This document shows positions 1 to 64,000 of a stretch of 64,000 bases of DNA, piece after piece. Every line of letters starts with the position of its first letter. Positions within the stretch are counted from its first letter, which is position 1. Below the pieces are notes generated by a model. That model ran no database searches. It had not been told where the DNA came from and saw only the letters and a list, made by a program, of their open reading frames with translations. The translations under genes and the position numbers were made by a program. This stretch comes from an uncultured Chloroflexia bacterium (GTDB lineage Bacteria > Chloroflexota > Dehalococcoidia > Dehalococcoidales > RBG-16-60-22), in assembly GCA_963796365.1 (NCBI GenBank), contig CAWCLJ010000004.1:1930519-1994518 (forward strand), in the 5' to 3' direction.

Positions 1-1273
1 CGCCAAAAATTCTACGATATGAAAAGTAGTAATATGAAGCGCTTTTTGTTCGGTTTCTTTCGATATCGAGCCAGTCGAAGTCAGTATCTCCATAAGGGAG
101 GATACGGACACCCTCCCTGTAAATATAAAGACCACCAATTTTGTTCATTTTATTAGCCAGGCGCCCCCACTCCTCGATGGGAATTGTTGACTCTTTTGCT
201 AACCCCTGAACGTTAGCAACGTTTATCTTGAAAGAACCGCATTGTGTAGGTAATCCTCCTCCATCTTTCCACGGAATAATATGATCTTTATATTCTTCTC
301 CATAAACTGAGACGATACCTTTAAACTGACCATATTCATCAAATGCCCCGGAAATATGGTGGTCTGCATTCACAAACTCGGAGGGAGTAAAAAACTCTCT
401 GTCCTCAATAAGGTCAATAGTGATATCATCGGTTTTGTGATCTCTAAATGCCGTCTTAATCACGGGCTCGGAATGTTCGGGGGTCATGGTATTGGTAAAT
501 CCAAGCAAAGCTTTTTGTAGGCGAGGCGCTCTTTCGGTATCCGGTTCGTCAATATCGGCCTCTAAAAGCTCGGAAGCAGGGCAGATAATAAAATGAGTAC
601 CATACTCATCGCCCGTCAATTTTGGTCCTTTTAACGACTCGTAAATTGGTAGAAGGTCTATTGCGAGCATCTTCGCATCATCAAGAATTTCGTGAGACTT
701 CTTTTCATTGATTGACTTATGAAGCCTGGTAACATTAGCACCGAATTCGATAAGCATACTGTTGATTACTGATTTTGAAGGCAATTCTCCTCCGGGAATT
801 GCCCTCAAAGGAATGTCTACGTCTTCAAGGGTAATCCCGGGACATTCAAATATACCCCAATGTATGTACGCAACTACGAGGTCGTGTAACTTATTGAATC
901 TTTTCGCCCTGGTCAAAACCAATAACTGTGAACCAATGCTTGCTATTGCCAAACGTCCTATACCTTTTTCTCCAAGTATTGGGCGTATTTTTTGGTCAGG
1001 ATCGCTTGGTGGTGGTATAATGCCGTTTTTAGTACCAAGTTTGCTTTCGGTACCAAGAGTTAGCCAACGCGTTTCAAAATCCTCAAGAGTCATGCCTAAG
1101 CCGTCATCTCTAAGGATGAACAACTTATTTGAACGTATGTAGTCCACCTCCACATGCTTGGCATATGCATCATGGGCATTTTTAAACAATTCGCTGATTG
1201 CGGTTGGAATGCCGGCAATTTGTTGGCGTCCTAGCATATCCACGGTACGTGCGCTAGTTTTAAATTTTGCCAT
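1..1273 (-). CDS. GHKL-superfamily ATPase (HATPase_c_3 / MORC-paraMORC-like), C-terminus cut by the window edge
   Basis: Absent from the ORF track because it runs off the window. My minus-strand translation from ATG 1273 reads MAKFKTSARTVDMLGRQQIAGIPTAISELFKNAHDAYAKHVEVDYIRSNKLFILRDDGLGMTLEDFETRWLTLGTESK...GEKGIGRLAIAS. This gives the Bergerat-fold N box (ExxxNAxDA), G1 box (DDGxGM) and G2 box (GxxGxG). The frame stays open to position 1 (about 424 codons). The start overlaps the dcm stop by 14 nt. Confidence 0.75.
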   Translation of the reverse strand, partial: MAKFKTSARTVDMLGRQQIAGIPTAISELFKNAHDAYAKHVEVDYIRSNKLFILRDDGLGMTLEDFETRWLTLGTESKLGTKNGIIPPPSDPDQKIRPILGEKGIGRLAIASIGSQLLVLTRAKRFNKLHDLVVAYIHWGIFECPGITLEDVDIPLRAIPGGELPSKSVINSMLIEFGANVTRLHKSINEKKSHEILDDAKMLAIDLLPIYESLKGPKLTGDEYGTHFIICPASELLEADIDEPDTERAPRLQKALLGFTNTMTPEHSEPVIKTAFRDHKTDDITIDLIEDREFFTPSEFVNADHHISGAFDEYGQFKGIVSVYGEEYKDHIIPWKDGGGLPTQCGSFKINVANVQGLAKESTIPIEEWGRLANKMNKIGGLYIYREGVRILPYGDTDFDWLDIERNRTKSASYYYFSYRRIFG

Positions 1274-2345
1274 TTTCAGATTTCTCCGCGTATTTATTCA
1301 GGTGTTCAATAATGTGTTTCCCAAAAAGCTCCGCCAAAATAACGGGAACGGCATTCCCTATCTGGCGAGCCATTTCGTTTAAGTTTCCTTCAAAAATAAA
1401 GTTCCGGGGAAACGTTTGAAGACAAGCTGCTTCGCGAATACTTATTGCCCTATCCTGCTCTGGATGCCCGAATCTGCCATTGGAAAGACTTATACACCGA
1501 GTAGTCAAACCGGTAGCTGGTTTATCCCATTTCATACGTCCATAAACATCCGTATGGCCTCTATATCCGTTTGAATGGCATTTTAGCTTTAAATTGTCTG
1601 GCCAATGTCTACGATCCTCACCCTCCTCAAGTGCAGCTATGCGTTTAAGGTTATCTGGAGACAATGAAGCTGCTCGATGATTTGGTATTAATGGGTGAAT
1701 CTCACCAGCATCTATCGGAGGAAGATCAATTATCCAGTCTCTTACTTTGGAGTATTGTTTTTCTCCATTGGGGCCATGAGTTTCGGAGGGAATATCAATT
1801 TCATGATATCGACTAGCTACTAATACTAAACGCCTTCGTATTTGCGGTACGCCATACGATTGCGATGCAACAACTTTATATTTATAGTTGTACCCCATTT
1901 TTTTTAATGAACGGATTAACCTGCCAAAAGGACCTCCCTTACTTTTTACTTTTTGAAGGCCAGGTACGTTTTCAATAAACAAATATTCAACCTTAAAGTA
2001 TTCTAAAAAACGGATGAATTCATCTAACAAATTTACGCGGTTATCATTTTGGCGGTGCTTTGTTTTTTGCTTGGTAAATGGTTGGCATGGGGCACAGGCG
2101 GAAAATAATATTGGATGTCCTTCACATTCTTTTATAAGAGGAAGCAAGTCTTCACAAGCCAAACTTCGGATGTCATGTAAAAAAAAATTTACGTCCGGAA
2201 AATTCCTCTTGAATGTTTTCCCGGCTATTGGGTCATTGTCAAGCGCAAAAACGATATCCATTCCTGCGTTTGCAAAACCCCGGCAAGTTCCTCCGCAACC
2301 GCAAAAAAAATCAAATACTTTAATCGAGGACGATAGATTTATCAT
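1260..2345 (-). CDS. dcm: DNA (cytosine-5)-methyltransferase
   Basis: 361 aa with C5-MTase motifs in canonical order: I FDFFCGCGG, IV PCQPFT, VI ENVPGL, VIII QIRRRL, X GNAVP. Confidence 0.92.
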   Translation of the reverse strand: MINLSSSIKVFDFFCGCGGTCRGFANAGMDIVFALDNDPIAGKTFKRNFPDVNFFLHDIRSLACEDLLPLIKECEGHPILFSACAPCQPFTKQKTKHRQNDNRVNLLDEFIRFLEYFKVEYLFIENVPGLQKVKSKGGPFGRLIRSLKKMGYNYKYKVVASQSYGVPQIRRRLVLVASRYHEIDIPSETHGPNGEKQYSKVRDWIIDLPPIDAGEIHPLIPNHRAASLSPDNLKRIAALEEGEDRRHWPDNLKLKCHSNGYRGHTDVYGRMKWDKPATGLTTRCISLSNGRFGHPEQDRAISIREAACLQTFPRNFIFEGNLNEMARQIGNAVPVILAELFGKHIIEHLNKYAEKSENGKI

Positions 2346-2647
2346 CTTTTATTAGCCAATTCAAATAATGCTTTTTCGATTCCATCCATGTCAGTTATGG
2401 TATAATACGCTCTTCTTCCATTCCTAGTTGTATCTTCATGTTTTAAGATTCCATAACTAACCAATAACCGAAGATTGGGAAACCAATTGATGCCTCTTTC
2501 CTTTGCTCTTTCTAACACCCATTTCCCAGCAAACTCTCCGTTTACATGTTTAGATTCCTCCAAACATGATTCCACGATCGGGAGCCAACCGGGATGCTCC
2601 CTAGCTAGTCTTTTTGTTGCAGTATATCCAGTTACCATATATACCAC
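2342..2647 (-). CDS. small hypothetical protein, first cistron of the dcm operon (possible winged-helix)
   Basis: 101-aa ORF with an ATGA stop/start overlap with dcm (2342-2345). The C-terminal RNGRRAYYTITDMDGIEKAL resembles a wHTH wing. No family recognised. Confidence 0.5.
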   Translation of the reverse strand: MVYMVTGYTATKRLAREHPGWLPIVESCLEESKHVNGEFAGKWVLERAKERGINWFPNLRLLVSYGILKHEDTTRNGRRAYYTITDMDGIEKALFELANKR

Positions 2648-2923
2648 CTAGAGTTATACTCAGTATTGGTTGCATCATAAAGCATCATATTGATGCTTGT
2701 CAATAGTTTTAATTTTGACCTGTTCATCAGAGCTGCACCCTTGCTTTCAAGCATCCAGCATATTCATGGGGTGTACCGAAGAATGATATGGCATTGAATC
2801 GTTCAACAGCAACAATTCTCTCGCATAATTGACATTAAATGTGAAATTTATTGAGGATTGAACAAAACATCTTTTTGTTTAGGCCTAACTCTCTGATCAA
2901 ATTACCTCGTATCATCTCGGGGA

Positions 2924-2952
2924 TTGACAAAAGAACACTTGTTCTATATACT
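2924..2952 (+). promoter_or_regulatory. sigma70-type promoter of the imuB-dnaE2 cassette
   Basis: TTGACA (2924-2929), 17-nt spacer, TATACT (2947-2952). An alternative -10 is TATATA at 2945-2950. It lies immediately upstream of the imuB start. Confidence 0.6.
2933..2944. promoter_or_regulatory. LexA operator (Cheo-box type SOS box)
   Basis: GAACACTTGTTC is a perfect GAAC-N4-GTTC palindrome (extended AGAAC-ACTT-GTTCT) inside the promoter spacer. It matches the CGAACRNRYGTTYC operator class and sits in front of an SOS mutagenesis cassette. Confidence 0.65.
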
Positions 2953-2963
2953 TAATGTTTGCC

Positions 2964-4148
2964 ATGAGAATTCTTTGCGTTATCCTGCCCCATTTCCCCT
3001 GGCGGTGTGAAGTTCGCAAAAATCCGGACCTCGCCGCCCGGCCGGCCGTCGTCGTTCAAAATAAGGACGAATCCGGCTCGCAGAAAATTGTCGTGGATAC
3101 GTCCCCCGGCCTGGAAGACCTGGGTTACGGCACCCCCCTCCAGCAGGCGCTCGCCCGGCATGACAGCGCCGCTATCCTCCCCGCCGATATCCCCAATTAC
3201 CGCGCCGCCTTCAAGCAAATCCTGGATGCCATGGAGCATGTCAGCCCCCTCGTGGAAGGCGCGGATTTAGGCTCCGTTTACATCGGCGCGGACGGCCTCC
3301 AGTTGATTTACCCGGATGATAAAGCCCTCGTTAACGCCGTGCGTGCCCCGGTTGCCGGTTTCTCCCCGCAGATGGGCATCGCCGCCAATAAATTCCTCGC
3401 CTCCCTAGCCGCGCAGCAGGCCCCGCCGGACGGCTTTAAAGTCCTCGCCGGTGATGCCGCCCGCTTCCTTAAAGATTTGCCGTGTGACGTTCTCCCCGTG
3501 ACTTTAAAGAGCCGCGGCAAGCTCCGCGAGTTCGGCATCAAGACGCTCGGGCAGCTGGCCGCCATGTCCCCCGGCCCCCTTCAGTCCCAGTTCGGCCCGG
3601 AAGGCAAGCGCATCTGGGAGCTCTCTAAAGGCATTGACGACACCCCCCTTTACCCCCGCTTCATGGAGGAGGTCATCGAAGAGAGCGTAGTCTTGCCATC
3701 GGTCACCGTCTCCATGGACGCCATTCTCACCGCGGCGGAGTCGGTCCTCCTTAACGTCCTGCCGGGGGTTGTCCGCCGGGGACTCGGACTCCGCAAGCTC
3801 ACTCTCTGGACGCGTACCTGGAACGCGGAAAACTGGGAGCGCTCTATAAACTTTAAAGAGCCTGCCATGGACATTAAAAGCGTCGTCGCCCGCCTCAAGC
3901 GCATTATGGAAGAATACCCCCAGCCCGGCCCCGTCGAGCAGGTCGGCATCCACATCGACCGACTGGGCTTTCCGCGCGGGCGGCAGAAAAGCCTGTTCTC
4001 CGATATGCGGGCGCAGGAGCACCTTGCCGACGACATCGAGCAGCTGGAGTTCAAGTTGGGCAATCCCCAGATTTACAGGGTAAAGGAAATCGAACCATGG
4101 TCGAGAATACCGGAAAGACGCTACGCGCTGACACCTACAAGGCGGTAA
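2964..4148 (+). CDS. imuB: ImuB-like inactive Y-family DNA polymerase
   Basis: The ORF track gives 2955..4148. The MRILCVILPHFPW N-terminus has Y-family (DinB-like) layout but lacks the N-terminal catalytic acidic residues, as in ImuB. It sits directly upstream of dnaE2. I prefer ATG 2964 because ATG 2955 lies only 3 nt after the -10 element. Confidence 0.8.
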   Translation: MRILCVILPHFPWRCEVRKNPDLAARPAVVVQNKDESGSQKIVVDTSPGLEDLGYGTPLQQALARHDSAAILPADIPNYRAAFKQILDAMEHVSPLVEGADLGSVYIGADGLQLIYPDDKALVNAVRAPVAGFSPQMGIAANKFLASLAAQQAPPDGFKVLAGDAARFLKDLPCDVLPVTLKSRGKLREFGIKTLGQLAAMSPGPLQSQFGPEGKRIWELSKGIDDTPLYPRFMEEVIEESVVLPSVTVSMDAILTAAESVLLNVLPGVVRRGLGLRKLTLWTRTWNAENWERSINFKEPAMDIKSVVARLKRIMEEYPQPGPVEQVGIHIDRLGFPRGRQKSLFSDMRAQEHLADDIEQLEFKLGNPQIYRVKEIEPWSRIPERRYALTPTRR

Positions 4149-4381
4149 ATACCCCGCAGGCTTTAGCCGTGGAAGAAGACGCCGCCGGCTTCCCCACCGC
4201 CGTCATAATCAAGCGGCGGATACCCGTCATGAGCATCGAGGATACCTGGCGTTTGGACGACGAGTGGTGGCGCGCGGAACCGGTCTCCCGCGTCTATTAT
4301 AACGTCCTTCTCGCCAACGGCCAGCGCCTGGTGTTCTATAAGGACATGACGACGGGGGGATGGTACGAGCAGGCATATTAA
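4097..4381 (+). CDS. small conserved protein of the imuB-dnaE2 cassette (function unknown)
   Basis: The ORF overlaps the imuB 3' end and shares the GC-rich codon usage of its neighbours. It has a Trp-rich core EDTWRLDDEWWRAEPVSRVYYNVLLANGQRLVFYKDMTTGGWYEQ. The start is uncertain (ATG 4097, GTG 4169 or ATG 4229, all in frame). Confidence 0.55.
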   Translation: MVENTGKTLRADTYKAVNTPQALAVEEDAAGFPTAVIIKRRIPVMSIEDTWRLDDEWWRAEPVSRVYYNVLLANGQRLVFYKDMTTGGWYEQAY

Positions 4382-4491
4382 GGGATTCCGGTTTGTAATT
4401 CCAACGAAGGCTGGAATCCAGTGGGGAAAAGGGGTGGAGTAATCTTTTACTTGTTGTTTGGTGCTTGTATCTTGGTTATTGGTTATTTGTT

Positions 4492-7400
4492 ATGTATTCC
4501 GAACTTCATTGCCACAGCTATTACTCCTTCCACGACGGCGCTTCGTCGCTGGAAGAGCTCGTCGTGCGCGCCAAAGAGCTCGGCTATCGCGGGCTGGCCC
4601 TTACCGAGCATGATAACCTCTGCGGCGCCATGAGCTTCGCCCAGCTCTGTAAATCTTTAGACTTCCACGGCATTATCGGCGCAGAGGTCACGCTGGAAGG
4701 CGGCTCTCATTTAACGCTCCTCGCTAAAGACGGGGAGGGGTATAAAAACCTCTGTCGCCTGCTCACCTCCGCCCATAACACCGGCGAGCGCAACGACCCC
4801 CAGCTTTTCCCCCGCCTCCTGCCGGAACACTCCAAAGGCCTCATTGCCCTTTCCGGCTGCCAGCGCGGCGAGCTCGCCCAATTGGTCTCTCAATCCAAGC
4901 TTGATGACGCTCGTGCTTTAGTTAAGCAGTATATGGACTGGTTCGGGCCGGGCAACTATTATATTGAGCTCCAGCACAACCTCGTCTACGGCGATACCGC
5001 CCGCAATGCCGCTTTGCTCAAGCTGGCTAAAGAAACCGGCGCGCCGGTCGCCGCTGCCGGCAACGTCCACTACCACGTTAGAGAAAGGCACCAGTTGCAG
5101 GACTGCCTAGTGGCCGTGAAAAACTGTAAAAGCCTGGAAGAGACCCACCGCGAGCGCCGCCCCAACTCGGAGTTTTATCTGCGGCCGGAAGCGGAACTCG
5201 CCTTCCTCTTCCGCGCCTGCCCGGAGGCTTTAGCGAATACGGTGAAAATCGCGGAAAGCTGCACTTTAGACCTGACTAAAGACTTGGGCTATATCTTCCC
5301 GGACTATCCCGTCCCGGAGGGCTTTACCCCCCACTCCTACCTGGAAAAGCTCTGTTACGAGGCCGCCGTCCGCTGCTACGGTTCGGTCACGCCCGCCGTT
5401 AAAGCACGCCTGGAAGAAGAGTTCGCCCTCATCAAGAAATACAACTTGGCCGGCTTCCTCCTTATGTACCACGAGGTCATCGTGCTCGGCCGGGAAGTGA
5501 TGATAGATTTAGGCTTGAGCGACCCGTCCCTGACTGTCGAAGAGAATCCCCCCGGCCGGGGCCGCGGGTCTTCAGTGGCGTTGCTGGCGGGCTATCTCAT
5601 CGGCCTTTCCCACATCGACCCCCTCCGGTACAACCTGTCTTTAGAGCGCTTCCTCCCCGCGGACACCATGTCCAGCGCGCCGGATATTGACCTGGATTTC
5701 CCCCGCTCCATCCGCGAGGAGCTGATTCTGCGCACGCACGCCAAGTGGGGCTGGCGCCACGCCGCGCTCACCGGCACCATTGCCACCTACCAGATAAAGG
5801 GCGCCGTCCGCGACCTCGGCAAAGCTTTAGGGCTGCCGGAAGCGGAAATCGACCACCTGGCCAAACAGTCGGACTGGGGCAGCGCCCGCAAGCTCGGTAA
5901 AAAGATGGCTAAAATGCCCGGCTTTACGGATAAAGTGGATGCCCCTGTCTGGCGTGATTTAGTTCGCCTCGCCGCTGAACTGGACGGCTTCCCCAAGTAC
6001 GCCGGCCAGCACCCCGGCGGGATGATATTTTCCTCGACTCCCCTCACCGATATCGTCCCCGTCCAGCGCGCCGCCATTGAAGGCCGCTACGTCTGCCAGT
6101 GGGACAAGGACAGCATCGACGACGCCGGCTTTGTGAAAATCGACTTTTTGTCCCTCGGGGCTTTGTCCCAGCTCCAGGACGCCGTCGAGATGATAAAAGC
6201 CCGCACCGGGCAGCGTATCGATATGTCCCGCATCGACTTCGAGGACGCTAAAGTCTACGATATGCTCTGTAGAGGCGATACCATCGGCATCTTCCAGGTG
6301 GAGTCCGCCGCACAGATGCAGACCATCACCCGCCTCCGCCCCCGTAATCTCCTGGACATGGCGCACGAGGTGGCGGCAGTGAGACCGGGCGTGGGCGTTA
6401 ATGACGGCGTCCATGAGTACCTGGCGCGGCGCTCTAAAAGGAAACCCGTCGTTTATGACTGCCCGTTGGAAAAACGCTCACTGGAGCGCACACTGGGCAT
6501 TATTCTTTTCCAGGACCAGGTCAACCAGCTGGCTATCGACGTCGCCGGTTTTTCCCCCTCGGAGGCCGACCGTCTGCGCCGCGCCTTCGGCCGCCATCAC
6601 AATGAGGCGCTGCTCGAGCAGTATTACGCCCGGTTCCTCGCCGGGGCCAAAGACCGCGGCGTGACGGAAGAGCAGGCGAGAAAGGTCTTTGATAAATTCA
6701 ACGGCCAGTACATGTTCCCGGAGTCCCACGCCTTCGCCTTCGGTGTTACCGCCTATCAGGCCTCCTGGCTTAAGTGTTACTACCCGCTGGAGTTCTTCGT
6801 GGCTATCTTCAACCAGCAGCCCATGGGCTTCTATAACCTGGAAACATTAAAAGAAGATGCCAGGCGGCACGGTATCAATACACTGAACCCGGATATCAAT
6901 AAGAGCCAGTCCAAGTGCCTGATAGAAGGTAACTCCCTGCGTATCGGTTTCCTGAACGTTACAGGGCTGGGTGAAGCTTCTGCTAAAGCTATTGAAGCGG
7001 GCAGGAAACAGGGAGACTTTAAAACCATCGGCGAGTTTTTAGAGCATACTGGCGTGCTGGAAGAGGTAGCTCTTAATCTGGCCTCCGCCGGCGCCTTCGA
7101 TGCCCTCGAACCCAACCGCCGCATGGTAAAGTGGGAAATCGGCTTAAGATACCGCCCCATCAATACTCAATTACCTCTTCCCCTTCCCGTAGAGCAGGAC
7201 ATTGTCGAGTTAGCTAGCCCTAGTGACTGGGAACGAATGCAGGGCGAGTACAACGTCCTCAACCTTTACCCGGACGGGCACGTCATGTCCAAGCTGCGCC
7301 CGCGCTTTAGCAAGAGCTTCCGCACTAGCAAGGATATCGATTCCCTCCGCGACGGTGCTCCCATCCTGGCCGCCGGCCTCGTTATCCGCCGCCAGCGCCC

Positions 7401-7623
7401 CCGCGGCAAGGTGGTCTTCATCACGTTGGAAGATGAATTCGGGCACATCCCTTGCATGGTATTCGGCAAAACCTACGAACGCTACGAATATACTTTCCGG
7501 TCACCATTTATAATAATCAAGGGAAGAGTCACTCGCCGCGAGGGTACTTGTAACGTGGTTATCAATCACGTAAAGCCATTTAATGCCTTGGATAAAGTTC
7601 CGGCTTCTAAGGATTTTAGATAG
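4492..7623 (+). CDS. dnaE2: error-prone DNA polymerase III alpha-like subunit DnaE2 (ImuC)
   Basis: The PHP-domain N-terminus is MYSELHCHSYYSFHDGASSLEELV. The polymerase core includes SAPDIDLDFP and there is an OB-fold tail. It is 1043 aa from ATG 4492 (the ORF track opens at TTG 4465). Its position after imuB is typical of the mutasome cassette. Confidence 0.9.
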   Translation: MYSELHCHSYYSFHDGASSLEELVVRAKELGYRGLALTEHDNLCGAMSFAQLCKSLDFHGIIGAEVTLEGGSHLTLLAKDGEGYKNLCRLLTSAHNTGERNDPQLFPRLLPEHSKGLIALSGCQRGELAQLVSQSKLDDARALVKQYMDWFGPGNYYIELQHNLVYGDTARNAALLKLAKETGAPVAAAGNVHYHVRERHQLQDCLVAVKNCKSLEETHRERRPNSEFYLRPEAELAFLFRACPEALANTVKIAESCTLDLTKDLGYIFPDYPVPEGFTPHSYLEKLCYEAAVRCYGSVTPAVKARLEEEFALIKKYNLAGFLLMYHEVIVLGREVMIDLGLSDPSLTVEENPPGRGRGSSVALLAGYLIGLSHIDPLRYNLSLERFLPADTMSSAPDIDLDFPRSIREELILRTHAKWGWRHAALTGTIATYQIKGAVRDLGKALGLPEAEIDHLAKQSDWGSARKLGKKMAKMPGFTDKVDAPVWRDLVRLAAELDGFPKYAGQHPGGMIFSSTPLTDIVPVQRAAIEGRYVCQWDKDSIDDAGFVKIDFLSLGALSQLQDAVEMIKARTGQRIDMSRIDFEDAKVYDMLCRGDTIGIFQVESAAQMQTITRLRPRNLLDMAHEVAAVRPGVGVNDGVHEYLARRSKRKPVVYDCPLEKRSLERTLGIILFQDQVNQLAIDVAGFSPSEADRLRRAFGRHHNEALLEQYYARFLAGAKDRGVTEEQARKVFDKFNGQYMFPESHAFAFGVTAYQASWLKCYYPLEFFVAIFNQQPMGFYNLETLKEDARRHGINTLNPDINKSQSKCLIEGNSLRIGFLNVTGLGEASAKAIEAGRKQGDFKTIGEFLEHTGVLEEVALNLASAGAFDALEPNRRMVKWEIGLRYRPINTQLPLPLPVEQDIVELASPSDWERMQGEYNVLNLYPDGHVMSKLRPRFSKSFRTSKDIDSLRDGAPILAAGLVIRRQRPRGKVVFITLEDEFGHIPCMVFGKTYERYEYTFRSPFIIIKGRVTRREGTCNVVINHVKPFNALDKVPASKDFR

Positions 7624-7751
7624 CACCTATTATCTTGAGGCAATATAATTCAAAATGTTAGATACCGGATTATTTAATTACCGAAGAATACCAGTGGTAT
7701 AATAAGAAAAAATATCAATCTGTAATGTCTATCTGAACAAAGTCGTGTGGT

Positions 7752-8306
7752 ATGCCAACAAAGAATAAAAACAAGAAACAACCTAATCTCCAATCACGCA
7801 TCGTGAAACTTGTGTTTGAAGACGGCCCTCGGCCTCAGAACGGCATGACCAAGATACTTGGTATCCCTTATCAGAGCCTAAATACAGAAATCCTTGAGCT
7901 GGTGAGGATTGGAGTCCTTCAAAAAGGTGAATTGGGGATATTGTCGTTAATTGAAGATGTAGATCTGTCCCAATTTGGTGTTGATGTTCCCAAGTCTGAC
8001 AAGAATCAACAGGATGCTAAAACCGATTCTGAAGACGATCCTAATCAGTCCTGGAGAGATGGTGACTTCACACATCAGGAGAAGTTTGTAAGGCTCTTAA
8101 AAAGCGTAGGAGTAAAACAGGAAATCTCTGAGACCATATGCGCCATATACTTTAATGGAAATGTTAATAGTATATATTGGCTTCATAAAGTCCTTTTAGA
8201 TATCTCAAGAGGATTTGTTACAGAAGATCAGGCGAAAATGATAATGCCGTCATGGGCTTACTATTGGGGGATGCACTACGATTTTGATAAATTCTTCGGC
8301 GACTAA
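7752..8306 (+). CDS. hypothetical protein with an N-terminal wHTH-like segment
   Basis: 184-aa ORF. GMTKILGIPYQSLNTEILELVRIGVLQKG resembles a winged-helix recognition unit. The middle is acidic and low-complexity. No family recognised. Confidence 0.5.
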   Translation: MPTKNKNKKQPNLQSRIVKLVFEDGPRPQNGMTKILGIPYQSLNTEILELVRIGVLQKGELGILSLIEDVDLSQFGVDVPKSDKNQQDAKTDSEDDPNQSWRDGDFTHQEKFVRLLKSVGVKQEISETICAIYFNGNVNSIYWLHKVLLDISRGFVTEDQAKMIMPSWAYYWGMHYDFDKFFGD

Positions 8307-8531
8307 AATATGTAAAATGTTTTAGTATTCCTATTTTGACTCGTCCCCTACCTCCCCCCTCTTTAGCGCTACCCGTCTCTGTGGGGTTTTCAAGAATCTA
8401 AATCCATATCGTTAAAGTACAATCCATGGTCAGCTATTTTAGGTTGAGTCAAATCATTCTCCCGAACCACTGAAGTGAAGAGTGTTCTTATATCTATTTC
8501 GACTTGATTTCGGCCTCCCCACTGGGAAATC

Positions 8532-8590
8532 TGTTGTAGCTGCTCCCCGGACCTTTTGTTGTATCTGGTCACTGGAACTCTGTTGTATCT
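8532..8590. repeat. three direct copies of TGTTGTA(G/T)CT at 24-25 bp spacing
   Basis: Copies at 8532-8541 (tgttgtagct), 8557-8566 and 8581-8590 (tgttgtatct). They are followed by CTAACCCCGG / CTAACCCCCGG copies and the palindromes GGAATTCC and CCCCCGGGGG (8590-8625). Confidence 0.7.
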
Positions 8591-8756
8591 AACCCCGGAA
8601 TTCCCCCATCTAACCCCCGGGGGAAGGTCAAAAATCCAGGGAAAAGTCACCGAAATATCTTTTTCAGAATATCATTAAGGGACTTTTTTACCCCCGGTAG
8701 TGGGAGAAACTATTGAATTGATCACTGCCCAGTAAGATTTTATGCCGGTTTGAGGA

Positions 8757-8873
8757 TACCGGGTTTTACTCAAATTTGAAGTTTTGAGCGTGATATAGTT
8801 TCAAGTAAAATTTAATGAGTGTTGGGTGGGAAATTCACGTTCATCGGCTACTAAATCTGGGTAAAACCCGGTA
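8757..8873. repeat. 13-bp perfect inverted repeat TACCGGGTTTTAC / GTAAAACCCGGTA
   Basis: 8757-8769 and 8861-8873, separated by 91 nt. The right arm is followed by a second direct GGTAAAACC copy. Confidence 0.7.
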
Positions 8874-9004
8874 AAACCATATTTAACAGGAGATGTATTA
8901 TGCAAGGTTTGGGCATAACTCGGTGCGCCCTGAACATTTTCCTCTTTAGTGCAATTACTCTCATTTTTTATTGGCTGAGTAATATCAAGAGGATTTCGGA
9001 ATAT

Positions 9005-10054
9005 CTAGGAGTCAACTTGGAGCTTTATTTCCTCACCGCTGACTTTCAATTTCCGAAGTTGTTGTATGGTTCGACATCTAATATTTCGAGCCCGTGTATC
9101 TAATAGTTCGGCTTTTTTAAATAATTTATAAATAATACCCTGGGCAGTACGATAAGCGATATGAGTATTTTGCTTATTACCAGGGAAAAGATACTGTTCT
9201 TGACTATTGCGATATCGAATATAATCTTTTATGGCTGTAAGCGTATTACTTCCGGTTGGTACCCGGTCAAAATCTCCCTCTACATGAGTGATCCGAATGT
9301 AGCCATTGTCTAAGACGTCTGCAACTTTAATATTTACGGCTTCATGTGGACTCAAACCGCAATCGCAATATAAATAGAGGAGACACAATTTTGAAAGAGC
9401 ACGAAAACGACCGTATCCAGATAATTTAACATCATTTACGGATTTTGTAGCAATTGATAGGAGTTTTTGCCAATCCCCCTCAGATAGGATTGGAGGATAG
9501 CCTCTATCAGTCCTAATCCTGTGTATGTTTATTTCCTTGCCTAAAAAACTAAAATAGCTTTTTAATGCTGCGATATATGTGTTCAGGCTGGAAGGGTTGT
9601 TGGTATTTTTCTGATTTAAGATAAATTTATTCGATAACTCTGAAGTTGGTTCCTGCTCACCCAAGAATCCTTTGAAATGTTTTATTGCATGCAGGTAGGT
9701 TCTGCGCGTTGCTTCCGTTTTCGGGCCTTTTCCAATAATACTGTTTTTCAGGAAGAAATCGAATTGTTTTAGGTCTTGAGATAAATTATCATGTATGCTT
9801 TGGGTCGTATTATCTGCTTCATTTCCGCTCGTGGCAATTGAAATTGGCATTTCAAACCCCGCTGATGGCTTCCATCCTGGTTTTTTATAGACAGATACTA
9901 TGAGAGGTGTTGCACCCAGCATTAAATCTTGGTAGGGTTTAGGTTCACTCCAATTTTCATATCCTGATTTGTTAGGTGTGCCATTGGAAACTCCAACAGT
10001 TCGTCTGTATTCTAACTTGATTTCCTCACCATCTATCACGAGTTTGATTTCCAC
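9005..10054 (-). CDS. tyrosine-recombinase (phage integrase) fold protein, catalytic residues apparently degenerate
   Basis: 349 aa. It has a SAM-like N-domain signature (RRTYLHAIKHFKGFLG...LNTYIAALKSYFSFLGKE) and a C-terminal integrase-like layout (RALSKLCLLYLYCDCGLSPHEAVNIKVADV...YLFPG...). I read GLS instead of GLR, and RNIRCR instead of HxLRH. I see no terminal Tyr motif. There is a roughly 110-aa N-terminal extension. Confidence 0.6.
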   Translation of the reverse strand: MEIKLVIDGEEIKLEYRRTVGVSNGTPNKSGYENWSEPKPYQDLMLGATPLIVSVYKKPGWKPSAGFEMPISIATSGNEADNTTQSIHDNLSQDLKQFDFFLKNSIIGKGPKTEATRRTYLHAIKHFKGFLGEQEPTSELSNKFILNQKNTNNPSSLNTYIAALKSYFSFLGKEINIHRIRTDRGYPPILSEGDWQKLLSIATKSVNDVKLSGYGRFRALSKLCLLYLYCDCGLSPHEAVNIKVADVLDNGYIRITHVEGDFDRVPTGSNTLTAIKDYIRYRNSQEQYLFPGNKQNTHIAYRTAQGIIYKLFKKAELLDTRARNIRCRTIQQLRKLKVSGEEIKLQVDS

Positions 10055-10057
10055 AGA

Positions 10058-10729
10058 TTATTCCTTCGATCTATGATGTTGAATCCCGAAGGCTTTCAAA
10101 ACACTAATTTTCAGCTTTTCTAAGCTGACTTCCTGTGAGTGTTCAATTTGCTCGGCACCTCGGCTATCCCTGATAATACACATATCTACGCCGCCACCCA
10201 CAGTGGTCTGTACTTCGGAAACAAGGGTGAACAATGGAGCTATTACTTTGATTGATTCGTCAACCGAAAGGCTACCATCGACAAGCAATAATTCTACAAG
10301 AGGGCGTCCATAAGAACTTCCTGAACCAAGGCACGCCCATGGAACTTCAGACAACCCGGCCCCAAAGATCGTGTAAAGCTTTGCATCATCTTTTTCTATG
10401 TTTTCAAGCCCGGTTAATACGTAGCCAAACGGTTCTTCTACTCTGTCTTTATAATAACTAACCAATTCATTCACTACTCCAGCGGTAACTTCTACAACAT
10501 CAAACAGAGTAATAGGGGTCTCTTGGATATGGATTTCATTTATTTTTCTATCTATCAAGATGCGCGCTTCGTTGAGGACGGCATCATCCCCGGCACCGGC
10601 TAATACTATTCCACAATTTAATTTGAATAACTTGTTCGTTTCCGGACCTTTTTCACATCGAGCCAAGCGTCTACGATCAGCAGCCAAAATAACCCCATCA
10701 TTGCATCGCGTTCCGATAATGAGTGTCAT
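10058..10729 (-). CDS. proteasome beta-subunit / HslV-like Ntn-hydrolase protease
   Basis: The ORF track opens at 10765, but a GGGAGG SD lies 6 nt before the internal ATG at 10729. That start gives M-TLIIGTRCNDGVILAADRRR (Thr1, Asp17), then NKLFKL (Lys32/33), GIVLAGAGDDA and LGSGSSYG. These are the hallmark motifs of active proteasome beta/HslV subunits. The stop is 3 nt from the next gene's start. Confidence 0.7.
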   Translation of the reverse strand: MTLIIGTRCNDGVILAADRRRLARCEKGPETNKLFKLNCGIVLAGAGDDAVLNEARILIDRKINEIHIQETPITLFDVVEVTAGVVNELVSYYKDRVEEPFGYVLTGLENIEKDDAKLYTIFGAGLSEVPWACLGSGSSYGRPLVELLLVDGSLSVDESIKVIAPLFTLVSEVQTTVGGGVDMCIIRDSRGAEQIEHSQEVSLEKLKISVLKAFGIQHHRSKE

Positions 10730-10853
10730 TATTTGCCTCCCAAAAGGTTTACTAGGCCTTTCCATTAATCTTTGCAGAGGAAAATTGAAGTGTCATATTT
10801 TTACAAGGAGGAATAATTATATCAAATCATAACCTTCTCTTCCGGATGGCCTT

Positions 10854-11309
10854 TTAACTTGCCGCGTCAAAAGCGGTCATTTTTACGGCTTCCCCTAGCT
10901 TGAGTGTGATTTCTCCGTTCATAATCGTTATCGAGAATGGAATATCCTCTGATTTTACTTTTCTGATGAGTTCCTCAAGTATCTTTAGTTGTTTATGAGC
11001 TAGCCTCTCAATTGTAAGCGTGGTCAACCCTTTTACGCTGTCATCCCTTATCTCCCAATAACCCCTACCATGTCTCCGCACTTTGCCTTTCTTTTGCAAT
11101 CTATCAAGGTCAAATCTAATACAGCCGGGCCACCACTGATAGCCTGATGGCGTCACCCGTGCGATCTCAGCCGATGTGAGCTGGAGAGCAAATCTCGCCA
11201 GAACCCTCTTTATAAGCAACCCGGTCTTTAATGGCTTCCCTTCCTTCGTTAACTCATCAAGCAACGCATCCTCTCTATCACCGATTGGAATTAGACTTGA
11301 AATGGACAT
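10854..11309 (-). CDS. Mrr_N-like winged-helix DNA-binding protein
   Basis: SGYQWWPGCIRFDLDRLQKKGKVRRHGRGYWEI matches the Mrr N-terminal wHTH pattern (W..xxR.a...L.k.G.....rG.W.i). I place the start at ATG 11309 (MSISSLIP), 5 nt after AGGAGG. The ORF track opens at 11399. Confidence 0.6.
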   Translation of the reverse strand: MSISSLIPIGDREDALLDELTKEGKPLKTGLLIKRVLARFALQLTSAEIARVTPSGYQWWPGCIRFDLDRLQKKGKVRRHGRGYWEIRDDSVKGLTTLTIERLAHKQLKILEELIRKVKSEDIPFSITIMNGEITLKLGEAVKMTAFDAAS

Positions 11310-11500
11310 CATTTCCTCCTGTTTCATATTATGTCCTAATACAATAACATGTTCGAGTGCAAAATACAACTGTAAGTCACATGGTTGCCCAACATACAAT
11401 CAAATTGCTAATCTTCAAACGATTGCACCTTATCGTCTCATGGACATGAATTTAGGACATATCTGATTTTTATATTTGTTAGGAAACGGAGTCCGTAAAA

Positions 11501-11818
11501 ATGAGCCTTGGCCAAAGGATAAGACTAAAAAGGGAAGGTCTTAAAATCACGCAAGAGCAATTAGCAAAAGCTTCGGGATTGACGTCTCAATATATTTCTA
11601 TAATAGAGCAGGACAAAAGATCTCCTGCTCTACCTGCGCTTACCAAAATAGCGAGCGAACTCGGCGTTAGCATTGATTATCTTGTTACTGGTAAAGAAGG
11701 AACCACTTCGGATTTAATACCAACCATTAAAGCCGACAAGACACTGGATTTAGAAGTGAGGAGGTCACTTATTACACTTGTTCGTGCTTTGAGGGAAAAA
11801 AATATGGAAAAGCGATAG
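11501..11818 (+). CDS. XRE-family HTH transcriptional regulator
   Basis: 105 aa. LGQRIRLKREGLKITQEQLAKASGLTSQYISIIEQDKRSP is a classic Cro/C1-type HTH. It is divergent from the wHTH-protease operon. Confidence 0.85.
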   Translation: MSLGQRIRLKREGLKITQEQLAKASGLTSQYISIIEQDKRSPALPALTKIASELGVSIDYLVTGKEGTTSDLIPTIKADKTLDLEVRRSLITLVRALREKNMEKR

Positions 11819-12265
11819 AACATTCCACAATTTTGCCTTTCTCTCCGTAATGATTTCACTGGCCCAAACCTTGGGATCTCCTGCCGGATGCCCAAGATAA
11901 ATCATGAATTTGATTGGCTCATTCAATTAGGCGAGACCATTTCCTATACCATTTACACATTTTAAGCTTCTGCGCTTGAGGTAACGGACAATACCTGCAA
12001 CGAGATGGTCTTTTCTTAACAGTGAGAGGACATCCTTTCGCAACGCCCATGTCTTGCATCTCCTATTCAAATCAAGAGTTGGTTCGCATACGAGTCTTGC
12101 AAAGTTATAGAGCTTGTTTTTTTATTATACCTGATAAAGCTTTCTGAGTATTACCAACCAAATTTGTCAATCTGCATCTATCTTACATACATCAGAGAAG
12201 TGGAGTCATAGATATATGTGATAAATTGCACGAAATAATAATTAGGATATCTGTTTCGTGGTAAC

Positions 12266-14485
12266 CTAATCATCTGGTTTAATTCGAGTCCCTTCAGCCG
12301 ATAATCTCGCTCGTAGTGCGGTGTACCGGTGCTGCACCCGGCTATTCCTGATAGCCATGGCGATGGCCCGTTTGCTTCCAACCAACACCACCAGTTTCTT
12401 CGCCCGGGTTATCGCGGTGTAGAGGAGATTACGCTGCAGCATGATATAGTGCTGGGGCAGAATCGGTATCACCACCGCCGGATACTCGCTGCCCTGGGAT
12501 TTGTGGATGGAAATGGCATAGGCCAATACCAGCTCGTCAAGTTGGCTCCAGTTATATTCGATCACCCTATCTTCATATTTGACGGCGATTGTTTGCTCCT
12601 CAGTTTCAATCCTAATGACCCGGCCGATGTCGCCGTTGAAGACTTCCTTCTCATAGTTGTTGGTTATCTGCATTACTTTGTCGTTGATGCGGAAGCACCT
12701 TCCTCCCCGGATTACTTCCTTACTCGTGAGGTTGAGCAGCATCTGCAGTTCGGCATTCAGGTTAGCGACGCCAACTATACCTTTATGCATGGGCGTCATC
12801 ACCTGGATGTCATCAAAGGGATTGAACCGAAAGGCACGAGGCAGCCTGCGCGCACAGAGGTCCTTTATTACCTCCAGCGCCTTTTCGGGGTCGTCTCTCT
12901 CAATGAAGAAGAAATCGGACTTCTTCCCCGCTGGCGGCTTCACTACAGGGAATTCCCCGCGGTTTACCCGGTGGGCGTTGACTACGATCATGCTTTCCTG
13001 CGCCTGCCTGAATACCTCGGTCAACTTCACTGTCTCGATTCTGCCTGAAGCAATGATGTCCTTAAGCACATTCCCCGGGCCTACCGATGGAAGCTGGTCT
13101 ATATCCCCAACCAGCAGCAACGTGGCCGTTGGAGGAATCGCTTTGAGGAGATGATTCATTAGCAGGATATCCACCATGGACGCCTCATCAATGATGACCA
13201 GGTCCGCTTCTAACTGGTTTTCATCGTTTCGCTTGAAACCTCCCTCGCTGGGGCTATATTCCAGCAGGCGGTGAATTGTTTTAGCTTCCCGGCCGGTAAC
13301 CTCGGCGAGCCGTCTCGCTGCCCTGCCGGTGGGCGAGGCCAGGAGGATGTGCTGTCCCTTTCTCTCCAGTATCCTGATAATACCGTTGAGCAGGGTTGTC
13401 TTGCCGGTACCAGGCCCGCCGGTGAGGACCAGCACTTTGCTGCTAATCGCTTTTCTAATGGCTTCCTTTTGCATTTCGGCCAGATCTATCCCGATAGCCG
13501 GCTGCACCCACTGAATAGCCTTTTCCACGTCTATCTGAATAAGTTGCTTCGGGGAGCCTACCAGGGTCTTTAATCTTCGGGCGACATTGACCTCGGCGAT
13601 GTGGAGCGATGTGAGGTAGACTGCCCTTTCTTCCGGCTGTTCTTCAACCACTATCCGATGTTGCTCCACGAGCGTAGCCAGGGCGGTCTCCAATATATCC
13701 TGGTTCAACTCCAGCAACGACGCCGCGGCGTCTATAAGCTTGTCGTAAGGGTAGTAAACATGACCTTCGTCAACCAGCTCACTGAGCACATGGATAATGC
13801 CGGCCTCGGCCCTTATCTGAGAGCCGGGATCGATGCCCATATTCCGGGCAATTCTATCAGCCGTCTTGAAACCGATGCCGCTGATGTCCAGCGCCAGCCG
13901 GTAGGGATTCGCCTTGACTATCGAGACGGACTTGTCCCCATAAGCCTTGTATATCTTCACCGCATAGGTGGAGCTGACACCATGGCCCTGGAGAAATACC
14001 ATGACCTCGTGCACCTCTTTTTGCTCCTGCCAGGCCTTGCCAATCCTTTCAGACCTTATGGAGCCGATTCCGTCCACTTCGAGCAATCTCTCCGACTTAC
14101 CCTCGATGATATCCAATGTCTCCAATCCAAACACGGCGACTATTCTCTTGGCCATAATGGGGCCGATACCCTTGACCAGTCCTGAGCCGAGGTATTTCTC
14201 GATACCGGTTATAGTAGCGGGCAGTACCGACAGACAGCTTTCCACCCGGAACTGTCTACCGAATTTGGTGTCAACAACCCACTCGCCTTTCAGTCTCAGC
14301 GTCTCGCCGGGGTTAGGGCAAGGCATGCTGCCCACGATGGTGACCAGATCCGGGTTTCTGGTCACCTGAAGCCTGGCCACGGTGTAATTGTTTTCTTCGT
14401 TGAAGTAGACTATTCTCTCGAGGATGCCCTCGATGGTGGAATATTCTCTTATCGTGGTGCTGCTGCTTTGAAGATTACGTCTCAT
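12266..14485 (-). CDS. recD2: RecD2-type SF1B DNA helicase
   Basis: 739 aa with Walker A LTGGPGTGKTT, Walker B IIDEASMVD and a C-terminal HKSQGSEYPAVVIP motif. The N-terminal OB/HhH-like region is typical of RecD2/YrrC. Confidence 0.88.
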   Translation of the reverse strand: MRRNLQSSSTTIREYSTIEGILERIVYFNEENNYTVARLQVTRNPDLVTIVGSMPCPNPGETLRLKGEWVVDTKFGRQFRVESCLSVLPATITGIEKYLGSGLVKGIGPIMAKRIVAVFGLETLDIIEGKSERLLEVDGIGSIRSERIGKAWQEQKEVHEVMVFLQGHGVSSTYAVKIYKAYGDKSVSIVKANPYRLALDISGIGFKTADRIARNMGIDPGSQIRAEAGIIHVLSELVDEGHVYYPYDKLIDAAASLLELNQDILETALATLVEQHRIVVEEQPEERAVYLTSLHIAEVNVARRLKTLVGSPKQLIQIDVEKAIQWVQPAIGIDLAEMQKEAIRKAISSKVLVLTGGPGTGKTTLLNGIIRILERKGQHILLASPTGRAARRLAEVTGREAKTIHRLLEYSPSEGGFKRNDENQLEADLVIIDEASMVDILLMNHLLKAIPPTATLLLVGDIDQLPSVGPGNVLKDIIASGRIETVKLTEVFRQAQESMIVVNAHRVNRGEFPVVKPPAGKKSDFFFIERDDPEKALEVIKDLCARRLPRAFRFNPFDDIQVMTPMHKGIVGVANLNAELQMLLNLTSKEVIRGGRCFRINDKVMQITNNYEKEVFNGDIGRVIRIETEEQTIAVKYEDRVIEYNWSQLDELVLAYAISIHKSQGSEYPAVVIPILPQHYIMLQRNLLYTAITRAKKLVVLVGSKRAIAMAIRNSRVQHRYTALRARLSAEGTRIKPDD

Positions 14486-14655
14486 CTCATAAACACTATA
14501 TCAGACAGGATGGTATTTTTAGAAATAAGGTTGGGGGGGACAGGGGCGGATTCCTAGCGATTAACAATTTCGGCTGCACGAAAAGATGGAAAGTGCAGAG
14601 GTGTAAAATACTCTAATAAACCCGGCACATCTTGATCAACGATTAATTACTTTTC

Positions 14656-15339
14656 CTAATGTGCCCTTTTCTTCTTAACGGTACCCTGCGAAGAGGTGTC
14701 TATGCGACCCTTCAAATTTGATACTTCGGCTTCCAAGGATGAAATACGCTCACTCAATTTATCGTATTGTTTTAATACATGTTGGAGCATTATCGCTTCC
14801 ATGGGGGGAGATGGTTCTTCTATTAACCTGTCGTTCCTCCCGAAGCGTCTTCTCTCCATTCCACCTGCGCCAACATGTCCTCTGAATGACGGCCAATGGT
14901 CTCGCATCGTGCGCCAAATATTAACGACCATCGGAACTAGGCTGACCATAGAAGCTACGGCTCCAATGGCATAGAGAATTTCAAGCCCAGTTTCATGTTC
15001 TACTATGATAATGGAGTTATCATCGGCATCCGTGAGTTTCCAAGCTTTACCCTGATAATCACCTTTGATTTCCATAACTATCAACGGGGCAAGCTCTCCT
15101 ACCAACTCCCTATAGTCTTGGGAACCGGTCGGATCCTTGAACTTCAGCGATTCGATATCGTGATGAGAAGCGGTGTTAAGCTCCACCGCAGCCGCTCGAA
15201 ATTTAGTTAGAAAGGTCCTTGTTCTCCAATCTTGTTGATTCACATTTACCACCTCAGCTTTTGGTATGGCTATTATACACCCGAAGGAGCTTCCAGGCAA
15301 AGGAGATGGCTGCAGTTGATGTAAAGCTGGCGAAGGCAC
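14656..15339 (-). CDS. hypothetical single-pass membrane protein with a C-terminal coiled coil
   Basis: It has one hydrophobic helix (ILYAIGAVASMVSLVPMVVNIW) and a heptad-like tail (KQYDKLSERISSLEAEVSNLKGRI). The likelier start is GTG 15243, preceded by GAGGTG. No family recognised. Confidence 0.45.
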   Translation of the reverse strand: MPSPALHQLQPSPLPGSSFGCIIAIPKAEVVNVNQQDWRTRTFLTKFRAAAVELNTASHHDIESLKFKDPTGSQDYRELVGELAPLIVMEIKGDYQGKAWKLTDADDNSIIIVEHETGLEILYAIGAVASMVSLVPMVVNIWRTMRDHWPSFRGHVGAGGMERRRFGRNDRLIEEPSPPMEAIMLQHVLKQYDKLSERISSLEAEVSNLKGRIDTSSQGTVKKKRAH

Positions 15340-15688
15340 AGTATAGCGGTTGCTAAATTTGACTCTAGGGGTTCAGGGGTCAAAGTTAAAGAAAAATATC
15401 AAGCAGCCAAACGTGTATACTTCTTATATCATATGTTGGGTTAACCGGGGTTCGAACTGTCCAATCTGGCTTAATGTGCAGCAAGACCTGGAAGTTTAAA
15501 TCTAACTTCCTAGAGCGGATTATACGGAAAAAAGAAGTTTCAGGCTGACTTTCAGCATTCATAAATCTGGTGGTTCGATTCTGCGTAGTTTCTTCGAAAT
15601 GGGTCAAAAGCGTTGACACTCAATACTGCCTCATCATATGATATATCCGCTTGTAGAATAAGTATAGAAAAATGTTCGGCAGGAAGAT

Positions 15689-16408
15689 ATGACCCACGAC
15701 GATATTGGAGACATTCTGAGAAAGTTTTATGAAGTGTATGGACGACCTGGCGAGGGGCCACCACCGAGCCTCAATGTAAGTCAACTCTTCCAGAGTCCAA
15801 CTTTCGACCAATCGGAACTTAACTTGTTACGGGAGGCATTGGGGGATAGTAATCTTCGGCGACAATTCGTCGCCTGTCAGAGAATCCTTGAAGACTTGGC
15901 AACGCGCCTGACCGGTGAAGAGTTGCTTCGGGATCTCTCAGGTATAAGTCTCTCCCGTCTAGAATTCGAAGAACTTTACAGCCGGGAGCTGTGGTTCTCC
16001 CTCGTTGCGACCCTGGATAGACGTGACGGAACCCTCCCGCTTACGCCATTTGATGAACGAGTCGATTTACCTTTGCCCGTGAAGGTCCAGATGACTGTTC
16101 AAGGATCTCTGGTGATGCGACTGTACATCGCGCTCGTTTGCGTGAGGGAAGGGGTCCTTAACAATCTCATTTCCCAGGGTGCTCGTGACGGAAGCCGTTG
16201 CTGCCAGCAGATTCGCAGCCTGCTGAGCTCCGATTATGTGCGTCGCATTCGGAATGCGCTTTCACATGGCACGTTCTCTTCCTGCATCGCTGGATTTATC
16301 TTTCGCGACGATAATGGTGCGGTCGCAGCAACTCCAGGCTTTCTCGACTGGCTGAGCACATGGCTTATGCTGATTAATCTGCAAGCGATGGCCTCTTCGC
16401 TGAACTAG
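15689..16408 (+). CDS. hypothetical protein with a HEPN-type R-x4-H motif (candidate RNase)
   Basis: 239 aa. RRIRNALSHG is encoded at 16241-16270. RNALSH fits the HEPN R[NHD]xxxH signature near the C-terminal helical region. An AGGAAG SD precedes the ATG. It is visibly GC-richer than the flanks. Confidence 0.5.
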   Translation: MTHDDIGDILRKFYEVYGRPGEGPPPSLNVSQLFQSPTFDQSELNLLREALGDSNLRRQFVACQRILEDLATRLTGEELLRDLSGISLSRLEFEELYSRELWFSLVATLDRRDGTLPLTPFDERVDLPLPVKVQMTVQGSLVMRLYIALVCVREGVLNNLISQGARDGSRCCQQIRSLLSSDYVRRIRNALSHGTFSSCIAGFIFRDDNGAVAATPGFLDWLSTWLMLINLQAMASSLN

Positions 16409-16621
16409 ATATTAAACGTCGGCTTTATATAAATAAAAACATAACACGACGAATTGTTTAGTTATAGAAAATCTGGTTCATTAGACGGGGAAGTTCGAGT
16501 AGGGTCGAACTCCATCTGATACATTGATTGTTCGTTTCTCTTTTTTACTTGAAACATTGACCCTGCTGGCCCGTTATTTGGTCTCTTGTTCGCAATTTGA
16601 TAGCTTAAATCGCGGTCAGAC

Positions 16622-16650
16622 TTGACACGTTCACCTTACTTAAATATGAT
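16622..16650 (+). promoter_or_regulatory. sigma70-type promoter upstream of the MmeI-like gene
   Basis: TTGACA (16622-16627), 17-nt spacer, TATGAT (16645-16650), 18-27 nt before the candidate TTG starts (16668 / 16677). Confidence 0.55.
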
Positions 16651-16667
16651 TTGAAATAAAGTAGGGA

Positions 16668-19589
16668 TTGATTTTCTTGAACGTTCACCAATTTGTTTCG
16701 AAGTGGCAACCCATAGAACTATCGGAAATAGCTGTTGCTCAGAGCCACTTTATAGATGTATGCGCGCTTATTGGACACCCAGCACCAACGGACGTGGATC
16801 CAAAAGGTGAATTCTTCACCTTTGAAGTGATCACTGATAAAGTGGGCGGTAACCGAGGTAGAGCTGACGCGTGGTATAAAGGCAGATTTATTTGGGAGTA
16901 CAAGCGTCCGGGATCCAACTTAAGTAAAGCCTACGACCAGCTTCTCCTCTACCGAGAGTCTCTCGGCAATCCGCCACTACTCATCACATCCGACACCCAT
17001 GACATATTCATCCACACCAATTTCACTAATACTATTAAAAAGACCTATAAGATTGACTTCGATATTCTTATGGGAGGCCAAGGCCTTACCCTCTTAAGGC
17101 GAGCCTTTTTTGAACCAGATTCTTTCAAGCCCGCCGAAACAAAGGAGCAAGTTACCGAGGCAACAGCCAATACATTCATAAATGTTGCCAATATCCTGCA
17201 ACAATGGACTCAAGCCAATAACTCAAACGAAGATACAGAAAGACTCGCCCATTTCATAATTCGGGTACTCTTTACCCTATTTGCGGAAGATATGGGATTG
17301 CTTCCTGATGACCTGTTCACTCAACTTGTGGACCAGTATAAACAGACAACCACCGCACAATTGACCGACTTCGCAGCCAGTTTGAGACAATTATTCGGTA
17401 CAATGCGTGATGGGGGACTTTTCGGCTTTTACCGCGTTAACCATTTTGATGGCGGTCTATTCGATGATGACTATGTGCCTGATATGCCTACTGATATAAT
17501 CCATGCCCTTAGACAAGCGTGTTCCCAGGATTGGTCGAATATCGATCCAAGTATATTCGGTGCTCTTTTCGAGCGAATCATAGACCAATCAAAGAGGTCC
17601 CAACTTGGTCTTCACTACACGAGTAAACAAGATATTATGCTACTTGTAGAGCCAACTATCATGGAACCACTAAGAAACGAATGGGCCTTTATAAAACAAA
17701 AGGTGAGACATAATCTCCAAGCTAATAATGAGCTTGCCTACTCTGACCTCAAAGGTTTCTCGGATCGTCTGTCCGAGCTCAAGATCCTTGATCCCGCTTG
17801 TGGGAGCGGAAACTTTCTTTATGTATCGCTTCAGCAATTGTTAGACCTACAAAAGGAAGTCATTACTTTTGCGTTGCAGGCTGGCCTTCCTGATATCCCC
17901 CTTACAGTTAATCCTGCTCAACTGTACGGTATAGAGACTAACCCATACGCATATGAATTGGCGCAAATCACTGTCTGGATCGGTTATCTGCAGTGGCGGT
18001 TTGATAACGGTTTTAGGGATATCCCTCAGCCAATTCTCCGCGTTCTGCATAATATCCAACATCGCGATGCTATCCTTACCCAAATCGACGGTAAACCATC
18101 GGAACCAGAATGGCCTGCGGCAGATTACATAGTCGGGAACCCACCTTTTTTAGGAAGCCGAAAAATGCGGCCCGAACTAGGAGATGCATACTGTGATGCC
18201 TTGTTACAAGTCTACCGGACACGCATCCGTGGACTTCCTGACCTTGTCTGTTACTGGTTCGACAAAGCCGCTAACCTAGTAGCATGTGGACAAACCAACA
18301 GGGTTGGGTTGATTGCCACACAAGCGATCCGTGGTGGCAACAATCGTCAGGTGCTCCAACACATCAAAAACATAGGCGACATCTTCTTAGCTTGGAGCGA
18401 TAGGGAATGGATATTGGATGGTGCCACGGTCCATGTTTCAATAATAGGTTTCGCTTCTGGACGCGAATCAGTAAAAGTACTAGATGGTCAGACAGTATCC
18501 GATATTAATTCGGACCTAACCTCGGGCGTTGACTTAACAGCCGTTTCCCAACTAAAAGAAAATCATGGTATATCATTTCAAGGAGTCATCCTTCGTGGCC
18601 CGTTCGAAATTACCGGCGTACAAGCCAGACGCATGCTCAATTCGCAGGACAATCCGAATGGACGACCCAACAGTGACGTGATACGTGTCAGAAGGACTGG
18701 GCGCGATGTTCTACACAATACTGCCGACTCCTTCATAGTGGATTTTGGGGTTGACATGACAATCCAGCAAGCTTCCGAATACGTTTTGCCTTTCGAACAC
18801 ATCAAGAACTCGGTACTTCCTATGCGTGCAAACACGAAACAAAGCGCTTCTATCAATAATTGGTGGTTGCACTGGAACCCGCGTCCAGAGATGAGGCGAG
18901 CTTTGTTAAAATTAAACCGCTACATCGCAACCCCCAGAATTGCAAAACATCGAATATTTGTATGGCTCGATGCGTCCATCCTTCCCGACGCTCAACTAGT
19001 TGTTTTTGCACGTTCTGATGACTATTTCTTCGGTGTCTTGCACTCACGTCCCCATGAGATTTGGGCACGCGGTACAGGGACACAGTTAAGAGACGCTGAA
19101 AGTGGCTTCCGCTATACTTCAACAACGACCTTCCAGACCTATCCCTTACCTTGGTCTCCGGGGCAAGAACCTCCATTAAAAGACAACGCCTACCTTCAAA
19201 TTTCCACTGCTGCAAGAAACCTAAATGATTTTCGTGAGCATTGGCTACATCCTGAGGGGGTTGGCGTTACTTTCTCCGAACGTGTAGCGAAACAACGCAC
19301 CCTCAACACCCTTTATAATGCGCTTGAATACTATCGGCGAAACGTCAAAGGAAAAACACGACAGCCATCAGATTGGACCAAGACTGTTAACTCAATCGCA
19401 TCTATCGATGATATTGAAGAGCTTGATTATCTCCATACCCAATTGGATATTGCAGTAATTTCGGCGTATGGATGGCCCCCTGGCATAACGGACCAAGACT
19501 TGCTTTCTCAACTCTACTCGCTCAATAAGAACCGTGCTATACGCACTGGAGTTCAGACGGAGGTGCCCTTGAATGACGATCAGCAGTGA
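16668..19589 (+). CDS. type IIL (MmeI-family) restriction-modification fusion enzyme: N-terminal PD-ExK nuclease plus N6-adenine methyltransferase plus TRD
   Basis: 973 aa. The N-terminal GRADAWYKGRFIWEYK gives D-x9-E-x-K, the same spacing as the MmeI nuclease motif, followed by NPPLLITSD. SAM motif I is LDPACGSGNFL and motif IV is VGNPPFLG. A long C-terminal target-recognition region follows. Confidence 0.8.
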   Translation: MIFLNVHQFVSKWQPIELSEIAVAQSHFIDVCALIGHPAPTDVDPKGEFFTFEVITDKVGGNRGRADAWYKGRFIWEYKRPGSNLSKAYDQLLLYRESLGNPPLLITSDTHDIFIHTNFTNTIKKTYKIDFDILMGGQGLTLLRRAFFEPDSFKPAETKEQVTEATANTFINVANILQQWTQANNSNEDTERLAHFIIRVLFTLFAEDMGLLPDDLFTQLVDQYKQTTTAQLTDFAASLRQLFGTMRDGGLFGFYRVNHFDGGLFDDDYVPDMPTDIIHALRQACSQDWSNIDPSIFGALFERIIDQSKRSQLGLHYTSKQDIMLLVEPTIMEPLRNEWAFIKQKVRHNLQANNELAYSDLKGFSDRLSELKILDPACGSGNFLYVSLQQLLDLQKEVITFALQAGLPDIPLTVNPAQLYGIETNPYAYELAQITVWIGYLQWRFDNGFRDIPQPILRVLHNIQHRDAILTQIDGKPSEPEWPAADYIVGNPPFLGSRKMRPELGDAYCDALLQVYRTRIRGLPDLVCYWFDKAANLVACGQTNRVGLIATQAIRGGNNRQVLQHIKNIGDIFLAWSDREWILDGATVHVSIIGFASGRESVKVLDGQTVSDINSDLTSGVDLTAVSQLKENHGISFQGVILRGPFEITGVQARRMLNSQDNPNGRPNSDVIRVRRTGRDVLHNTADSFIVDFGVDMTIQQASEYVLPFEHIKNSVLPMRANTKQSASINNWWLHWNPRPEMRRALLKLNRYIATPRIAKHRIFVWLDASILPDAQLVVFARSDDYFFGVLHSRPHEIWARGTGTQLRDAESGFRYTSTTTFQTYPLPWSPGQEPPLKDNAYLQISTAARNLNDFREHWLHPEGVGVTFSERVAKQRTLNTLYNALEYYRRNVKGKTRQPSDWTKTVNSIASIDDIEELDYLHTQLDIAVISAYGWPPGITDQDLLSQLYSLNKNRAIRTGVQTEVPLNDDQQ

Positions 19590-20673
19590 ATTGCACATTC
19601 AAACAGTCAATAGCAAAGGCACAATGCTTTCGATAATTACGCGAGCCGCCTCCTCAGGTAGATATAATAAGCTTATAGTTTTGGTTGCCTATGCCACCAG
19701 ATTAGGCTGTGATACTCTCATCGCAGCCCTCAAGGAGACATGCAAGAACTGGGTCTCGATAGATAAGCAGTGGATTATCTCTCTCGACTTTGGTCACACA
19801 CAACCAGAGGCTCTAGAAATTCTTGCTCAACTTCCTAAATCATCCGTATTCATTCCGAATGCCAACCTAGTTCTCAATTCAAAGCTAAAACCTCCGATTC
19901 GCTTCCACCCAAAGTTGTACTATTTTCAATCTGCTTCAGACCCGAATAAAGTTGCCATAGTATCCGGCTCATGTAACCTTACTAAGGGCGGACTATACTC
20001 GAATACTGAACAGGCAACGATTACAGTACTTCATCCTGTTCGTGCTGCATTGACTCCCGAAAGCATAGCTCATCTTCAAGCTACGCAAGCCATTATTGAA
20101 AACGTTTGCTCGGCTGCTGACCCGCTAACGAAGAAAATATTGGACAAATATCGCCTTCTTTGGCGGCCTAGCTATCTGCCTCCAGTTGAAAAACTCCCAT
20201 CTAGTACTTTTATCGCCCCCAACCCCTCGATTGACAGGAACAAAGCCTTAGCTTTATCGTCGGCTACTAATTTTTGGGTTCGAGTCACTAAAAAAGTAGT
20301 TCAAAATCTTGGACCAGACCGACCAGGGAACCAGATTGATATGCAGCGTGGATCAAGGGTCTTCTTTGGATTCAACGTGGCCAATGTCCCACTAAACACC
20401 GTTCTAGGGTCCGTTACTGTAAGATTTGAGAATCTGGGTTCTCTTCAACATCTCCGCTTCGGTAACAACGGTATGGACAAAATAACACTGCCCCCTCTCA
20501 TGGCACCTCGGACTTATGCCAAGCACACTCTACTTTTTCACCGATCTCCTAAAGGGCACTTTGACCTCAAAATCGGTACTTCTCAAAGCACAGATGAATG
20601 GAGACAACTATCGGCTCTTCAGAACACCCTTTATAGAATGAAAGGTGGAAGAGAGTTCGGGGTATTCGAGTAA
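19573..20673 (+). CDS. phospholipase-D-superfamily nuclease with an extra C-terminal domain (BfiI/NgoAVII-like architecture)
   Basis: 366 aa. The single HKD-type half-site is RFHPKLYYF ... AIVSGSCNLTKGG (HxK ... GSxN). The roughly 190-aa C-terminal domain is of unknown fold. It overlaps the upstream gene by 17 nt. Confidence 0.6.
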   Translation: MTISSELHIQTVNSKGTMLSIITRAASSGRYNKLIVLVAYATRLGCDTLIAALKETCKNWVSIDKQWIISLDFGHTQPEALEILAQLPKSSVFIPNANLVLNSKLKPPIRFHPKLYYFQSASDPNKVAIVSGSCNLTKGGLYSNTEQATITVLHPVRAALTPESIAHLQATQAIIENVCSAADPLTKKILDKYRLLWRPSYLPPVEKLPSSTFIAPNPSIDRNKALALSSATNFWVRVTKKVVQNLGPDRPGNQIDMQRGSRVFFGFNVANVPLNTVLGSVTVRFENLGSLQHLRFGNNGMDKITLPPLMAPRTYAKHTLLFHRSPKGHFDLKIGTSQSTDEWRQLSALQNTLYRMKGGREFGVFE

Positions 20674-20851
20674 TTTTTTCTGAATGTTACTCCGCCTCTT
20701 TATGATATTACATCTGGACTCCTTTTTAGGGGGTAGGTCAGGCATTTTTACTGGCTACATACGGCCCGATTACCAAAAGAGTATTTGACCTAGGCAACAA
20801 TTGCTTATTTTGTTACCCAACATTTCTGACAATTGTTATTCCGGTAGCTGA

Positions 20852-21613
20852 TTACGCCACTGCTTTCCTGTATACTCGCGACACCCACCAGAGAGTTACG
20901 ATAGCTAAAACCACCATTACAAAGAATGCCAGCCCGACCGTAGCGTTAATAATGCCACCGTTCGCCAACACTCTATCATCCTCGACAACGTAATAAAGAG
21001 GATTAAAGTGGGCAATGACCTGCATCCAAGTCGGTGCCAGGGACAAAGGCAGCAGGACGCCGGAAAGAAGCAGGATAGGGAGGTTAATGCCGGTAATGAT
21101 AGCAGAAAAACTGCTGATGTCTTTGTTAATAAGGGCGATTGCGATGGAAAAAGCGCCTGTAATTATTACTAGGAGAGCCAGCAGCACAAATGAGACCAGT
21201 AAACCGGGTATATGCGCATTAAAACCAAAGGGCACCGCCACAGCTATGAGAATAGCGACAAAAATAAATAGCCAGGCGATATCCGAAAGGATCGGGCTTA
21301 TTAACAAGGCGTACCGGCTCACCGGCGTGACCCTGAAACGTTCGATTAGTCCATCCCTCAAATCGAAAATTGTCTGGTATCCTTCGCTGCTGCCGTTACC
21401 GAAGGCCAAAAAAGCTAACATACCCGGTAAAAATACATCCAGGACGTTACTGGTCGGGAACCCCGGCCCGCCCGCCAGCTTCTGGAGCAAAGGAGTATAT
21501 AACGCTAAATATAGTAAAGGCGTTGAAAGTCCCACGATCAACCATGTAGGATTACGCAAAGATTGAATGAAGTTACGTTTAAACAGCAAAGCAATATCTC
21601 GAAATGATTTCAT
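20852..21613 (-). CDS. ABC-2 type transporter permease
   Basis: 253 aa with about six hydrophobic segments. It has a 4-nt overlap with the upstream ATPase gene. DrrB-like layout. Confidence 0.75.
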   Translation of the reverse strand: MKSFRDIALLFKRNFIQSLRNPTWLIVGLSTPLLYLALYTPLLQKLAGGPGFPTSNVLDVFLPGMLAFLAFGNGSSEGYQTIFDLRDGLIERFRVTPVSRYALLISPILSDIAWLFIFVAILIAVAVPFGFNAHIPGLLVSFVLLALLVIITGAFSIAIALINKDISSFSAIITGINLPILLLSGVLLPLSLAPTWMQVIAHFNPLYYVVEDDRVLANGGIINATVGLAFFVMVVLAIVTLWWVSRVYRKAVA

Positions 21614-22593
21614 ATTGACTCTCCATTTTCTTTACTATTCGGGCCGGCATCTCGGAGCGAACGGCCAGTCTTGCGTAAAAAAACATCATCCAGCGTCGGC
21701 TCAGATAAGGCGATTGTTTTCGCGGCGATATTTTCTTTGTCGAGTAAGCGTAACAGTTCCGGCAGGGCTGCCGCTCCGTCTTTAACATACAGGTGTACAT
21801 GTTCCGCTTCGATAGTAGCCTCACGCACGTATAGCTGTTGTCGGAAAATTCCGGCAGCTTTCTCGATTATCTCAACATCATCCTTAAAACTGAAAATAAC
21901 GCTATCTCCGGCAATTTGCTGCTTGAGCTCTCTGGATGTGCCTTCAGCTACGATCTTGCCATAGTCCATGATGGCCAGCCGGTCTGACAGGGTATCGGCT
22001 TCTTCCAGGTAATGTGTTGTTAGAAAGATGGTGGTACCGGAGTCACGGAGTTTACGGATTTGCACCCACAAGTTAGCCCGGTTTTGTGGGTCGAGGCCGG
22101 TAGTAGGCTCATCGAGAAAAAGGACTTCCGGACGGTGCATGATACCGAGCGCGACTTCAAGACGGCGTCTTTGTCCGCCGGAATAAGTGCTCCCTTTACG
22201 GTCGGCGAAGTCTCTTAGATCCAATACATCGATAACTTCTTCGGTACGTTTTTTCACCTCGAATGAACTCATTCCATTGAGGCGTCCCTGTAGCACTAAA
22301 TCTTCCCGGCCGGTAGCCAGGCGGTCGGCCCCGCCAAGTTGACCGACATAGCCCACATGCTGGCGTACTTTTGAAGGTTCCCTCCGGACATCGATACCCG
22401 CAACCATAGCTTCACCACTCTCAATTGGCAGCAGTGTCGCCAGCATGCGGAGAGTAGTAGTCTTACCGGCGCCATTTGGGCCCAGAAAACCAAATATTTC
22501 ACCCTTTTCCACATCCAGGTCCAAGCTATCGACAGCTTTGACTTTTTTACCAAATACCTTGGTCAATTTTTTAGTTGAAATGATGCTGTTCAT
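21610..22593 (-). CDS. ABC transporter ATP-binding protein (DrrA-like)
   Basis: Walker A GPNGAGKTT, signature YSGGQRRRL, Walker B LFLDEPTTGLD, plus the C-terminal extension typical of DrrA-type exporters. Confidence 0.88.
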   Translation of the reverse strand: MNSIISTKKLTKVFGKKVKAVDSLDLDVEKGEIFGFLGPNGAGKTTTLRMLATLLPIESGEAMVAGIDVRREPSKVRQHVGYVGQLGGADRLATGREDLVLQGRLNGMSSFEVKKRTEEVIDVLDLRDFADRKGSTYSGGQRRRLEVALGIMHRPEVLFLDEPTTGLDPQNRANLWVQIRKLRDSGTTIFLTTHYLEEADTLSDRLAIMDYGKIVAEGTSRELKQQIAGDSVIFSFKDDVEIIEKAAGIFRQQLYVREATIEAEHVHLYVKDGAAALPELLRLLDKENIAAKTIALSEPTLDDVFLRKTGRSLRDAGPNSKENGESI

Positions 22594-22985
22594 ACGTTCT
22601 CCATTATCTATTCCTTAAATCTTGAAAAGCCGGTAACATGTTCCCGGATATCCAAGGGTAGTGAAAGGCAAATATTGCCTTGATTTACTCGGATTGTCTA
22701 GTCGCCAAACGGCATACAAGACTCACATTCATTGATAACTTGGATTGTGTTCATGTTGAGGACACTTGTACTAAGTATATCAATTGGTGTCAAAATAATA
22801 GAGAGAGAATTTACATATTAGGTAGATAGTGAGACTTAATGGCTGGTTTAAAAGTGACTATGTTTGCAGGGATTCTCTTATATTCTCGAAAATTCTCTCA
22901 ATTTCTTTAGTGAATAGGCAAGAACCCCCTGCGCTCTTGGCGCAGGGATGAATTGCCAAAAAGGCGCATATAGTATAATGGCGGT

Positions 22986-23438
22986 GTGTCAAAAGATCTA
23001 GAAAGCGATATATGGCATTGGTATCACAATGTATCTGAGCCATATTATCACATACAAATAACGGTAAAGTATCGAAAAGCGTTAATGAAGGCCGATACGG
23101 AGAGGGTGATACTGGAGACGGTAAAGAATATCAAGGAAAGATATGCAATAGAAGTCTCACATGTGGGGTTCGATAAAAACCATGTGCATTTACTTTGTAA
23201 ATTTCTGCCAAAATATTCTGGGGGACAAGTAATCAGGTTAATAAAATCGGTAACCGCGAGAGAAATATTCAAGCAAGTACCCGAGATAAAGAAGGAATTG
23301 TGGGGAGGGGAGTTTTGGAGGGACGGTTATTATTTTGCGACGGTAAGTGGTAGAGGGGACAGACAAATAATCGAGAAGTACATCGAGAAACAGGGGAGAG
23401 CAGAGGATATCAGGCAATTGAAGCTATTCGAATTATGA
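22986..23438 (+). CDS. tnpA: IS200/IS605 family Y1 (HUH) transposase TnpA
   Basis: 150 aa with YHIQITVKYRK, the HUH motif NHVHLL and the catalytic-Tyr region RDGYYFATVSG. GTG start. Confidence 0.88.
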   Translation: MSKDLESDIWHWYHNVSEPYYHIQITVKYRKALMKADTERVILETVKNIKERYAIEVSHVGFDKNHVHLLCKFLPKYSGGQVIRLIKSVTAREIFKQVPEIKKELWGGEFWRDGYYFATVSGRGDRQIIEKYIEKQGRAEDIRQLKLFEL

Positions 23439-23439
23439 A
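23432..23439. repeat. left 8-bp target-site duplication ATTATGAA of the IS256-family insertion
   Basis: An identical octamer is at 24803-24810. It contains the tnpA stop codon (TGA 23436-23438). Confidence 0.8.
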
Positions 23440-24802
23440 GAGGTTCCGTCAATAGGTGTGTAAATGTCAGGCGACGGCAAGTATCTCCTCCTGTTTGATT
23501 TCTCCCGGGCCCAGGCTTTCGATACCCAGGTAAACTTCCTGTAATATCTCCGGTGCATCCAGCTTTCTGAATCGCTGCTCGGCAATCAAAAGCATCTTCC
23601 AGGTTACTGCCGTAGCGTTGGCCACTTTCTTAAAGCGCTTGGCCGCATCGGTCCGCAGTCTCAGAGCGGCGAAGGGCGATTCGACCGGGTTGGTGGTTCG
23701 AAGATGCTTCCAGTGCTCCTTCGGGAACCGATAAAAGGTCACCATCCGCTCCCAGTCATGCTCTAGTGCCGCGGCGGCCCGGTCATAGCCTTCTTTCCGG
23801 CACCAGCGGACGAAGTGGTCGCGCTTAACTTCGGCTTCCTCGCGGTCTGCCGAGTACACAATTCCCTGTAATTCATTCTTAGCATTGCCTTGTGCCTTCT
23901 TCGGTAACTTATCCAGCACGTTTCGCACTTTGTGATTCCAGCAACGCTGCTCCAGCGCATCGGGAAAGACAGCATTCAAGGCTCCCCAGATGCCCAGGTG
24001 ACCATCGCCCACTACCAGCCGGGGACAGTTCAGACCGCGTCCTTTGAGGGAACGCAACAGGTCGGACCAGCTTTCGGTAGATTCGCGATACCCGGGCTCC
24101 ACCGCCAGGATCACCTTCCGCCCATCGCTTAATGCGCCGATCACCACCAGCAGCGCCGCCTTAGTTTTCTCCAGACCAGCCTTGATGTATACTCCGTCAA
24201 CCCACATGTAGACCAGTCTCAGACCTTTGAGACTGCGCCGCCGCCACTCTTCCCATTCAGCTTGCCAGCTCTCCTTGAGTCGGGCTATCGTACTGGCGGA
24301 GATGGGCGCCTCTTCTCCCAACAGACCCCGTAGCGCCAGGTCAAAATCACCTTGCGCCAGACCGTGCAGGTAAAGCTGTGGTAAAAGCTGATTTACCTCT
24401 TTCGTCCTTCTGGCGAACAACGGCAATACCCGGCTCTTGAAACGCTCCGCCAGACCTCTGACCCTGGGCCGGCGCACGGTAATGGTCCCACAGCCCAGCG
24501 TTAGCCTTCGCCGCTTGCCGTAGCCATTCCGGTACGCCCGCGAAGCATCCAGTCCCTCGCGCCGCTCGGACTTGCCGCGCCCCAACAGCTCTGTTATTTC
24601 ATCTTCCAGTAGAGCCTGGATGAATTCCCTCACCTTCACCCGCACCATCTCTTCGAGATAATCCCAGACTTCACTTGACGACTCCGGCTTCCCTGTGGTT
24701 TGCTTTCCCATGGTGGTGGGTACCCTCCTTCTGTTTGTTTCATCACTAACAGAAAGGGTACTCGCTGCCGCTAACTATTTCCACACTTTTTGATGATACC
24801 TC
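23440..24802 (-). mobile_element. IS256-family (Mutator-type) insertion sequence
   Basis: 1363 bp. The imperfect terminal inverted repeats are GAGGTTCCGTCAATAGGTGTGTAAAT (23440-) and the reverse complement of 24777-24802, GAGGTATCATCAAAAAGTGTGGAAAT (about 20 of 26 match). It is flanked by 8-bp direct repeats and has a single transposase ORF. Confidence 0.85.
23467..24711 (-). CDS. IS256 family transposase
   Basis: 414 aa. The Mutator-type transposase layout is VREFIQALLEDEITELLG ... YMWVDGVYIK ... VVGDGHLGIWGAL ... QRCWNHKVRNVLDKLPK. It is GC-rich relative to the surroundings. Confidence 0.9.
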   Translation of the reverse strand: MGKQTTGKPESSSEVWDYLEEMVRVKVREFIQALLEDEITELLGRGKSERREGLDASRAYRNGYGKRRRLTLGCGTITVRRPRVRGLAERFKSRVLPLFARRTKEVNQLLPQLYLHGLAQGDFDLALRGLLGEEAPISASTIARLKESWQAEWEEWRRRSLKGLRLVYMWVDGVYIKAGLEKTKAALLVVIGALSDGRKVILAVEPGYRESTESWSDLLRSLKGRGLNCPRLVVGDGHLGIWGALNAVFPDALEQRCWNHKVRNVLDKLPKKAQGNAKNELQGIVYSADREEAEVKRDHFVRWCRKEGYDRAAAALEHDWERMVTFYRFPKEHWKHLRTTNPVESPFAALRLRTDAAKRFKKVANATAVTWKMLLIAEQRFRKLDAPEILQEVYLGIESLGPGEIKQEEILAVA

Positions 24803-24810
24803 ATTATGAA
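24803..24810. repeat. right 8-bp target-site duplication ATTATGAA
   Basis: See 23432-23439. Confidence 0.8.
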
Positions 24811-25938
24811 AGGTAAGACGCCCTGTGCTCTTGGCACAGGGCAGTTCACAATATTCTTTTTCAAGAATAGGCTATATCATTATTCTTTTTAGGAATAAAA
24901 GAGACTTTATCACAACGAAACGCTATCGTCGGATTCTCCAGATTACATATTTCACCCCATACAAGATACATTTTTACGTAACTAAAGCTCATATATAGCA
25001 ATTTGTAATTATTTATGCTTTTCATTATCAAGAACGTTGTTCTTTTTATGGATTTCGATTCAGGGTGTGTTGCTACCATGCCCAATAGCTAATGTCCTAA
25101 TTTCTTTTTCGGAGTGTCGGGCTTATACCAAACACGTACGTTTCTAATTGGCCGGAATATAGAGGATATGGTATTCACTCACTAATGTCTTTCAGAGCGG
25201 TTCAAGATTTATACGGATACCTTTTCATTGGACTTCAAGTAAATTGTTCACCTAACATCTGTTGCACGAAATAGCTTTTGCTATTTGTCTACACCCAACA
25301 ATTCTCGGAAATGTGTAATTACAGGTAACGTCACGTCACTAAAGTCATTTTCTAACCTTTATCTCGAATGAAAAGATGATTTTTGGCCAGCTAAACGCAT
25401 GTGAACCTCCACATATTTATACTTTGGTAATAAATTCTGAATTTAGCGTGTCTTTTATTTTTCTCATTTTCATTTTTCTAATCATAATTATTGTTTTCTT
25501 AACCAAAATTTAATGGCGTCTTAAATCTTTCCTAACTTTTTGATATTTAAACTGTTATAAGCAATAGAATTGTTAGAAAATTTGAAAGTGAAGAAGTTAA
25601 CATTTCTCTTTTTGATGTTGATCTTGAGTCTGATAGCGCTTCTAGCTTGCCGTTCAGTAAATTCAACCTCAACTAATATATCAACGGCTACTTTAATATC
25701 TTCAACGACCTCAATCGTATTTATTACTCCTTTCACTTCTTCAGCTAAATTGGTCCCTATTTTTCCGCTTATGATTAGCAAATCGGCAGACCACCAGATT
25801 GATGATGCTATGGCAACCTTTCGAAGTGGGTTTGCCTGTAAATCTGAAAGGTAGTTGCTTTATCAACTTATTACTACAGGGCTCAACTTAACAATTCTCC
25901 ATATTTTCTATCTTTGCTAAAAATAGGTCATTATCAAG

Positions 25939-25965
25939 GGAACTTTTAAGCGTTTTTTTACGTAA
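25939..25965 (+). promoter_or_regulatory. ECF-type (autoregulatory) promoter
   Basis: GGAAC (25939-25943), 17 nt, CGTAA (25961-25965), about 24 nt upstream of the sigma-factor ATG. It fits the GGAAC-N16/17-CGT ECF promoter class. Confidence 0.5.
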
Positions 25966-25988
25966 CATTTTATAGAAGAGGTGCTTCG

Positions 25989-26528
25989 ATGGACGAAAAA
26001 TGGACTCAGGTGTCTGAGAGCGAAGTGATTAAAAAATGTCAGGAAGGTGACCGGGAAGCATTCCGGTTTCTCGTGGAATGGTATCGAGATATCCTTTACG
26101 GAACAGCATTCTTGATGACGAGGGATAAGGTGGTAACCGAAGACCAGGTTCAAGAAGCATTCATTTCCGCCTGGAAGAATATCCGAAGTTTTCACCTGGG
26201 AAGTCCGATGAAACCTTGGATAGTTCGTATTCTGGTGAATAAGGTGCTTAGCTACCGTAGGAACAATTCAATAGCCTTTACATCTCTTAACGCAAATTTA
26301 ATTATTGAAACTGCTACCTGCGATGCGACGGAAGATGTAGAACGGCACGAACAACTTGAGCAAGCCCTCAACCATCTTTCCGAGGAGCAGCGCCAGGTCA
26401 TATTACTGCGTTATTTTACCGGTCTTTCGCTGGAGGAGACCTCGTCTGTTCTTGGGCGACTGCCTGGCACTATAAAGTCTCAAACACACCGGGCGCTCGA
26501 ACAACTTAAATACTCGATTAACCGCTAG
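25989..26528 (+). CDS. ECF-family RNA polymerase sigma factor
   Basis: 179 aa. Region 2 is FRFLVEWYRDILYGTAFLMTRD...AEDQVQEAF, region 4 is EEQRQVILLRYFTGLSLEETSSVLG...GTIKSQTHRAL. Confidence 0.88.
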   Translation: MDEKWTQVSESEVIKKCQEGDREAFRFLVEWYRDILYGTAFLMTRDKVVTEDQVQEAFISAWKNIRSFHLGSPMKPWIVRILVNKVLSYRRNNSIAFTSLNANLIIETATCDATEDVERHEQLEQALNHLSEEQRQVILLRYFTGLSLEETSSVLGRLPGTIKSQTHRALEQLKYSINR

Positions 26529-26553
26529 AACCATTTAAAAGGAGGATAAAAGT

Positions 26554-27798
26554 ATGAACAGTGGAAAGCATGATTCCAATGATATTGAAACAAGATTGCA
26601 CAACTATTTTCAGAAACTGTCCGGCTTATTAAAAGCCGATCAAAACCTGTGGTTAAGACTGAAAACCCGGCTGGGCGAACAAAATACTCAAGTTGATGCT
26701 GAAACCATAAAGACGAAATTTATCCGTTGGTTTACCGGGCCTCGCTTGGTTATCGTTTCCACATCCATCGCGGTAATTCTGATATTGATAACCGTTGGTT
26801 CGGTTTGGCTGGCTTCACCGCATACACGCAATGCCCCTGCCTCACCGGGATTAACCAACGAATTGAATAATGGCGCTAATCCACCGACAACTACACGGTT
26901 TACTGTGACAGACTCGACCCCCAGTCAAGGTCCCTTTATTATTCCCGGGACTACTATGACTACGATAGCGATACCGGCACCTACTCAAATTATTGTTCCG
27001 GGTACTACTTCTCTTCCCCCTCCTGCTGGGACGACGGGATTGCATCCCGCAGCTACTACCGCAACAGTTCCGGCCACAACGCAGACCGCCGCTCCGACAA
27101 CTAGTGGCTCTGGTTCCGCCGCAAACTCTTATGACTTAGATACGATTCAGCAGGATGTAATCTATGAAGCTGATGTTTCCGTCACCGTGGATTCTGTAGC
27201 GACGGCATTAACTCAGGTGCAGACCATAGCCGAAAGCATGGGAGGTATGGTGGGCAGTATGTCCAGTACTGAGGGACAAGACCAGCAGCAGGCGACGATA
27301 ACGATTCGCGTCCCTCAGGACCAATTTTTGACCGCATTGAGTCGATTAGCGGGTCTGGGAACCATTCAAAGCCAGCAGGTAACCAGTCAGGATGTGACCG
27401 AACAATTTATTGATTTACAGGCGCGTCTCAAAAGCGCGCAGTTGGAGGAGCAAAGCTTTCAGGCGCTGCTGGACAAGGCTAATACAGTTGATGATATTCT
27501 TACAATTCAAGAGCAACTGACTCAAATACAGACCCAAATAGAAGACTTGCAAGGCCAAATCGATTATACACAGCACCGTATAGACTTGGCGACGATAAAC
27601 GTCACGTTGAACGTGCCGACGAAAAATGTGGGGCAACCTCCTTCCGGCTCTTTAACGGTCCTGGTGCCGGATGTTGAAAGCACTTTAGCTTCCGTGAAAC
27701 AACTGGTAGCCTCGGTCAAAGGAATAGTCGATAGTGATAGTATTTCTTTAGATAATGGCAAGGAAAGCGCCTATCTTTCATTGCGTGTCTATCGGTAA
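26554..27798 (+). CDS. membrane anti-sigma-like protein with a DUF4349-type extracytoplasmic domain (as annotated to the first stop)
   Basis: 414 aa with one TM helix (LVIVSTSIAVILILITVGSVWL), a Thr/Pro-rich linker, and a coiled-coil plus beta module (ATITIRVPQDQFLTALSRLAGLGTIQSQQVTSQDVTEQFIDLQARL). It sits immediately after the ECF sigma gene. Confidence 0.7.
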   Translation: MNSGKHDSNDIETRLHNYFQKLSGLLKADQNLWLRLKTRLGEQNTQVDAETIKTKFIRWFTGPRLVIVSTSIAVILILITVGSVWLASPHTRNAPASPGLTNELNNGANPPTTTRFTVTDSTPSQGPFIIPGTTMTTIAIPAPTQIIVPGTTSLPPPAGTTGLHPAATTATVPATTQTAAPTTSGSGSAANSYDLDTIQQDVIYEADVSVTVDSVATALTQVQTIAESMGGMVGSMSSTEGQDQQQATITIRVPQDQFLTALSRLAGLGTIQSQQVTSQDVTEQFIDLQARLKSAQLEEQSFQALLDKANTVDDILTIQEQLTQIQTQIEDLQGQIDYTQHRIDLATINVTLNVPTKNVGQPPSGSLTVLVPDVESTLASVKQLVASVKGIVDSDSISLDNGKESAYLSLRVYR

Positions 27799-28098
27799 GA
27801 CTTCGACCAGGTAATAGCCGATATCGAAAAGGAAGGAAAAACCCAGGAAAAGACAATCCAAGAGACCGCAGCACCGCAAGAAGATCTAATTTCTCCAGAG
27901 AGTAATCTCCCTCCTCCGGATGCCGTTATTACTTTAAGTCTATTTGAAGCGCAGGTTTCTCAACCGCAGGTATCTGGTTTTTGGACAGCCGGCAATACTG
28001 CCGCCATAACAATTACCGGTATTGTGGTTATCATTGCTGTTTTAGTCTTCCTGCGTATGGCTTATCGAGCGGGGCTTCTAAAGCAAAAGAAACCTTAA
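27799..28098 (+). other. in-frame continuation of the preceding gene past a TAA (99 sense codons, C-terminal TM anchor)
   Basis: Reading on from 27799 in the same frame gives DFDQVIADIEKEGKTQEK...FWTAGNTAAITITGIVVIIAVLVFLRMAYRAGLLKQKKP, ending at TAA 28096-28098. There is no start codon until the last 12 codons. A hairpin terminator follows. Confidence 0.65.
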
Positions 28099-28117
28099 AA
28101 AAATGACATCGGGTAAG

Positions 28118-28158
28118 AATTATTGACCGGTAATGAATGCTGCATAAGGTCAATAATT
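28118..28158 (+). terminator. hairpin terminator candidate
   Basis: AATTATTGACC (28118-28128) pairs with GGTCAATAATT (28148-28158). It is an 11-bp perfect stem with a 19-nt loop followed by TTAAATAAT. It lies 20 nt after the 28098 stop. Confidence 0.45.
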
Positions 28159-28198
28159 TTAAATAATCAGTTGCATCTGCAAACAGGGAGGATGGCGG

Positions 28199-28972
28199 AT
28201 GACATTTAAAAATATCATCGGAAAATATGGCATAATAGCGCTAATCCTTCTAGTGCTGCTCGTAATGCTGTTCATGCCGCCATCAATGTCGCTGGCATCA
28301 AGTTCAAGTGTCAGTGCCGTACCCTCAACTTCAGAGGTATTTCCCGGAGACAATTTCGATGTATCGATAAGAGTAAGCACTGATGTGCCGACACAGGGAG
28401 TCCAGTTTGGCCTTAGCTGGGACCCTGACAAGATCCAGTGCAATGGAGCAGAGGAGGGAGGGTTTTACAGAGACTTTGCACAATCTCATCCAGGCATGGG
28501 CGAAACGATTTTACCCGATAATCCTGAATGGGACAACAATTCAGGGAAATTTCCTCTCGGTTTTTCCTTTATAGGCATTGTTTTGATGGGAGGATTGGAT
28601 AAAACGGGCAATATACCGTGTCCCGCCGGGGTTGGAGATGTCTATGTTTTTCATATGTCAGCTAAGTCCGGGGCCAGTGGCACCGCCAACTTTACTTTAT
28701 CTAAGGTAATCCTTATAGATAACGACGATAACCCTTTGAATGTTGCAGTAAACTACGGACAGATAACAATAATATGGACCGGCAATACTAACTTGAATAA
28801 CAATACTGAACCTTCAAATTTAGAAGAAAACAACGGGCAGAATACGATAGTTGCCGCAAGCAATACTAGCATTAAGGTCATAGCTATTGCCTGTAGCGTG
28901 ATTATCGTGACTTTATTACTCTTTTTGGGATTAGCTTATAAATTAGGCCTCTTGCGGAAAAGAGAATTTTAA
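28199..28972 (+). CDS. cohesin-domain cell-surface protein with signal peptide and C-terminal TM anchor
   Basis: 257 aa. The signal or anchor sequence is IIALILLVLLVMLFMPPSMSLA. The cohesin-like core is VFPGDNFDVSIRVSTDVPTQGVQFGLSWDPDKI ... ANFTLSKVILID. There is an Asn-rich linker and a C-terminal helix plus LAYKLGLLRKREF. Confidence 0.65.
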   Translation: MTFKNIIGKYGIIALILLVLLVMLFMPPSMSLASSSSVSAVPSTSEVFPGDNFDVSIRVSTDVPTQGVQFGLSWDPDKIQCNGAEEGGFYRDFAQSHPGMGETILPDNPEWDNNSGKFPLGFSFIGIVLMGGLDKTGNIPCPAGVGDVYVFHMSAKSGASGTANFTLSKVILIDNDDNPLNVAVNYGQITIIWTGNTNLNNNTEPSNLEENNGQNTIVAASNTSIKVIAIACSVIIVTLLLFLGLAYKLGLLRKREF

Positions 28973-29338
28973 TTAATTGAAGGAGTCACTAATTTTAAAT
29001 ATCCAGAAAGTCCAAATATTTAATCTGATAATTGAACAAATATGGAAAAAGCAAAATTCCCGTTCTTTATCGTTCGGGATAACAAACACTCATTATGTTT
29101 AGCCAGTTAAGGAATGCCCGTTTTTATCGCGCTTATTACTTTCTTTGGATACCTATCAGGTAGGGTATGACGGCGTGCTTTCCGTTTCTCTTATTACCTC
29201 CGAAATAGCTTGGGTTTCTGCTTTTTGGTGAATTTCCTTATCTCAATTAAATGTTTGTATGCATGACACTCGTAGCCATCCTGTAAATAATATAAGAAGC
29301 AAAACTGGGATAATAGCGAATCATGTAGGTCAACCTGG

Positions 29339-30196
29339 ATGCTTGCAGACATACATAATGAAAACTCTCCAAAAGAAAGCATGGTCGTCCCGCTGGACGG
29401 CTCTAAATTAGCTGAGGTAGCTCTACCATACGCAGAGGAATTAGGTGCACGAACAGGTAGCGATATTATTTTGCTGTCGGTTCTTGAGGTCGCTGACACC
29501 GAGGATATGACTTACCTCCGGAGAATAATAGATGTCACCAAGTACCATGTTAAGAAATATCTGGTGATATCTGGGAGTAAAGAAGTTAACGTTTGTGCAA
29601 CAACTCGCGTTGGCAATCCGGCCGAGGCAATCGTAGATTTTGCTTGTAAATGGGACCAAAAACTGATTGTCATGGCTACTCATGGTCGGTCTGGCATTGG
29701 ACGCTGGGCATTGGGAAGTGTCGCCGATAAGGTAGTGAGAACTCCCACAAATTTGCCAATCATACTTATTAGAGGTAAGAAGGCACATCCAGATTTGCGC
29801 TACAAGCGCCTTTTTAGGAGGGTCCTTGTGCCACTTGACGGCTCAATACCCAGCGAAGCTGTGATTCCCTATATTGGCAAGCTTGCCTTAAAGCTCCAGA
29901 TGGAGCTAACCCTATTGCAGGTCGTGCAACAGGTCAATCACAATAAGGTAGACGCTGAATCCTACCTGCAAACTCAATGTGCCGAACTGGAACAGCTAGG
30001 TATAGCGGCGAATTACAGGGTACAAGTTGGCTCTCCGGCAGACAAGATTATTGACCTTGCCGATGAACTAGCGGTTGACCTGGTAGCCATGTCCACTCGT
30101 GGAAGAACTAGCAGCCCGCTTTGGACTATTGGGAGCGTCGCCCATAAGGTCCTGCTAGGGGGAAGCACACCTCTGTTATTATTGAAGTTGAAGTAG
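29339..30196 (+). CDS. tandem universal stress protein (two UspA domains)
   Basis: Two repeats of the VPLDGS ... ATHGRSGIGRWALGSVADKV / STRGRTSSPLWTIGSVAHKV pattern. The likely true start is the internal ATG giving MVVPLDGS. Confidence 0.85.
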   Translation: MLADIHNENSPKESMVVPLDGSKLAEVALPYAEELGARTGSDIILLSVLEVADTEDMTYLRRIIDVTKYHVKKYLVISGSKEVNVCATTRVGNPAEAIVDFACKWDQKLIVMATHGRSGIGRWALGSVADKVVRTPTNLPIILIRGKKAHPDLRYKRLFRRVLVPLDGSIPSEAVIPYIGKLALKLQMELTLLQVVQQVNHNKVDAESYLQTQCAELEQLGIAANYRVQVGSPADKIIDLADELAVDLVAMSTRGRTSSPLWTIGSVAHKVLLGGSTPLLLLKLK

Positions 30197-30536
30197 GAAG
30201 TCCCCATCGCTATAATGCGAGGCACAAGTAACAACTGGAGATGTCGTGACTGTAGGGTGTTCATGATGTTACTTAATCGAAGCTAGCGCAGCCAATATTC
30301 CAGAGTTGTGAAGATAAAAATTACCATCTTTCAAAGTAGTTTTTTGTCTCTTTAAATTGAGGATAATCCCTCTCATTATTTGGTAGGGTACAACCATTAC
30401 ACATATCGTTTTCGCATATATACTGATTTTAAGATTTATTAATATCAAGATATATTCTTTATAAAAAAATCTAAAATATTAAAAAGTAAATAAAATAAAA
30501 TGCCTCTTCTATTCCAAGTTATTTTGGGAGGCTTTT

Positions 30537-33500
30537 GTGAAAAACTCTAACCTAACCGATAAAAATGAAACGGTGAATAAGTCCGTATTAACGTCTTCCA
30601 GCCCTAAAGATTCAGTACCTTACGAGAGGGTTAATGACCTTGGCCTCGCCATTTTATATCACTCGCAGAGCGTCTTTTATATCGTTCAGGACGGTAAATT
30701 TCAATCTTTTTCCCCTCACCTTCTAAAATCCACCGGATTTAGCTATGAAGAATTACAAAAAATAAATTCGTTGGATTTGGTCCATCCTGAAGACCGCGAG
30801 ATGGTTAGGGAAAACGCCATCAAGATGCTTAAGGGCGAACGGTCTGCCCCTTATGAATTCAGATTACTGAATAAAGATAAAAAAATAAAGTACGTAAGGG
30901 AAACAGTAACTTCTATCACCTATGCCGGAAACAGGGCAACATTAGGAAACTGGGTCAACCTGACGGAATACCGGCAAGTGGAATCCGACTTGAACATCTC
31001 AGAAGAAAATTATCGTAATTTTTTTGATAATTTAAATGACGCGGCTATCCTTGCCGATACCGAGACCGGAATAATTGTTGAAGCTAACAAGCAAGCTTCT
31101 AATTTGCTAGGTAGAAGCCATGACGAGATAGTAGGGTTGCATCAGTCTCAAATACATCCCCCAGACCAAGTAGAAAAATTTAAAGAGTTGTTCCGTAAAC
31201 ATTCTTCTCAAAGCATTTTCTTCAATGAAGATGGCATAATCATCAATAAATATGGCGATTTAATACCGGTAACGATAAGCACTTCTTTTTCTGAAATGCA
31301 CGGTAAACGTTATATCCTGTGTATTTTCCATGATACTTCAAACCGAAAACGTGCCGAATTGGCTCTAAAAGAATCTGAAGAATTGTTTTCCAAGGCCTTC
31401 AATGCCATCCCGGAAACCCTGACCATCGCCCGTTTTCGTGATGGAGCACTTATTGTTGTTAACGATAATTATTGCAGCCATAGTGGACTTGATCGTAGCG
31501 CTATAATAGGCCGCACCGCAGTGGAATTGGGCTTGTGGGATCAATTTAATAAGCATGACCTCGTAATGGAAGAACTGCAAAACAAAAACAGTATGGGAAA
31601 TATGGAAATCGCGATAAAAACAAAATCCGGTGAAACTAATACAGTGCTGATATCGGCAGAAAAATTTAACATTAATGGTGAAACATGCGTTTTAACCCTC
31701 GGCAAAGACATCACTGAGCGTAAAAGGGCGGAAGAGGCACTGAAAGAAAGCGAGGAGGAATTCCGTAACATTATCGAACACGGTAATGATAGCATACTCT
31801 TTCTTCAGAACGGGAAGATTATTTACTCCAACTCTAAGATATCGGAAATGTTCGGCTATGCCATGAAGGAAGTTAAAGGGAAATCATTCCTTGATTTTAT
31901 CGCGCCGGAAGATAAGAAAAAGGCATGGGAATCATACACCCGAAGAATCCGCGGCGATAAGGTGCCCGAAAAATACGAGCTTACCTTATTAGCGAAAGAC
32001 GGTAGAAAGGTAAATGTCGAGATAAGCGCTAGCCTTTTTACATATCACGGGGATATAGCCAATATGGCGATTATTCGTGATATCACCGAGCGCAAGCAAG
32101 CAATAGAAGTGCTGCAAGAATCGGAAGCCAAATTCAAAAATCTTGCAGAACAGTCGCCAAATATGATTTTTATCAATCAGAATGGGCACATCGTATATGC
32201 CAATAAGAAATGTGAAGATGTTATAGGATACACGAAGGAAGCTCTCTATTCCCCCGACTTTAACTTTCTCACGTTAATTGCACCGAAGTACAGAGGCGTC
32301 ATTGAGAAAAACTTCAAAAGGCATATGGAGAACGCTGAAAATCCTCCCACCGAGTATTCGATAGTCACCAAAGCTGGTAAAGAAATTGAGTGTATACTCA
32401 ACACCAAGCTCATAAGTTACAATGATGGAACAGCTATTCTCGGCACGGCAACAGATATCAACGAGCGTAAACGCGTTGAAGAAGCTCTTCGGGAGTCAGA
32501 GGAGAAGTTAACTACTGTCTTTCAGACCAGCCCGGATTGTATTGCACTTGTCAAGGTAGGAGATAATAAATTCATTGACGTAAATGATGCCTTCGTGAAA
32601 CTAAATGGATATTCTCGCGAAGAAGTAATCGGTCATACGGCAACCGAGGTTAACATCTGGGCTAATACGGATGAACGCGATAGAATACTCAAGATTATGA
32701 AAGAAACCGGCAGCGTTCATAATGAAAAATGTAATCTTCGTTCGAAAACAGGAGAAATACGTATCGGATTGTTTTCTGCCAAGGTGGTAATTATCCGCGG
32801 AGAACCTTATTCTATCGCTGTTACGATTGATATAACCGAACAAACGCGAGTTGAACAAGCCTTGAAAGAATCGGAGGAAAAGTTTTCCGTAACTTTCCGT
32901 TCAAGCCCTGAAATGATTGCGGTCACGAACCTAAAAACTGGTAAGTACATAGAAGTTAATGATAGTTTTATTTCAGTTACAGGCTACAGTCGGGAGGAAT
33001 TAGTCGGCCACGATCTGGGCGAGATAAATATGTTCGTTGACCCGCATGATGCCGAAAAAATGGCTAATATTGTTCAGGAAAAAGGTGGGATCAAGAATCT
33101 GGAGTTTAGCTTCCGCATGAAATCCGGTGAAATACGTGTATGGTTATGCTCATCTGAGTCCACGGTGATTAATGGAGATCCTTGTTCAATCGCTGTAGCT
33201 ACGGATATTACCGAGCGTAAGAAAATAGAAGATGAACTGCATAAATATAAAGAATACCTTGAAGAACTGGTATCACTGAGGACCCAGGAATTGGAAAACT
33301 CCAATTCGAAACTGGAGCAGGAACTTACCGAACGGCGGCGGATTGAGGAAGAATTGCAGGATGCTATAAAAAGAGCCGATGCAGCCAATAAGGCAAAGAG
33401 TGAATTCCTTGCCCGCATGAGCCATGAAATACGCACGCCTATTCATGGGGTTATGGGAACCCTTGACCTGTTGTGCGATACGAAACTGGAATTGGAGCAA

Positions 33501-35300
33501 CAACAGTATGTAAATATGTCAAAAACATCGGCGGAAAACCTCTTAAATGTCATAAACGACATTTTAGATTTTTCTAAAATCGAAGCTGGAAAACTCGAAA
33601 TAGACTACAAAGAATTTGAACTTAATGGAATGCTTGAAGATACTCTGGAGGCCATAGCGGTATCAGCCCATAGAAAGGGACTGGAAATTATCCTTCAAAT
33701 ATCCCGAGACGTTCCCTCGAACCTATTAGGTGATGCGACTCGCTTGCGGCAAATTATTATCAATTTGCTTGGCAATGCCGTAAAGTTTACCGAACAGGGT
33801 GAAATTCTCTTACGGGTAGAGAATGAATCTAACAATGAGAACGAAGTGGAATTACATTTCAGCGTTAAGGACACTGGCATAGGTATACCGAAGGAAAAAG
33901 GCGAGATATTGTTCCAGCCTTTCGAGCAGGTAGATGGGTCCAATCAGCGTAAGTATGGAGGTACGGGTCTAGGCTTGTCGATTAGTAAACAGCTAGTTTC
34001 TTTAATGGGCGGACGTATCTGGTTTAAGAGTTGGGAGCGAGAAGGCAGTGTTTTTCATTTCACAGCGAAATTTAAAAAACAGGCTTCCTCAAAACCGATT
34101 GAAAATACTCAAGGAATTCCAATGGAGTTACGTGGTACCTCGCTAATGTTAATTGACGACAATGCAACTTACCGCTCCATATTAAAGGATGTGTTAACTG
34201 ATTGGGGATTCCGGGTAACTGAAATGAACAGTGGCCACGCTGCCATTAAAGAACTTGAGGATGGTACAGGGACTTCTCGAAAATACCGTATCATCCTCCT
34301 GGATAAAGAAATGCCCGAAATGAATGGTCTCGATACAGCGAAACGGATAATACAGAACATAAGGCAAGACACCAGTATCGTGATGATGCTTCCTTCGGAT
34401 AATATCAGCAGTGATTTCACAGCGTGTCAGGAACTTGGTATTTCAAATTTAATCGTTAAACCGATAAAAAAATCAGAGCTCATTGTAACGATTCTTAAGG
34501 CGTTAGGACAAGAAACAAAAGGGCAAAAGTCTGGAGGAAAAGTTGCATCGGCAGATTCCTTAACCAACATCATGCCTCGTAAAATTTTGGTAGCTGAAGA
34601 CAACCCGACTTCCCAGTTGATTGCTAAGAAAATATTGGAGAAAGTCGGCCACACAGTCCAAATAGCAGGAACAGGTATCGAAGTTATTCGTATGCTTAAG
34701 GAAGGTAAGTTCGATATTATCCTGATGGATGTTGAAATGCCGGAAATGAGCGGCATTGAGGCGACACGTTTAATCAGGAAAGAAGAGAATATCTCGAAAC
34801 AGCATATTCCTATTGTCGCCATGACGGCTTATGCCATGAAAGAAGACCGACAGAAGTGTTTGGATGCTGGAATGGATACCTATATATCCAAGCCGGTAAA
34901 CATAGATGAGCTGCAAAAAATAATTAAAGAATTTTCTTCTACGAATGATAATTTATCCCCGGTGGTAGATATCGAAGCAGCGTATAAATTCGTTGGCGGG
35001 CATAAAGAAATCCTCGAAGAGGTTGTCCATGTTTTCTTAGATGAAGATTATCTGGAACAATTGCAGAAGCTCAAAGAAGGTATCGCTAAGCCGGACGCTG
35101 AGGCTGTGAAACAGGCCGCGCATTCGATCAAAGGCGCTGTTCGCAGCCTCGGCGGCAAAACCCCCGGCGATACTGCTTTTAAACTTGAAGAGATGGGAAG
35201 AAACAATAATCTGGCGGGAGCTGAACAAATCTTGGAACAACTTAAACGGGAGATATCTCAATTTAGTGATTTTTACAAAAAATTCGATTGGGGAAAATAA
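30537..35300 (+). CDS. multi-PAS hybrid sensor histidine kinase (HisKA-HATPase, two receiver domains, HPt)
   Basis: 1587 aa. It has at least seven PAS units separated by repeated ERKRAEEALKESEE-type linkers. H box SHEIRTPIHGV, N box LLGNAVKFT, G boxes DTGIGI and GGTGLGLSIS. The receivers are LMLIDDN... and ILVAEDNPTSQ...DIILMDVEMPEMSG. The HPt motif is HSIKGAVRSLG. Confidence 0.92.
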   Translation: MKNSNLTDKNETVNKSVLTSSSPKDSVPYERVNDLGLAILYHSQSVFYIVQDGKFQSFSPHLLKSTGFSYEELQKINSLDLVHPEDREMVRENAIKMLKGERSAPYEFRLLNKDKKIKYVRETVTSITYAGNRATLGNWVNLTEYRQVESDLNISEENYRNFFDNLNDAAILADTETGIIVEANKQASNLLGRSHDEIVGLHQSQIHPPDQVEKFKELFRKHSSQSIFFNEDGIIINKYGDLIPVTISTSFSEMHGKRYILCIFHDTSNRKRAELALKESEELFSKAFNAIPETLTIARFRDGALIVVNDNYCSHSGLDRSAIIGRTAVELGLWDQFNKHDLVMEELQNKNSMGNMEIAIKTKSGETNTVLISAEKFNINGETCVLTLGKDITERKRAEEALKESEEEFRNIIEHGNDSILFLQNGKIIYSNSKISEMFGYAMKEVKGKSFLDFIAPEDKKKAWESYTRRIRGDKVPEKYELTLLAKDGRKVNVEISASLFTYHGDIANMAIIRDITERKQAIEVLQESEAKFKNLAEQSPNMIFINQNGHIVYANKKCEDVIGYTKEALYSPDFNFLTLIAPKYRGVIEKNFKRHMENAENPPTEYSIVTKAGKEIECILNTKLISYNDGTAILGTATDINERKRVEEALRESEEKLTTVFQTSPDCIALVKVGDNKFIDVNDAFVKLNGYSREEVIGHTATEVNIWANTDERDRILKIMKETGSVHNEKCNLRSKTGEIRIGLFSAKVVIIRGEPYSIAVTIDITEQTRVEQALKESEEKFSVTFRSSPEMIAVTNLKTGKYIEVNDSFISVTGYSREELVGHDLGEINMFVDPHDAEKMANIVQEKGGIKNLEFSFRMKSGEIRVWLCSSESTVINGDPCSIAVATDITERKKIEDELHKYKEYLEELVSLRTQELENSNSKLEQELTERRRIEEELQDAIKRADAANKAKSEFLARMSHEIRTPIHGVMGTLDLLCDTKLELEQQQYVNMSKTSAENLLNVINDILDFSKIEAGKLEIDYKEFELNGMLEDTLEAIAVSAHRKGLEIILQISRDVPSNLLGDATRLRQIIINLLGNAVKFTEQGEILLRVENESNNENEVELHFSVKDTGIGIPKEKGEILFQPFEQVDGSNQRKYGGTGLGLSISKQLVSLMGGRIWFKSWEREGSVFHFTAKFKKQASSKPIENTQGIPMELRGTSLMLIDDNATYRSILKDVLTDWGFRVTEMNSGHAAIKELEDGTGTSRKYRIILLDKEMPEMNGLDTAKRIIQNIRQDTSIVMMLPSDNISSDFTACQELGISNLIVKPIKKSELIVTILKALGQETKGQKSGGKVASADSLTNIMPRKILVAEDNPTSQLIAKKILEKVGHTVQIAGTGIEVIRMLKEGKFDIILMDVEMPEMSGIEATRLIRKEENISKQHIPIVAMTAYAMKEDRQKCLDAGMDTYISKPVNIDELQKIIKEFSSTNDNLSPVVDIEAAYKFVGGHKEILEEVVHVFLDEDYLEQLQKLKEGIAKPDAEAVKQAAHSIKGAVRSLGGKTPGDTAFKLEEMGRNNNLAGAEQILEQLKREISQFSDFYKKFDWGK

Positions 35301-35341
35301 TCTAAAACTTAAAAACTTAAATTAATTACGGAGAAGGACAT

Positions 35342-35773
35342 ATGGCAAGGCAGCAAAAGATTCTTATTATTGATGACAATCATTCTCTAGTCCTTGGTGC
35401 CCAACTTCTGTTAAAAAAGAATAATTTTGATGTTGTTACGGCATACGATGGGGCTGAGGGATTGGAAAAAGTCATAAAGGAAAAGCCAGATTTGGTTATT
35501 CTTGATATCAATATGCCTGTGATGGATGGTTATGAAGTATGCCGGAAATTGCGGAGTAATCCTGATACTGCACGCACATCGATTATCATTTTAAGCTCCA
35601 GAGGCGAAGTAGATCCAAACATAAACGCACCGTCTGAAGGATTTAAAGATGTAAATGAAGGCTATGATTTGGGAGCCAATAACTTTTTAACGAAACCGGT
35701 TACCGCCCAAGAATTATTGGATGCGGTACAAAATGAATTGTCATTTAGTAATTTCTTGAGTAAGCAGACTTAA
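35342..35773 (+). CDS. receiver-only (CheY-like) response regulator
   Basis: 143 aa with KILIIDDN and DLVILDINMPVMDG and no output domain. Confidence 0.88.
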   Translation: MARQQKILIIDDNHSLVLGAQLLLKKNNFDVVTAYDGAEGLEKVIKEKPDLVILDINMPVMDGYEVCRKLRSNPDTARTSIIILSSRGEVDPNINAPSEGFKDVNEGYDLGANNFLTKPVTAQELLDAVQNELSFSNFLSKQT

Positions 35774-36076
35774 CTTTTGTCCAAATTGTGTCACCTAACC
35801 ATTTTAGTAGGGAAAGCATATCAAATAGTGACGATTAATAGGGGATACTTTACATAAATCAATGAATATCACTGAGATATTATCTTAGTCACCATACCAT
35901 TAAAGATAGATTGATACTTTGGGTTATACCTGAGTTTTACCTGCTATATTGACATTCCAATCTGAGACTGATAAGCTATCTTCAAGAAAGGAGGCAAGGG
36001 GTTGCCAGCCTTTCGTGAGTGAATCTCATAAGCCCTTGGTCGGTGGTCCAAATCCACCCGCTACCACCAATTTGCT

Positions 36077-36955
36077 CTAAGTCCAGTGTTTATCTCCAAC
36101 AGGGAAGCGGCAATGCGGGACTGGACAGCCGATACAGTTGGATAACCGTAATGATGGTAGTTTAGCTCCCTTTGATTGCTCTACAAATTTTATCGCGCTT
36201 CTAACCTGTTCGTTGGTTCCTTTTATGATCAGTATCGTTGCTCCCTCAGCTCCGCCCAAACCACCTGAAGCAATAGGTATTGCCGTAGCGCCGCTCAGCA
36301 TTTTCACAGCATCTATTTCGGTTACCGTTGTTCCAGCAGGACAAGGAAATAGTCCGGCGGGTAATCCCATACCGTATTCGTACTTAGCTTGCTTGGCTTC
36401 TATTGCCGCCTCACGTATAGAGATGGGGATTAGTTTTTCCAGTCCCACCGGGAAAACCAGAGTAAACTTCTTTTTCTTCCATGTTGAAAATATAATACCT
36501 AAAGCTCCGCGTTCGCCGCATAAAATACCCACATTACCCTGATAATCCAGGGCGTTTACCCCTTTTATATACACATCGTTAGCTGTCATTTGCTCCATTA
36601 ATCCCGATGTAGTGTTTTCCGTTATTACCTTTCCCTTCTTTATCGCCCACAACCCTCCGAGCTCTCCCGGGTCGTATTTATCACTTTGAGGAGAATGACC
36701 TCCGAGCGCCATTGCCATTTCGACACACATTCCCCTTGGAGTAACCACACCACAGACCCAATGGTTAGTCATAGGTTTCATCCCGATTAGTTCTTCAAAA
36801 ATGAAGTAAGTACTGCTGCTTGGATGTAGCACAATCATTCCTTCCGCCGCTGCCTGTTTGACCACATCCAATTTGGCAATAGCCTTTGCAATCAGTTTTT
36901 TAGACTCTGCCGGTGTAAGTACAACCTGAGCTAACATACGCTCCTCCCGGTACAA
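36077..36955 (-). CDS. hypothetical protein (Cys-rich C-terminus)
   Basis: 292-aa ORF with coding-like composition. The likely start is MLAQVVLTPAESKK. The C-terminus is NCIGCPVPHCRFP. No family recognised. Confidence 0.45.
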   Translation of the reverse strand: MYREERMLAQVVLTPAESKKLIAKAIAKLDVVKQAAAEGMIVLHPSSSTYFIFEELIGMKPMTNHWVCGVVTPRGMCVEMAMALGGHSPQSDKYDPGELGGLWAIKKGKVITENTTSGLMEQMTANDVYIKGVNALDYQGNVGILCGERGALGIIFSTWKKKKFTLVFPVGLEKLIPISIREAAIEAKQAKYEYGMGLPAGLFPCPAGTTVTEIDAVKMLSGATAIPIASGGLGGAEGATILIIKGTNEQVRSAIKFVEQSKGAKLPSLRLSNCIGCPVPHCRFPVGDKHWT

Positions 36956-37235
36956 AGAATTACTTTAAGTTAGAACATATTATAGCCCTTTTCTTGCAGC
37001 AATACGAAAGCTCTTGATACTGGTTTCTTTAGCAACCGGTAATCATACCTTTTAATTTCCGCTAATACAGATGGTTCAAATTAACCCGTTGCCACCGTAA
37101 ACGTAAATAAAAGGCTCTTGACCATGGACAACCGCCACGAGAGTAAAGCTAAAAAAGGTTGATTCAGACCAAGGGCAATAAGTAGAAATATTCTGGCTGG
37201 GCCCCCAACCAGAATATGACAGACAGGGTTCAGTT

Positions 37236-37270
37236 AACCCTGCAAACCCTCGTGCAGGGTTTCATTTTTG
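37236..37270 (+). terminator. intrinsic-terminator-like hairpin with U-tract, no annotated upstream + strand gene
   Basis: AACCCTGCA (37236-37244) pairs with TGCAGGGTT (37253-37261), with an 8-nt loop, followed by TCATTTTTG. It is preceded by a second 9-bp hairpin, ATATTCTGG / CCAGAATAT (37188-37217). Confidence 0.4.
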
Positions 37271-37487
37271 CATTACAAGTTGAAGGAAAAGTTCCGCCCA
37301 CCGTTAGCTCCAACCCAACAAAAAGTTACGGCGTTAAATATCAACAACTGGATTTATATTTATATATAGTTACTTCTATCTATCTTATTAATCTAGAATA
37401 AAAAAATCGGTAAGTAGAAGATCTAAAAACTCGGATATATTGTTAGAAAATTTATCTCCTTTGTACAATGTGATCGGATGATTTTTC

Positions 37488-38012
37488 CTATTTTTTAGGC
37501 TTACCAGGTAAGCTTCCCGGAAATTTCCAGGGGTCTATAATTTTGGGTGCTCCTTCTGCTTTTGGGCCGCCGAACTGGTTTCCATCGATATCGGTCAGTG
37601 AAAACTCGGGCGTAAGTAATAACATGACAAATAAGAGCGGTTTGTTAATCTTGCGGAACTCAAGTGGGCAATGGAACGTACCCTTGGGGATAAAAACAAT
37701 GGTGGGCTCTGTAATTATATACTTTTCCTGTTCTTTTCCGAAATGAAAATCAATTTCGGCATCGAACTCGCTGAAACAGTCCGGTAAATTAGGAGCGAGG
37801 AAGCAAAGGTATTCATCCCCAGCATGGACATGGGTTACTCTATCTATAAAGTATGGTTTATAAATAACGTTCCAGCCGAAATTAGCGCAAGCGCCGGCAA
37901 TCTGGCGGTCGCCAAGGAAACTGAAAGTAGGCCCCGGTATGATATCGGCAGGTAGTATCGATTCTTCTTTAATGTTAGTCGTAAAATATTTGGCATATTT
38001 ACCTTTGTTCAT
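37488..38012 (-). CDS. uncharacterised cupin-like module protein (single copy)
   Basis: 174 aa. It shares the pattern H-x-H ... E ... F.P.G..HCPL ... KPL with the modules at 48829-50142 (VTHVHAGDEYLCF ... VFIPKGTFHCPLEFRKINKPLLF). Confidence 0.55.
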   Translation of the reverse strand: MNKGKYAKYFTTNIKEESILPADIIPGPTFSFLGDRQIAGACANFGWNVIYKPYFIDRVTHVHAGDEYLCFLAPNLPDCFSEFDAEIDFHFGKEQEKYIITEPTIVFIPKGTFHCPLEFRKINKPLLFVMLLLTPEFSLTDIDGNQFGGPKAEGAPKIIDPWKFPGSLPGKPKK

Positions 38013-38029
38013 CTTTAATCTCCTTCGGC

Positions 38030-38881
38030 TTACTTGTATATATAGAATCCTCGCCCGGTTTTTCTCCCGAGATAACCATCAGCAATCATTTTTTTCAGCA
38101 GTTCAGGCGCTTCATATTGCGCCTCCCCGAGCTTCCGGTAAATGCTATCCGCAATATTCAAAAGTGTGTCGAGGCCGATAAGGTCGGCTAAAGCCAGCGG
38201 GCCGACCGGATGGTTTAATCCCAGTTTCATGGCCATATCGATATCTTCTCTGTCGGCAATGCCGGATTCCAGCATACGTATCGCATTCAGGATTTGAGGC
38301 GTCATGAGGCGGTTGACAATGAAGCCGGGAGAGTCCTTTACGACAACGACCGTTTTGCCTAACGATTGCCCAAACTCTTTACCCGTTTCTATGGTTGATT
38401 CACTTGTAACGGGCGTCTTTATGATTTCCATTAACTTCATCGCCGGGACCGGATTGAAAAAGTGCAAGCCTAATATTTTATCCGGACGCTTTGTAACGGA
38501 AGTTATTTCTTCAACGGATAAACTGGAAGTGTTGGTAGCCAGTATTGTGTTAGGTGGGCAAATTCTATCCAGTTTCGAGAATATATCTTTCTTTAGTTCC
38601 AGATTTTCAACCACCGCTTCGATGACGAGGTCGCAGTTATGAAAATCCTCAATGTTGGTTGTCCCTTTAATGCGGGCCAGCGAAGCCTCTTTTCCCGGCT
38701 GCTTGATGTTGTCTTTTTTAACGGCTTTTTCCAGTGATGCCGTAATAGCGGCTAAACCCTTATGTAATAACTCCGGGCTGTTTTCCGATACAAGAACGTT
38801 ATAGCCGGATTGGGCGCATACCTGGGCGATACCGCTGCCCATCAATCCGCAGCCAATAACCCCTACTTGCTGGATTTTCAT
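38030..38881 (-). CDS. hbd: 3-hydroxybutyryl-CoA dehydrogenase
   Basis: 283 aa with Rossmann motif VGVIGCGLMGSGIAQV. The length and the C-terminal dimerisation domain (GRKTGRGFYIY) are typical of Hbd. Confidence 0.88.
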   Translation of the reverse strand: MKIQQVGVIGCGLMGSGIAQVCAQSGYNVLVSENSPELLHKGLAAITASLEKAVKKDNIKQPGKEASLARIKGTTNIEDFHNCDLVIEAVVENLELKKDIFSKLDRICPPNTILATNTSSLSVEEITSVTKRPDKILGLHFFNPVPAMKLMEIIKTPVTSESTIETGKEFGQSLGKTVVVVKDSPGFIVNRLMTPQILNAIRMLESGIADREDIDMAMKLGLNHPVGPLALADLIGLDTLLNIADSIYRKLGEAQYEAPELLKKMIADGYLGRKTGRGFYIYK

Positions 38882-38886
38882 GGAGT

Positions 38887-40440
38887 TTATTTCTTCCGCT
38901 CGTAAACGGTTTTGCCGCCGACAATCGTCATATCTACTTTAATGTCCCCGATTTTTTCTTTGGGCACTTGATAGGGGTCATCGGAAAGCACGACAAAGTC
39001 CGCCAGCTTTCCGGGTTCGACATTTCCTTTGATATCTTCCTCAAAGCCTATTTTGGCTCCGTTTATCGTGAATATCTCGATCGCCTCGTAGACATCGATT
39101 CGCTGCTCTTTAAGCGGATGGTTTACCAGGGCGGAAATGCCTCCCAGAGGACTCATTCTGGTTACGGGGGTATCCGAGCCGCCGGAGACCAGTATTTCTT
39201 CATTCATAATCCAGCGGTAGGTATGGGCCCTTTTTACCCGTTCGTCGCCAATCAGCGACCGGTAATAATCCAGGTTCGGGCCTTCGCATACCGTAATGAA
39301 CATGGGCTGCATACCTAAAGCTACCCCCAGCCTGGCAACCCGCTTTATTTGCTTTGGGGTGACAATTTCGAAGTGCTCAATGCGGTGGCGGTGGTCTTTA
39401 CGCGGGTACTTTTCCAGGACTTTTTCAAAAGCCCACAGTACCTGGTCGATGGCCCGCTCCGATTCGGCATGGACGGAAATCTGGCAGCCGGCCTTATGCA
39501 CTTTTTCTACAAAAGCATAAAACTCTTCATCGGTATGGTGCAGCATGCCGAGTGTCGTAGGGTCATCGGTATAGGGCTCATAAAGAGCGGCGGTACGGCC
39601 TTCCACCGAGCCGTCGGTCAAATTACAAACGCAAATATGCTCGCCGAGGAATTTACTTTTGAGTACATCGTCAAGCGATGCGGCGCCAAATCCGGGGAAT
39701 ATCATGGGGCGGATGCGCACCGGTATTTTTTTAACGTTTTTCAGGATGAATTCGGCATTTTCCAGGCCTTCTTTAGCAAAGAGGGTGGTGATACCGACCG
39801 AGGCGGCTTCTTTGGTTATCAGCATCAAGACTTCCATGGCTTCGTCTTTATCTTCGAAATTGTCCCCAGAGCTTAAAGGGCGGGCAGAAGCTGGGTCCTG
39901 CAGCAGGCCGGTAAGCTCGCCTTTGGAATCGACGATGACCCCTTCCTGGCCGGCTTTATATCCGAGTTTGGTCAGGGCCAGGCTGTTGACCTGGGAGAAG
40001 TGACCGTCATAATGCTGTATCCAGATAGGGTGTTTGGTTGATATGGCATCCAGTTCTTTCCGGGTGGGATATCTTTTCTCAGCTACCCGCTGGCGGTTAT
40101 ATTCCGGGCAAAAAATCAGGCTGCCTTCTTTGGTTTTGTTTACCTTTTCTTTTATTTTATCTAGGGCCTCTTTCACCGTTTTTACGGTAGATAAATCAAC
40201 GCCGAGGCGGTTCTTTCCGGTCCCCATCGGGTGAGCGTGGCTATCGATAAAACCGGGCAGGACGGTCTTCCCTTTCAAATCAAGCACTTTAGTAGCTTTG
40301 CCGGCATTCGCCTCGACCTCTTTAACGGCTCCTACGGAAACGATTTTATCTCCCTTAATGCCGATGGCTTCCGCCCGCGGTTTCTGGTTGACTACTGTAA
40401 TGATATTACCTTTAATAATCAGATCCAGATTCTTAGCCAT
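38887..40440 (-). CDS. amidohydrolase-family metallohydrolase (Amidohydro_3 / YtcJ-like), intact paralogue
   Basis: 517 aa with the metal motif FIDSHAHPMG and later HAESERAID and SGGSDTPV. It is a paralogue of the two broken genes at 59341-62522. Confidence 0.8.
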   Translation of the reverse strand: MAKNLDLIIKGNIITVVNQKPRAEAIGIKGDKIVSVGAVKEVEANAGKATKVLDLKGKTVLPGFIDSHAHPMGTGKNRLGVDLSTVKTVKEALDKIKEKVNKTKEGSLIFCPEYNRQRVAEKRYPTRKELDAISTKHPIWIQHYDGHFSQVNSLALTKLGYKAGQEGVIVDSKGELTGLLQDPASARPLSSGDNFEDKDEAMEVLMLITKEAASVGITTLFAKEGLENAEFILKNVKKIPVRIRPMIFPGFGAASLDDVLKSKFLGEHICVCNLTDGSVEGRTAALYEPYTDDPTTLGMLHHTDEEFYAFVEKVHKAGCQISVHAESERAIDQVLWAFEKVLEKYPRKDHRHRIEHFEIVTPKQIKRVARLGVALGMQPMFITVCEGPNLDYYRSLIGDERVKRAHTYRWIMNEEILVSGGSDTPVTRMSPLGGISALVNHPLKEQRIDVYEAIEIFTINGAKIGFEEDIKGNVEPGKLADFVVLSDDPYQVPKEKIGDIKVDMTIVGGKTVYERKK

Positions 40441-40457
40441 TTACGCCCCCTTTTTTA

Positions 40458-40694
40458 TTAACCCCCGGCTACCACCGGGAAAATGTCGATGATATCTCCA
40501 TCATTAATCATACTGTCCGCGGTCACCTTACTTCCGTTGATAGCACAAAAGGCTATCGCTTTAGACGGCACTTCAGCTTTAAGTATCGTCAATAACATTT
40601 CCAGTTTGATTGATGGTCCTTCAAAAGAGACGGTACAGGAGTTGTCTCTACCACGGGACAGCATTCCATTTAATCTTACGGTTGCACCCGGCAT
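40458..40694 (-). CDS. MoaD/ThiS-family small sulfur-carrier-like protein
   Basis: 78 aa ending in the diagnostic ...IFPVVAGG. It lies directly downstream of the AOR gene. Confidence 0.75.
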   Translation of the reverse strand: MPGATVRLNGMLSRGRDNSCTVSFEGPSIKLEMLLTILKAEVPSKAIAFCAINGSKVTADSMINDGDIIDIFPVVAGG

Positions 40695-40698
40695 TATT

Positions 40699-42462
40699 TT
40701 AATCCCTCTGAATATTCAGTTGCGCCAATTTTTCCCCGGTAGGTATGCCTCTGGTATCCCAGCCGCGTAAGCGGTAATATTCCTGCAACATGATTTCAAA
40801 CTGGTCGCGGGGCAACAGCTTTCCGGCCGTAACGCCGGATTTTAGCGTGTCTTTGAAAATGCGCACCGGCAGGGAATCATCGGAAACATTAAATCCCTCT
40901 CTCACATTAAAAAGCCTCAGGATGTTCCAGATACGTTCTCCGGCGGTTTCAAGTTCTGCGGCCGGGACATCGCGGCCCAGCAGGCATGACATAATCTGGC
41001 TCATTGTATCCAGGCTTAAAGCCCAGAAGTCGCATAAGATGAGCGAGAATTTTATCGCGTTATAGTTCTGCCCGGTCATAACAAGTTGGGCTTTCCCTTC
41101 TACCGTAAATGGATTGATTTTCCCGAAGGCTTCATCGGCCACCGGCCAGGCGCTCATGTGGCAGCCGCCGCGGCTGGCGGTAGCGTAAGCCAGCCCCATG
41201 GCCCAGGAGCCGCGCGGGTCGTAACCGGGTAACTCCAGCCCTTTGACCTGCATGGCAAATTCTGCGCCGCCGTATTTTTTAGATAATTGTTTCACTCCCA
41301 ATCCCAATTCCCGTCCGATGCCTTCTCTAAATGCAATCAAACGGGGTATTTTAACAAAGCTTTCCGCATCTCCGAATTTTATACCTAAATCTTTGATGCC
41401 TCTTTGCGCCATTTCCATGGCAAAACCGATGACGTTGCCGGTAGAAATCGTATCCAGGCCGAACTCATCGCAATCGGCATTGAACCTGGCGATTGCTTCA
41501 AGGTCATCTATGCCGCAGCCGGATCCCGCCAGCGCCAGGGTCTCATATTCCGGCCCCTCGACGCCGCCGCCTTTAAAACGGATGTAATTGCCGCAGCCCA
41601 GGGCGCAGGCAAAACAGGCCTTTTTTTCAGGCCTGTAGTCCTGGATTTTCCCCGAGTTAATATCCGGGGCATGTTCGAAGGTCCCGTCCTGATAATTTCT
41701 GGTAGGTAAAATCCCGGAAGCATTGCTCATATCAACGAGCATGGGCGTACCGGTCAGATATACCCAGCTATTGGTGTTGGAAAGCGTGTCCTCGCGCGTT
41801 ATTTTTTTTACCAGTTCCATGAACTGGGGCATATCCGGTACGCGTAAGTCTTTGTTCCCAGAGCAAGTAATGGCTTTTAATTTCTTGGAACCCATGACTG
41901 CCCCGATGCCGCCGCGCCCGGCCTGGCGGTCTGATGAGCCGGCGCAGGCAAACGGGATAAGGTTTTCCCCGGCGGGGCCAATGCTTAAAACGGCGGTATC
42001 ATTACCGTATTTTACCCTGAGACTTTTTTCCGTCTCGCCGATTCCTTTACCCCAGAGGTGTCCTGCATCGTGGATTGTGACTTTATCCTCTATGATTTCC
42101 AGATAAACCGGATGTTTGGCCTGCCCTTCGATAATAAGCAGGTCATAACCGGCGAATTTAAGTTTTGAGGCGAAAATCCCGCCGATAGAGGAATCAACAA
42201 TGGCGCCGGTGGCCGGTGATTTGCTGACGATTGCCAGCTTTCCCGAACAGGATACGATCGTCCCGGTCAGCGGGCCGGTGGCAATGATAACTTTATTATC
42301 AGGGGACAGCGCATCCACCCCTTTCGGGATTTCCTCAAAGACGTATTTGGCCGCTAAACCCCGACCCCCGAAGTATTGTTCCGTCCACATTTTGTTCAGC
42401 GGTTCTTTACTAACAACCCCGGTGGTTAGATTTACGCGAAGGACCTGCCAGCGGTAACTCAT
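40699..42462 (-). CDS. aor: aldehyde:ferredoxin oxidoreductase (tungsten/molybdopterin AOR family)
   Basis: 587 aa. The N-terminal AOR domain is VLRVNLTTGVVSKEPL...YFGGRGLAAKY...ATGPLTGT. The C-terminal pterin-binding domains carry Cys ligands (CFACALGC). Confidence 0.88.
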   Translation of the reverse strand: MSYRWQVLRVNLTTGVVSKEPLNKMWTEQYFGGRGLAAKYVFEEIPKGVDALSPDNKVIIATGPLTGTIVSCSGKLAIVSKSPATGAIVDSSIGGIFASKLKFAGYDLLIIEGQAKHPVYLEIIEDKVTIHDAGHLWGKGIGETEKSLRVKYGNDTAVLSIGPAGENLIPFACAGSSDRQAGRGGIGAVMGSKKLKAITCSGNKDLRVPDMPQFMELVKKITREDTLSNTNSWVYLTGTPMLVDMSNASGILPTRNYQDGTFEHAPDINSGKIQDYRPEKKACFACALGCGNYIRFKGGGVEGPEYETLALAGSGCGIDDLEAIARFNADCDEFGLDTISTGNVIGFAMEMAQRGIKDLGIKFGDAESFVKIPRLIAFREGIGRELGLGVKQLSKKYGGAEFAMQVKGLELPGYDPRGSWAMGLAYATASRGGCHMSAWPVADEAFGKINPFTVEGKAQLVMTGQNYNAIKFSLILCDFWALSLDTMSQIMSCLLGRDVPAAELETAGERIWNILRLFNVREGFNVSDDSLPVRIFKDTLKSGVTAGKLLPRDQFEIMLQEYYRLRGWDTRGIPTGEKLAQLNIQRD

Positions 42463-42860
42463 TTAGCACCATCCTCCAGTTGAATAGCCTGGTGGGGGCA
42501 CCATTCTATACAGCAGGGAGTACCCTGGCAAAAATCGGGGACGGCCGCTTTGCCGCCGTTATCGAGATAGATTATCCCCTGGGGACAGATATCGACGCAC
42601 TGACCGCACCCGGCGCATGCTTCGTTATCTACAGTTAGCCATTTGCCGTTGAAGGCTATAGCTTCTACCGGGCAGCTTGAAATACAGCTAAGACACAATG
42701 TGCAGGACTTAAGCTGCTTTTGGGAGTCGTTCGGTGTTTCAGTTTCGGCGATTTTAAGATGGGATTTCCCGGGGCTAAAGACTCCCTGATGTTTTGCGGA
42801 ACAGGCAAGCTCGCATATTTTGCATCCGGTACATTTCCCGGCATCAAATATCAGCTTCAT
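42459..42860 (-). CDS. 4Fe-4S cluster ferredoxin-like subunit
   Basis: 133 aa with several CxxCxxCxxxCP-type motifs (CTGCKICELAC, CTLCLSCISSCP, CAGCGQCVDICP). It has a 4-nt overlap with aor. Confidence 0.85.
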   Translation of the reverse strand: MKLIFDAGKCTGCKICELACSAKHQGVFSPGKSHLKIAETETPNDSQKQLKSCTLCLSCISSCPVEAIAFNGKWLTVDNEACAGCGQCVDICPQGIIYLDNGGKAAVPDFCQGTPCCIEWCPHQAIQLEDGAK

Positions 42861-42887
42861 AATTCATAACCTGCTCGGAATATTTTT

Positions 42888-43910
42888 CTAAACTCTGATG
42901 CATGCGACCAGGTGGTTAGGTGTAACCTGTCTTAGCTGCGGCAGCTCTTTACTGCAGTCAGGGATTGCCATCCAGCAGCGGGGGTGGAAGGGACAACCGG
43001 GCGGAGGATTTAAAGGGCTCGGCACATCTCCCTTGAGAATAATGCGCTCTCTCTTTCTTTCGACTCTGGGGTCAGGAATGGGAATTGCCGAAAGCAATGC
43101 CTGTGTGTAGGGCATTAAAGGATTTTCGTAGAGTTCTTTCCAATCGGTAAGTTCTACTATATGCCCAAGATACATGACGGCTATTACATCACTGACATGC
43201 CGAACGACAGAGAGGTCATGGGCAATCAGGAGATAGGTCAACCCTAATTTTTTTTGAAGTTCCTGCAACAGATTGATTATCTGTGCCTGGATGGAGACAT
43301 CCAGCGCTGATATAGGTTCATCACATACCACGAACGATGGACTGCAGGAAAGGGCGCGCGCTATCCCGATACGCTGCCTCTGCCCGCCGCTGAACTCGTG
43401 GGGGTAGCGGTTGGTCATCTCCGGGTCTAATCCTACCAGCGTAAACAGTTCTTCGATTTTCTTTCTATATTCAACCTTATCGGAACACAGATGATGGACT
43501 TTTAAAGATTCCCCGACAATGCTGCCGGCACTCTGCCTCGGGTCCAAGGAGCCGTACGGGTCTTGGAAGACAAGTTGAATTTTCTGGCGGAGGCTTCTTA
43601 CCTGGCTCCACGAAAGTCTTGTGATATCCTGGCCATTAAAGATTATGTTCCCGCCGGTAGGCTGGTATATGCGTAAAATGCAACGTCCTACAGTGGTTTT
43701 ACCGCAGCCGCTTTCTCCTACCAGGCCTACAGTTTCCCCACGGCGGATGGTAAAGCTGACATCATCTACCGCTTTCACATCAGCAATTTTGCGCCGGAAA
43801 ATACCCTGGGTTACCGGGAAGTACATTTTCAGGTTTTTAATTTCCAAGAGAATATTATCTGCGGACGGTGTCACTTGATTCTCCTCCGATTTCCAGATGA
43901 CAGCGTGCAA
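42888..43910 (-). CDS. peptide/nickel-type ABC transporter ATP-binding protein (OppF/DppF-like)
   Basis: Walker [10 protein letters not shown], signature FSGGQRQRI, Walker [10 protein letters not shown], and the oligopeptide-type C-terminal domain. The true start is probably downstream of 43855, so there is no real overlap. Confidence 0.85.
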
Positions 43911-44859
43911 AATGATTATCTCCCACCTGTTTTAATTCAGGGTCGGTTTCTTTATTGCACTGGCTGGCCAGCGAGCAGCGTGGTTTAAAGGCACAGATAG
44001 GCGGCATATCAATTAGATTCGGCGGCAAGCCGTTAATAGGAATCAGCTGTCTGCCGCGCTCTTCGTCAAGCCGCGGCACTGATTTTAAGAGTGCGATGGT
44101 ATATGGATGCCTGGGGTCGTTAAAAACATCATCGGCGGTACCGGACTCAACGATACGGCCGGCATACATCACATAAATTCTCTGGGCATGGCGCGCCACA
44201 ATACCAAGATTATGCGTGACGATTACCAGCGAATTGTGGTATTTTTCCGTCATTTCCATCATTACTTCGAGTACCTGGGCTTGCGTGGTTACGTCCAGGG
44301 CCGTGGTAGGTTCATCGGCGATAACCAGTTTTGGATGACAGGAAAGAGCCATGGCAATCATCGCCCTTTGACGCATACCGCCGCTGAACTGGTGGGGATA
44401 ATTATTCACGCGTATTTTTGCATCGGGAATTCCGACCTGTTCCAGAAGCTCGATAGCCCGCAGTTTGGCGTCCTGGCGGTTCAGTTTGAGGTGCAATACC
44501 AAGGATTCCATGATCTGCTCACCGATGGTAAAAACCGGATTGAAAGAGGTCATAGGTTCCTGGAAAACCATCCCGATTTTACCGCCCCGGATGGCACGTA
44601 TCTGTTTGCTATCCGCTTTGTTTTTCAGCAGGTCTTCTCCTTCAAATATTACTTCACCCCCGATGATTTCCCCGGGCGGAGTTGCGATTATCTGGGTCAC
44701 CGCCATCTGGCTGACGGATTTGCCGCAGCCGCTTTCGCCGACCAACCCCACCACTTCCCCTTCGTTAAGATAATAAGACATTCCGTCTACCGCTTTGACG
44801 GTACCGGCTGTAGTATTGAAAATGACTTTTAAATTATTTACTTCAAGTAATGGCGCCAT
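43855..44859 (-). CDS. peptide/nickel-type ABC transporter ATP-binding protein (OppD/DppD-like)
   Basis: Walker [10 protein letters not shown], signature FSGGMRQRA, Walker [10 protein letters not shown]. Confidence 0.85.
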
Positions 44860-44888
44860 AATAAATCTCTGAATTTAAAATTAACTTT

Positions 44889-45785
44889 TTATATCCTTCC
44901 TCTTAACCTGGGATCCAGGGCATCTCTAAGACCATCACCTAGAAGATTGAACGCGAGAACCACAAGCACAATAGCTACACCTGGTGCGATGGAAAGTAAT
45001 GGGTTAGTAAGTAAATATTGTTCCCCGCCGTTAATCATATTTCCCCAGGTAGCGGTGGGAGGATTAATGCCTATCCCCAGAAAGCTTAACGAAGCTTCAG
45101 ATAAAATCGCAAACCCCAGGTCCATGGTCACATTGACGAAAAGAGGTGGGAAGACATTGGGGACAAGATGGCGAAACATGATGCGAAGATGACTGTCACC
45201 GATAACATTGGCGGCCATGATATAATCATTCTCTTTGGTTGATAAAACTTCGCCGCACATCAAACGGCAATAGGTTGGCATAAAGCCCACGCCCAGGGCA
45301 ATAAAGACTTTGGCCATGCCGGCCCCCAGCATTGTTGCGATAGCTAGCATAAGTACCAGCGGTGGCAGGGACATCAAGGCGTCCGTGAATCTCATGATAA
45401 TTGTCTCTATCCAGCCGCCGAAATACCCGGCAAGCAATCCCAGTAACATACCAACGCTGCCAGCTAATGCGACGACGACAAAACCAACAATGACCGCAAT
45501 CCTGGAACCATATATCAACCTGCTTAATTCATCGCGCCCCAACTGGTCAGTGCCCAGCAAATGGTGCCACGAAGGTTGCTGTAATGATTCGGCAAGACTT
45601 ACTTTGTTGGGGTTATAAGGTGCTATAAGGGAAGCGAATATCGCAACGATGAAAAGTAAAATAATCACAACCATACCGAAGATGACCAGCCACCGACTAA
45701 ACATGACGCGGAAAAAACGCCGGGTCTCACTGATATGGGCTGATGATACTCTGGCTGGTTTTAAAGCTGCACTGGTTTCAACCAT
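44889..45785 (-). CDS. ABC transporter permease (OppC/DppC-like)
   Basis: 298 aa with multi-TM BPD_transp_1 layout and the EAA-like loop SEASLSFLGIG. Confidence 0.8.
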   Translation of the reverse strand: MVETSAALKPARVSSAHISETRRFFRVMFSRWLVIFGMVVIILLFIVAIFASLIAPYNPNKVSLAESLQQPSWHHLLGTDQLGRDELSRLIYGSRIAVIVGFVVVALAGSVGMLLGLLAGYFGGWIETIIMRFTDALMSLPPLVLMLAIATMLGAGMAKVFIALGVGFMPTYCRLMCGEVLSTKENDYIMAANVIGDSHLRIMFRHLVPNVFPPLFVNVTMDLGFAILSEASLSFLGIGINPPTATWGNMINGGEQYLLTNPLLSIAPGVAIVLVVLAFNLLGDGLRDALDPRLRGRI

Positions 45786-45809
45786 ATATTATACCCTTGC
45801 CGAACACTA

Positions 45810-46754
45810 TTATTTGAACCTTATTCTTGGGTCAATCCATCCGTAAGCGATGTCTACCAGCAGGTTGGCCAGGCAAACTGAAATACCTACAACTAAAACA
45901 CCAGCCTGCACAATCAAATAATCTTTATCCAGTGAAGCACGAACCAAAAGGCGTCCTACCCCCGGAATGTTGAAGACCGTTTCGGTCAATACTTCACCAC
46001 CGAGCAAGAAAGCCAAAGCCATACCGATTAGCGTTACAACAGGAATCAAGGCGTTTCTTAAAGCATGTTTGTAGAGCACAATTTGCTGGCTCAGACCTTT
46101 AGACGTTGCCGTCCGGACATAATCTTGGCGTATCGTCTCTAACATGCTGGACCTGGTCTGACGTACGATAACGGCGACATTTGGTATGGTCATTGCGATT
46201 ACTGGCATGACCAATTGCCGCATACTTTCCACGAAATTAGTGAACGGTGAAGTAAACCCTTGAATGGGAAGCCAGCCGAGTTTCAGACCGAATATATAGA
46301 TTCCCACGATACCTAACCAGAACGTTGGGATAGCGACAGCGGTATTTGCAAACAGACTAATGAAAGAATCCAACATGCTGCCGCGTTTTACCGCGCTGAT
46401 AACGCCCGCGATTATGCCCAGGATTGTACTCAAGATGAGAGCAAGCATAGTTAAATACACAGTGATAGGTAGTCTTTCTTTAAGCAGTTGGCCGACATCT
46501 TCATGATAAATGATTGATTGGCCAAAACTTCCGTGTAAAATTCCGCCTATCCAGCGGAAATATTGCACCGTAACAGGTTGATCCAACCCTAACTGATGTC
46601 TTAAAGCTGCCTGTGCGGCTGCGGTGGCATGTGAGCCGAGTATCTGGATAACAGGGTCACCTGGAATAATATGCAGCAACAGGAAGGAGATAATCGTAAC
46701 CAGGAAGACCACGATTATTGCCTGTATGATTCGCCGTATGATAAAACTGGTCAA
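45810..46754 (-). CDS. ABC transporter permease (OppB/DppB-like)
   Basis: 314 aa. The N-terminus MTSFIIRRIIQAIIVVFLV and the motif RTATSKGL are typical of OppB/DppB. Confidence 0.8.
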   Translation of the reverse strand: MTSFIIRRIIQAIIVVFLVTIISFLLLHIIPGDPVIQILGSHATAAAQAALRHQLGLDQPVTVQYFRWIGGILHGSFGQSIIYHEDVGQLLKERLPITVYLTMLALILSTILGIIAGVISAVKRGSMLDSFISLFANTAVAIPTFWLGIVGIYIFGLKLGWLPIQGFTSPFTNFVESMRQLVMPVIAMTIPNVAVIVRQTRSSMLETIRQDYVRTATSKGLSQQIVLYKHALRNALIPVVTLIGMALAFLLGGEVLTETVFNIPGVGRLLVRASLDKDYLIVQAGVLVVGISVCLANLLVDIAYGWIDPRIRFK

Positions 46755-46943
46755 TTTATGTTTCTTTCAAGCCTGGAGCGCTTGTTATCACTCTCCAAGA
46801 GGTCTCGATATTTTGATTTGCATATAAGGATGCGCCGGGAATGGTCTTTAATCTGTGATTTCCCGGCGCTCTTTGTTATTCGGCTTGCTAGAATTAGTTA
46901 ATTGTATACCTCATCATTAATCGTTGTTAAACTTAAATACAGC

Positions 46944-48636
46944 CTAATGTTCTATCCATGCGTCAGCGTAGGTAAATCCTTCCGCAAAATTTGGATCATG
47001 CACCTTATTAGATAAAGCGCTAATCACGGGATGGGTTAATAACGGAGTTATCGTACAATATTTATCTACGGTCAGGGAATCAAGCACCCAAGCCTCCTGC
47101 TGTTTTGTGACGTTATCGGTAGCAGTCATCATGTTGTTAATAGCCGCCTCCACGTCATCAGGGTGGATGATAGTATTAGAGTAACCAATCCCGGCTGCTT
47201 TGGATAAGAAGAAACGCCCAATGACGCCAAGCTCGGGATCTCCTACCATATCGCCGATGAATAACCCGTTAGTCCAGCCGCTGCCAAACATCATTTGACC
47301 ATACTTTCCTACATCCAATACCTGCACGGTAGCCTGTATGCCGATGTCAGCTAAGTTACTCTGGATGGCGGTCGCCGTATCCGTAAAATACTTTTTCTGG
47401 CCGGCAATAGATAGTTGTGCTGAATCCATTTCCATAATGGGCTTCGGCAAGTAGTTCTTTGGCTTTATTTGGATCGTAAGGGTAACCCTTTACATTCGGA
47501 CTATTTGTCCAGCATTCTGGACTATTCATGCCATTGGTCACTTCGGCGTAACCGTTGAAAATATATTTCACGATCGAATCACGGTCTATTGCATAGCTGA
47601 TAGCCTGTCTGACCAGGAGATTGGAAAAAGGAGAGCTGGGATTAGCACTGTCACCTGTAATGTTCATGACAGTTCCTTCAACTTGTGGAGCTAAGACGAT
47701 ATTAAATCCACCATTCCCTTGGACCGTCTTTACGTTTGAAGGCAGCAGACCGCCGTAAACATCATCATCGCCTTTTAATAGGGAATCAAGAGCAACCGTG
47801 GGGTCGGCGATAATATCGATTTCAACAGTATCCAGGTAAGGCATCCCTTTTTGCCAGTAGCCATCCCACTTCTGGAATACTTTTTTTACATCACGTTGGA
47901 ATGTGACCAGTTTAAAAGGTCCGGTGCCGCAGGGGTTAGTGCGCGCCCAGTCCAGGCCGTTTTTCTGAAATGCGGTGGGTGAAATCATGGCAGAATCCCA
48001 GCACATCTCGCGTAAAAACGAGTTATCCCAGGTACTAAAACTTACTTTGATGGTACTGGCGTCAATTACTTCTATTGAAGAAACATCGACGAAATCCGGG
48101 GCGGTGTTCGGGGCCTGTTGTTCTTGGTCGAGGTTCCATTTAACGGCTGTGGCATCACATACGGTGCCATCCTGGAAATTAACACCGCTTCTTAGCTTGA
48201 AGGTGACTGTCTTGGCAATGGGGTCTTCGGTGGCTGATTCCGCCAGGAAAGGTACTGGTTGCTGTTGAATAGCATCGTATCGTACCAGTGTTTCGATAAC
48301 AGGTATGCGTTGAAGCATGTCTTCGGGGCTGTACATTTCCCCTACCATAAAAGATGTCATTTCAGCATCAGAAATAATGCGCAGCGTGCCGCCATATTGG
48401 GGTGTAGCTGTTGGTGTAGTGGTAAGTGATGTGGTTGTTGCATTGGCAAGTGAGGTTATTGGTGTAGACGTGGAGAAAGTTGTCGTAGGAGCAGATGGAG
48501 TTGTCGTAGGTGTAGATGAAGTTGTACTTGTTGTCGGAGATGTTGTAGCTGTTTGTGTCGTTTGTGAGCAGCCGCTAAGGGCCATCCCAGCAATAAACAT
48601 CAGGATGAACATAATAATAAGACTTTTCTTAAGCAT
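46944..48636 (-). pseudogene. family-5 solute-binding lipoprotein of the ABC importer, split by a frameshift
   Basis: ORFs 47356..48636 and 46944..47450 overlap in different frames. Together they make one SBP_bac_5-type protein. The lipobox is MALSGC, followed by a Thr/Ser/Pro-rich tether. Confidence 0.7.
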
Positions 48637-48828
48637 TAATTTCCTTTCCTCCTTTATTACTAAGCGGACGCGATAACTTTTCCGTAGACCTTGCTAAGTA
48701 TTTACTATTGAATACAACTAGGTTATTTGGTCAATTTATTAGTCATTTCAAAATTAAATTATCCTATTCCCCAAGTCAATACTTTAAATGGGTGATTGCC
48801 GGGGGTTTGAATATACTGACATCTATTA

Positions 48829-49707
48829 TTATTTTCTCTGTTTCTTTGTTTTTAGTTCGTAAGTCCCGCCGGTAACGACGGAGAAATGGAAAATCGGCCT
48901 GTCGGCGCGGCGGATAATGAGGGGACAGTGGTTCATGCCGGCCGGGGCAAAGAACATCGTGCTGCGGTTAATGATAAACTGCTGGTCTTCCAGCCACATC
49001 TCGACTTCGCCGTTAAGGTTATAAGGGTCGTTGGCATCTCCGCCGAAGAAACCGATAATCTCATCACAGTCATGCTTATGCGCCACCGGGGCATGATTTT
49101 GGGGTTTGCAGTACCAGGATACATTCATCTGGAAAGCGCCGGGAACAACGTTTTTGTCCATCCAGAGGACGCGCCTGGCAAATTTTTTATACTGTTCGAT
49201 AAATTCCGGTTTGAATGCTGGAGCTTTCAGGTCGGTGACGATATATTTACTGTAATCATGCTCCGGTTTCCGGGTCTGTTCTAAATGGTCAAAGTCCCAC
49301 TGGCCGCTGGTAACCACGGAAAAATGGAAAAGTGGTTTATCTAGGCGATGTACTAAAAGCGGGCAATGTTTCAACCCTGCCGGAACAAAGACCATCGCGG
49401 TTTTATCAATGATGAATTTTTGGTCGCCCAGCCACATTTCCACCTCCCCGTGGAGGTTATAAGGGTCATCCGGGTCGTTGCCGAAAAAACCGATGATTTC
49501 ATTCACGTCATGGGTGTGGGACGGCGGGCTTTTTTCATGGGTATTTACATACCAGGAGCAGTTCATCTGGAAAGCCCCCGGCACAACCTTTTCATCTATC
49601 CAGAGAATACGTTTGGCGAAGGTGGCATACTGCTTATTGAATTCCTCGGTGAATGGGGCTTTCAACTCCTGGACGACGTATTTATTATATTTCTTTTCAG
49701 GCATCAT
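48829..49707 (-). CDS. uncharacterised protein made of two tandem cupin-like modules
   Basis: 292 aa with two roughly 140-aa repeats. Each carries KY.KY(V/I)V..LKAP ... VPGAFQMN.SWY ... H.HD..EIIGFFG.D..DPYNL.GEVEMWL.DQ.FII ... F.PAG..HCPL ... RPIFHFSVVT.G. Confidence 0.6.
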   Translation of the reverse strand: MMPEKKYNKYVVQELKAPFTEEFNKQYATFAKRILWIDEKVVPGAFQMNCSWYVNTHEKSPPSHTHDVNEIIGFFGNDPDDPYNLHGEVEMWLGDQKFIIDKTAMVFVPAGLKHCPLLVHRLDKPLFHFSVVTSGQWDFDHLEQTRKPEHDYSKYIVTDLKAPAFKPEFIEQYKKFARRVLWMDKNVVPGAFQMNVSWYCKPQNHAPVAHKHDCDEIIGFFGGDANDPYNLNGEVEMWLEDQQFIINRSTMFFAPAGMNHCPLIIRRADRPIFHFSVVTGGTYELKTKKQRK

Positions 49708-49716
49708 TATTCTCCT

Positions 49717-50142
49717 TTATTTGGTCTGCAGGTAGGTACCCCCGGTGACCACGGAAAAATGAAAAATCGGCCTGTCCGCCCGCCGGATAATAAGCGGGCA
49801 GTGGTTCATGCCAGCGGGGATAAAAATCATAGCGCTTTTAGTTATAAGGAATTTCTCGTCTTCCAGCCAGAATTCTATTTCACCGCCCAGTTCATAAGGG
49901 TTATTCGAATCGTTACTGAAAAAGCCGATAATTTCATCAACATCATGTTTATGTGGCTTTCCCTCATGGGTGGCCGGATTTAAATACCAGGAGCAATTCA
50001 TCTGAAATGCCCCCGGCACTACGTTTTTATCCATCCACAGGATACGTTTGGCGTATTTTTTATACGCTTCGACGAATTCCGGTCGGAAAGCAGGGGTCTT
50101 TAAGTCGGTGACAACATATTTACCGTATTTTGAAACGGGCAT
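49717..50142 (-). CDS. uncharacterised cupin-like module protein (single module)
   Basis: 141 aa with the same module as the previous gene. There are stretches of near-identical DNA (compare 48886-48945 with 49766-49825). Confidence 0.6.
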   Translation of the reverse strand: MPVSKYGKYVVTDLKTPAFRPEFVEAYKKYAKRILWMDKNVVPGAFQMNCSWYLNPATHEGKPHKHDVDEIIGFFSNDSNNPYELGGEIEFWLEDEKFLITKSAMIFIPAGMNHCPLIIRRADRPIFHFSVVTGGTYLQTK

Positions 50143-50175
50143 AATTTTCTCCTTTTATGATATTTTCCGATATCC

Positions 50176-51515
50176 TTAAAGAATACGCATTTTCTCCAGG
50201 TCTTTATTCAATTGCCCGCGAAAATCCGGGTGGGCGATGGCGATAAACTGTTTTGCCCTTTCCCTGATACTTTTGCCGCGCAAATTGGCAATTCCATATT
50301 CGGTCACAATATAATGGACATCACAGCGGGAAGTTGTTACCACCGCGCCCGGATCAAGCCTCGGCACAATTCTGGAATATTTACCCCCGCCGGCTGTAGA
50401 TGGAAAAGCCAGGATGGATTTCCCGCCTTTCGACCTCGCCGCACCTCTGACGAAATCGACCTGCCCGCCGACGCCGCTGAACTGTGTCGGGCCGATAGTA
50501 TCCGAAGCCACCTGGCCCAGAAGGTCAACCTGAAGGCAGGAGTTAATCGATACCACTTTATCATTTTGGCCGATAACATAAGGGTCATTGGTGTAGTTGA
50601 CCGGATGCATCTCGACCGACGGGTTATCGTGAACAAAGTCATATAATTTTCTTGTCCCCATGAGGAAATTGGCCACCAGCTTGCCCGGTTGTGGATGTTT
50701 TTTCGGGCGCCGTTAATGACCCCTTTTTGGACGAGGTCGACGACGCCGTCGGCAAACATTTCCGTATGGATACCGAGGTCTTTTTTCTCTTCCAGGAAGG
50801 GCAATACGGCGTCGGGGATAGCGCCGATACCCAGTTGCAGACAGGCGCCGTCTTCAATCAATTCGGCACAATACCGGCCGATATCCATTTCCGCTGTTAT
50901 TTTAGCCACATATTGCTCTTTTTCCAGGCTGGTAGTTCCGGTTTTTTCGCGTCCGAGTTCCAGCAGCGGCTCATGGTATTCGACAATATAGTCGAGCCTG
51001 GAAACGTGAATAAAGGCATCGCCACGAGTCCTCGGCATTTGCTCATTAATCTGGGCGATAATGATTTTCGAAGCTTCGGCGGCCGGCTTGGTATAATCCA
51101 CCGAAATACCGAAACTGCAATAGCCCTCATCATCCGGCGGGGATAATTGGCACATGGTGACATCAACAGGAAGAGTCCCATCGGTGAATAGACCGCGGGA
51201 ATCTCATGGAAGAAACATGGCGTATATTTTGCCCATCCCTCCATTCACGGCCTCCCGGCTGTTGACGCCGACAAAAAAAGAGTTATGAATAAAATGCCTC
51301 CGCATTTCCCGGCCGCAATATGGTGCCGGGCTCAATGATACCATATGCACAATTTCAACATTTTCATAAGCGTCTTTATTTGCAACCATCGCTTTGACCA
51401 GGTGCTGGGGCTGTCCGTAGGCATGGCCGACGACCACCCGGTTGCCGGATTTTATAGCTTTAACGGCTTCTTCGGCGGTGGTCAGCCTTTTTTTATATTC
51501 TTCTTTCCAGTGCAT
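50176..51515 (-). pseudogene. abfT: 4-hydroxybutyrate CoA-transferase / acetyl-CoA hydrolase family, frameshifted
   Basis: Three overlapping ORF pieces in different frames (51204..51515, 50337..51155, 50176..50676) tile one CoA-transferase. The pieces read MHWKEEYKKRLTTAEEAVKAIKSGNRVVVGH..., then ...SPPDDEGYCSFGISVDYTKPAAEASKIIIAQINEQMPRTRGD..., then ...FSGVGGQVDFVRGA.... Confidence 0.75.
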
Positions 51516-52991
51516 ATAAAATCTCCTCCTCCAATTGTATGGAGAAACTAAATTCGATGCCGCATAGTCTTTTTGCGGCGTTCTTCATCCGTCCGAGATT
51601 GCTTTCCCGGGTAATCATGATTTTCTGAGCTTCCGGCGAACCGGCCCCGTGCAGCGATTCGGTCAGATAACATACCGCGCCTGTTCCCAGAGTGATATTT
51701 TCAATCAGCCTTAGGGCTCGCATGCGGTCTTCCGCTTTCACACCCTTCTACGCCTTTGAGATACTTGCCGACAAATTTACCTATTTGGGGTTTTTCAGGT
51801 CTTTTTCAGAGGGCATAGTCACCAGCGAACCGCCGGCAATTTCCTGCGCCAGCCGGCTGATTTCATATGGAAACCTGGTGACATTTAATTTGGATACATT
51901 AGCCCATAACGTATTGACAAAATACGTCCCGGAAGGTTCTTGATGGCCTTCATGGGCGCAGGCCAGACTGCAGCACATCATGGTCTCATTAAGATGGATC
52001 ATTTCCGTAATTTTATTGCGGACATGGGAAGCCTTGGCGATACCCTGGTATTCGGCTACCAGCTGGCTGGCGCCGATTAAGACATCGCCGATGCCGGACT
52101 TGCAGGCGTAGCTCTGGCGATGATAAGCGGCAAACTTTTCCACAAAATCCGCCGCGAATTCATATTCCTTGTACATGAATATCCGTTCCCAGGGGACAAA
52201 CACATCGTCGAAAATGACCATGCATTCCTGGCCGCTATAAAGAACATTGCCGGTGTCTATATCGCCGCCTTCGGATTTTCTCGTATCACAGGACTGCCGG
52301 CCGTAGATGTAAATGATTCCCTTCGTATCGCTCGGTAAGGCAAATGAAATAGCGTAGTCCTTATCTTCTTCCCGCATCGCCCGGGTCGGCATGCAAATAA
52401 TCTCATGGGAATTTGCCGCTCCCGTCTGGTGCAGCTTGTTGCCGCGGACGATAATGCCGTCTTTTCTTTCTTTTACGACATGGAGGTACTGGTCCGGGTC
52501 GGCCTGTTCGGCCGGGCGGAGGCTTCTATCGCCTTTAGCGTCCGTCATCGCGCCGCAGCAGGTCAGGTCTTCATCCTGCACATACCATAAATAATTTAAA
52601 AAACGCTGGTAATATCCCGTTTTGTATTTCTTATCGATATTATAAGTTATGATGGATAGGGCGTTTAGCGCATCCATGCCGACACAACGCTGGAAACACG
52701 AGCCGGTATAAGCTCCCAAGCCCCCGCTCCATTTTTGATTTAGCGACCAGGTCGGCGGTATTGCGATGGATATGGCAGAACCGGTTTATCTTTTTACCGG
52801 TCAGGTGGGATTTAACCGTCATGATTTCGCGGTATTCCGGGTCTTCCGCCATTTCATAAGTCGCGGCCACGCATTCTACTGAAGGCCGGATGATGGGGTG
52901 GTCGACGAAATTATCTGACCTTCTCGCCTAAAAGATAAATTTCAAGATTAAGCTTGTGGAGGCTGTCGATATATTCTTGTTTTGTTTTCAT
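51493..52991 (-). pseudogene. abfD: 4-hydroxybutyryl-CoA dehydratase / vinylacetyl-CoA delta-isomerase, multiple frameshifts
   Basis: The N-terminus MKTKQEYIDSLHKLNLEIYLLGEKV (ATG 52991) stops after 26 codons. The protein continues in other frames as ORFs 52640..52870, 51781..52719 and 51493..51741 (...SLHGAGSPEAQKIMI...). At least 3 frame changes. Confidence 0.7.
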
Positions 52992-53058
52992 TTTAATGTT
53001 TCCTCCCGCCGCCGGATGGAAATATATCTACCAGGCTTTTTGCCAGATGCCGCGTACA

Positions 53059-54200
53059 TCATCCAAGTGTCAGGTTTTTGAGATTATTGGCCAGCAGTCT
53101 GGTGACGTCCATCGTCGCTACCGCCATCCCTTCCAGCGCTTCTTTGGGGATATTCAGGTCCCGCAGACGGCCGGGGATGCCGATATCTTTGATGAGTTTT
53201 TTCACGGCGTTTATTCCTGCGTTAGCCGCCTCGATCGGTGTTAGATTTTTTACCTGTTCCCCCAGGACTTCAGCTATAAAAGCATACCTGGTAGGATTGG
53301 CCGTTAAATTGCATTCCATGACATAAGGAAGGAGAAGTCCGTTTGCCATGCCGTGGCTCACGTGGAAGCGCGCCCCGAGGGGGTAAGCAAGGGCGTGCAC
53401 CGCCGCAACACCGGAGTTGCCGAAGGCGATTCCTGCTAACATCGCTCCTTCAGACATGGCATTCCGGGCTTTTTTATCCGAACCATCGCTTAACAACAGC
53501 TTTCAGGTTTCCGGATATCAGTTGCATGGCTTTTATGGCGATAGCGTCCGTAAAACTGCTGGCTTTAAGGGAAGTGTAGCACTCAATCGTGTGTACCAAT
53601 GCATCAATGCCGGAGGCGGCCGTAACACCGCGCGGGCAACCGTAGGTGAGAACCGGGTCTACCAGCGCCACCCTGGCGAACAAATAATTGCTTATCATGC
53701 CTACCTTGAGTTCTTTTTCGGTATCGCTGAAGATGGCGATATTGGTTGTCTCGCTCCCGGTGCCCGGCCGTTGTCGGTATTGCAATAACAGGAATGCCTG
53801 GTCCTGGAATTTTATCGGTGCCGATATAGTTTTGCCCTTCGCCGCCATGGGCTAGTAATACCGATAGGCCTTTAGCCGTATCGATGCTTGAGCCTCCCCC
53901 CAGCCCCACAATAATTTCGTAGTTGCCATTTCTCAATGCTCGGGCGGCTTTATTCAGGCCGGTTATCGAAGGTTCCGGTTCCGCTTCGGAGAAAATATCT
54001 ACGCCGTCATTTTTGATAGCTGTTCCTTGACTGGCTGTGCCATACCGGATTTGAAAATACCCGGGTCGGTCACGATGAGTGCTTTTTTAGCTCTCATTTT
54101 CTCTACTTCGCCTGCCAAGGGTGCTCAGGACACCTTCTCCGAAACGGATTATCTGCGGCAGACTGATTTGACAGGAGACAGCTTTATTCGGCGCTGTCAT
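53059..54200 (-). pseudogene. iron-containing alcohol dehydrogenase (4-hydroxybutyrate dehydrogenase-like), multiple frameshifts
   Basis: ATG 54200 (MTAPNKAVSCQISLPQIIRFGEGVLSTLG) then pieces 53604..53936 (GLGGGSSIDTAKG), 53474..53848 (IPTTAG.. / GIDALVHTIE) and 53059..53496 (AVHALAYPLGARFHVSHGMANG) lie in different frames. Confidence 0.7.
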
Positions 54201-54239
54201 GTTTTGCCTCCTTGCTTACCATTTATTCAGGTAGGGTAG

Positions 54240-55540
54240 TTAAGGATAAATGCCCCTCAATTGAAGGGCTGAATCAAGCCGTTTCACCGCCAGCATATAG
54301 GCGGCGTCCCTCATATTTACTTTTTGTTGCAAGCTCAGATTCATGACCTCGTTAAAGGCATTGGTCATGACTATTTCCAGTTGCTGGTTAACCTGCTGTT
54401 CGCTCCAGAAGAAAGACTGCAGCCCCTGCACCCATTCGAAGTAAGAGACAACTACGCCCTCCGGAGTTTGCCAGGATATCGGGTATGACAAAAACACCCT
54501 TTATCATTCAGGATGGCATCCCCTTCAGGTGTTGTCGGCGCATTGGCGCCTTCGATAATCATTTTTGCCTGTATGCTGTCGGCATTATCGGCGCGGATGG
54601 TGTTCTCCAAAGCGGCCGGCAGCAGAATATCACATTTCATACTCAAGAGTTCGCTATTGGTAATAGAATCGCAGCCGGGGAAATTAATGACCGAGCCGGT
54701 TTCCCTGGTATGTTTAAGAAGTTTGTCAATATCTAGTCCTTTGGAATTATATACGCCGCCCATGACATCGCTGACGGCGATAATTTTACACCTTTTCTCC
54801 GCCAGGATTTTTGCCGCGTTGCCGCCTACATTACCAAAACCCTGCACTGCTACCGTCGCGTTTTCGATGTTAATACCCGAATGTTTTGCCGCCAGCAGGG
54901 TACATATCATGCAGCCCCGCCCAGTTGCTTCAAAACGGCCGAGGCTTCCGCCTACTTCAACGGGCTTGCCGGTGACTACCCCCAGCACTGAATAGCCTTT
55001 GTTCATACTGTAAGTGTCCATTATCCAGGCCATGATGCGTGGGTTGGTGCCGACATCCGGCGCCGGTATATCTTTTTCCGGGCCTATCAGGCTGGATATT
55101 TCACTAGCGTAGCGGCGGGTCATTCTTTCGAGTTCATTATCTGAAAGCGTTTTAGGGTCACATAAGACGGCTCCCTTGGCTCCGCCATAGGGTATGTTAA
55201 CGACGGCGGCTTTCAGGGTCATTAAGCCCGCTAGAGTCCTAACTTCATCCAGGTTTACGTCTGGGTGAAAACGTATCCCGCCTTTGAACGGACCTCTCGT
55301 ATCGTTGTGCTGTACCCGGTAACCGGTAAATATTTTTATGGAGCCATTATCCATCTTTACAGGAAAATGGACGGTGGATTCCCGCTTGCATTCCTTTAGC
55401 ATCAATACACATGCCTGGCATACGGGAAGATGATTGCATGTAGCATCTATTCGTTCCTGGAAAATTTTGAATTGATTAGTTGAAACTTCTTTAGTCTGTA
55501 TCATGGCGACCCCTGCATTATTGTGAATAATTTGATTCAC
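54240..55540 (-). pseudogene. gdh: Glu/Leu/Phe/Val-family glutamate dehydrogenase with two single-base insertions near the 3' end
   Basis: ORF 54452..55540 carries KGGIRFHP, GGAKG and the Rossmann motif GFGNVG. ORF 54240..54497 carries [13 protein letters not shown]. The conserved [16 protein letters not shown] link between them can only be read in the third frame. Confidence 0.75.
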
Positions 55541-55713
55541 ACGAATTTAAGATACAATTACCAAAAACGTAGTATTTACCATCTTGAAATTTCGCTTTCG
55601 TATATATAAAATATGTGTGCTCCTCCCCGGATTAATCAATAGTTAAAATGGGGTATTCAAAAGGTCACAAAAACCCTTTAAAGTGTGTAGTATAATATTA
55701 GGGATAATATATC

Positions 55714-56843
55714 ATGTACAATTTAAGCAGAAATGATCTTGAAGAAATTTTAAAATTTGTCAATTTCTGCATGACCAATATCAAAACGGGTAATGTGGAT
55801 CCTAAAGACCTGTTGACAGAGATGCTTGGAATATTCCGTTCCTATGATGCGGAGTTTTTCCCTTCTAACCAGAGTCTAAACGGCGTGGATTTGTCGAAAT
55901 CTTTCAGCATCAAAGAAGGCAGGGCGGATCTGGTAAAATATGTTAATCACTACTGGCGTTATGATCCTCTTTATTCAGCTCAATTTAACCTGCAACCAGT
56001 CAACCGTGTCTTTAAAACTGACGATGTAATTTCATATTCACAGATTAAAAAACTAGATTATTACCGGGAGTATCTCCAGCATATTAACTGGTTTGGCGAA
56101 TTGGTCATTCGCCTGTGTAATGATGAATGGATTCTGGGGAACGATGTCCATCTCCCGGTCGCCGAAACAACCATACTTCGATCATAGCCGATGTCCAGAA
56201 AGCCGAATTCTTGTTGCCTTATCTGATCAATACCTTCGAAGCTACCATGTTTTTTTCCAAAATCAACGGGGAGCGTAAGGCATTTGAACAATGGTTGGAA
56301 TCAAGACCGGAAGGGGTAATTCTGTTAGATAATAAATTACGCCCGGTATATTACAATAACAAGGCCAAACGAATGTGTCGCCCCTTGTCTGATATAAAGC
56401 CAGAATCATTAATTAAATATCAAGACGCGGATATTACACTACCTAAATCAATCACCGAAGATTGTAAGAAGATTGCCGATTCTCATGATAGCAGCCATTC
56501 CTTTCCCAGTAACCGGATTATTAATACAAAAACTGGAGATAAGTATTACATAAGATACACCTTAATTAATCAACTCTGTCAGGAAATATTCTTGCCTTAT
56601 TTCATTATTCATATGAATGATTTAACCAAAAACGAAGATGAACCGGGGGTAGTTTTATTAAAGGATTATGGGTTGAGCGAGCAGGAAGAAAAAATAGCCC
56701 AATATACGGGGTCAGGACTTACAAATAAAGAAATTGGTAAAAAGCTCGGTATCAGCCAATTTACGGTCCAAAGTCATCTCAGAAATATCTTCGAGAAAAC
56801 AGGCATTAAAAGACGTTCTCAACTCGCAAACTTAATTAAATAA
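55714..56843 (+). pseudogene. LuxR-family (HTH, GerE-type) transcriptional regulator, frameshifted
   Basis: ORFs 55714..56187 and 56127..56843 overlap in different frames. The C-terminus is LSEQEEKIAQYTGSGLTNKEIGKKLGISQFTVQSHLRNIFEKTGIKRRSQL. Confidence 0.65.
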
Positions 56844-57181
56844 TTATATCCTCGATAATGATTAACACTGATTTTTCCGGTCATTTCCCTCGTTAATCCT
56901 CCAATTCAACTATTGATTTTTTTAATGGCTGGGCATTTTAATTTAAGGGAGGGGTAATTCAATTAACGCTTGATGTTCAAGGAGGGACTTATCACGAATA
57001 CTCATAAATTTACGATTCTGCCATTGAGCAGTCAAAAAAATATCTGGAATTTATCGCTAAAGATGAGCTTACCGATAAAGAAAAAGATTGGGTTGTCAGT
57101 GAATCGGTAAAAGGATTCACCGAAAACGTTAATCCGGGTTTTCTTAAATACCGGAAATCGGTTTCTTCGGATTATACGGCT

Positions 57182-58402
57182 GTGGAATGGACGGATTCCG
57201 GGGCCAGTTTTACTGATGTATACGGAAAAGCTTATATTGATTGTCTTGGCGGCTATGGTATTTTTAATGTCGGTCACCGTCATCCTAAAGTGGTAGAAGC
57301 AGTGACGAACCAGTTGAAACGCCAGGCACTGCATAGCCAGGAACTTTTGGACCCGTTGCGGGCGATGTTGGCCAGATTGTTGGCGATGATTACTCCCGGA
57401 GATTTGCAATATTGTTTTTTCACCAATAGCGGTACGGAATCGGTGGAAGGGGCGTTGAAGCTGGCGCGTCTGCACACGAAACGCTCCGGGATAATTTCCA
57501 CCATCGGCGCATTCCATGGAAAGTCCCTGGGATCCTTGAGCGCCACATCTAAGTCGATTTTCCGCGAACCTTTCCTGCCGCTGGTGCCCGGTTTCCGGCA
57601 TGTTCCTTATGGCGATGCTAGAGTCCTGGAAGCAGAAATAGCTAGTGCCAAATATACGGGTGAAGATATCGGCGCGGTAATTCTAGAACCGATCCAGGGA
57701 GAAGGCGGAGTAATTATTCCTCCAGATGATTATTTCCCGAAAGTCAGGGAAATATGCGACCGTTACGGTGTTCTCCTCATCGTCGATGAAGTACAGACCG
57801 GACTGGGACGGACCGGAAAAATGTTCGGTATTGATCATTATGGCGTAAAACCGGATATTATGTGCCTGGCCAAGCCGCTCGGGGGAGGGGTGATGCCTAT
57901 TGGCGCTTTTATCTCTACCGAAGAAATCTGGCAGGAAATGATGCCGAATCCATTCATACATACTACTACTTTCGGGGGTAACCCGATTGCCTGTGCCGCG
58001 GCTATTGCTGCAATTAATGTGACCATGGAAGAGAAGCTGCCGGAACAAGCCGCCGAAAAAGGCGCTTATTTTATCCCGAAACTTACCGACCTGATGGGTA
58101 AATATAAAAATATTTGCCAGGAAGCGCGCGGACGCGGTTTAATGATTGGCATGGAATTCACTTCTAACGAAGCCGGTTACGAGGTAGCAAAGGGCCTGTT
58201 TGAAAACGGAATTTTGGTTGCCGGTACGCTTATAAACTCAAAGACGATACGTATTGAGCCGCCACTAGTAATTTCCAAAGCTGAACTGGATAAGGTATTG
58301 GAAGTATTAAATAAAGTCTTCGCCGATGTATCGAAGAAATTCAGCGTTAAACCGAACCATTCAAATAAGCCGAACCACTCAAAAAGGGTAGAGGTACACT
58401 AG
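57182..58402 (+). CDS. patA: putrescine aminotransferase (class-III PLP aminotransferase, YgjG/PatA type)
   Basis: It closely follows E. coli YgjG motifs: VEW..., IDCLGGYGIFNVGHRHPKVV, LHSQELLDPLRAMLA, NSGTESVEGALKLA, FHGKSLGSLSAT, ILEPIQGEGGVI, DEVQTGLGRTGKMF, HTTTFGGNP, TIRIEPPL. The conserved upstream segment FTENVNPGFLKYRKS is encoded in frame back to 57008, but no ATG/GTG/TTG lies before GTG 57182. Confidence 0.88.
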   Translation: MEWTDSGASFTDVYGKAYIDCLGGYGIFNVGHRHPKVVEAVTNQLKRQALHSQELLDPLRAMLARLLAMITPGDLQYCFFTNSGTESVEGALKLARLHTKRSGIISTIGAFHGKSLGSLSATSKSIFREPFLPLVPGFRHVPYGDARVLEAEIASAKYTGEDIGAVILEPIQGEGGVIIPPDDYFPKVREICDRYGVLLIVDEVQTGLGRTGKMFGIDHYGVKPDIMCLAKPLGGGVMPIGAFISTEEIWQEMMPNPFIHTTTFGGNPIACAAAIAAINVTMEEKLPEQAAEKGAYFIPKLTDLMGKYKNICQEARGRGLMIGMEFTSNEAGYEVAKGLFENGILVAGTLINSKTIRIEPPLVISKAELDKVLEVLNKVFADVSKKFSVKPNHSNKPNHSKRVEVH

Positions 58403-58413
58403 TTGAAGTCTGA

Positions 58414-59312
58414 ATGGCCGTGGGGAGCTTCGTCTGCTCCCGGACCGAAGAAGCCGACGTATTCATCCTGGGGATTCCCTTCGATGGGGCTGTCAGCAAC
58501 GAAAAAGGGGCAGCGGCTGCCCCGGACCGTTTGCGGGAATTATCCAGGATATTGCCCCTTGCCACCGAAGAAGGCGCGTTATTTAGTAATTTAAAAATCC
58601 GTGATGAGGGCAATGTCCCGGTGCGTTTGAATTGGGATCAATATTTCGCAGAAGTAGAAAAACGGGCTTTCAGTTTAATCGACCAGAATAAATTTTGCCT
58701 ATTTTCTAGGTGGTGACCATTCGGTTTCAATACCGCTTGAAAGTGCTTTTGCCCGAGCGCATGCCAGTGTAGAATATCGGTATTATTCACATGGATGCCC
58801 ATTGTGACCTCGCCGATGAGTATGATGGTCACAAATGGTCGCATGCTTGTACGCAGCGCCGGGCTTTGGAACTGGCTAATGTAAAGCCGGATAACCTGAC
58901 ATTGGTAGGTATCCGCTCTTTTATGGAAGATGAACTGGAATTCCTTCATAACTACCCTTCAGTCCGTGTAATTAAAGCCAGGGAAATATATCAGCACGGT
59001 CTGGAATATGCTTTTAAAAAGATAAGTGAACGCTATCAAAATTGCCGAACTGTTTACCTTTCCCTTGATATCGATATCCTTGATCCTGGATATGCTCCCG
59101 GTACAGGCACTCCCGAGGGCGGTGGTTTGAGTACGAGGGAGTTAATAGAACTGGTCAGGAAGATAATAGCCAATCTTCCGGTAAAAGCCGCAGATATCGT
59201 AGAAGTTTCCCCGCCGCTTGATATATCGAATATCACCTCCTGGGCGGCGCTTAAGGTAATGTATGAGATATTCGGGGAACTAAATAACCGAAAGACAGGA
59301 AAGAAATCTTAG
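58414..59312 (+). pseudogene. speB: arginase-family ureohydrolase (agmatinase / guanidinobutyrase-like), frameshifted
   Basis: Pieces are 58414..58716 (ADVFILGIPFDGAVS), an unlisted middle frame (GGDHSVSIPL), and 58791..59312 (MDAHCDLADEY..., SLDIDILDPGYAPGTGTPEGGGLS). These are the Mn-binding motifs of the family. At least 2 frame changes. Confidence 0.7.
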
Positions 59313-59340
59313 GTGAATCTTAATATTAAGGAAGGCTTAA

Positions 59341-60885
59341 ATGGCTAACGGTCTTGATCTTATTATCAAAGGTAATATCATTACTGTAGTCAATCAAAAA
59401 CCCCGGGCGGAGGCTATCGGCATTAAGAACGAGAAAATCGTATCCGTAGGTACGGTAAAGGAGGTCGAGGAAGGTGCAGGAAAAAACACCGAAGTACTTG
59501 ACCTGAAAGGTAAAACCATCCTGCCCGGGTTTATGGACAGCCACGCCCATGCTATGGGTACGGGGAAAAACCGCCTTGGCGTTGATTTATCTTCAGTAAA
59601 AACAGTTAAAGAAGCTCTGGAAAAGATTACGGGAAAGAGTAAAGAAGACACCGCCGAGGGTAATCTTGTTTATTGCCCGGAATATAACCGCCAGCATGTA
59701 ACAGAAAAACGGTACCCTACAAGGAAAGAACTGGATAATATTTCTACTAAACATCCCATCTGGATACAGCATTATGACGGTCACTTTTCTCAAGTTAATA
59801 GTATGGCACTTAACATACTCGGGTATGCAGCAGGCAGGAAGGAGTCATGGTTGATGCCAAGGGAGAGCTGACCGGCCTGTATAAAGGACCCCGCTTCCGC
59901 CCGCGCCTTAAGCTCCGGAGATGACTTTTCTGACCAAACTGAGGCCATAAAAGCTTTGATGCTCGTTAGCCAAAGAAGCCGCTTCGGTAGGCATCACAAC
60001 CCTTTTTGCCAAGGAAAGCCTGGAAAATGCTGAAATTATCTTTAAAAATATTAAAAAAATACCCGTACGTATCCGATCCGATGGTAATGCCGGGGTTTGG
60101 CACCGAACGCTAGATAACGTCTCAATAGTAAATATCCTTGGTAAACATATCTGTGTAGTGCAATTTAACTGATGGTTCTGTTGATGCACACACCGCTGCA
60201 TTGTATGAGCCCTATACAGACGACCCAACGACACTCGGTATGCTTTATCATACCGACGAAGAGTTTTATACGTTTATTGAAAAAGTACATAAAGCCGGCT
60301 GCCAGATTTCTGTCCATGCCGAATCGGAGCGGTGCATCGACCAGACCCTCTGGGCATATGAAAAAGTCCTAGAGAAATACCCCCGCAAGGACCACCGCCA
60401 CCGCATCGAGCATTTTGAACTTGTCACTCCAATAAGCAAATTAAAAAGGCGTGGGGCTCGGGGTTGCCCTAGCCATGCAGCCCATGTTATGACCGTTTGC
60501 GAAGAACCTGGATATTACCGGTGCATTTTCGGGGAAGAGAGAATAAAAAGGTCTCACACTTATCGCTCCATTCTGAACGAAGGAACACTGGTGTCGGGTG
60601 GGTCGGATTCACCGGTTACCAAGGATGAACCCCTTGAGGGTATTCATGCCCTGGTTAACCATCCATTAAAGAACAGCGTATCGATGTCTATGAGGCAATT
60701 GAGATTTTTACGATTAATAATGCTAAAATAGGCTTTGAAGAAGATATTAAAGGCAGTATCGAAGCAGGGAAACTGGCGGATTTTGTCGTATTGTCTGATG
60801 ACCCATATCGGGTCCCCACGGAGAAAATCGGGATATCAAAGTTGAAATGACCATTGTCGGCGGCAAGGTCGTATATAAAAAGTAA
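59341..60885 (+). pseudogene. amidohydrolase-family paralogue, multiple frameshifts
   Basis: The N-terminus MANGLDLIIKGNIITVVNQKPRAEAIGIK is near-identical to the 38887-40440 product. Pieces 59341..59871 and 60201..60731 and the tail ...MTIVGGKVVYKK (stop 60883-60885) lie in different frames. Confidence 0.7.
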
Positions 60886-60968
60886 CACTAACTTATTCTT
60901 CCTTTTTACTCTTAATGTACGACATATTTCTACGGATATAATTTTTATTTTGGCGCGGGAGAGTTTAA

Positions 60969-62522
60969 ATGGCTAATAACCTGGATCTTATTATCAAAGG
61001 TAACATCATAACTGTCATCAATCAGAAACCCCGGGCGGAAGCCATCGGCGTCAAAGGGGAGAAGATCGTTTCTGTGGGAACGTTGAAAGAGGTCGAGGCG
61101 GATGCCGGGAAAAGCACTAAAGTCCTGGATTTGATAGGTAACACAGTTCTGCCCGGTTTCATTGATACTCATGCTCACCCTATGGGCCAGGGCAGAAACC
61201 GCATGGGCGTAGATTTATCCACTGTTACATCCATTGCCGAAACGCTGAGTAAAGTCAGGCAAAGGGTAAAAACTACCCCGGAAGGGAAATGGGTCTTCTG
61301 CCCGGCTTATAATCGCCTTTACGTGAAAGAAAAAAGGTTCCCAACGTTAAAAGAGCTCGATGATATTTCTACCAGGCATCTAATTTCCATCCAGCATGTT
61401 GACGGCCATTTTTCCCAGCTTAACAGCGCTTCTCTCAAGTTTTTAAAGCTGGAGGCGGGCATGCCCGGCGTGGTTACCGGTCCTGACGGAAAGCCTACCG
61501 GGCTTATCGAGGACCCGGCTTCCGGTAAGACCCTGGAAATCATCGGGGCTTTAACTACCAATGATGAAAAGATGACGGCCTTGAAACTAGTTACCGATGA
61601 AGCGGTTTCGGTCGGCATTACCACTCTTTTTGCCAAGGAACCTCTTGAAACACAGGAATTCATCAGGGAAAACCTCAAGAAAATCCCGGTGCGCATCCAT
61701 CCCATGGTCATGGGCGCTACCAGGGGGATTTTAATGCTGGAAAAGATTATGAAAGCGGATTTCCTGCGGCGATCACGTTTGCGTTGCTACCGCCGCCGAT
61801 GGCTCCATCGAGGCCCATACCGCTGCTTTATTTGAGCCTTTTCCAATGCCCCGGATACGCTGGGGATGTTGGTCTTCAGCGATGAGCAGCTTTATGATTT
61901 TGTTGAAAAATCGCATAAAGCCGGTTTCCAGGTATCCATCCATGCAGAGTCAGAAAGGTGCATTGAGCAGGTCCTGTGGGCCTATGAAAAAGTGCTGGAG
62001 AAATACCCCCGCAAAGACCACCGCCACCGCATCGAGCATTATGAAGTACCTTCCATAAAACAGATTAAAAGGGCTGCCAGGCTGGGGGTCGTTCTGGCCA
62101 TGCAGCCCACCTTTATCCCATCCTGTGAAGGTCCCAACCTGGATTATTATCGCGCGATACTGGGGGAAGAAAGATTAAAGAGGGCAAATGCTTTCCGTTC
62201 CATCCTGGACGAAGAAATAATCGTTTCCGGGGGTTCGGATACACCTGTAACGCGCATGAATCCTTTGTTAGGAATCCATTATTGTGTTAATCACCCCCTG
62301 ATAGAGCAGCGCATCGATATTTATGAAGCCATTGAGATGTTCACCATAAACGGGGCGAAAACTGGTTTTGAAGAAGATATTAAAGGGAGCATCGAGCCCG
62401 GAAAACTGGCGGACTTTGTCGTCCTGTCCGATGACCCGTATCGTATCCCCAAGGACAAGATAAAAGATATTAATGTTGAGATGACTATTGTAGGCGGAAA
62501 AACCGTTTATCAAAGGAAGTAG
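60969..62522 (+). pseudogene. amidohydrolase-family paralogue with a compensated double frameshift
   Basis: ORFs 60969..61835 and 61866..62522 are in the same frame. The homologous peptide between them (GDHVCVATAADGSIEAHTAALFEPF) is only readable in another frame. Confidence 0.7.
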
Positions 62523-62545
62523 CCTGTTTAAAAGGAATATTTATC

Positions 62546-63889
62546 ATGAATAAAGGCAAGAAACCCGGTGAAAAAAGAGAATTGCCCGGTATTAAGTCAG
62601 CAGAACTCCTTAAGTTAAGAAACCGGTATGTACCACGCGGCGTTTTTCAAATAGCCCCCGTTTTTATTGAAAAAGGCAAAGGAGCTATTGTCACCGACGT
62701 CGATAGCCATGAATATATCGATTTTTGTGCCGGGATATCTACGTTAAGTATCGGGCACAGTAATGAAGAAGTTATTTCAGTAATCAAAGAGCAGGCAGAA
62801 AAGCATTTGCATACCTGTTTTCACGTATTGATGTATGAATCATACGTTAAGCTGGCGCAAAAGCTGGCGGAAATTACGCCGGGAGACTTCGATAAACAAG
62901 TGTTACTGGCTAACAGCGGTGCTGAAGCCGTGGAAAACGCGGTTAAAATCGCTCGACGTTATACCGGAAAACGGGGCATCATTGCTTTCGAGAACGCTTT
63001 TCACGGCCGGACGGCCATGGCGATGGGCCTTACCAGCCAGGTAAAGAATTATAAATACGGCTTCGGTCCCTTTGATCCTCACATCAACGTTTTCCTTATG
63101 CCTATAGCTACCGGGCGCCTTTTGGCGTTGGCCCGGATGAATATGCTGAATACTGCGTTCCGGAAAATAGAAGACAGCTTCAGGACGCACACCCCGGCGG
63201 AAGAGACGGCAGCTATCATTGTAGAGCCTGTACTTGGGGAGGGGGGCTTTGTAGTGCCTCCCCCGGCATTTATTACGGGTCTGCGTAAAATATGCGATAA
63301 GTATAAAATCTTATTGATCGCCGATGAAGTACAGTCCGGCATGGGCCGCACCGGAAAAATGTGGGCGATTGAACATTTTGGCGTAGCCCCTGATATTTTG
63401 CTGTCGGCCAAAGGATTGGGCGGAGGTCTCGTGATATCGGCTGTTATCGGGAAAAAAGAAGTGATGGACTCGGTTGACAGCGGCGGCATAGGGGGGACTT
63501 TCGGGGGCAATCCTCTTTCCTGTGCAGCTGCTTTAAAAACGATAGAAGTGATTGAGAATAATAAGCTCCTGGTCAGGGCGGGCCACCTTGGTAAAATTGC
63601 GGCCGCCAGACTTAATGAAATGAAGCAAAAATATGACCTTATTGGAGATGTCCGGGGACTTGGTTGTATGATTGGCGTGGAACTGGTCAAAAATCAGAAG
63701 ACAAAGGAGCCGGCTTCGGATGAGACCAGTAAAATACAGAAAAAATGTCATGAACGCGGTCTATTAATAATGTCCTGCGGTGCATTACATAATGTTTTCC
63801 GTTTGATGTTCCCTCTGGTCATTGCGGAAAAGGAACTTGAAACAGGATTAAATATTTTTGAAGATGCTTTAAAAGATGCCGCAAGCTAA
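62546..63889 (+). CDS. gabT: 4-aminobutyrate aminotransferase (class-III PLP aminotransferase)
   Basis: 447 aa with RYVPRGV, DFCAGISTLSIGHSNEEV, NSGAEAVENAVKIAR, FHGRT, VEPVLGEGGF, DEVQSGMGRTGKMWA and GGTFGGNP. Confidence 0.82.
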   Translation: MNKGKKPGEKRELPGIKSAELLKLRNRYVPRGVFQIAPVFIEKGKGAIVTDVDSHEYIDFCAGISTLSIGHSNEEVISVIKEQAEKHLHTCFHVLMYESYVKLAQKLAEITPGDFDKQVLLANSGAEAVENAVKIARRYTGKRGIIAFENAFHGRTAMAMGLTSQVKNYKYGFGPFDPHINVFLMPIATGRLLALARMNMLNTAFRKIEDSFRTHTPAEETAAIIVEPVLGEGGFVVPPPAFITGLRKICDKYKILLIADEVQSGMGRTGKMWAIEHFGVAPDILLSAKGLGGGLVISAVIGKKEVMDSVDSGGIGGTFGGNPLSCAAALKTIEVIENNKLLVRAGHLGKIAAARLNEMKQKYDLIGDVRGLGCMIGVELVKNQKTKEPASDETSKIQKKCHERGLLIMSCGALHNVFRLMFPLVIAEKELETGLNIFEDALKDAAS

Positions 63890-64000
63890 ACGGAAAAACC
63901 TGCCGCATTTCATTATTGTTCTTATCAAAAATATTTATTGTTGATATTTCTTTTCGTAGTTTTTTGTCAGTGCGAAGTTGTAAAACACAAAAGGCTTATC

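Follow-up and report, generated by a model that had tools for sequence, protein, structure and literature searches.

A proteasome-family protease recurs with predicted DNA-binding partners in uncultured Dehalococcoidia-type bacteria: a possible protease-operated genetic switch

For most of the stand-alone bacterial proteasome homologues catalogued to date, no substrate, partner or function is known. Fuchs, Alva and Lupas (2021) distinguished 22 proteasome-homologue families, and their study describes no neighbourhoods with DNA-binding proteins. One proteasome homologue, connectase, can be monomeric and is a highly specific ligase (PMC7980362, PMC8665760). Units that combine an XRE regulator with a protease and are divergently transcribed include ImmR/ImmA (ICEBs1, phage phi105), CapH/CapP (CBASS) and IrrE/DdrO. 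A DNA-binding pseudo-recombinase, as suggested in the initial annotation of the locus described here, is by itself not without precedent, having counterparts of the same fold in SPbeta MrpR/YopR and phi3T SroF, which are tyrosine-recombinase-fold repressors (PMC10516654; bioRxiv 10.1101/2025.11.27.690993).

The locus lies in a 64,000-nucleotide stretch of DNA, referred to here as the window. The coordinates and strands first assigned to its four ORFs hold, as do the gaps of 124 nt between the winged helix-turn-helix (wHTH) and protease genes and 3 nt between the protease and Int-like genes. The features are as follows.

11501..11818, plus strand: XRE-family HTH regulator, 105 aa (Pfam HTH_3, 4.9e-14)
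11310..11500, no strand: putative divergent promoter/operator region separating the XRE gene from the operon, proposed from signals at homologous loci
10854..11309, minus strand: 'fam13' predicted DNA-binding protein, 151 aa, with an Mrr_N-like winged helix at the N-terminus and a C-terminal tail
10869..11000, minus strand: fam13 C-terminal tail, residues 104-147, apparently common to fam13 and fam2
10058..10729, minus strand: proteasome-family Thr1 (Ntn) protease, 223 aa, without propeptide (PF00227)
9005..10054, minus strand: tyrosine-recombinase-fold protein without the catalytic set ('Int-like'), 349 aa (XerA match)
9734-10054, minus strand: Int-like N-terminal domain of no known type, residues 1 to about 107
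Int-like residues about 108-175, minus strand: SAM-like core-binding domain
Int-like residues about 190-349, minus strand: degenerate catalytic-domain remnant
7752..8306, plus strand: 184-aa protein (U184), a cassette neighbour of tentative membership, with homologues beside the cassette at L007 and L014
1260-2345: Dcm-type methylase, window neighbour
16668-19589: MmeI-like enzyme, window neighbour

About 23 independent loci define a cassette that recurs in uncultured Dehalococcoidia-type bacteria, with a conserved core made up of a divergent XRE or HTH_17 gene, one or two upstream genes of the fam2 or fam13 type, the protease gene and a variable downstream gene. The core had been sought in the protease/Int-like pair; the constant partner is instead the upstream DNA-binding protein, as fam2 or fam13 directly precedes the protease in 18 of the 19 loci with that side visible. 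The downstream gene usually encodes a 70-aa basic helical protein. The protease and the Int-like gene do co-occur elsewhere, in only 5 loci that all belong to one protease sub-clade (the Int-like gene is 3' of the protease in L001, L005, L010 and L015), and there are roughly 250 protease clusters against 9 Int-like clusters. Partner genes are co-oriented with the protease and closely spaced, which suggests co-transcription. The translational coupling originally proposed for the protease and Int-like genes does not extend beyond the window, as the 3-nt gap is particular to it and homologous loci have 85-100 nt. Besides the protease, the cassette has no obvious output gene, and its flanking genes are not conserved between loci. 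Neither PHROGs nor the phage, virus and plasmid collections yielded a match to the cassette. In PADLOC-DB v2, the protease, the Int-like protein, the wHTH protein and U184 have no match, and XRE matches only as a generic HTH. With the core unmatched there and no paper on the pairing found in the literature searched, the module appears undescribed, as initially suggested.

The 223-aa protein belongs to the proteasome (T1 Ntn-hydrolase) family. Profile and structure searches agree on the fold: PF00227 is matched over profile positions 7-189 of 189 (E=3.6e-11; 43.5 bits, cut-off 22.4), and Foldseek against the PDB with an AF2 model (pLDDT 73, pTM 0.74) returns Anbu 5nyg and 20S beta subunits at TM 0.67-0.76 and probability 1.00. 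Among PDB sequences, the protease matches an archaeal alpha subunit (4.4e-11) and a beta subunit (2e-06), and it is nearer to archaeal alpha and beta subunits and to Anbu than to HslV, the initial point of comparison. GGGAGG stands 6 nt before the ATG at 10729, as annotated, and an alternative longer ORF from the ATG at 10765 lacks a Shine-Dalgarno sequence. Because all 23 aligned homologues begin MTLI, the product is read as starting Met-Thr; by the specificity of methionine aminopeptidase, Thr1 would then be exposed by Met removal. M1, T2, D18, K33 and LAGAGDD (Met-numbering) are invariant in the 23 sequences, Lys33 falls opposite Lys33 in an alignment to the M. jannaschii beta subunit, and in the GSGS motif Gly137 is invariant while Gly135, Ser136 and Ser138 each reach at least 90% conservation. 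With the Thr nucleophile, Asp17, Lys33, GAGDD and GSGS kept family-wide, the enzyme looks catalytically competent, in agreement with the first reading.

As annotated, the window has no unfoldase, alpha-subunit or Anbu-type partner gene: AAA+, ATP-grasp, transglutaminase and alpha-subunit genes are absent from all of its ORFs of at least 180 aa that are not nested in larger genes. The same four kinds of gene are absent beside the protease homologues at about 23 loci, and each locus has one proteasome-family gene. Self-compartmentalisation of the protease is assumed. The whole protease clade collapses to one 50%-identity cluster, and the next full-length relative outside it scores 133 bits against 413, which marks a tight, separate clade. 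Its dN/dS is 0.08-0.24, with dS saturated. Such high conservation and strong purifying selection would suit a housekeeping protein-quality-control protease whose neighbours are coincidental. This is highly improbable, however, since the distribution is very patchy (a pattern-limited scan of 185,579 GTDB species representatives gave 4 loci), conserved micro-synteny ties the protease to DNA-binding genes across otherwise unrelated contexts, and the nearest relatives outside the clade have other neighbour genes.

One or two small predicted DNA-binding proteins are encoded upstream of the protease, and they fall into two otherwise unrelated families, fam2 and fam13. Homologues of fam13 form 14 clusters, all with an MSIS start, and wherever their context could be checked (including L014, L017, L019 and L022) they share contigs with the protease. 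The DNA-binding domains vary, from the Mrr_N-like wHTH in the window to what is possibly a B3/AbrB-like beta-barrel elsewhere. The Mrr_N-type assignment made initially is carried by a Pfam call in one homologue, whereas the window protein falls below the Pfam threshold (E=2e-4; 21.8 versus 29.5 bits). Both families appear to have a common C-terminal tail of about 45 aa: hhalign pairs the C-terminal 44 columns of each (E=1.3e-4, probability 53%), and when a fam2-tail HMM was run against 1001 ORFs, the first 11 non-self matches were fam13 C-termini, in register. This tail homology, proposed from sequence comparison, is statistically modest; the HMM scores fam13 C-termini at E=8e-4 to 2.4, only about seven of them below 0.05, and the window's own fam13 tail scores weakest (E about 4). 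L001, L005, L010 and L017 have only a different tail ('fam2alt'). As the DNA-binding domains are swapped and the tail is apparently kept, the protease, the sole constant partner, is indicated as the tail's interactor.

The short tail apparently common to the partners, together with the lack of an unfoldase and the connectase precedent, could also point to an Ntn protein that acts as a sequence-specific processing enzyme or transpeptidase, maturing or ligating partner tails in the manner of connectase. We consider this improbable, as the connectase-type Pfam match is 0.074 over 33 residues, and the model, in which the S3/S4 insertion of connectase is missing, looks like beta subunits and Anbu.

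The divergent XRE gene at 11501 is a solid assignment (HTH_3, 4.9e-14), and the C-terminal half of its product carries a conserved, cassette-specific pattern (IPxIKADKxLxL...LIxLV). Orthologues with 49-56% identity occupy the same divergent position in L006, L011, L014 and L019, an HTH_17 gene takes the place of XRE in L002, L007, L008, L016 and L024, and a divergent HTH gene is present at every locus with that side visible. At homologous loci, the divergent region contains sigma70-type TTGACA-17-TATAAT promoters. Inverted repeats, TGCTCAAG/CTTGAGCA, adjoin the -35 box in L011, L014 and L019, and GATTAGCAA is present in the window, L011 and L006; the window's promoter region has no clear palindrome. 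The divergent intergenic region and its repeats may serve as an operator.

The Int-like protein has the integrase SAM-like domain and catalytic-domain layout initially described. It matches NCBIfam XerA at 8.3e-22, well under the family's 220-bit cut-off, its family profile matches PDB 4a8e (XerA) over residues 108-318 (5.5e-24), Phage_int_SAM_1 is matched at 23.3 bits (cut-off 22.3), and its homologues carry PF00589 calls. The reported Ser in place of Arg-I is borne out by alignment of GLSPHE to GLRVSE; this Ser occurs in the window copy and P0124, and the other 6 of 8 members have Arg. The catalytic Lys position is Asp or Asn, and alignment of the family to XerA gives no alignable HxxR and no His/Trp-III, confirming that an HxLRH equivalent and a Tyr motif are missing. 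All 8 members end in ...QVDS(EIS), before the tyrosine helix and about 34 residues past the point at which the alignment to XerA stops (XerA residue 222 of 292), where XerA has about 70 left; no continuation or hidden C-terminal exon was found in any frame. The extra N-terminal region (about 107 aa) is real, being kept in 7 of 8 homologues. Since Lys, HxxR and Tyr are absent from every member, a recombinase with an intact catalytic set is excluded. The family is, as judged from its sequences, catalytically dead throughout, yet under purifying selection (dN/dS 0.16-0.36). Foldseek with the Int-like model (pLDDT 53) gives weak MrpR/YopR/SroF-type hits (8a0a, 8bj6, 9rgl; E 0.008-0.1), and no sequence-level match to MrpR, YopR or SroF was found. 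That fam2, fam4 and the Int-like protein bind DNA is proposed from weak or fold-level similarity.

That the best sequence relatives of the Int-like protein are Xer/integron-type integrases would also fit a decaying integrase in an integrative-element remnant, with the protease and regulators as unrelated cargo. ICEBs1 ends in int-immA-immR with a divergent cro/xis-like gene, and the int-protease-repressor order with a divergent gene mirrors that arrangement; moreover, the window segment has a GC content of about 0.40, lower than its neighbours, and IS110/IS200 transposases or a true integrase lie close to some loci. Against this, one Tyr-less C-terminus is common to 8 of 8 members under purifying selection, and the Int-like gene is missing from most cassettes. 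The window segment is flanked by neither att-like repeats nor a tRNA and has no other element genes, cassette GC matches that of the flanks at the other loci, and the virus, phage and plasmid collections gave no match. A remnant is largely refuted, and we regard it as very unlikely.

Defence genes occur within about 8 kb at about half of the long loci (a raw count), and no recognised defence genes were found at the other half or so. CBASS and capP abut the cassette in L012; ThsB and PDC-M50A (L005), a type IIG R-M system (L018) and Cas3 (L001) lie within about 8 kb, and SIR2-TPR, TIR and PLD lie near the cassette on the P0055 contig. For the window, the MmeI-like enzyme and the Dcm methylase were counted. 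The initial placement between R-M modules holds loosely in that these two flank the locus; imuB/dnaE2 and recD2 intervene. U184 homologues with 41-44% identity adjoin the cassette in L007 and L014, and U184 has no match in Pfam, NCBIfam, PADLOC or PHROG. By eye, the U184 N-terminus resembles a winged helix.

Taken together, the cassette is most likely a protease-operated genetic switch, possibly in phage defence, and the 'protease-controlled switch' of the initial annotation remains, in our analysis, the best reading. More specifically, and tentatively, with confidence somewhat short of even, we propose that the locus is a variant of a compact, autoregulated transcription-factor/Ntn-protease cassette that works as a proteolysis-driven switch and whose Int-like protein is an MrpR/YopR-type DNA binder. 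The protease would recognise and then cleave or degrade one co-encoded DNA-binding partner, the common C-terminal tail being the putative docking or recognition element, and partner proteolysis would flip the transcriptional switch. The logic would be that of ImmR/ImmA, CapH/CapP and LexA/CI, except that a threonine protease would do the work of a metalloprotease or of self-cleavage. The Int-like protein would bind specific DNA sequences as a repressor or architectural factor, much as MrpR/YopR/SroF do, and would not catalyse recombination. The cassette changes genomic context and often sits among defence genes, which makes phage defence or an addiction-type function the probable role of the switch.

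The same features bear on an abortive-infection or TA-like module, in which the protease would be the toxic effector, degrading host or phage proteins after its release, and the 70-aa protein, the Int-like protein or the upstream tails would serve as its inhibitors or antitoxins and control their own operon as well. The protease is the cassette's only enzyme and stays conserved as its partners are exchanged; the cassette itself is small and self-contained and occurs in many genomic settings, frequently next to defence systems; and the small DNA-binding gene 3' of the enzyme recalls the reverse-order TA pairs higBA and mqsRA. However, no PADLOC model matches the core proteins, three to four regulators exceed what a TA pair needs, and the case for reading fam4 as an RHH antitoxin did not hold up. 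Overall, we judge a TA-like module unlikely, though it is the rival that carries most weight.

For one protease clade, the switch reading gives a concrete hypothesis, with candidate substrates or partners encoded next door and a recognisable tail. If it is true, protease-controlled repressor switches (ImmA/ImmR, CapP/CapH, LexA) reach a third catalytic class, a proteasome-type enzyme needs no unfoldase to act on specific native proteins, and the conversion of a tyrosine recombinase to a DNA binder without catalysis has a second, independent case. Were the cassette to serve in defence or addiction, it would be a new module of that kind, so far confined to poorly studied subsurface Dehalococcoidia-type bacteria. 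Bolder, and in our view doubtful, is the proposal of an unrecognised switch or immune class, in which an ATPase-independent Thr protease would act on dedicated DNA-binding partners through a short C-terminal tail apparently common to both partner families, with a tyrosine-less recombinase-fold protein taken on as a further partner in one lineage. It would give bacteria their first proteasome homologue with a defined regulatory, substrate-specific role.

Compared with stand-alone proteasome homologues (Anbu, BPH, HslV, WPH), the protease has the same fold and the Thr1, Asp17, Lys33 and Gly47 region in common. It lacks a propeptide, as do all homologues except beta subunits and HslV, and is similar to archaeal alpha as well as beta subunits, a trait also reported for WPH and group II families; WPH has a long coiled coil at the C-terminus, whereas the protease model has a short helix (residues 204-213). 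The clade may prove to belong to one of the 22 families of Fuchs et al. (2021). Identity with HslV (ClpQ) was rejected, with no AAA+ gene in the window or the approximately 23 loci and HslV absent from the best 60 of 113 PDB matches. Anbu was set aside for lack of ATP-grasp, transglutaminase-like and alpha-E neighbours, the likeness being at fold level (18% identity), and a 20S beta subunit for the single proteasome gene per locus and the lack of a Mpa/PAN/ARC-type ATPase and a propeptide. Candidates among known PADLOC-DB v2 defence systems (core proteins unmatched) and an ImmA/IrrE (PF06114) plus XRE module (the protease is PF00227, and the cassette has no metallopeptidase) were likewise rejected.

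XerA and the Int-like protein align over the SAM-like domain and the first two-thirds of the catalytic domain (E=5.5e-24), and the Int-like protein lacks the catalytic Lys, HxxR, His/Trp-III and Tyr and is about 35 residues short. An active tyrosine recombinase was rejected, as the R-K-H-R-H/W set and the nucleophilic Tyr are absent. MrpR/YopR/SroF and the Int-like protein have in common an integrase-like fold with a degenerate active site kept under selection, the DNA-binding role being presumed for the latter. MrpR has lost Arg and His residues but keeps Lys and Tyr, whereas the Int-like protein lacks the whole Tyr-bearing C-terminus and has an extra N-terminal domain of about 107 aa. MrpR-type repressors have antirepressors as their counterpart where the cassette has a linked protease. 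In sequence, the Int-like protein is nearest to XerA, not MrpR. Like ImmR/ImmA, CapH/CapP and IrrE/DdrO, the cassette unites an XRE regulator and a protease with divergent transcription from a shared, here putative, operator region, and both kinds of unit are found beside or inside mobile or defence loci. The cassette differs from these systems in its Ntn threonine protease, in place of an ImmA/IrrE Zn metallopeptidase, in its two to three further DNA-binding proteins, in having no evident controlled operon and in that partner cleavage is here putative.

The cassette lies on the minus strand of the window, with a divergent regulator gene on the plus strand. An ORF map bears out the coordinates and strands that the initial annotation gave for its four genes.

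9005-10054, minus strand: Int-like gene, an ORF with a GTG start 3 nt after the protease gene
10058-10729, minus strand: protease gene, nested in a longer ORF reaching 10765
10854-11309, minus strand: wHTH gene of the DNA-binding family fam13, nested in a longer ORF reaching 11399
11501-11818, plus strand: XRE gene, an ORF

The GGGAGG motif noted 6 nt before ATG 10729 and the gaps of 124 nt (wHTH to protease) and 3 nt (protease to Int-like) are likewise present in the sequence. As homologues share their N-termini, MTLI in 23/23 aligned proteases and MSIS in 14/14 wHTH proteins, the start codons of both genes are fixed.

The protease has an above-threshold match to the Pfam Proteasome profile (PF00227; E=3.6e-11) that spans the entire domain. 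Its top-ranking PDB relatives by sequence are from M. jannaschii, the alpha subunit at 4.4e-11 and the beta subunit at 2e-06. In an alignment of 23 homologues, Met1, Thr2, Asp18, Lys33, LAGAGDD, and Gly137 are invariant, Lys33 aligning to the beta-subunit catalytic Lys33, and Gly135, Ser136, and Ser138 of the GSGS motif are conserved at ≥90%. The AlphaFold2 model (pLDDT 73, pTM 0.74) has Anbu and 20S beta subunits as its structural matches, with TM scores of ~0.7. Profile, catalytic residues, and fold thus agree in placing the protein in the proteasome/T1 family, as had been proposed, and it is predicted to be a propeptide-less Thr1 Ntn protease with an intact-looking catalytic site. The likeness to HslV drawn in the initial annotation is not upheld: the protease is nearer to beta subunits and Anbu, and HslV is absent from the best 60 of 113 PDB sequence matches. 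In line with the earlier reading, a scan of the non-overlapping window ORFs of ≥180 aa found neither an AAA+ unfoldase nor an alpha-subunit, ATP-grasp, or transglutaminase gene, and no such gene adjoins any protease homologue. Judged by partner genes, the locus does not conform to that of HslV, Anbu, or the 20S beta subunit, each of which was tested, and the protease is none of these. Fuchs et al. 2021, who catalogue 22 proteasome-homologue families, report no gene context like that of the cassette. A more distantly related proteasome homologue, P0150 (457 aa), contains a ~90-aa insertion following strand S3, and its C-terminal domain resembles by eye the uracil-DNA-glycosylase family, which would be an unusual fusion.

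Homologue clusters comprise ~250 proteases (63-77% identity), 9 Int-like proteins, and 14 wHTH proteins; ~23 independent loci were collected and their genes mapped. The recurring architecture has four positions, namely a divergent regulator, an upstream partner, the protease, and a downstream gene, and the protease is the only invariant component.

Genes at the positions around the protease (L numbers are homologous protease loci; P0055 is a homologue contig)
Divergent regulator, XRE (small HTH gene): window, L005, L006, L011, L012, L014, L019, L022, P0055 contig
Divergent regulator, HTH_17 (small HTH gene): L002, L007, L008, L016, L024
Upstream partner, fam2: N-domain with only sub-threshold AbrB and B3 matches
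Upstream partner, fam13: Mrr_N-like, as in the window
Downstream gene, fam4: 70-aa basic helical protein, the commonest, ~11-13 loci
Downstream gene, Int-like protein: 5 loci (window, L001, L005, L010, L015)
Downstream gene, other: L002, L008, L017

A putative DNA-binding protein of 140-160 aa lies directly upstream of the protease in 18/19 loci with that side visible, and fam2 and fam13 occur together in L017 and L022. For fam2, a B3/AbrB-like barrel is suggested by sub-threshold matches only (E ~0.4), and a by-eye reading of fam4 as ribbon-helix-helix was rejected, as a profile search of the PDB does not support it. In a neighbor-joining tree, from which the L015 protease was omitted because its gene is cut by the contig end, the four Int-associated proteases form one clade, which argues for a single recruitment of the Int-like partner and co-inheritance since. 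The pairing of protease and Int-like protein singled out by the initial annotation is real, recurring in five loci, but it is specific to one lineage, which elaborates on a wider cassette around the protease that is apparently undescribed. The proposed translational coupling fares less well, as the 3-nt spacing is peculiar to the window and the gap is 85-100 nt in other Int-type loci.

Several further genes lie beside cassettes. A 184-aa protein (U184; window 7752-8306, plus strand), with no family assignment and an N-terminus that is winged-helix-like by eye, has counterparts with 41-44% identity at L007 5933-6460 and L014 3297-3848, and possibly belongs to the module as an accessory component. 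PRiA4_ORF3 (PF07929) proteins with 94% identity flank the cassette at L006 4405-4857 and L007 5331-5774, loci that are otherwise different. Where the low-GC segment borders its surroundings, window 11919-12050 (minus strand) holds a 43-aa Cys-rich ORF (CxxxxxxxxxxCxxC) with an AGGAG Shine-Dalgarno sequence and no family match; cassettes in L005 and L022 have DUF5679 zinc-ribbon genes nearby, to which this ORF is not related.

Residues ~108-318 of the Int-like protein align to XerA (NCBIfam match, 8e-22), and the family profile matches PDB 4a8e at 5.5e-24, spanning XerA residues 21-222 of 292. The catalytic set was thought to be missing, and it is. The Arg-I position is Ser in the window copy (GLSPHE versus GLRVSE) and in one homologue, and Arg in the other six; the catalytic Lys position is Asp or Asn; nothing alignable to HxxR or His/Trp-III is found in the family; and 8/8 members terminate at ...QVDS(EIS), short of the Tyr helix, with no continuation in any other frame. 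Could the protein be a decayed integrase, with the remaining genes as its cargo? All eight members lack the Tyr and the gene is under purifying selection (dN/dS 0.16-0.36), which largely refutes that reading and leaves it very little probability. Loss throughout the family together with this selection instead points to a non-catalytic recombinase-fold protein rather than a recent pseudogene. The additional N-terminal domain noted earlier is present and conserved (~107 residues), and a Pfam search with it gave no match. The AlphaFold2 model is poor (pLDDT 53), with the N-terminal 90 residues unmodelled at a confidence of <35; Foldseek with this low-confidence model matches Xer, IntI, lambda Int, and Cre and, more weakly, MrpR/YopR and SroF.

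Whereas the N-terminal domains of fam13 and most fam2 proteins are unrelated, their C-terminal ~45 residues, which comprise a helix and then a beta-hairpin, appear to be common to both. In hhalign, the fam2 and fam13 alignments pair over exactly the C-terminal 44 columns (E=1.3e-4, probability 53%). When a fam2-tail HMM was run against 1001 ORFs, the first 11 non-self matches were fam13 C-termini, in register, at E values of 8e-4 to 2.4, of which only about seven fall below 0.05, the first unrelated ORF following at E=3.6; the window's own fam13 tail is the weakest-scoring copy. Support for a common tail is modest but consistent. A fam2 subset with a different tail (fam2alt) is never found alone, always accompanying an Int-like protein or fam13. 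The Int-like N-terminus as a tail equivalent was rejected, the hairpin-on-hairpin hhalign alignment being suggestive but not significant (E=0.15). Residues 84-137 of the wHTH protein (window 10854-11309, minus strand), overlapping the tail, have a sub-threshold NCBIfam match (E=1.2e-3) to 'MXAN_5187 C-terminal domain', which may point the way to remoter tail relatives.

Every cassette gene besides the protease looks like a nucleic-acid-binding regulator. With the protease as the sole invariant part, and partners that swap domains and apparently keep the tail, the most economical model, which we infer and favor only tentatively, is a transcriptional switch operated by proteolysis. The protease would recognize, cleave, or degrade a co-encoded DNA-binding protein via its tail, and the Int-like protein would bind DNA non-catalytically, like MrpR/YopR. 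The protease might instead be a connectase-like processing enzyme or ligase, which we regard as improbable.

In homologous loci, the sequences ahead of the operon fit repressor control. They have canonical TTGACA-17-TATAAT promoters and, for L011, L014, and L019, TGCTCAAG/CTTGAGCA inverted repeats adjacent to the -35 box. The window region has a GATTAGCAA motif, common to L006 and L011, and no clear palindrome; across window 7400-12500, no Rfam family was found and terminators and promoters are not in excess. The 700-bp non-coding interval that separates U184 from the Int-like gene contains a 21-nt inverted repeat (window 8757-8873; 90% complementary, 75-nt spacer, no Rfam match).

In the window, the cassette (~7.6-12.3 kb, GC ~0.40) sits between an imuB/dnaE2 pair and recD2. 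The pair, an imuB-like (IMS family) gene and a dnaE2-like error-prone polymerase gene (2955-7623, plus strand), has a GC of 0.59 versus a window mean of ~0.46; it is the actual GC outlier and was itself probably horizontally acquired, and the GC contrast of the cassette is confined to the window, being absent at other loci. No tRNA was found in the window and no convincing terminal repeats flank the cassette segment; the sole flanking repeat, a 15-nt AT-rich inverted repeat, resembles two -10 boxes and was rejected as an island boundary. Further out are three genes that mark the first 25 kb as a variable, defense-rich region.

1260-2345, minus strand: C5 cytosine methylase (Dcm-type)
16668-19589, plus strand: MmeI-like type IIG/IIL restriction-modification enzyme
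23467-24711, minus strand: Mutator-family transposase

Elsewhere in the window, an Amidohydro_3 gene split into two adjacent ORFs (60969-61835 and 61866-62522, plus strand) and, not far off, an acetyl-CoA hydrolase fragment and an N-terminally truncated HpaB (together 50337-51155 and 51781-52719, minus strand) are pseudogenes or sequencing frameshifts.

Recognized defense genes lie within ~8 kb of the cassette in roughly half of the longer loci (raw count).

L012, 894-4741: full CBASS operon (cyclase, E2, NucC), accompanied by a divergent capP-like gene and immediately adjoining the XRE gene of the cassette
L005: ThsB and PDC-M50A
L018: type IIG R-M
L001: Cas3 and an IS110 transposase
P0055 contig: SIR2-TPR, TIR, ThsB-like, PLD, and ThiF genes

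Among 98 neighboring ORFs of ≥130 aa, ~7 PADLOC matches (E≤1e-8) were confirmed individually, the true number being probably somewhat higher. In such surroundings, the protease could itself be a toxic effector of abortive-infection or TA type, restrained by its small partners. We consider this main rival unlikely, though the strongest competitor of the proteolytic switch, for which the regulator-like partners argue.

Across 1.84 billion representatives searched, the protease clade is a single 50%-identity cluster (413 bits), and the next full-length relatives outside it score ≤133 bits and have unrelated neighbors, as seen for the outgroup proteasome homologues P0148 and P0160. A single-sequence scan of GTDB with the protease found nothing, and an alignment-based scan found four loci among 185,579 species representatives, a lower bound as the scan is pattern-limited; they lie in Dehalococcoidales or Dehalococcoidia MAGs and one Pirellulales bin. 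Between most family members, substitutions at synonymous sites have reached saturation, with dN/dS at ~0.1, which suggests an old, tightly constrained family rather than recently spread DNA. Such constraint might be sought in a housekeeping protease, a reading to which we give scant credence. No protease relatives were found in IMG/VR, GenBank phages, or PLSDB plasmids, and PHROGs has no match for the protease, wHTH, fam2, fam4, or U184; a phage or plasmid origin of the cassette is therefore unsupported. The core proteins match no PADLOC family, and literature searches for a proteasome homologue in defense islands or in Dehalococcoidia yielded no pertinent work.

Among known systems, the Int-like protein shares the fold of tyrosine recombinases but lacks their catalytic residues. 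It resembles in principle the DNA-binding repressors MrpR/YopR (PMC10516654) and the recombinase-fold DNA-binding repressor SroF (bioRxiv 10.1101/2025.11.27.690993), which have lost recombinase activity, a likeness consisting of weak Foldseek matches to a low-confidence model. The predicted operation of the cassette is likened to that of ImmR/ImmA and CapH/CapP; however, because its protease family differs, the cassette is not a member of that class. On these grounds, we file it as a putative protease-controlled regulator module built on an unprecedented protease class.
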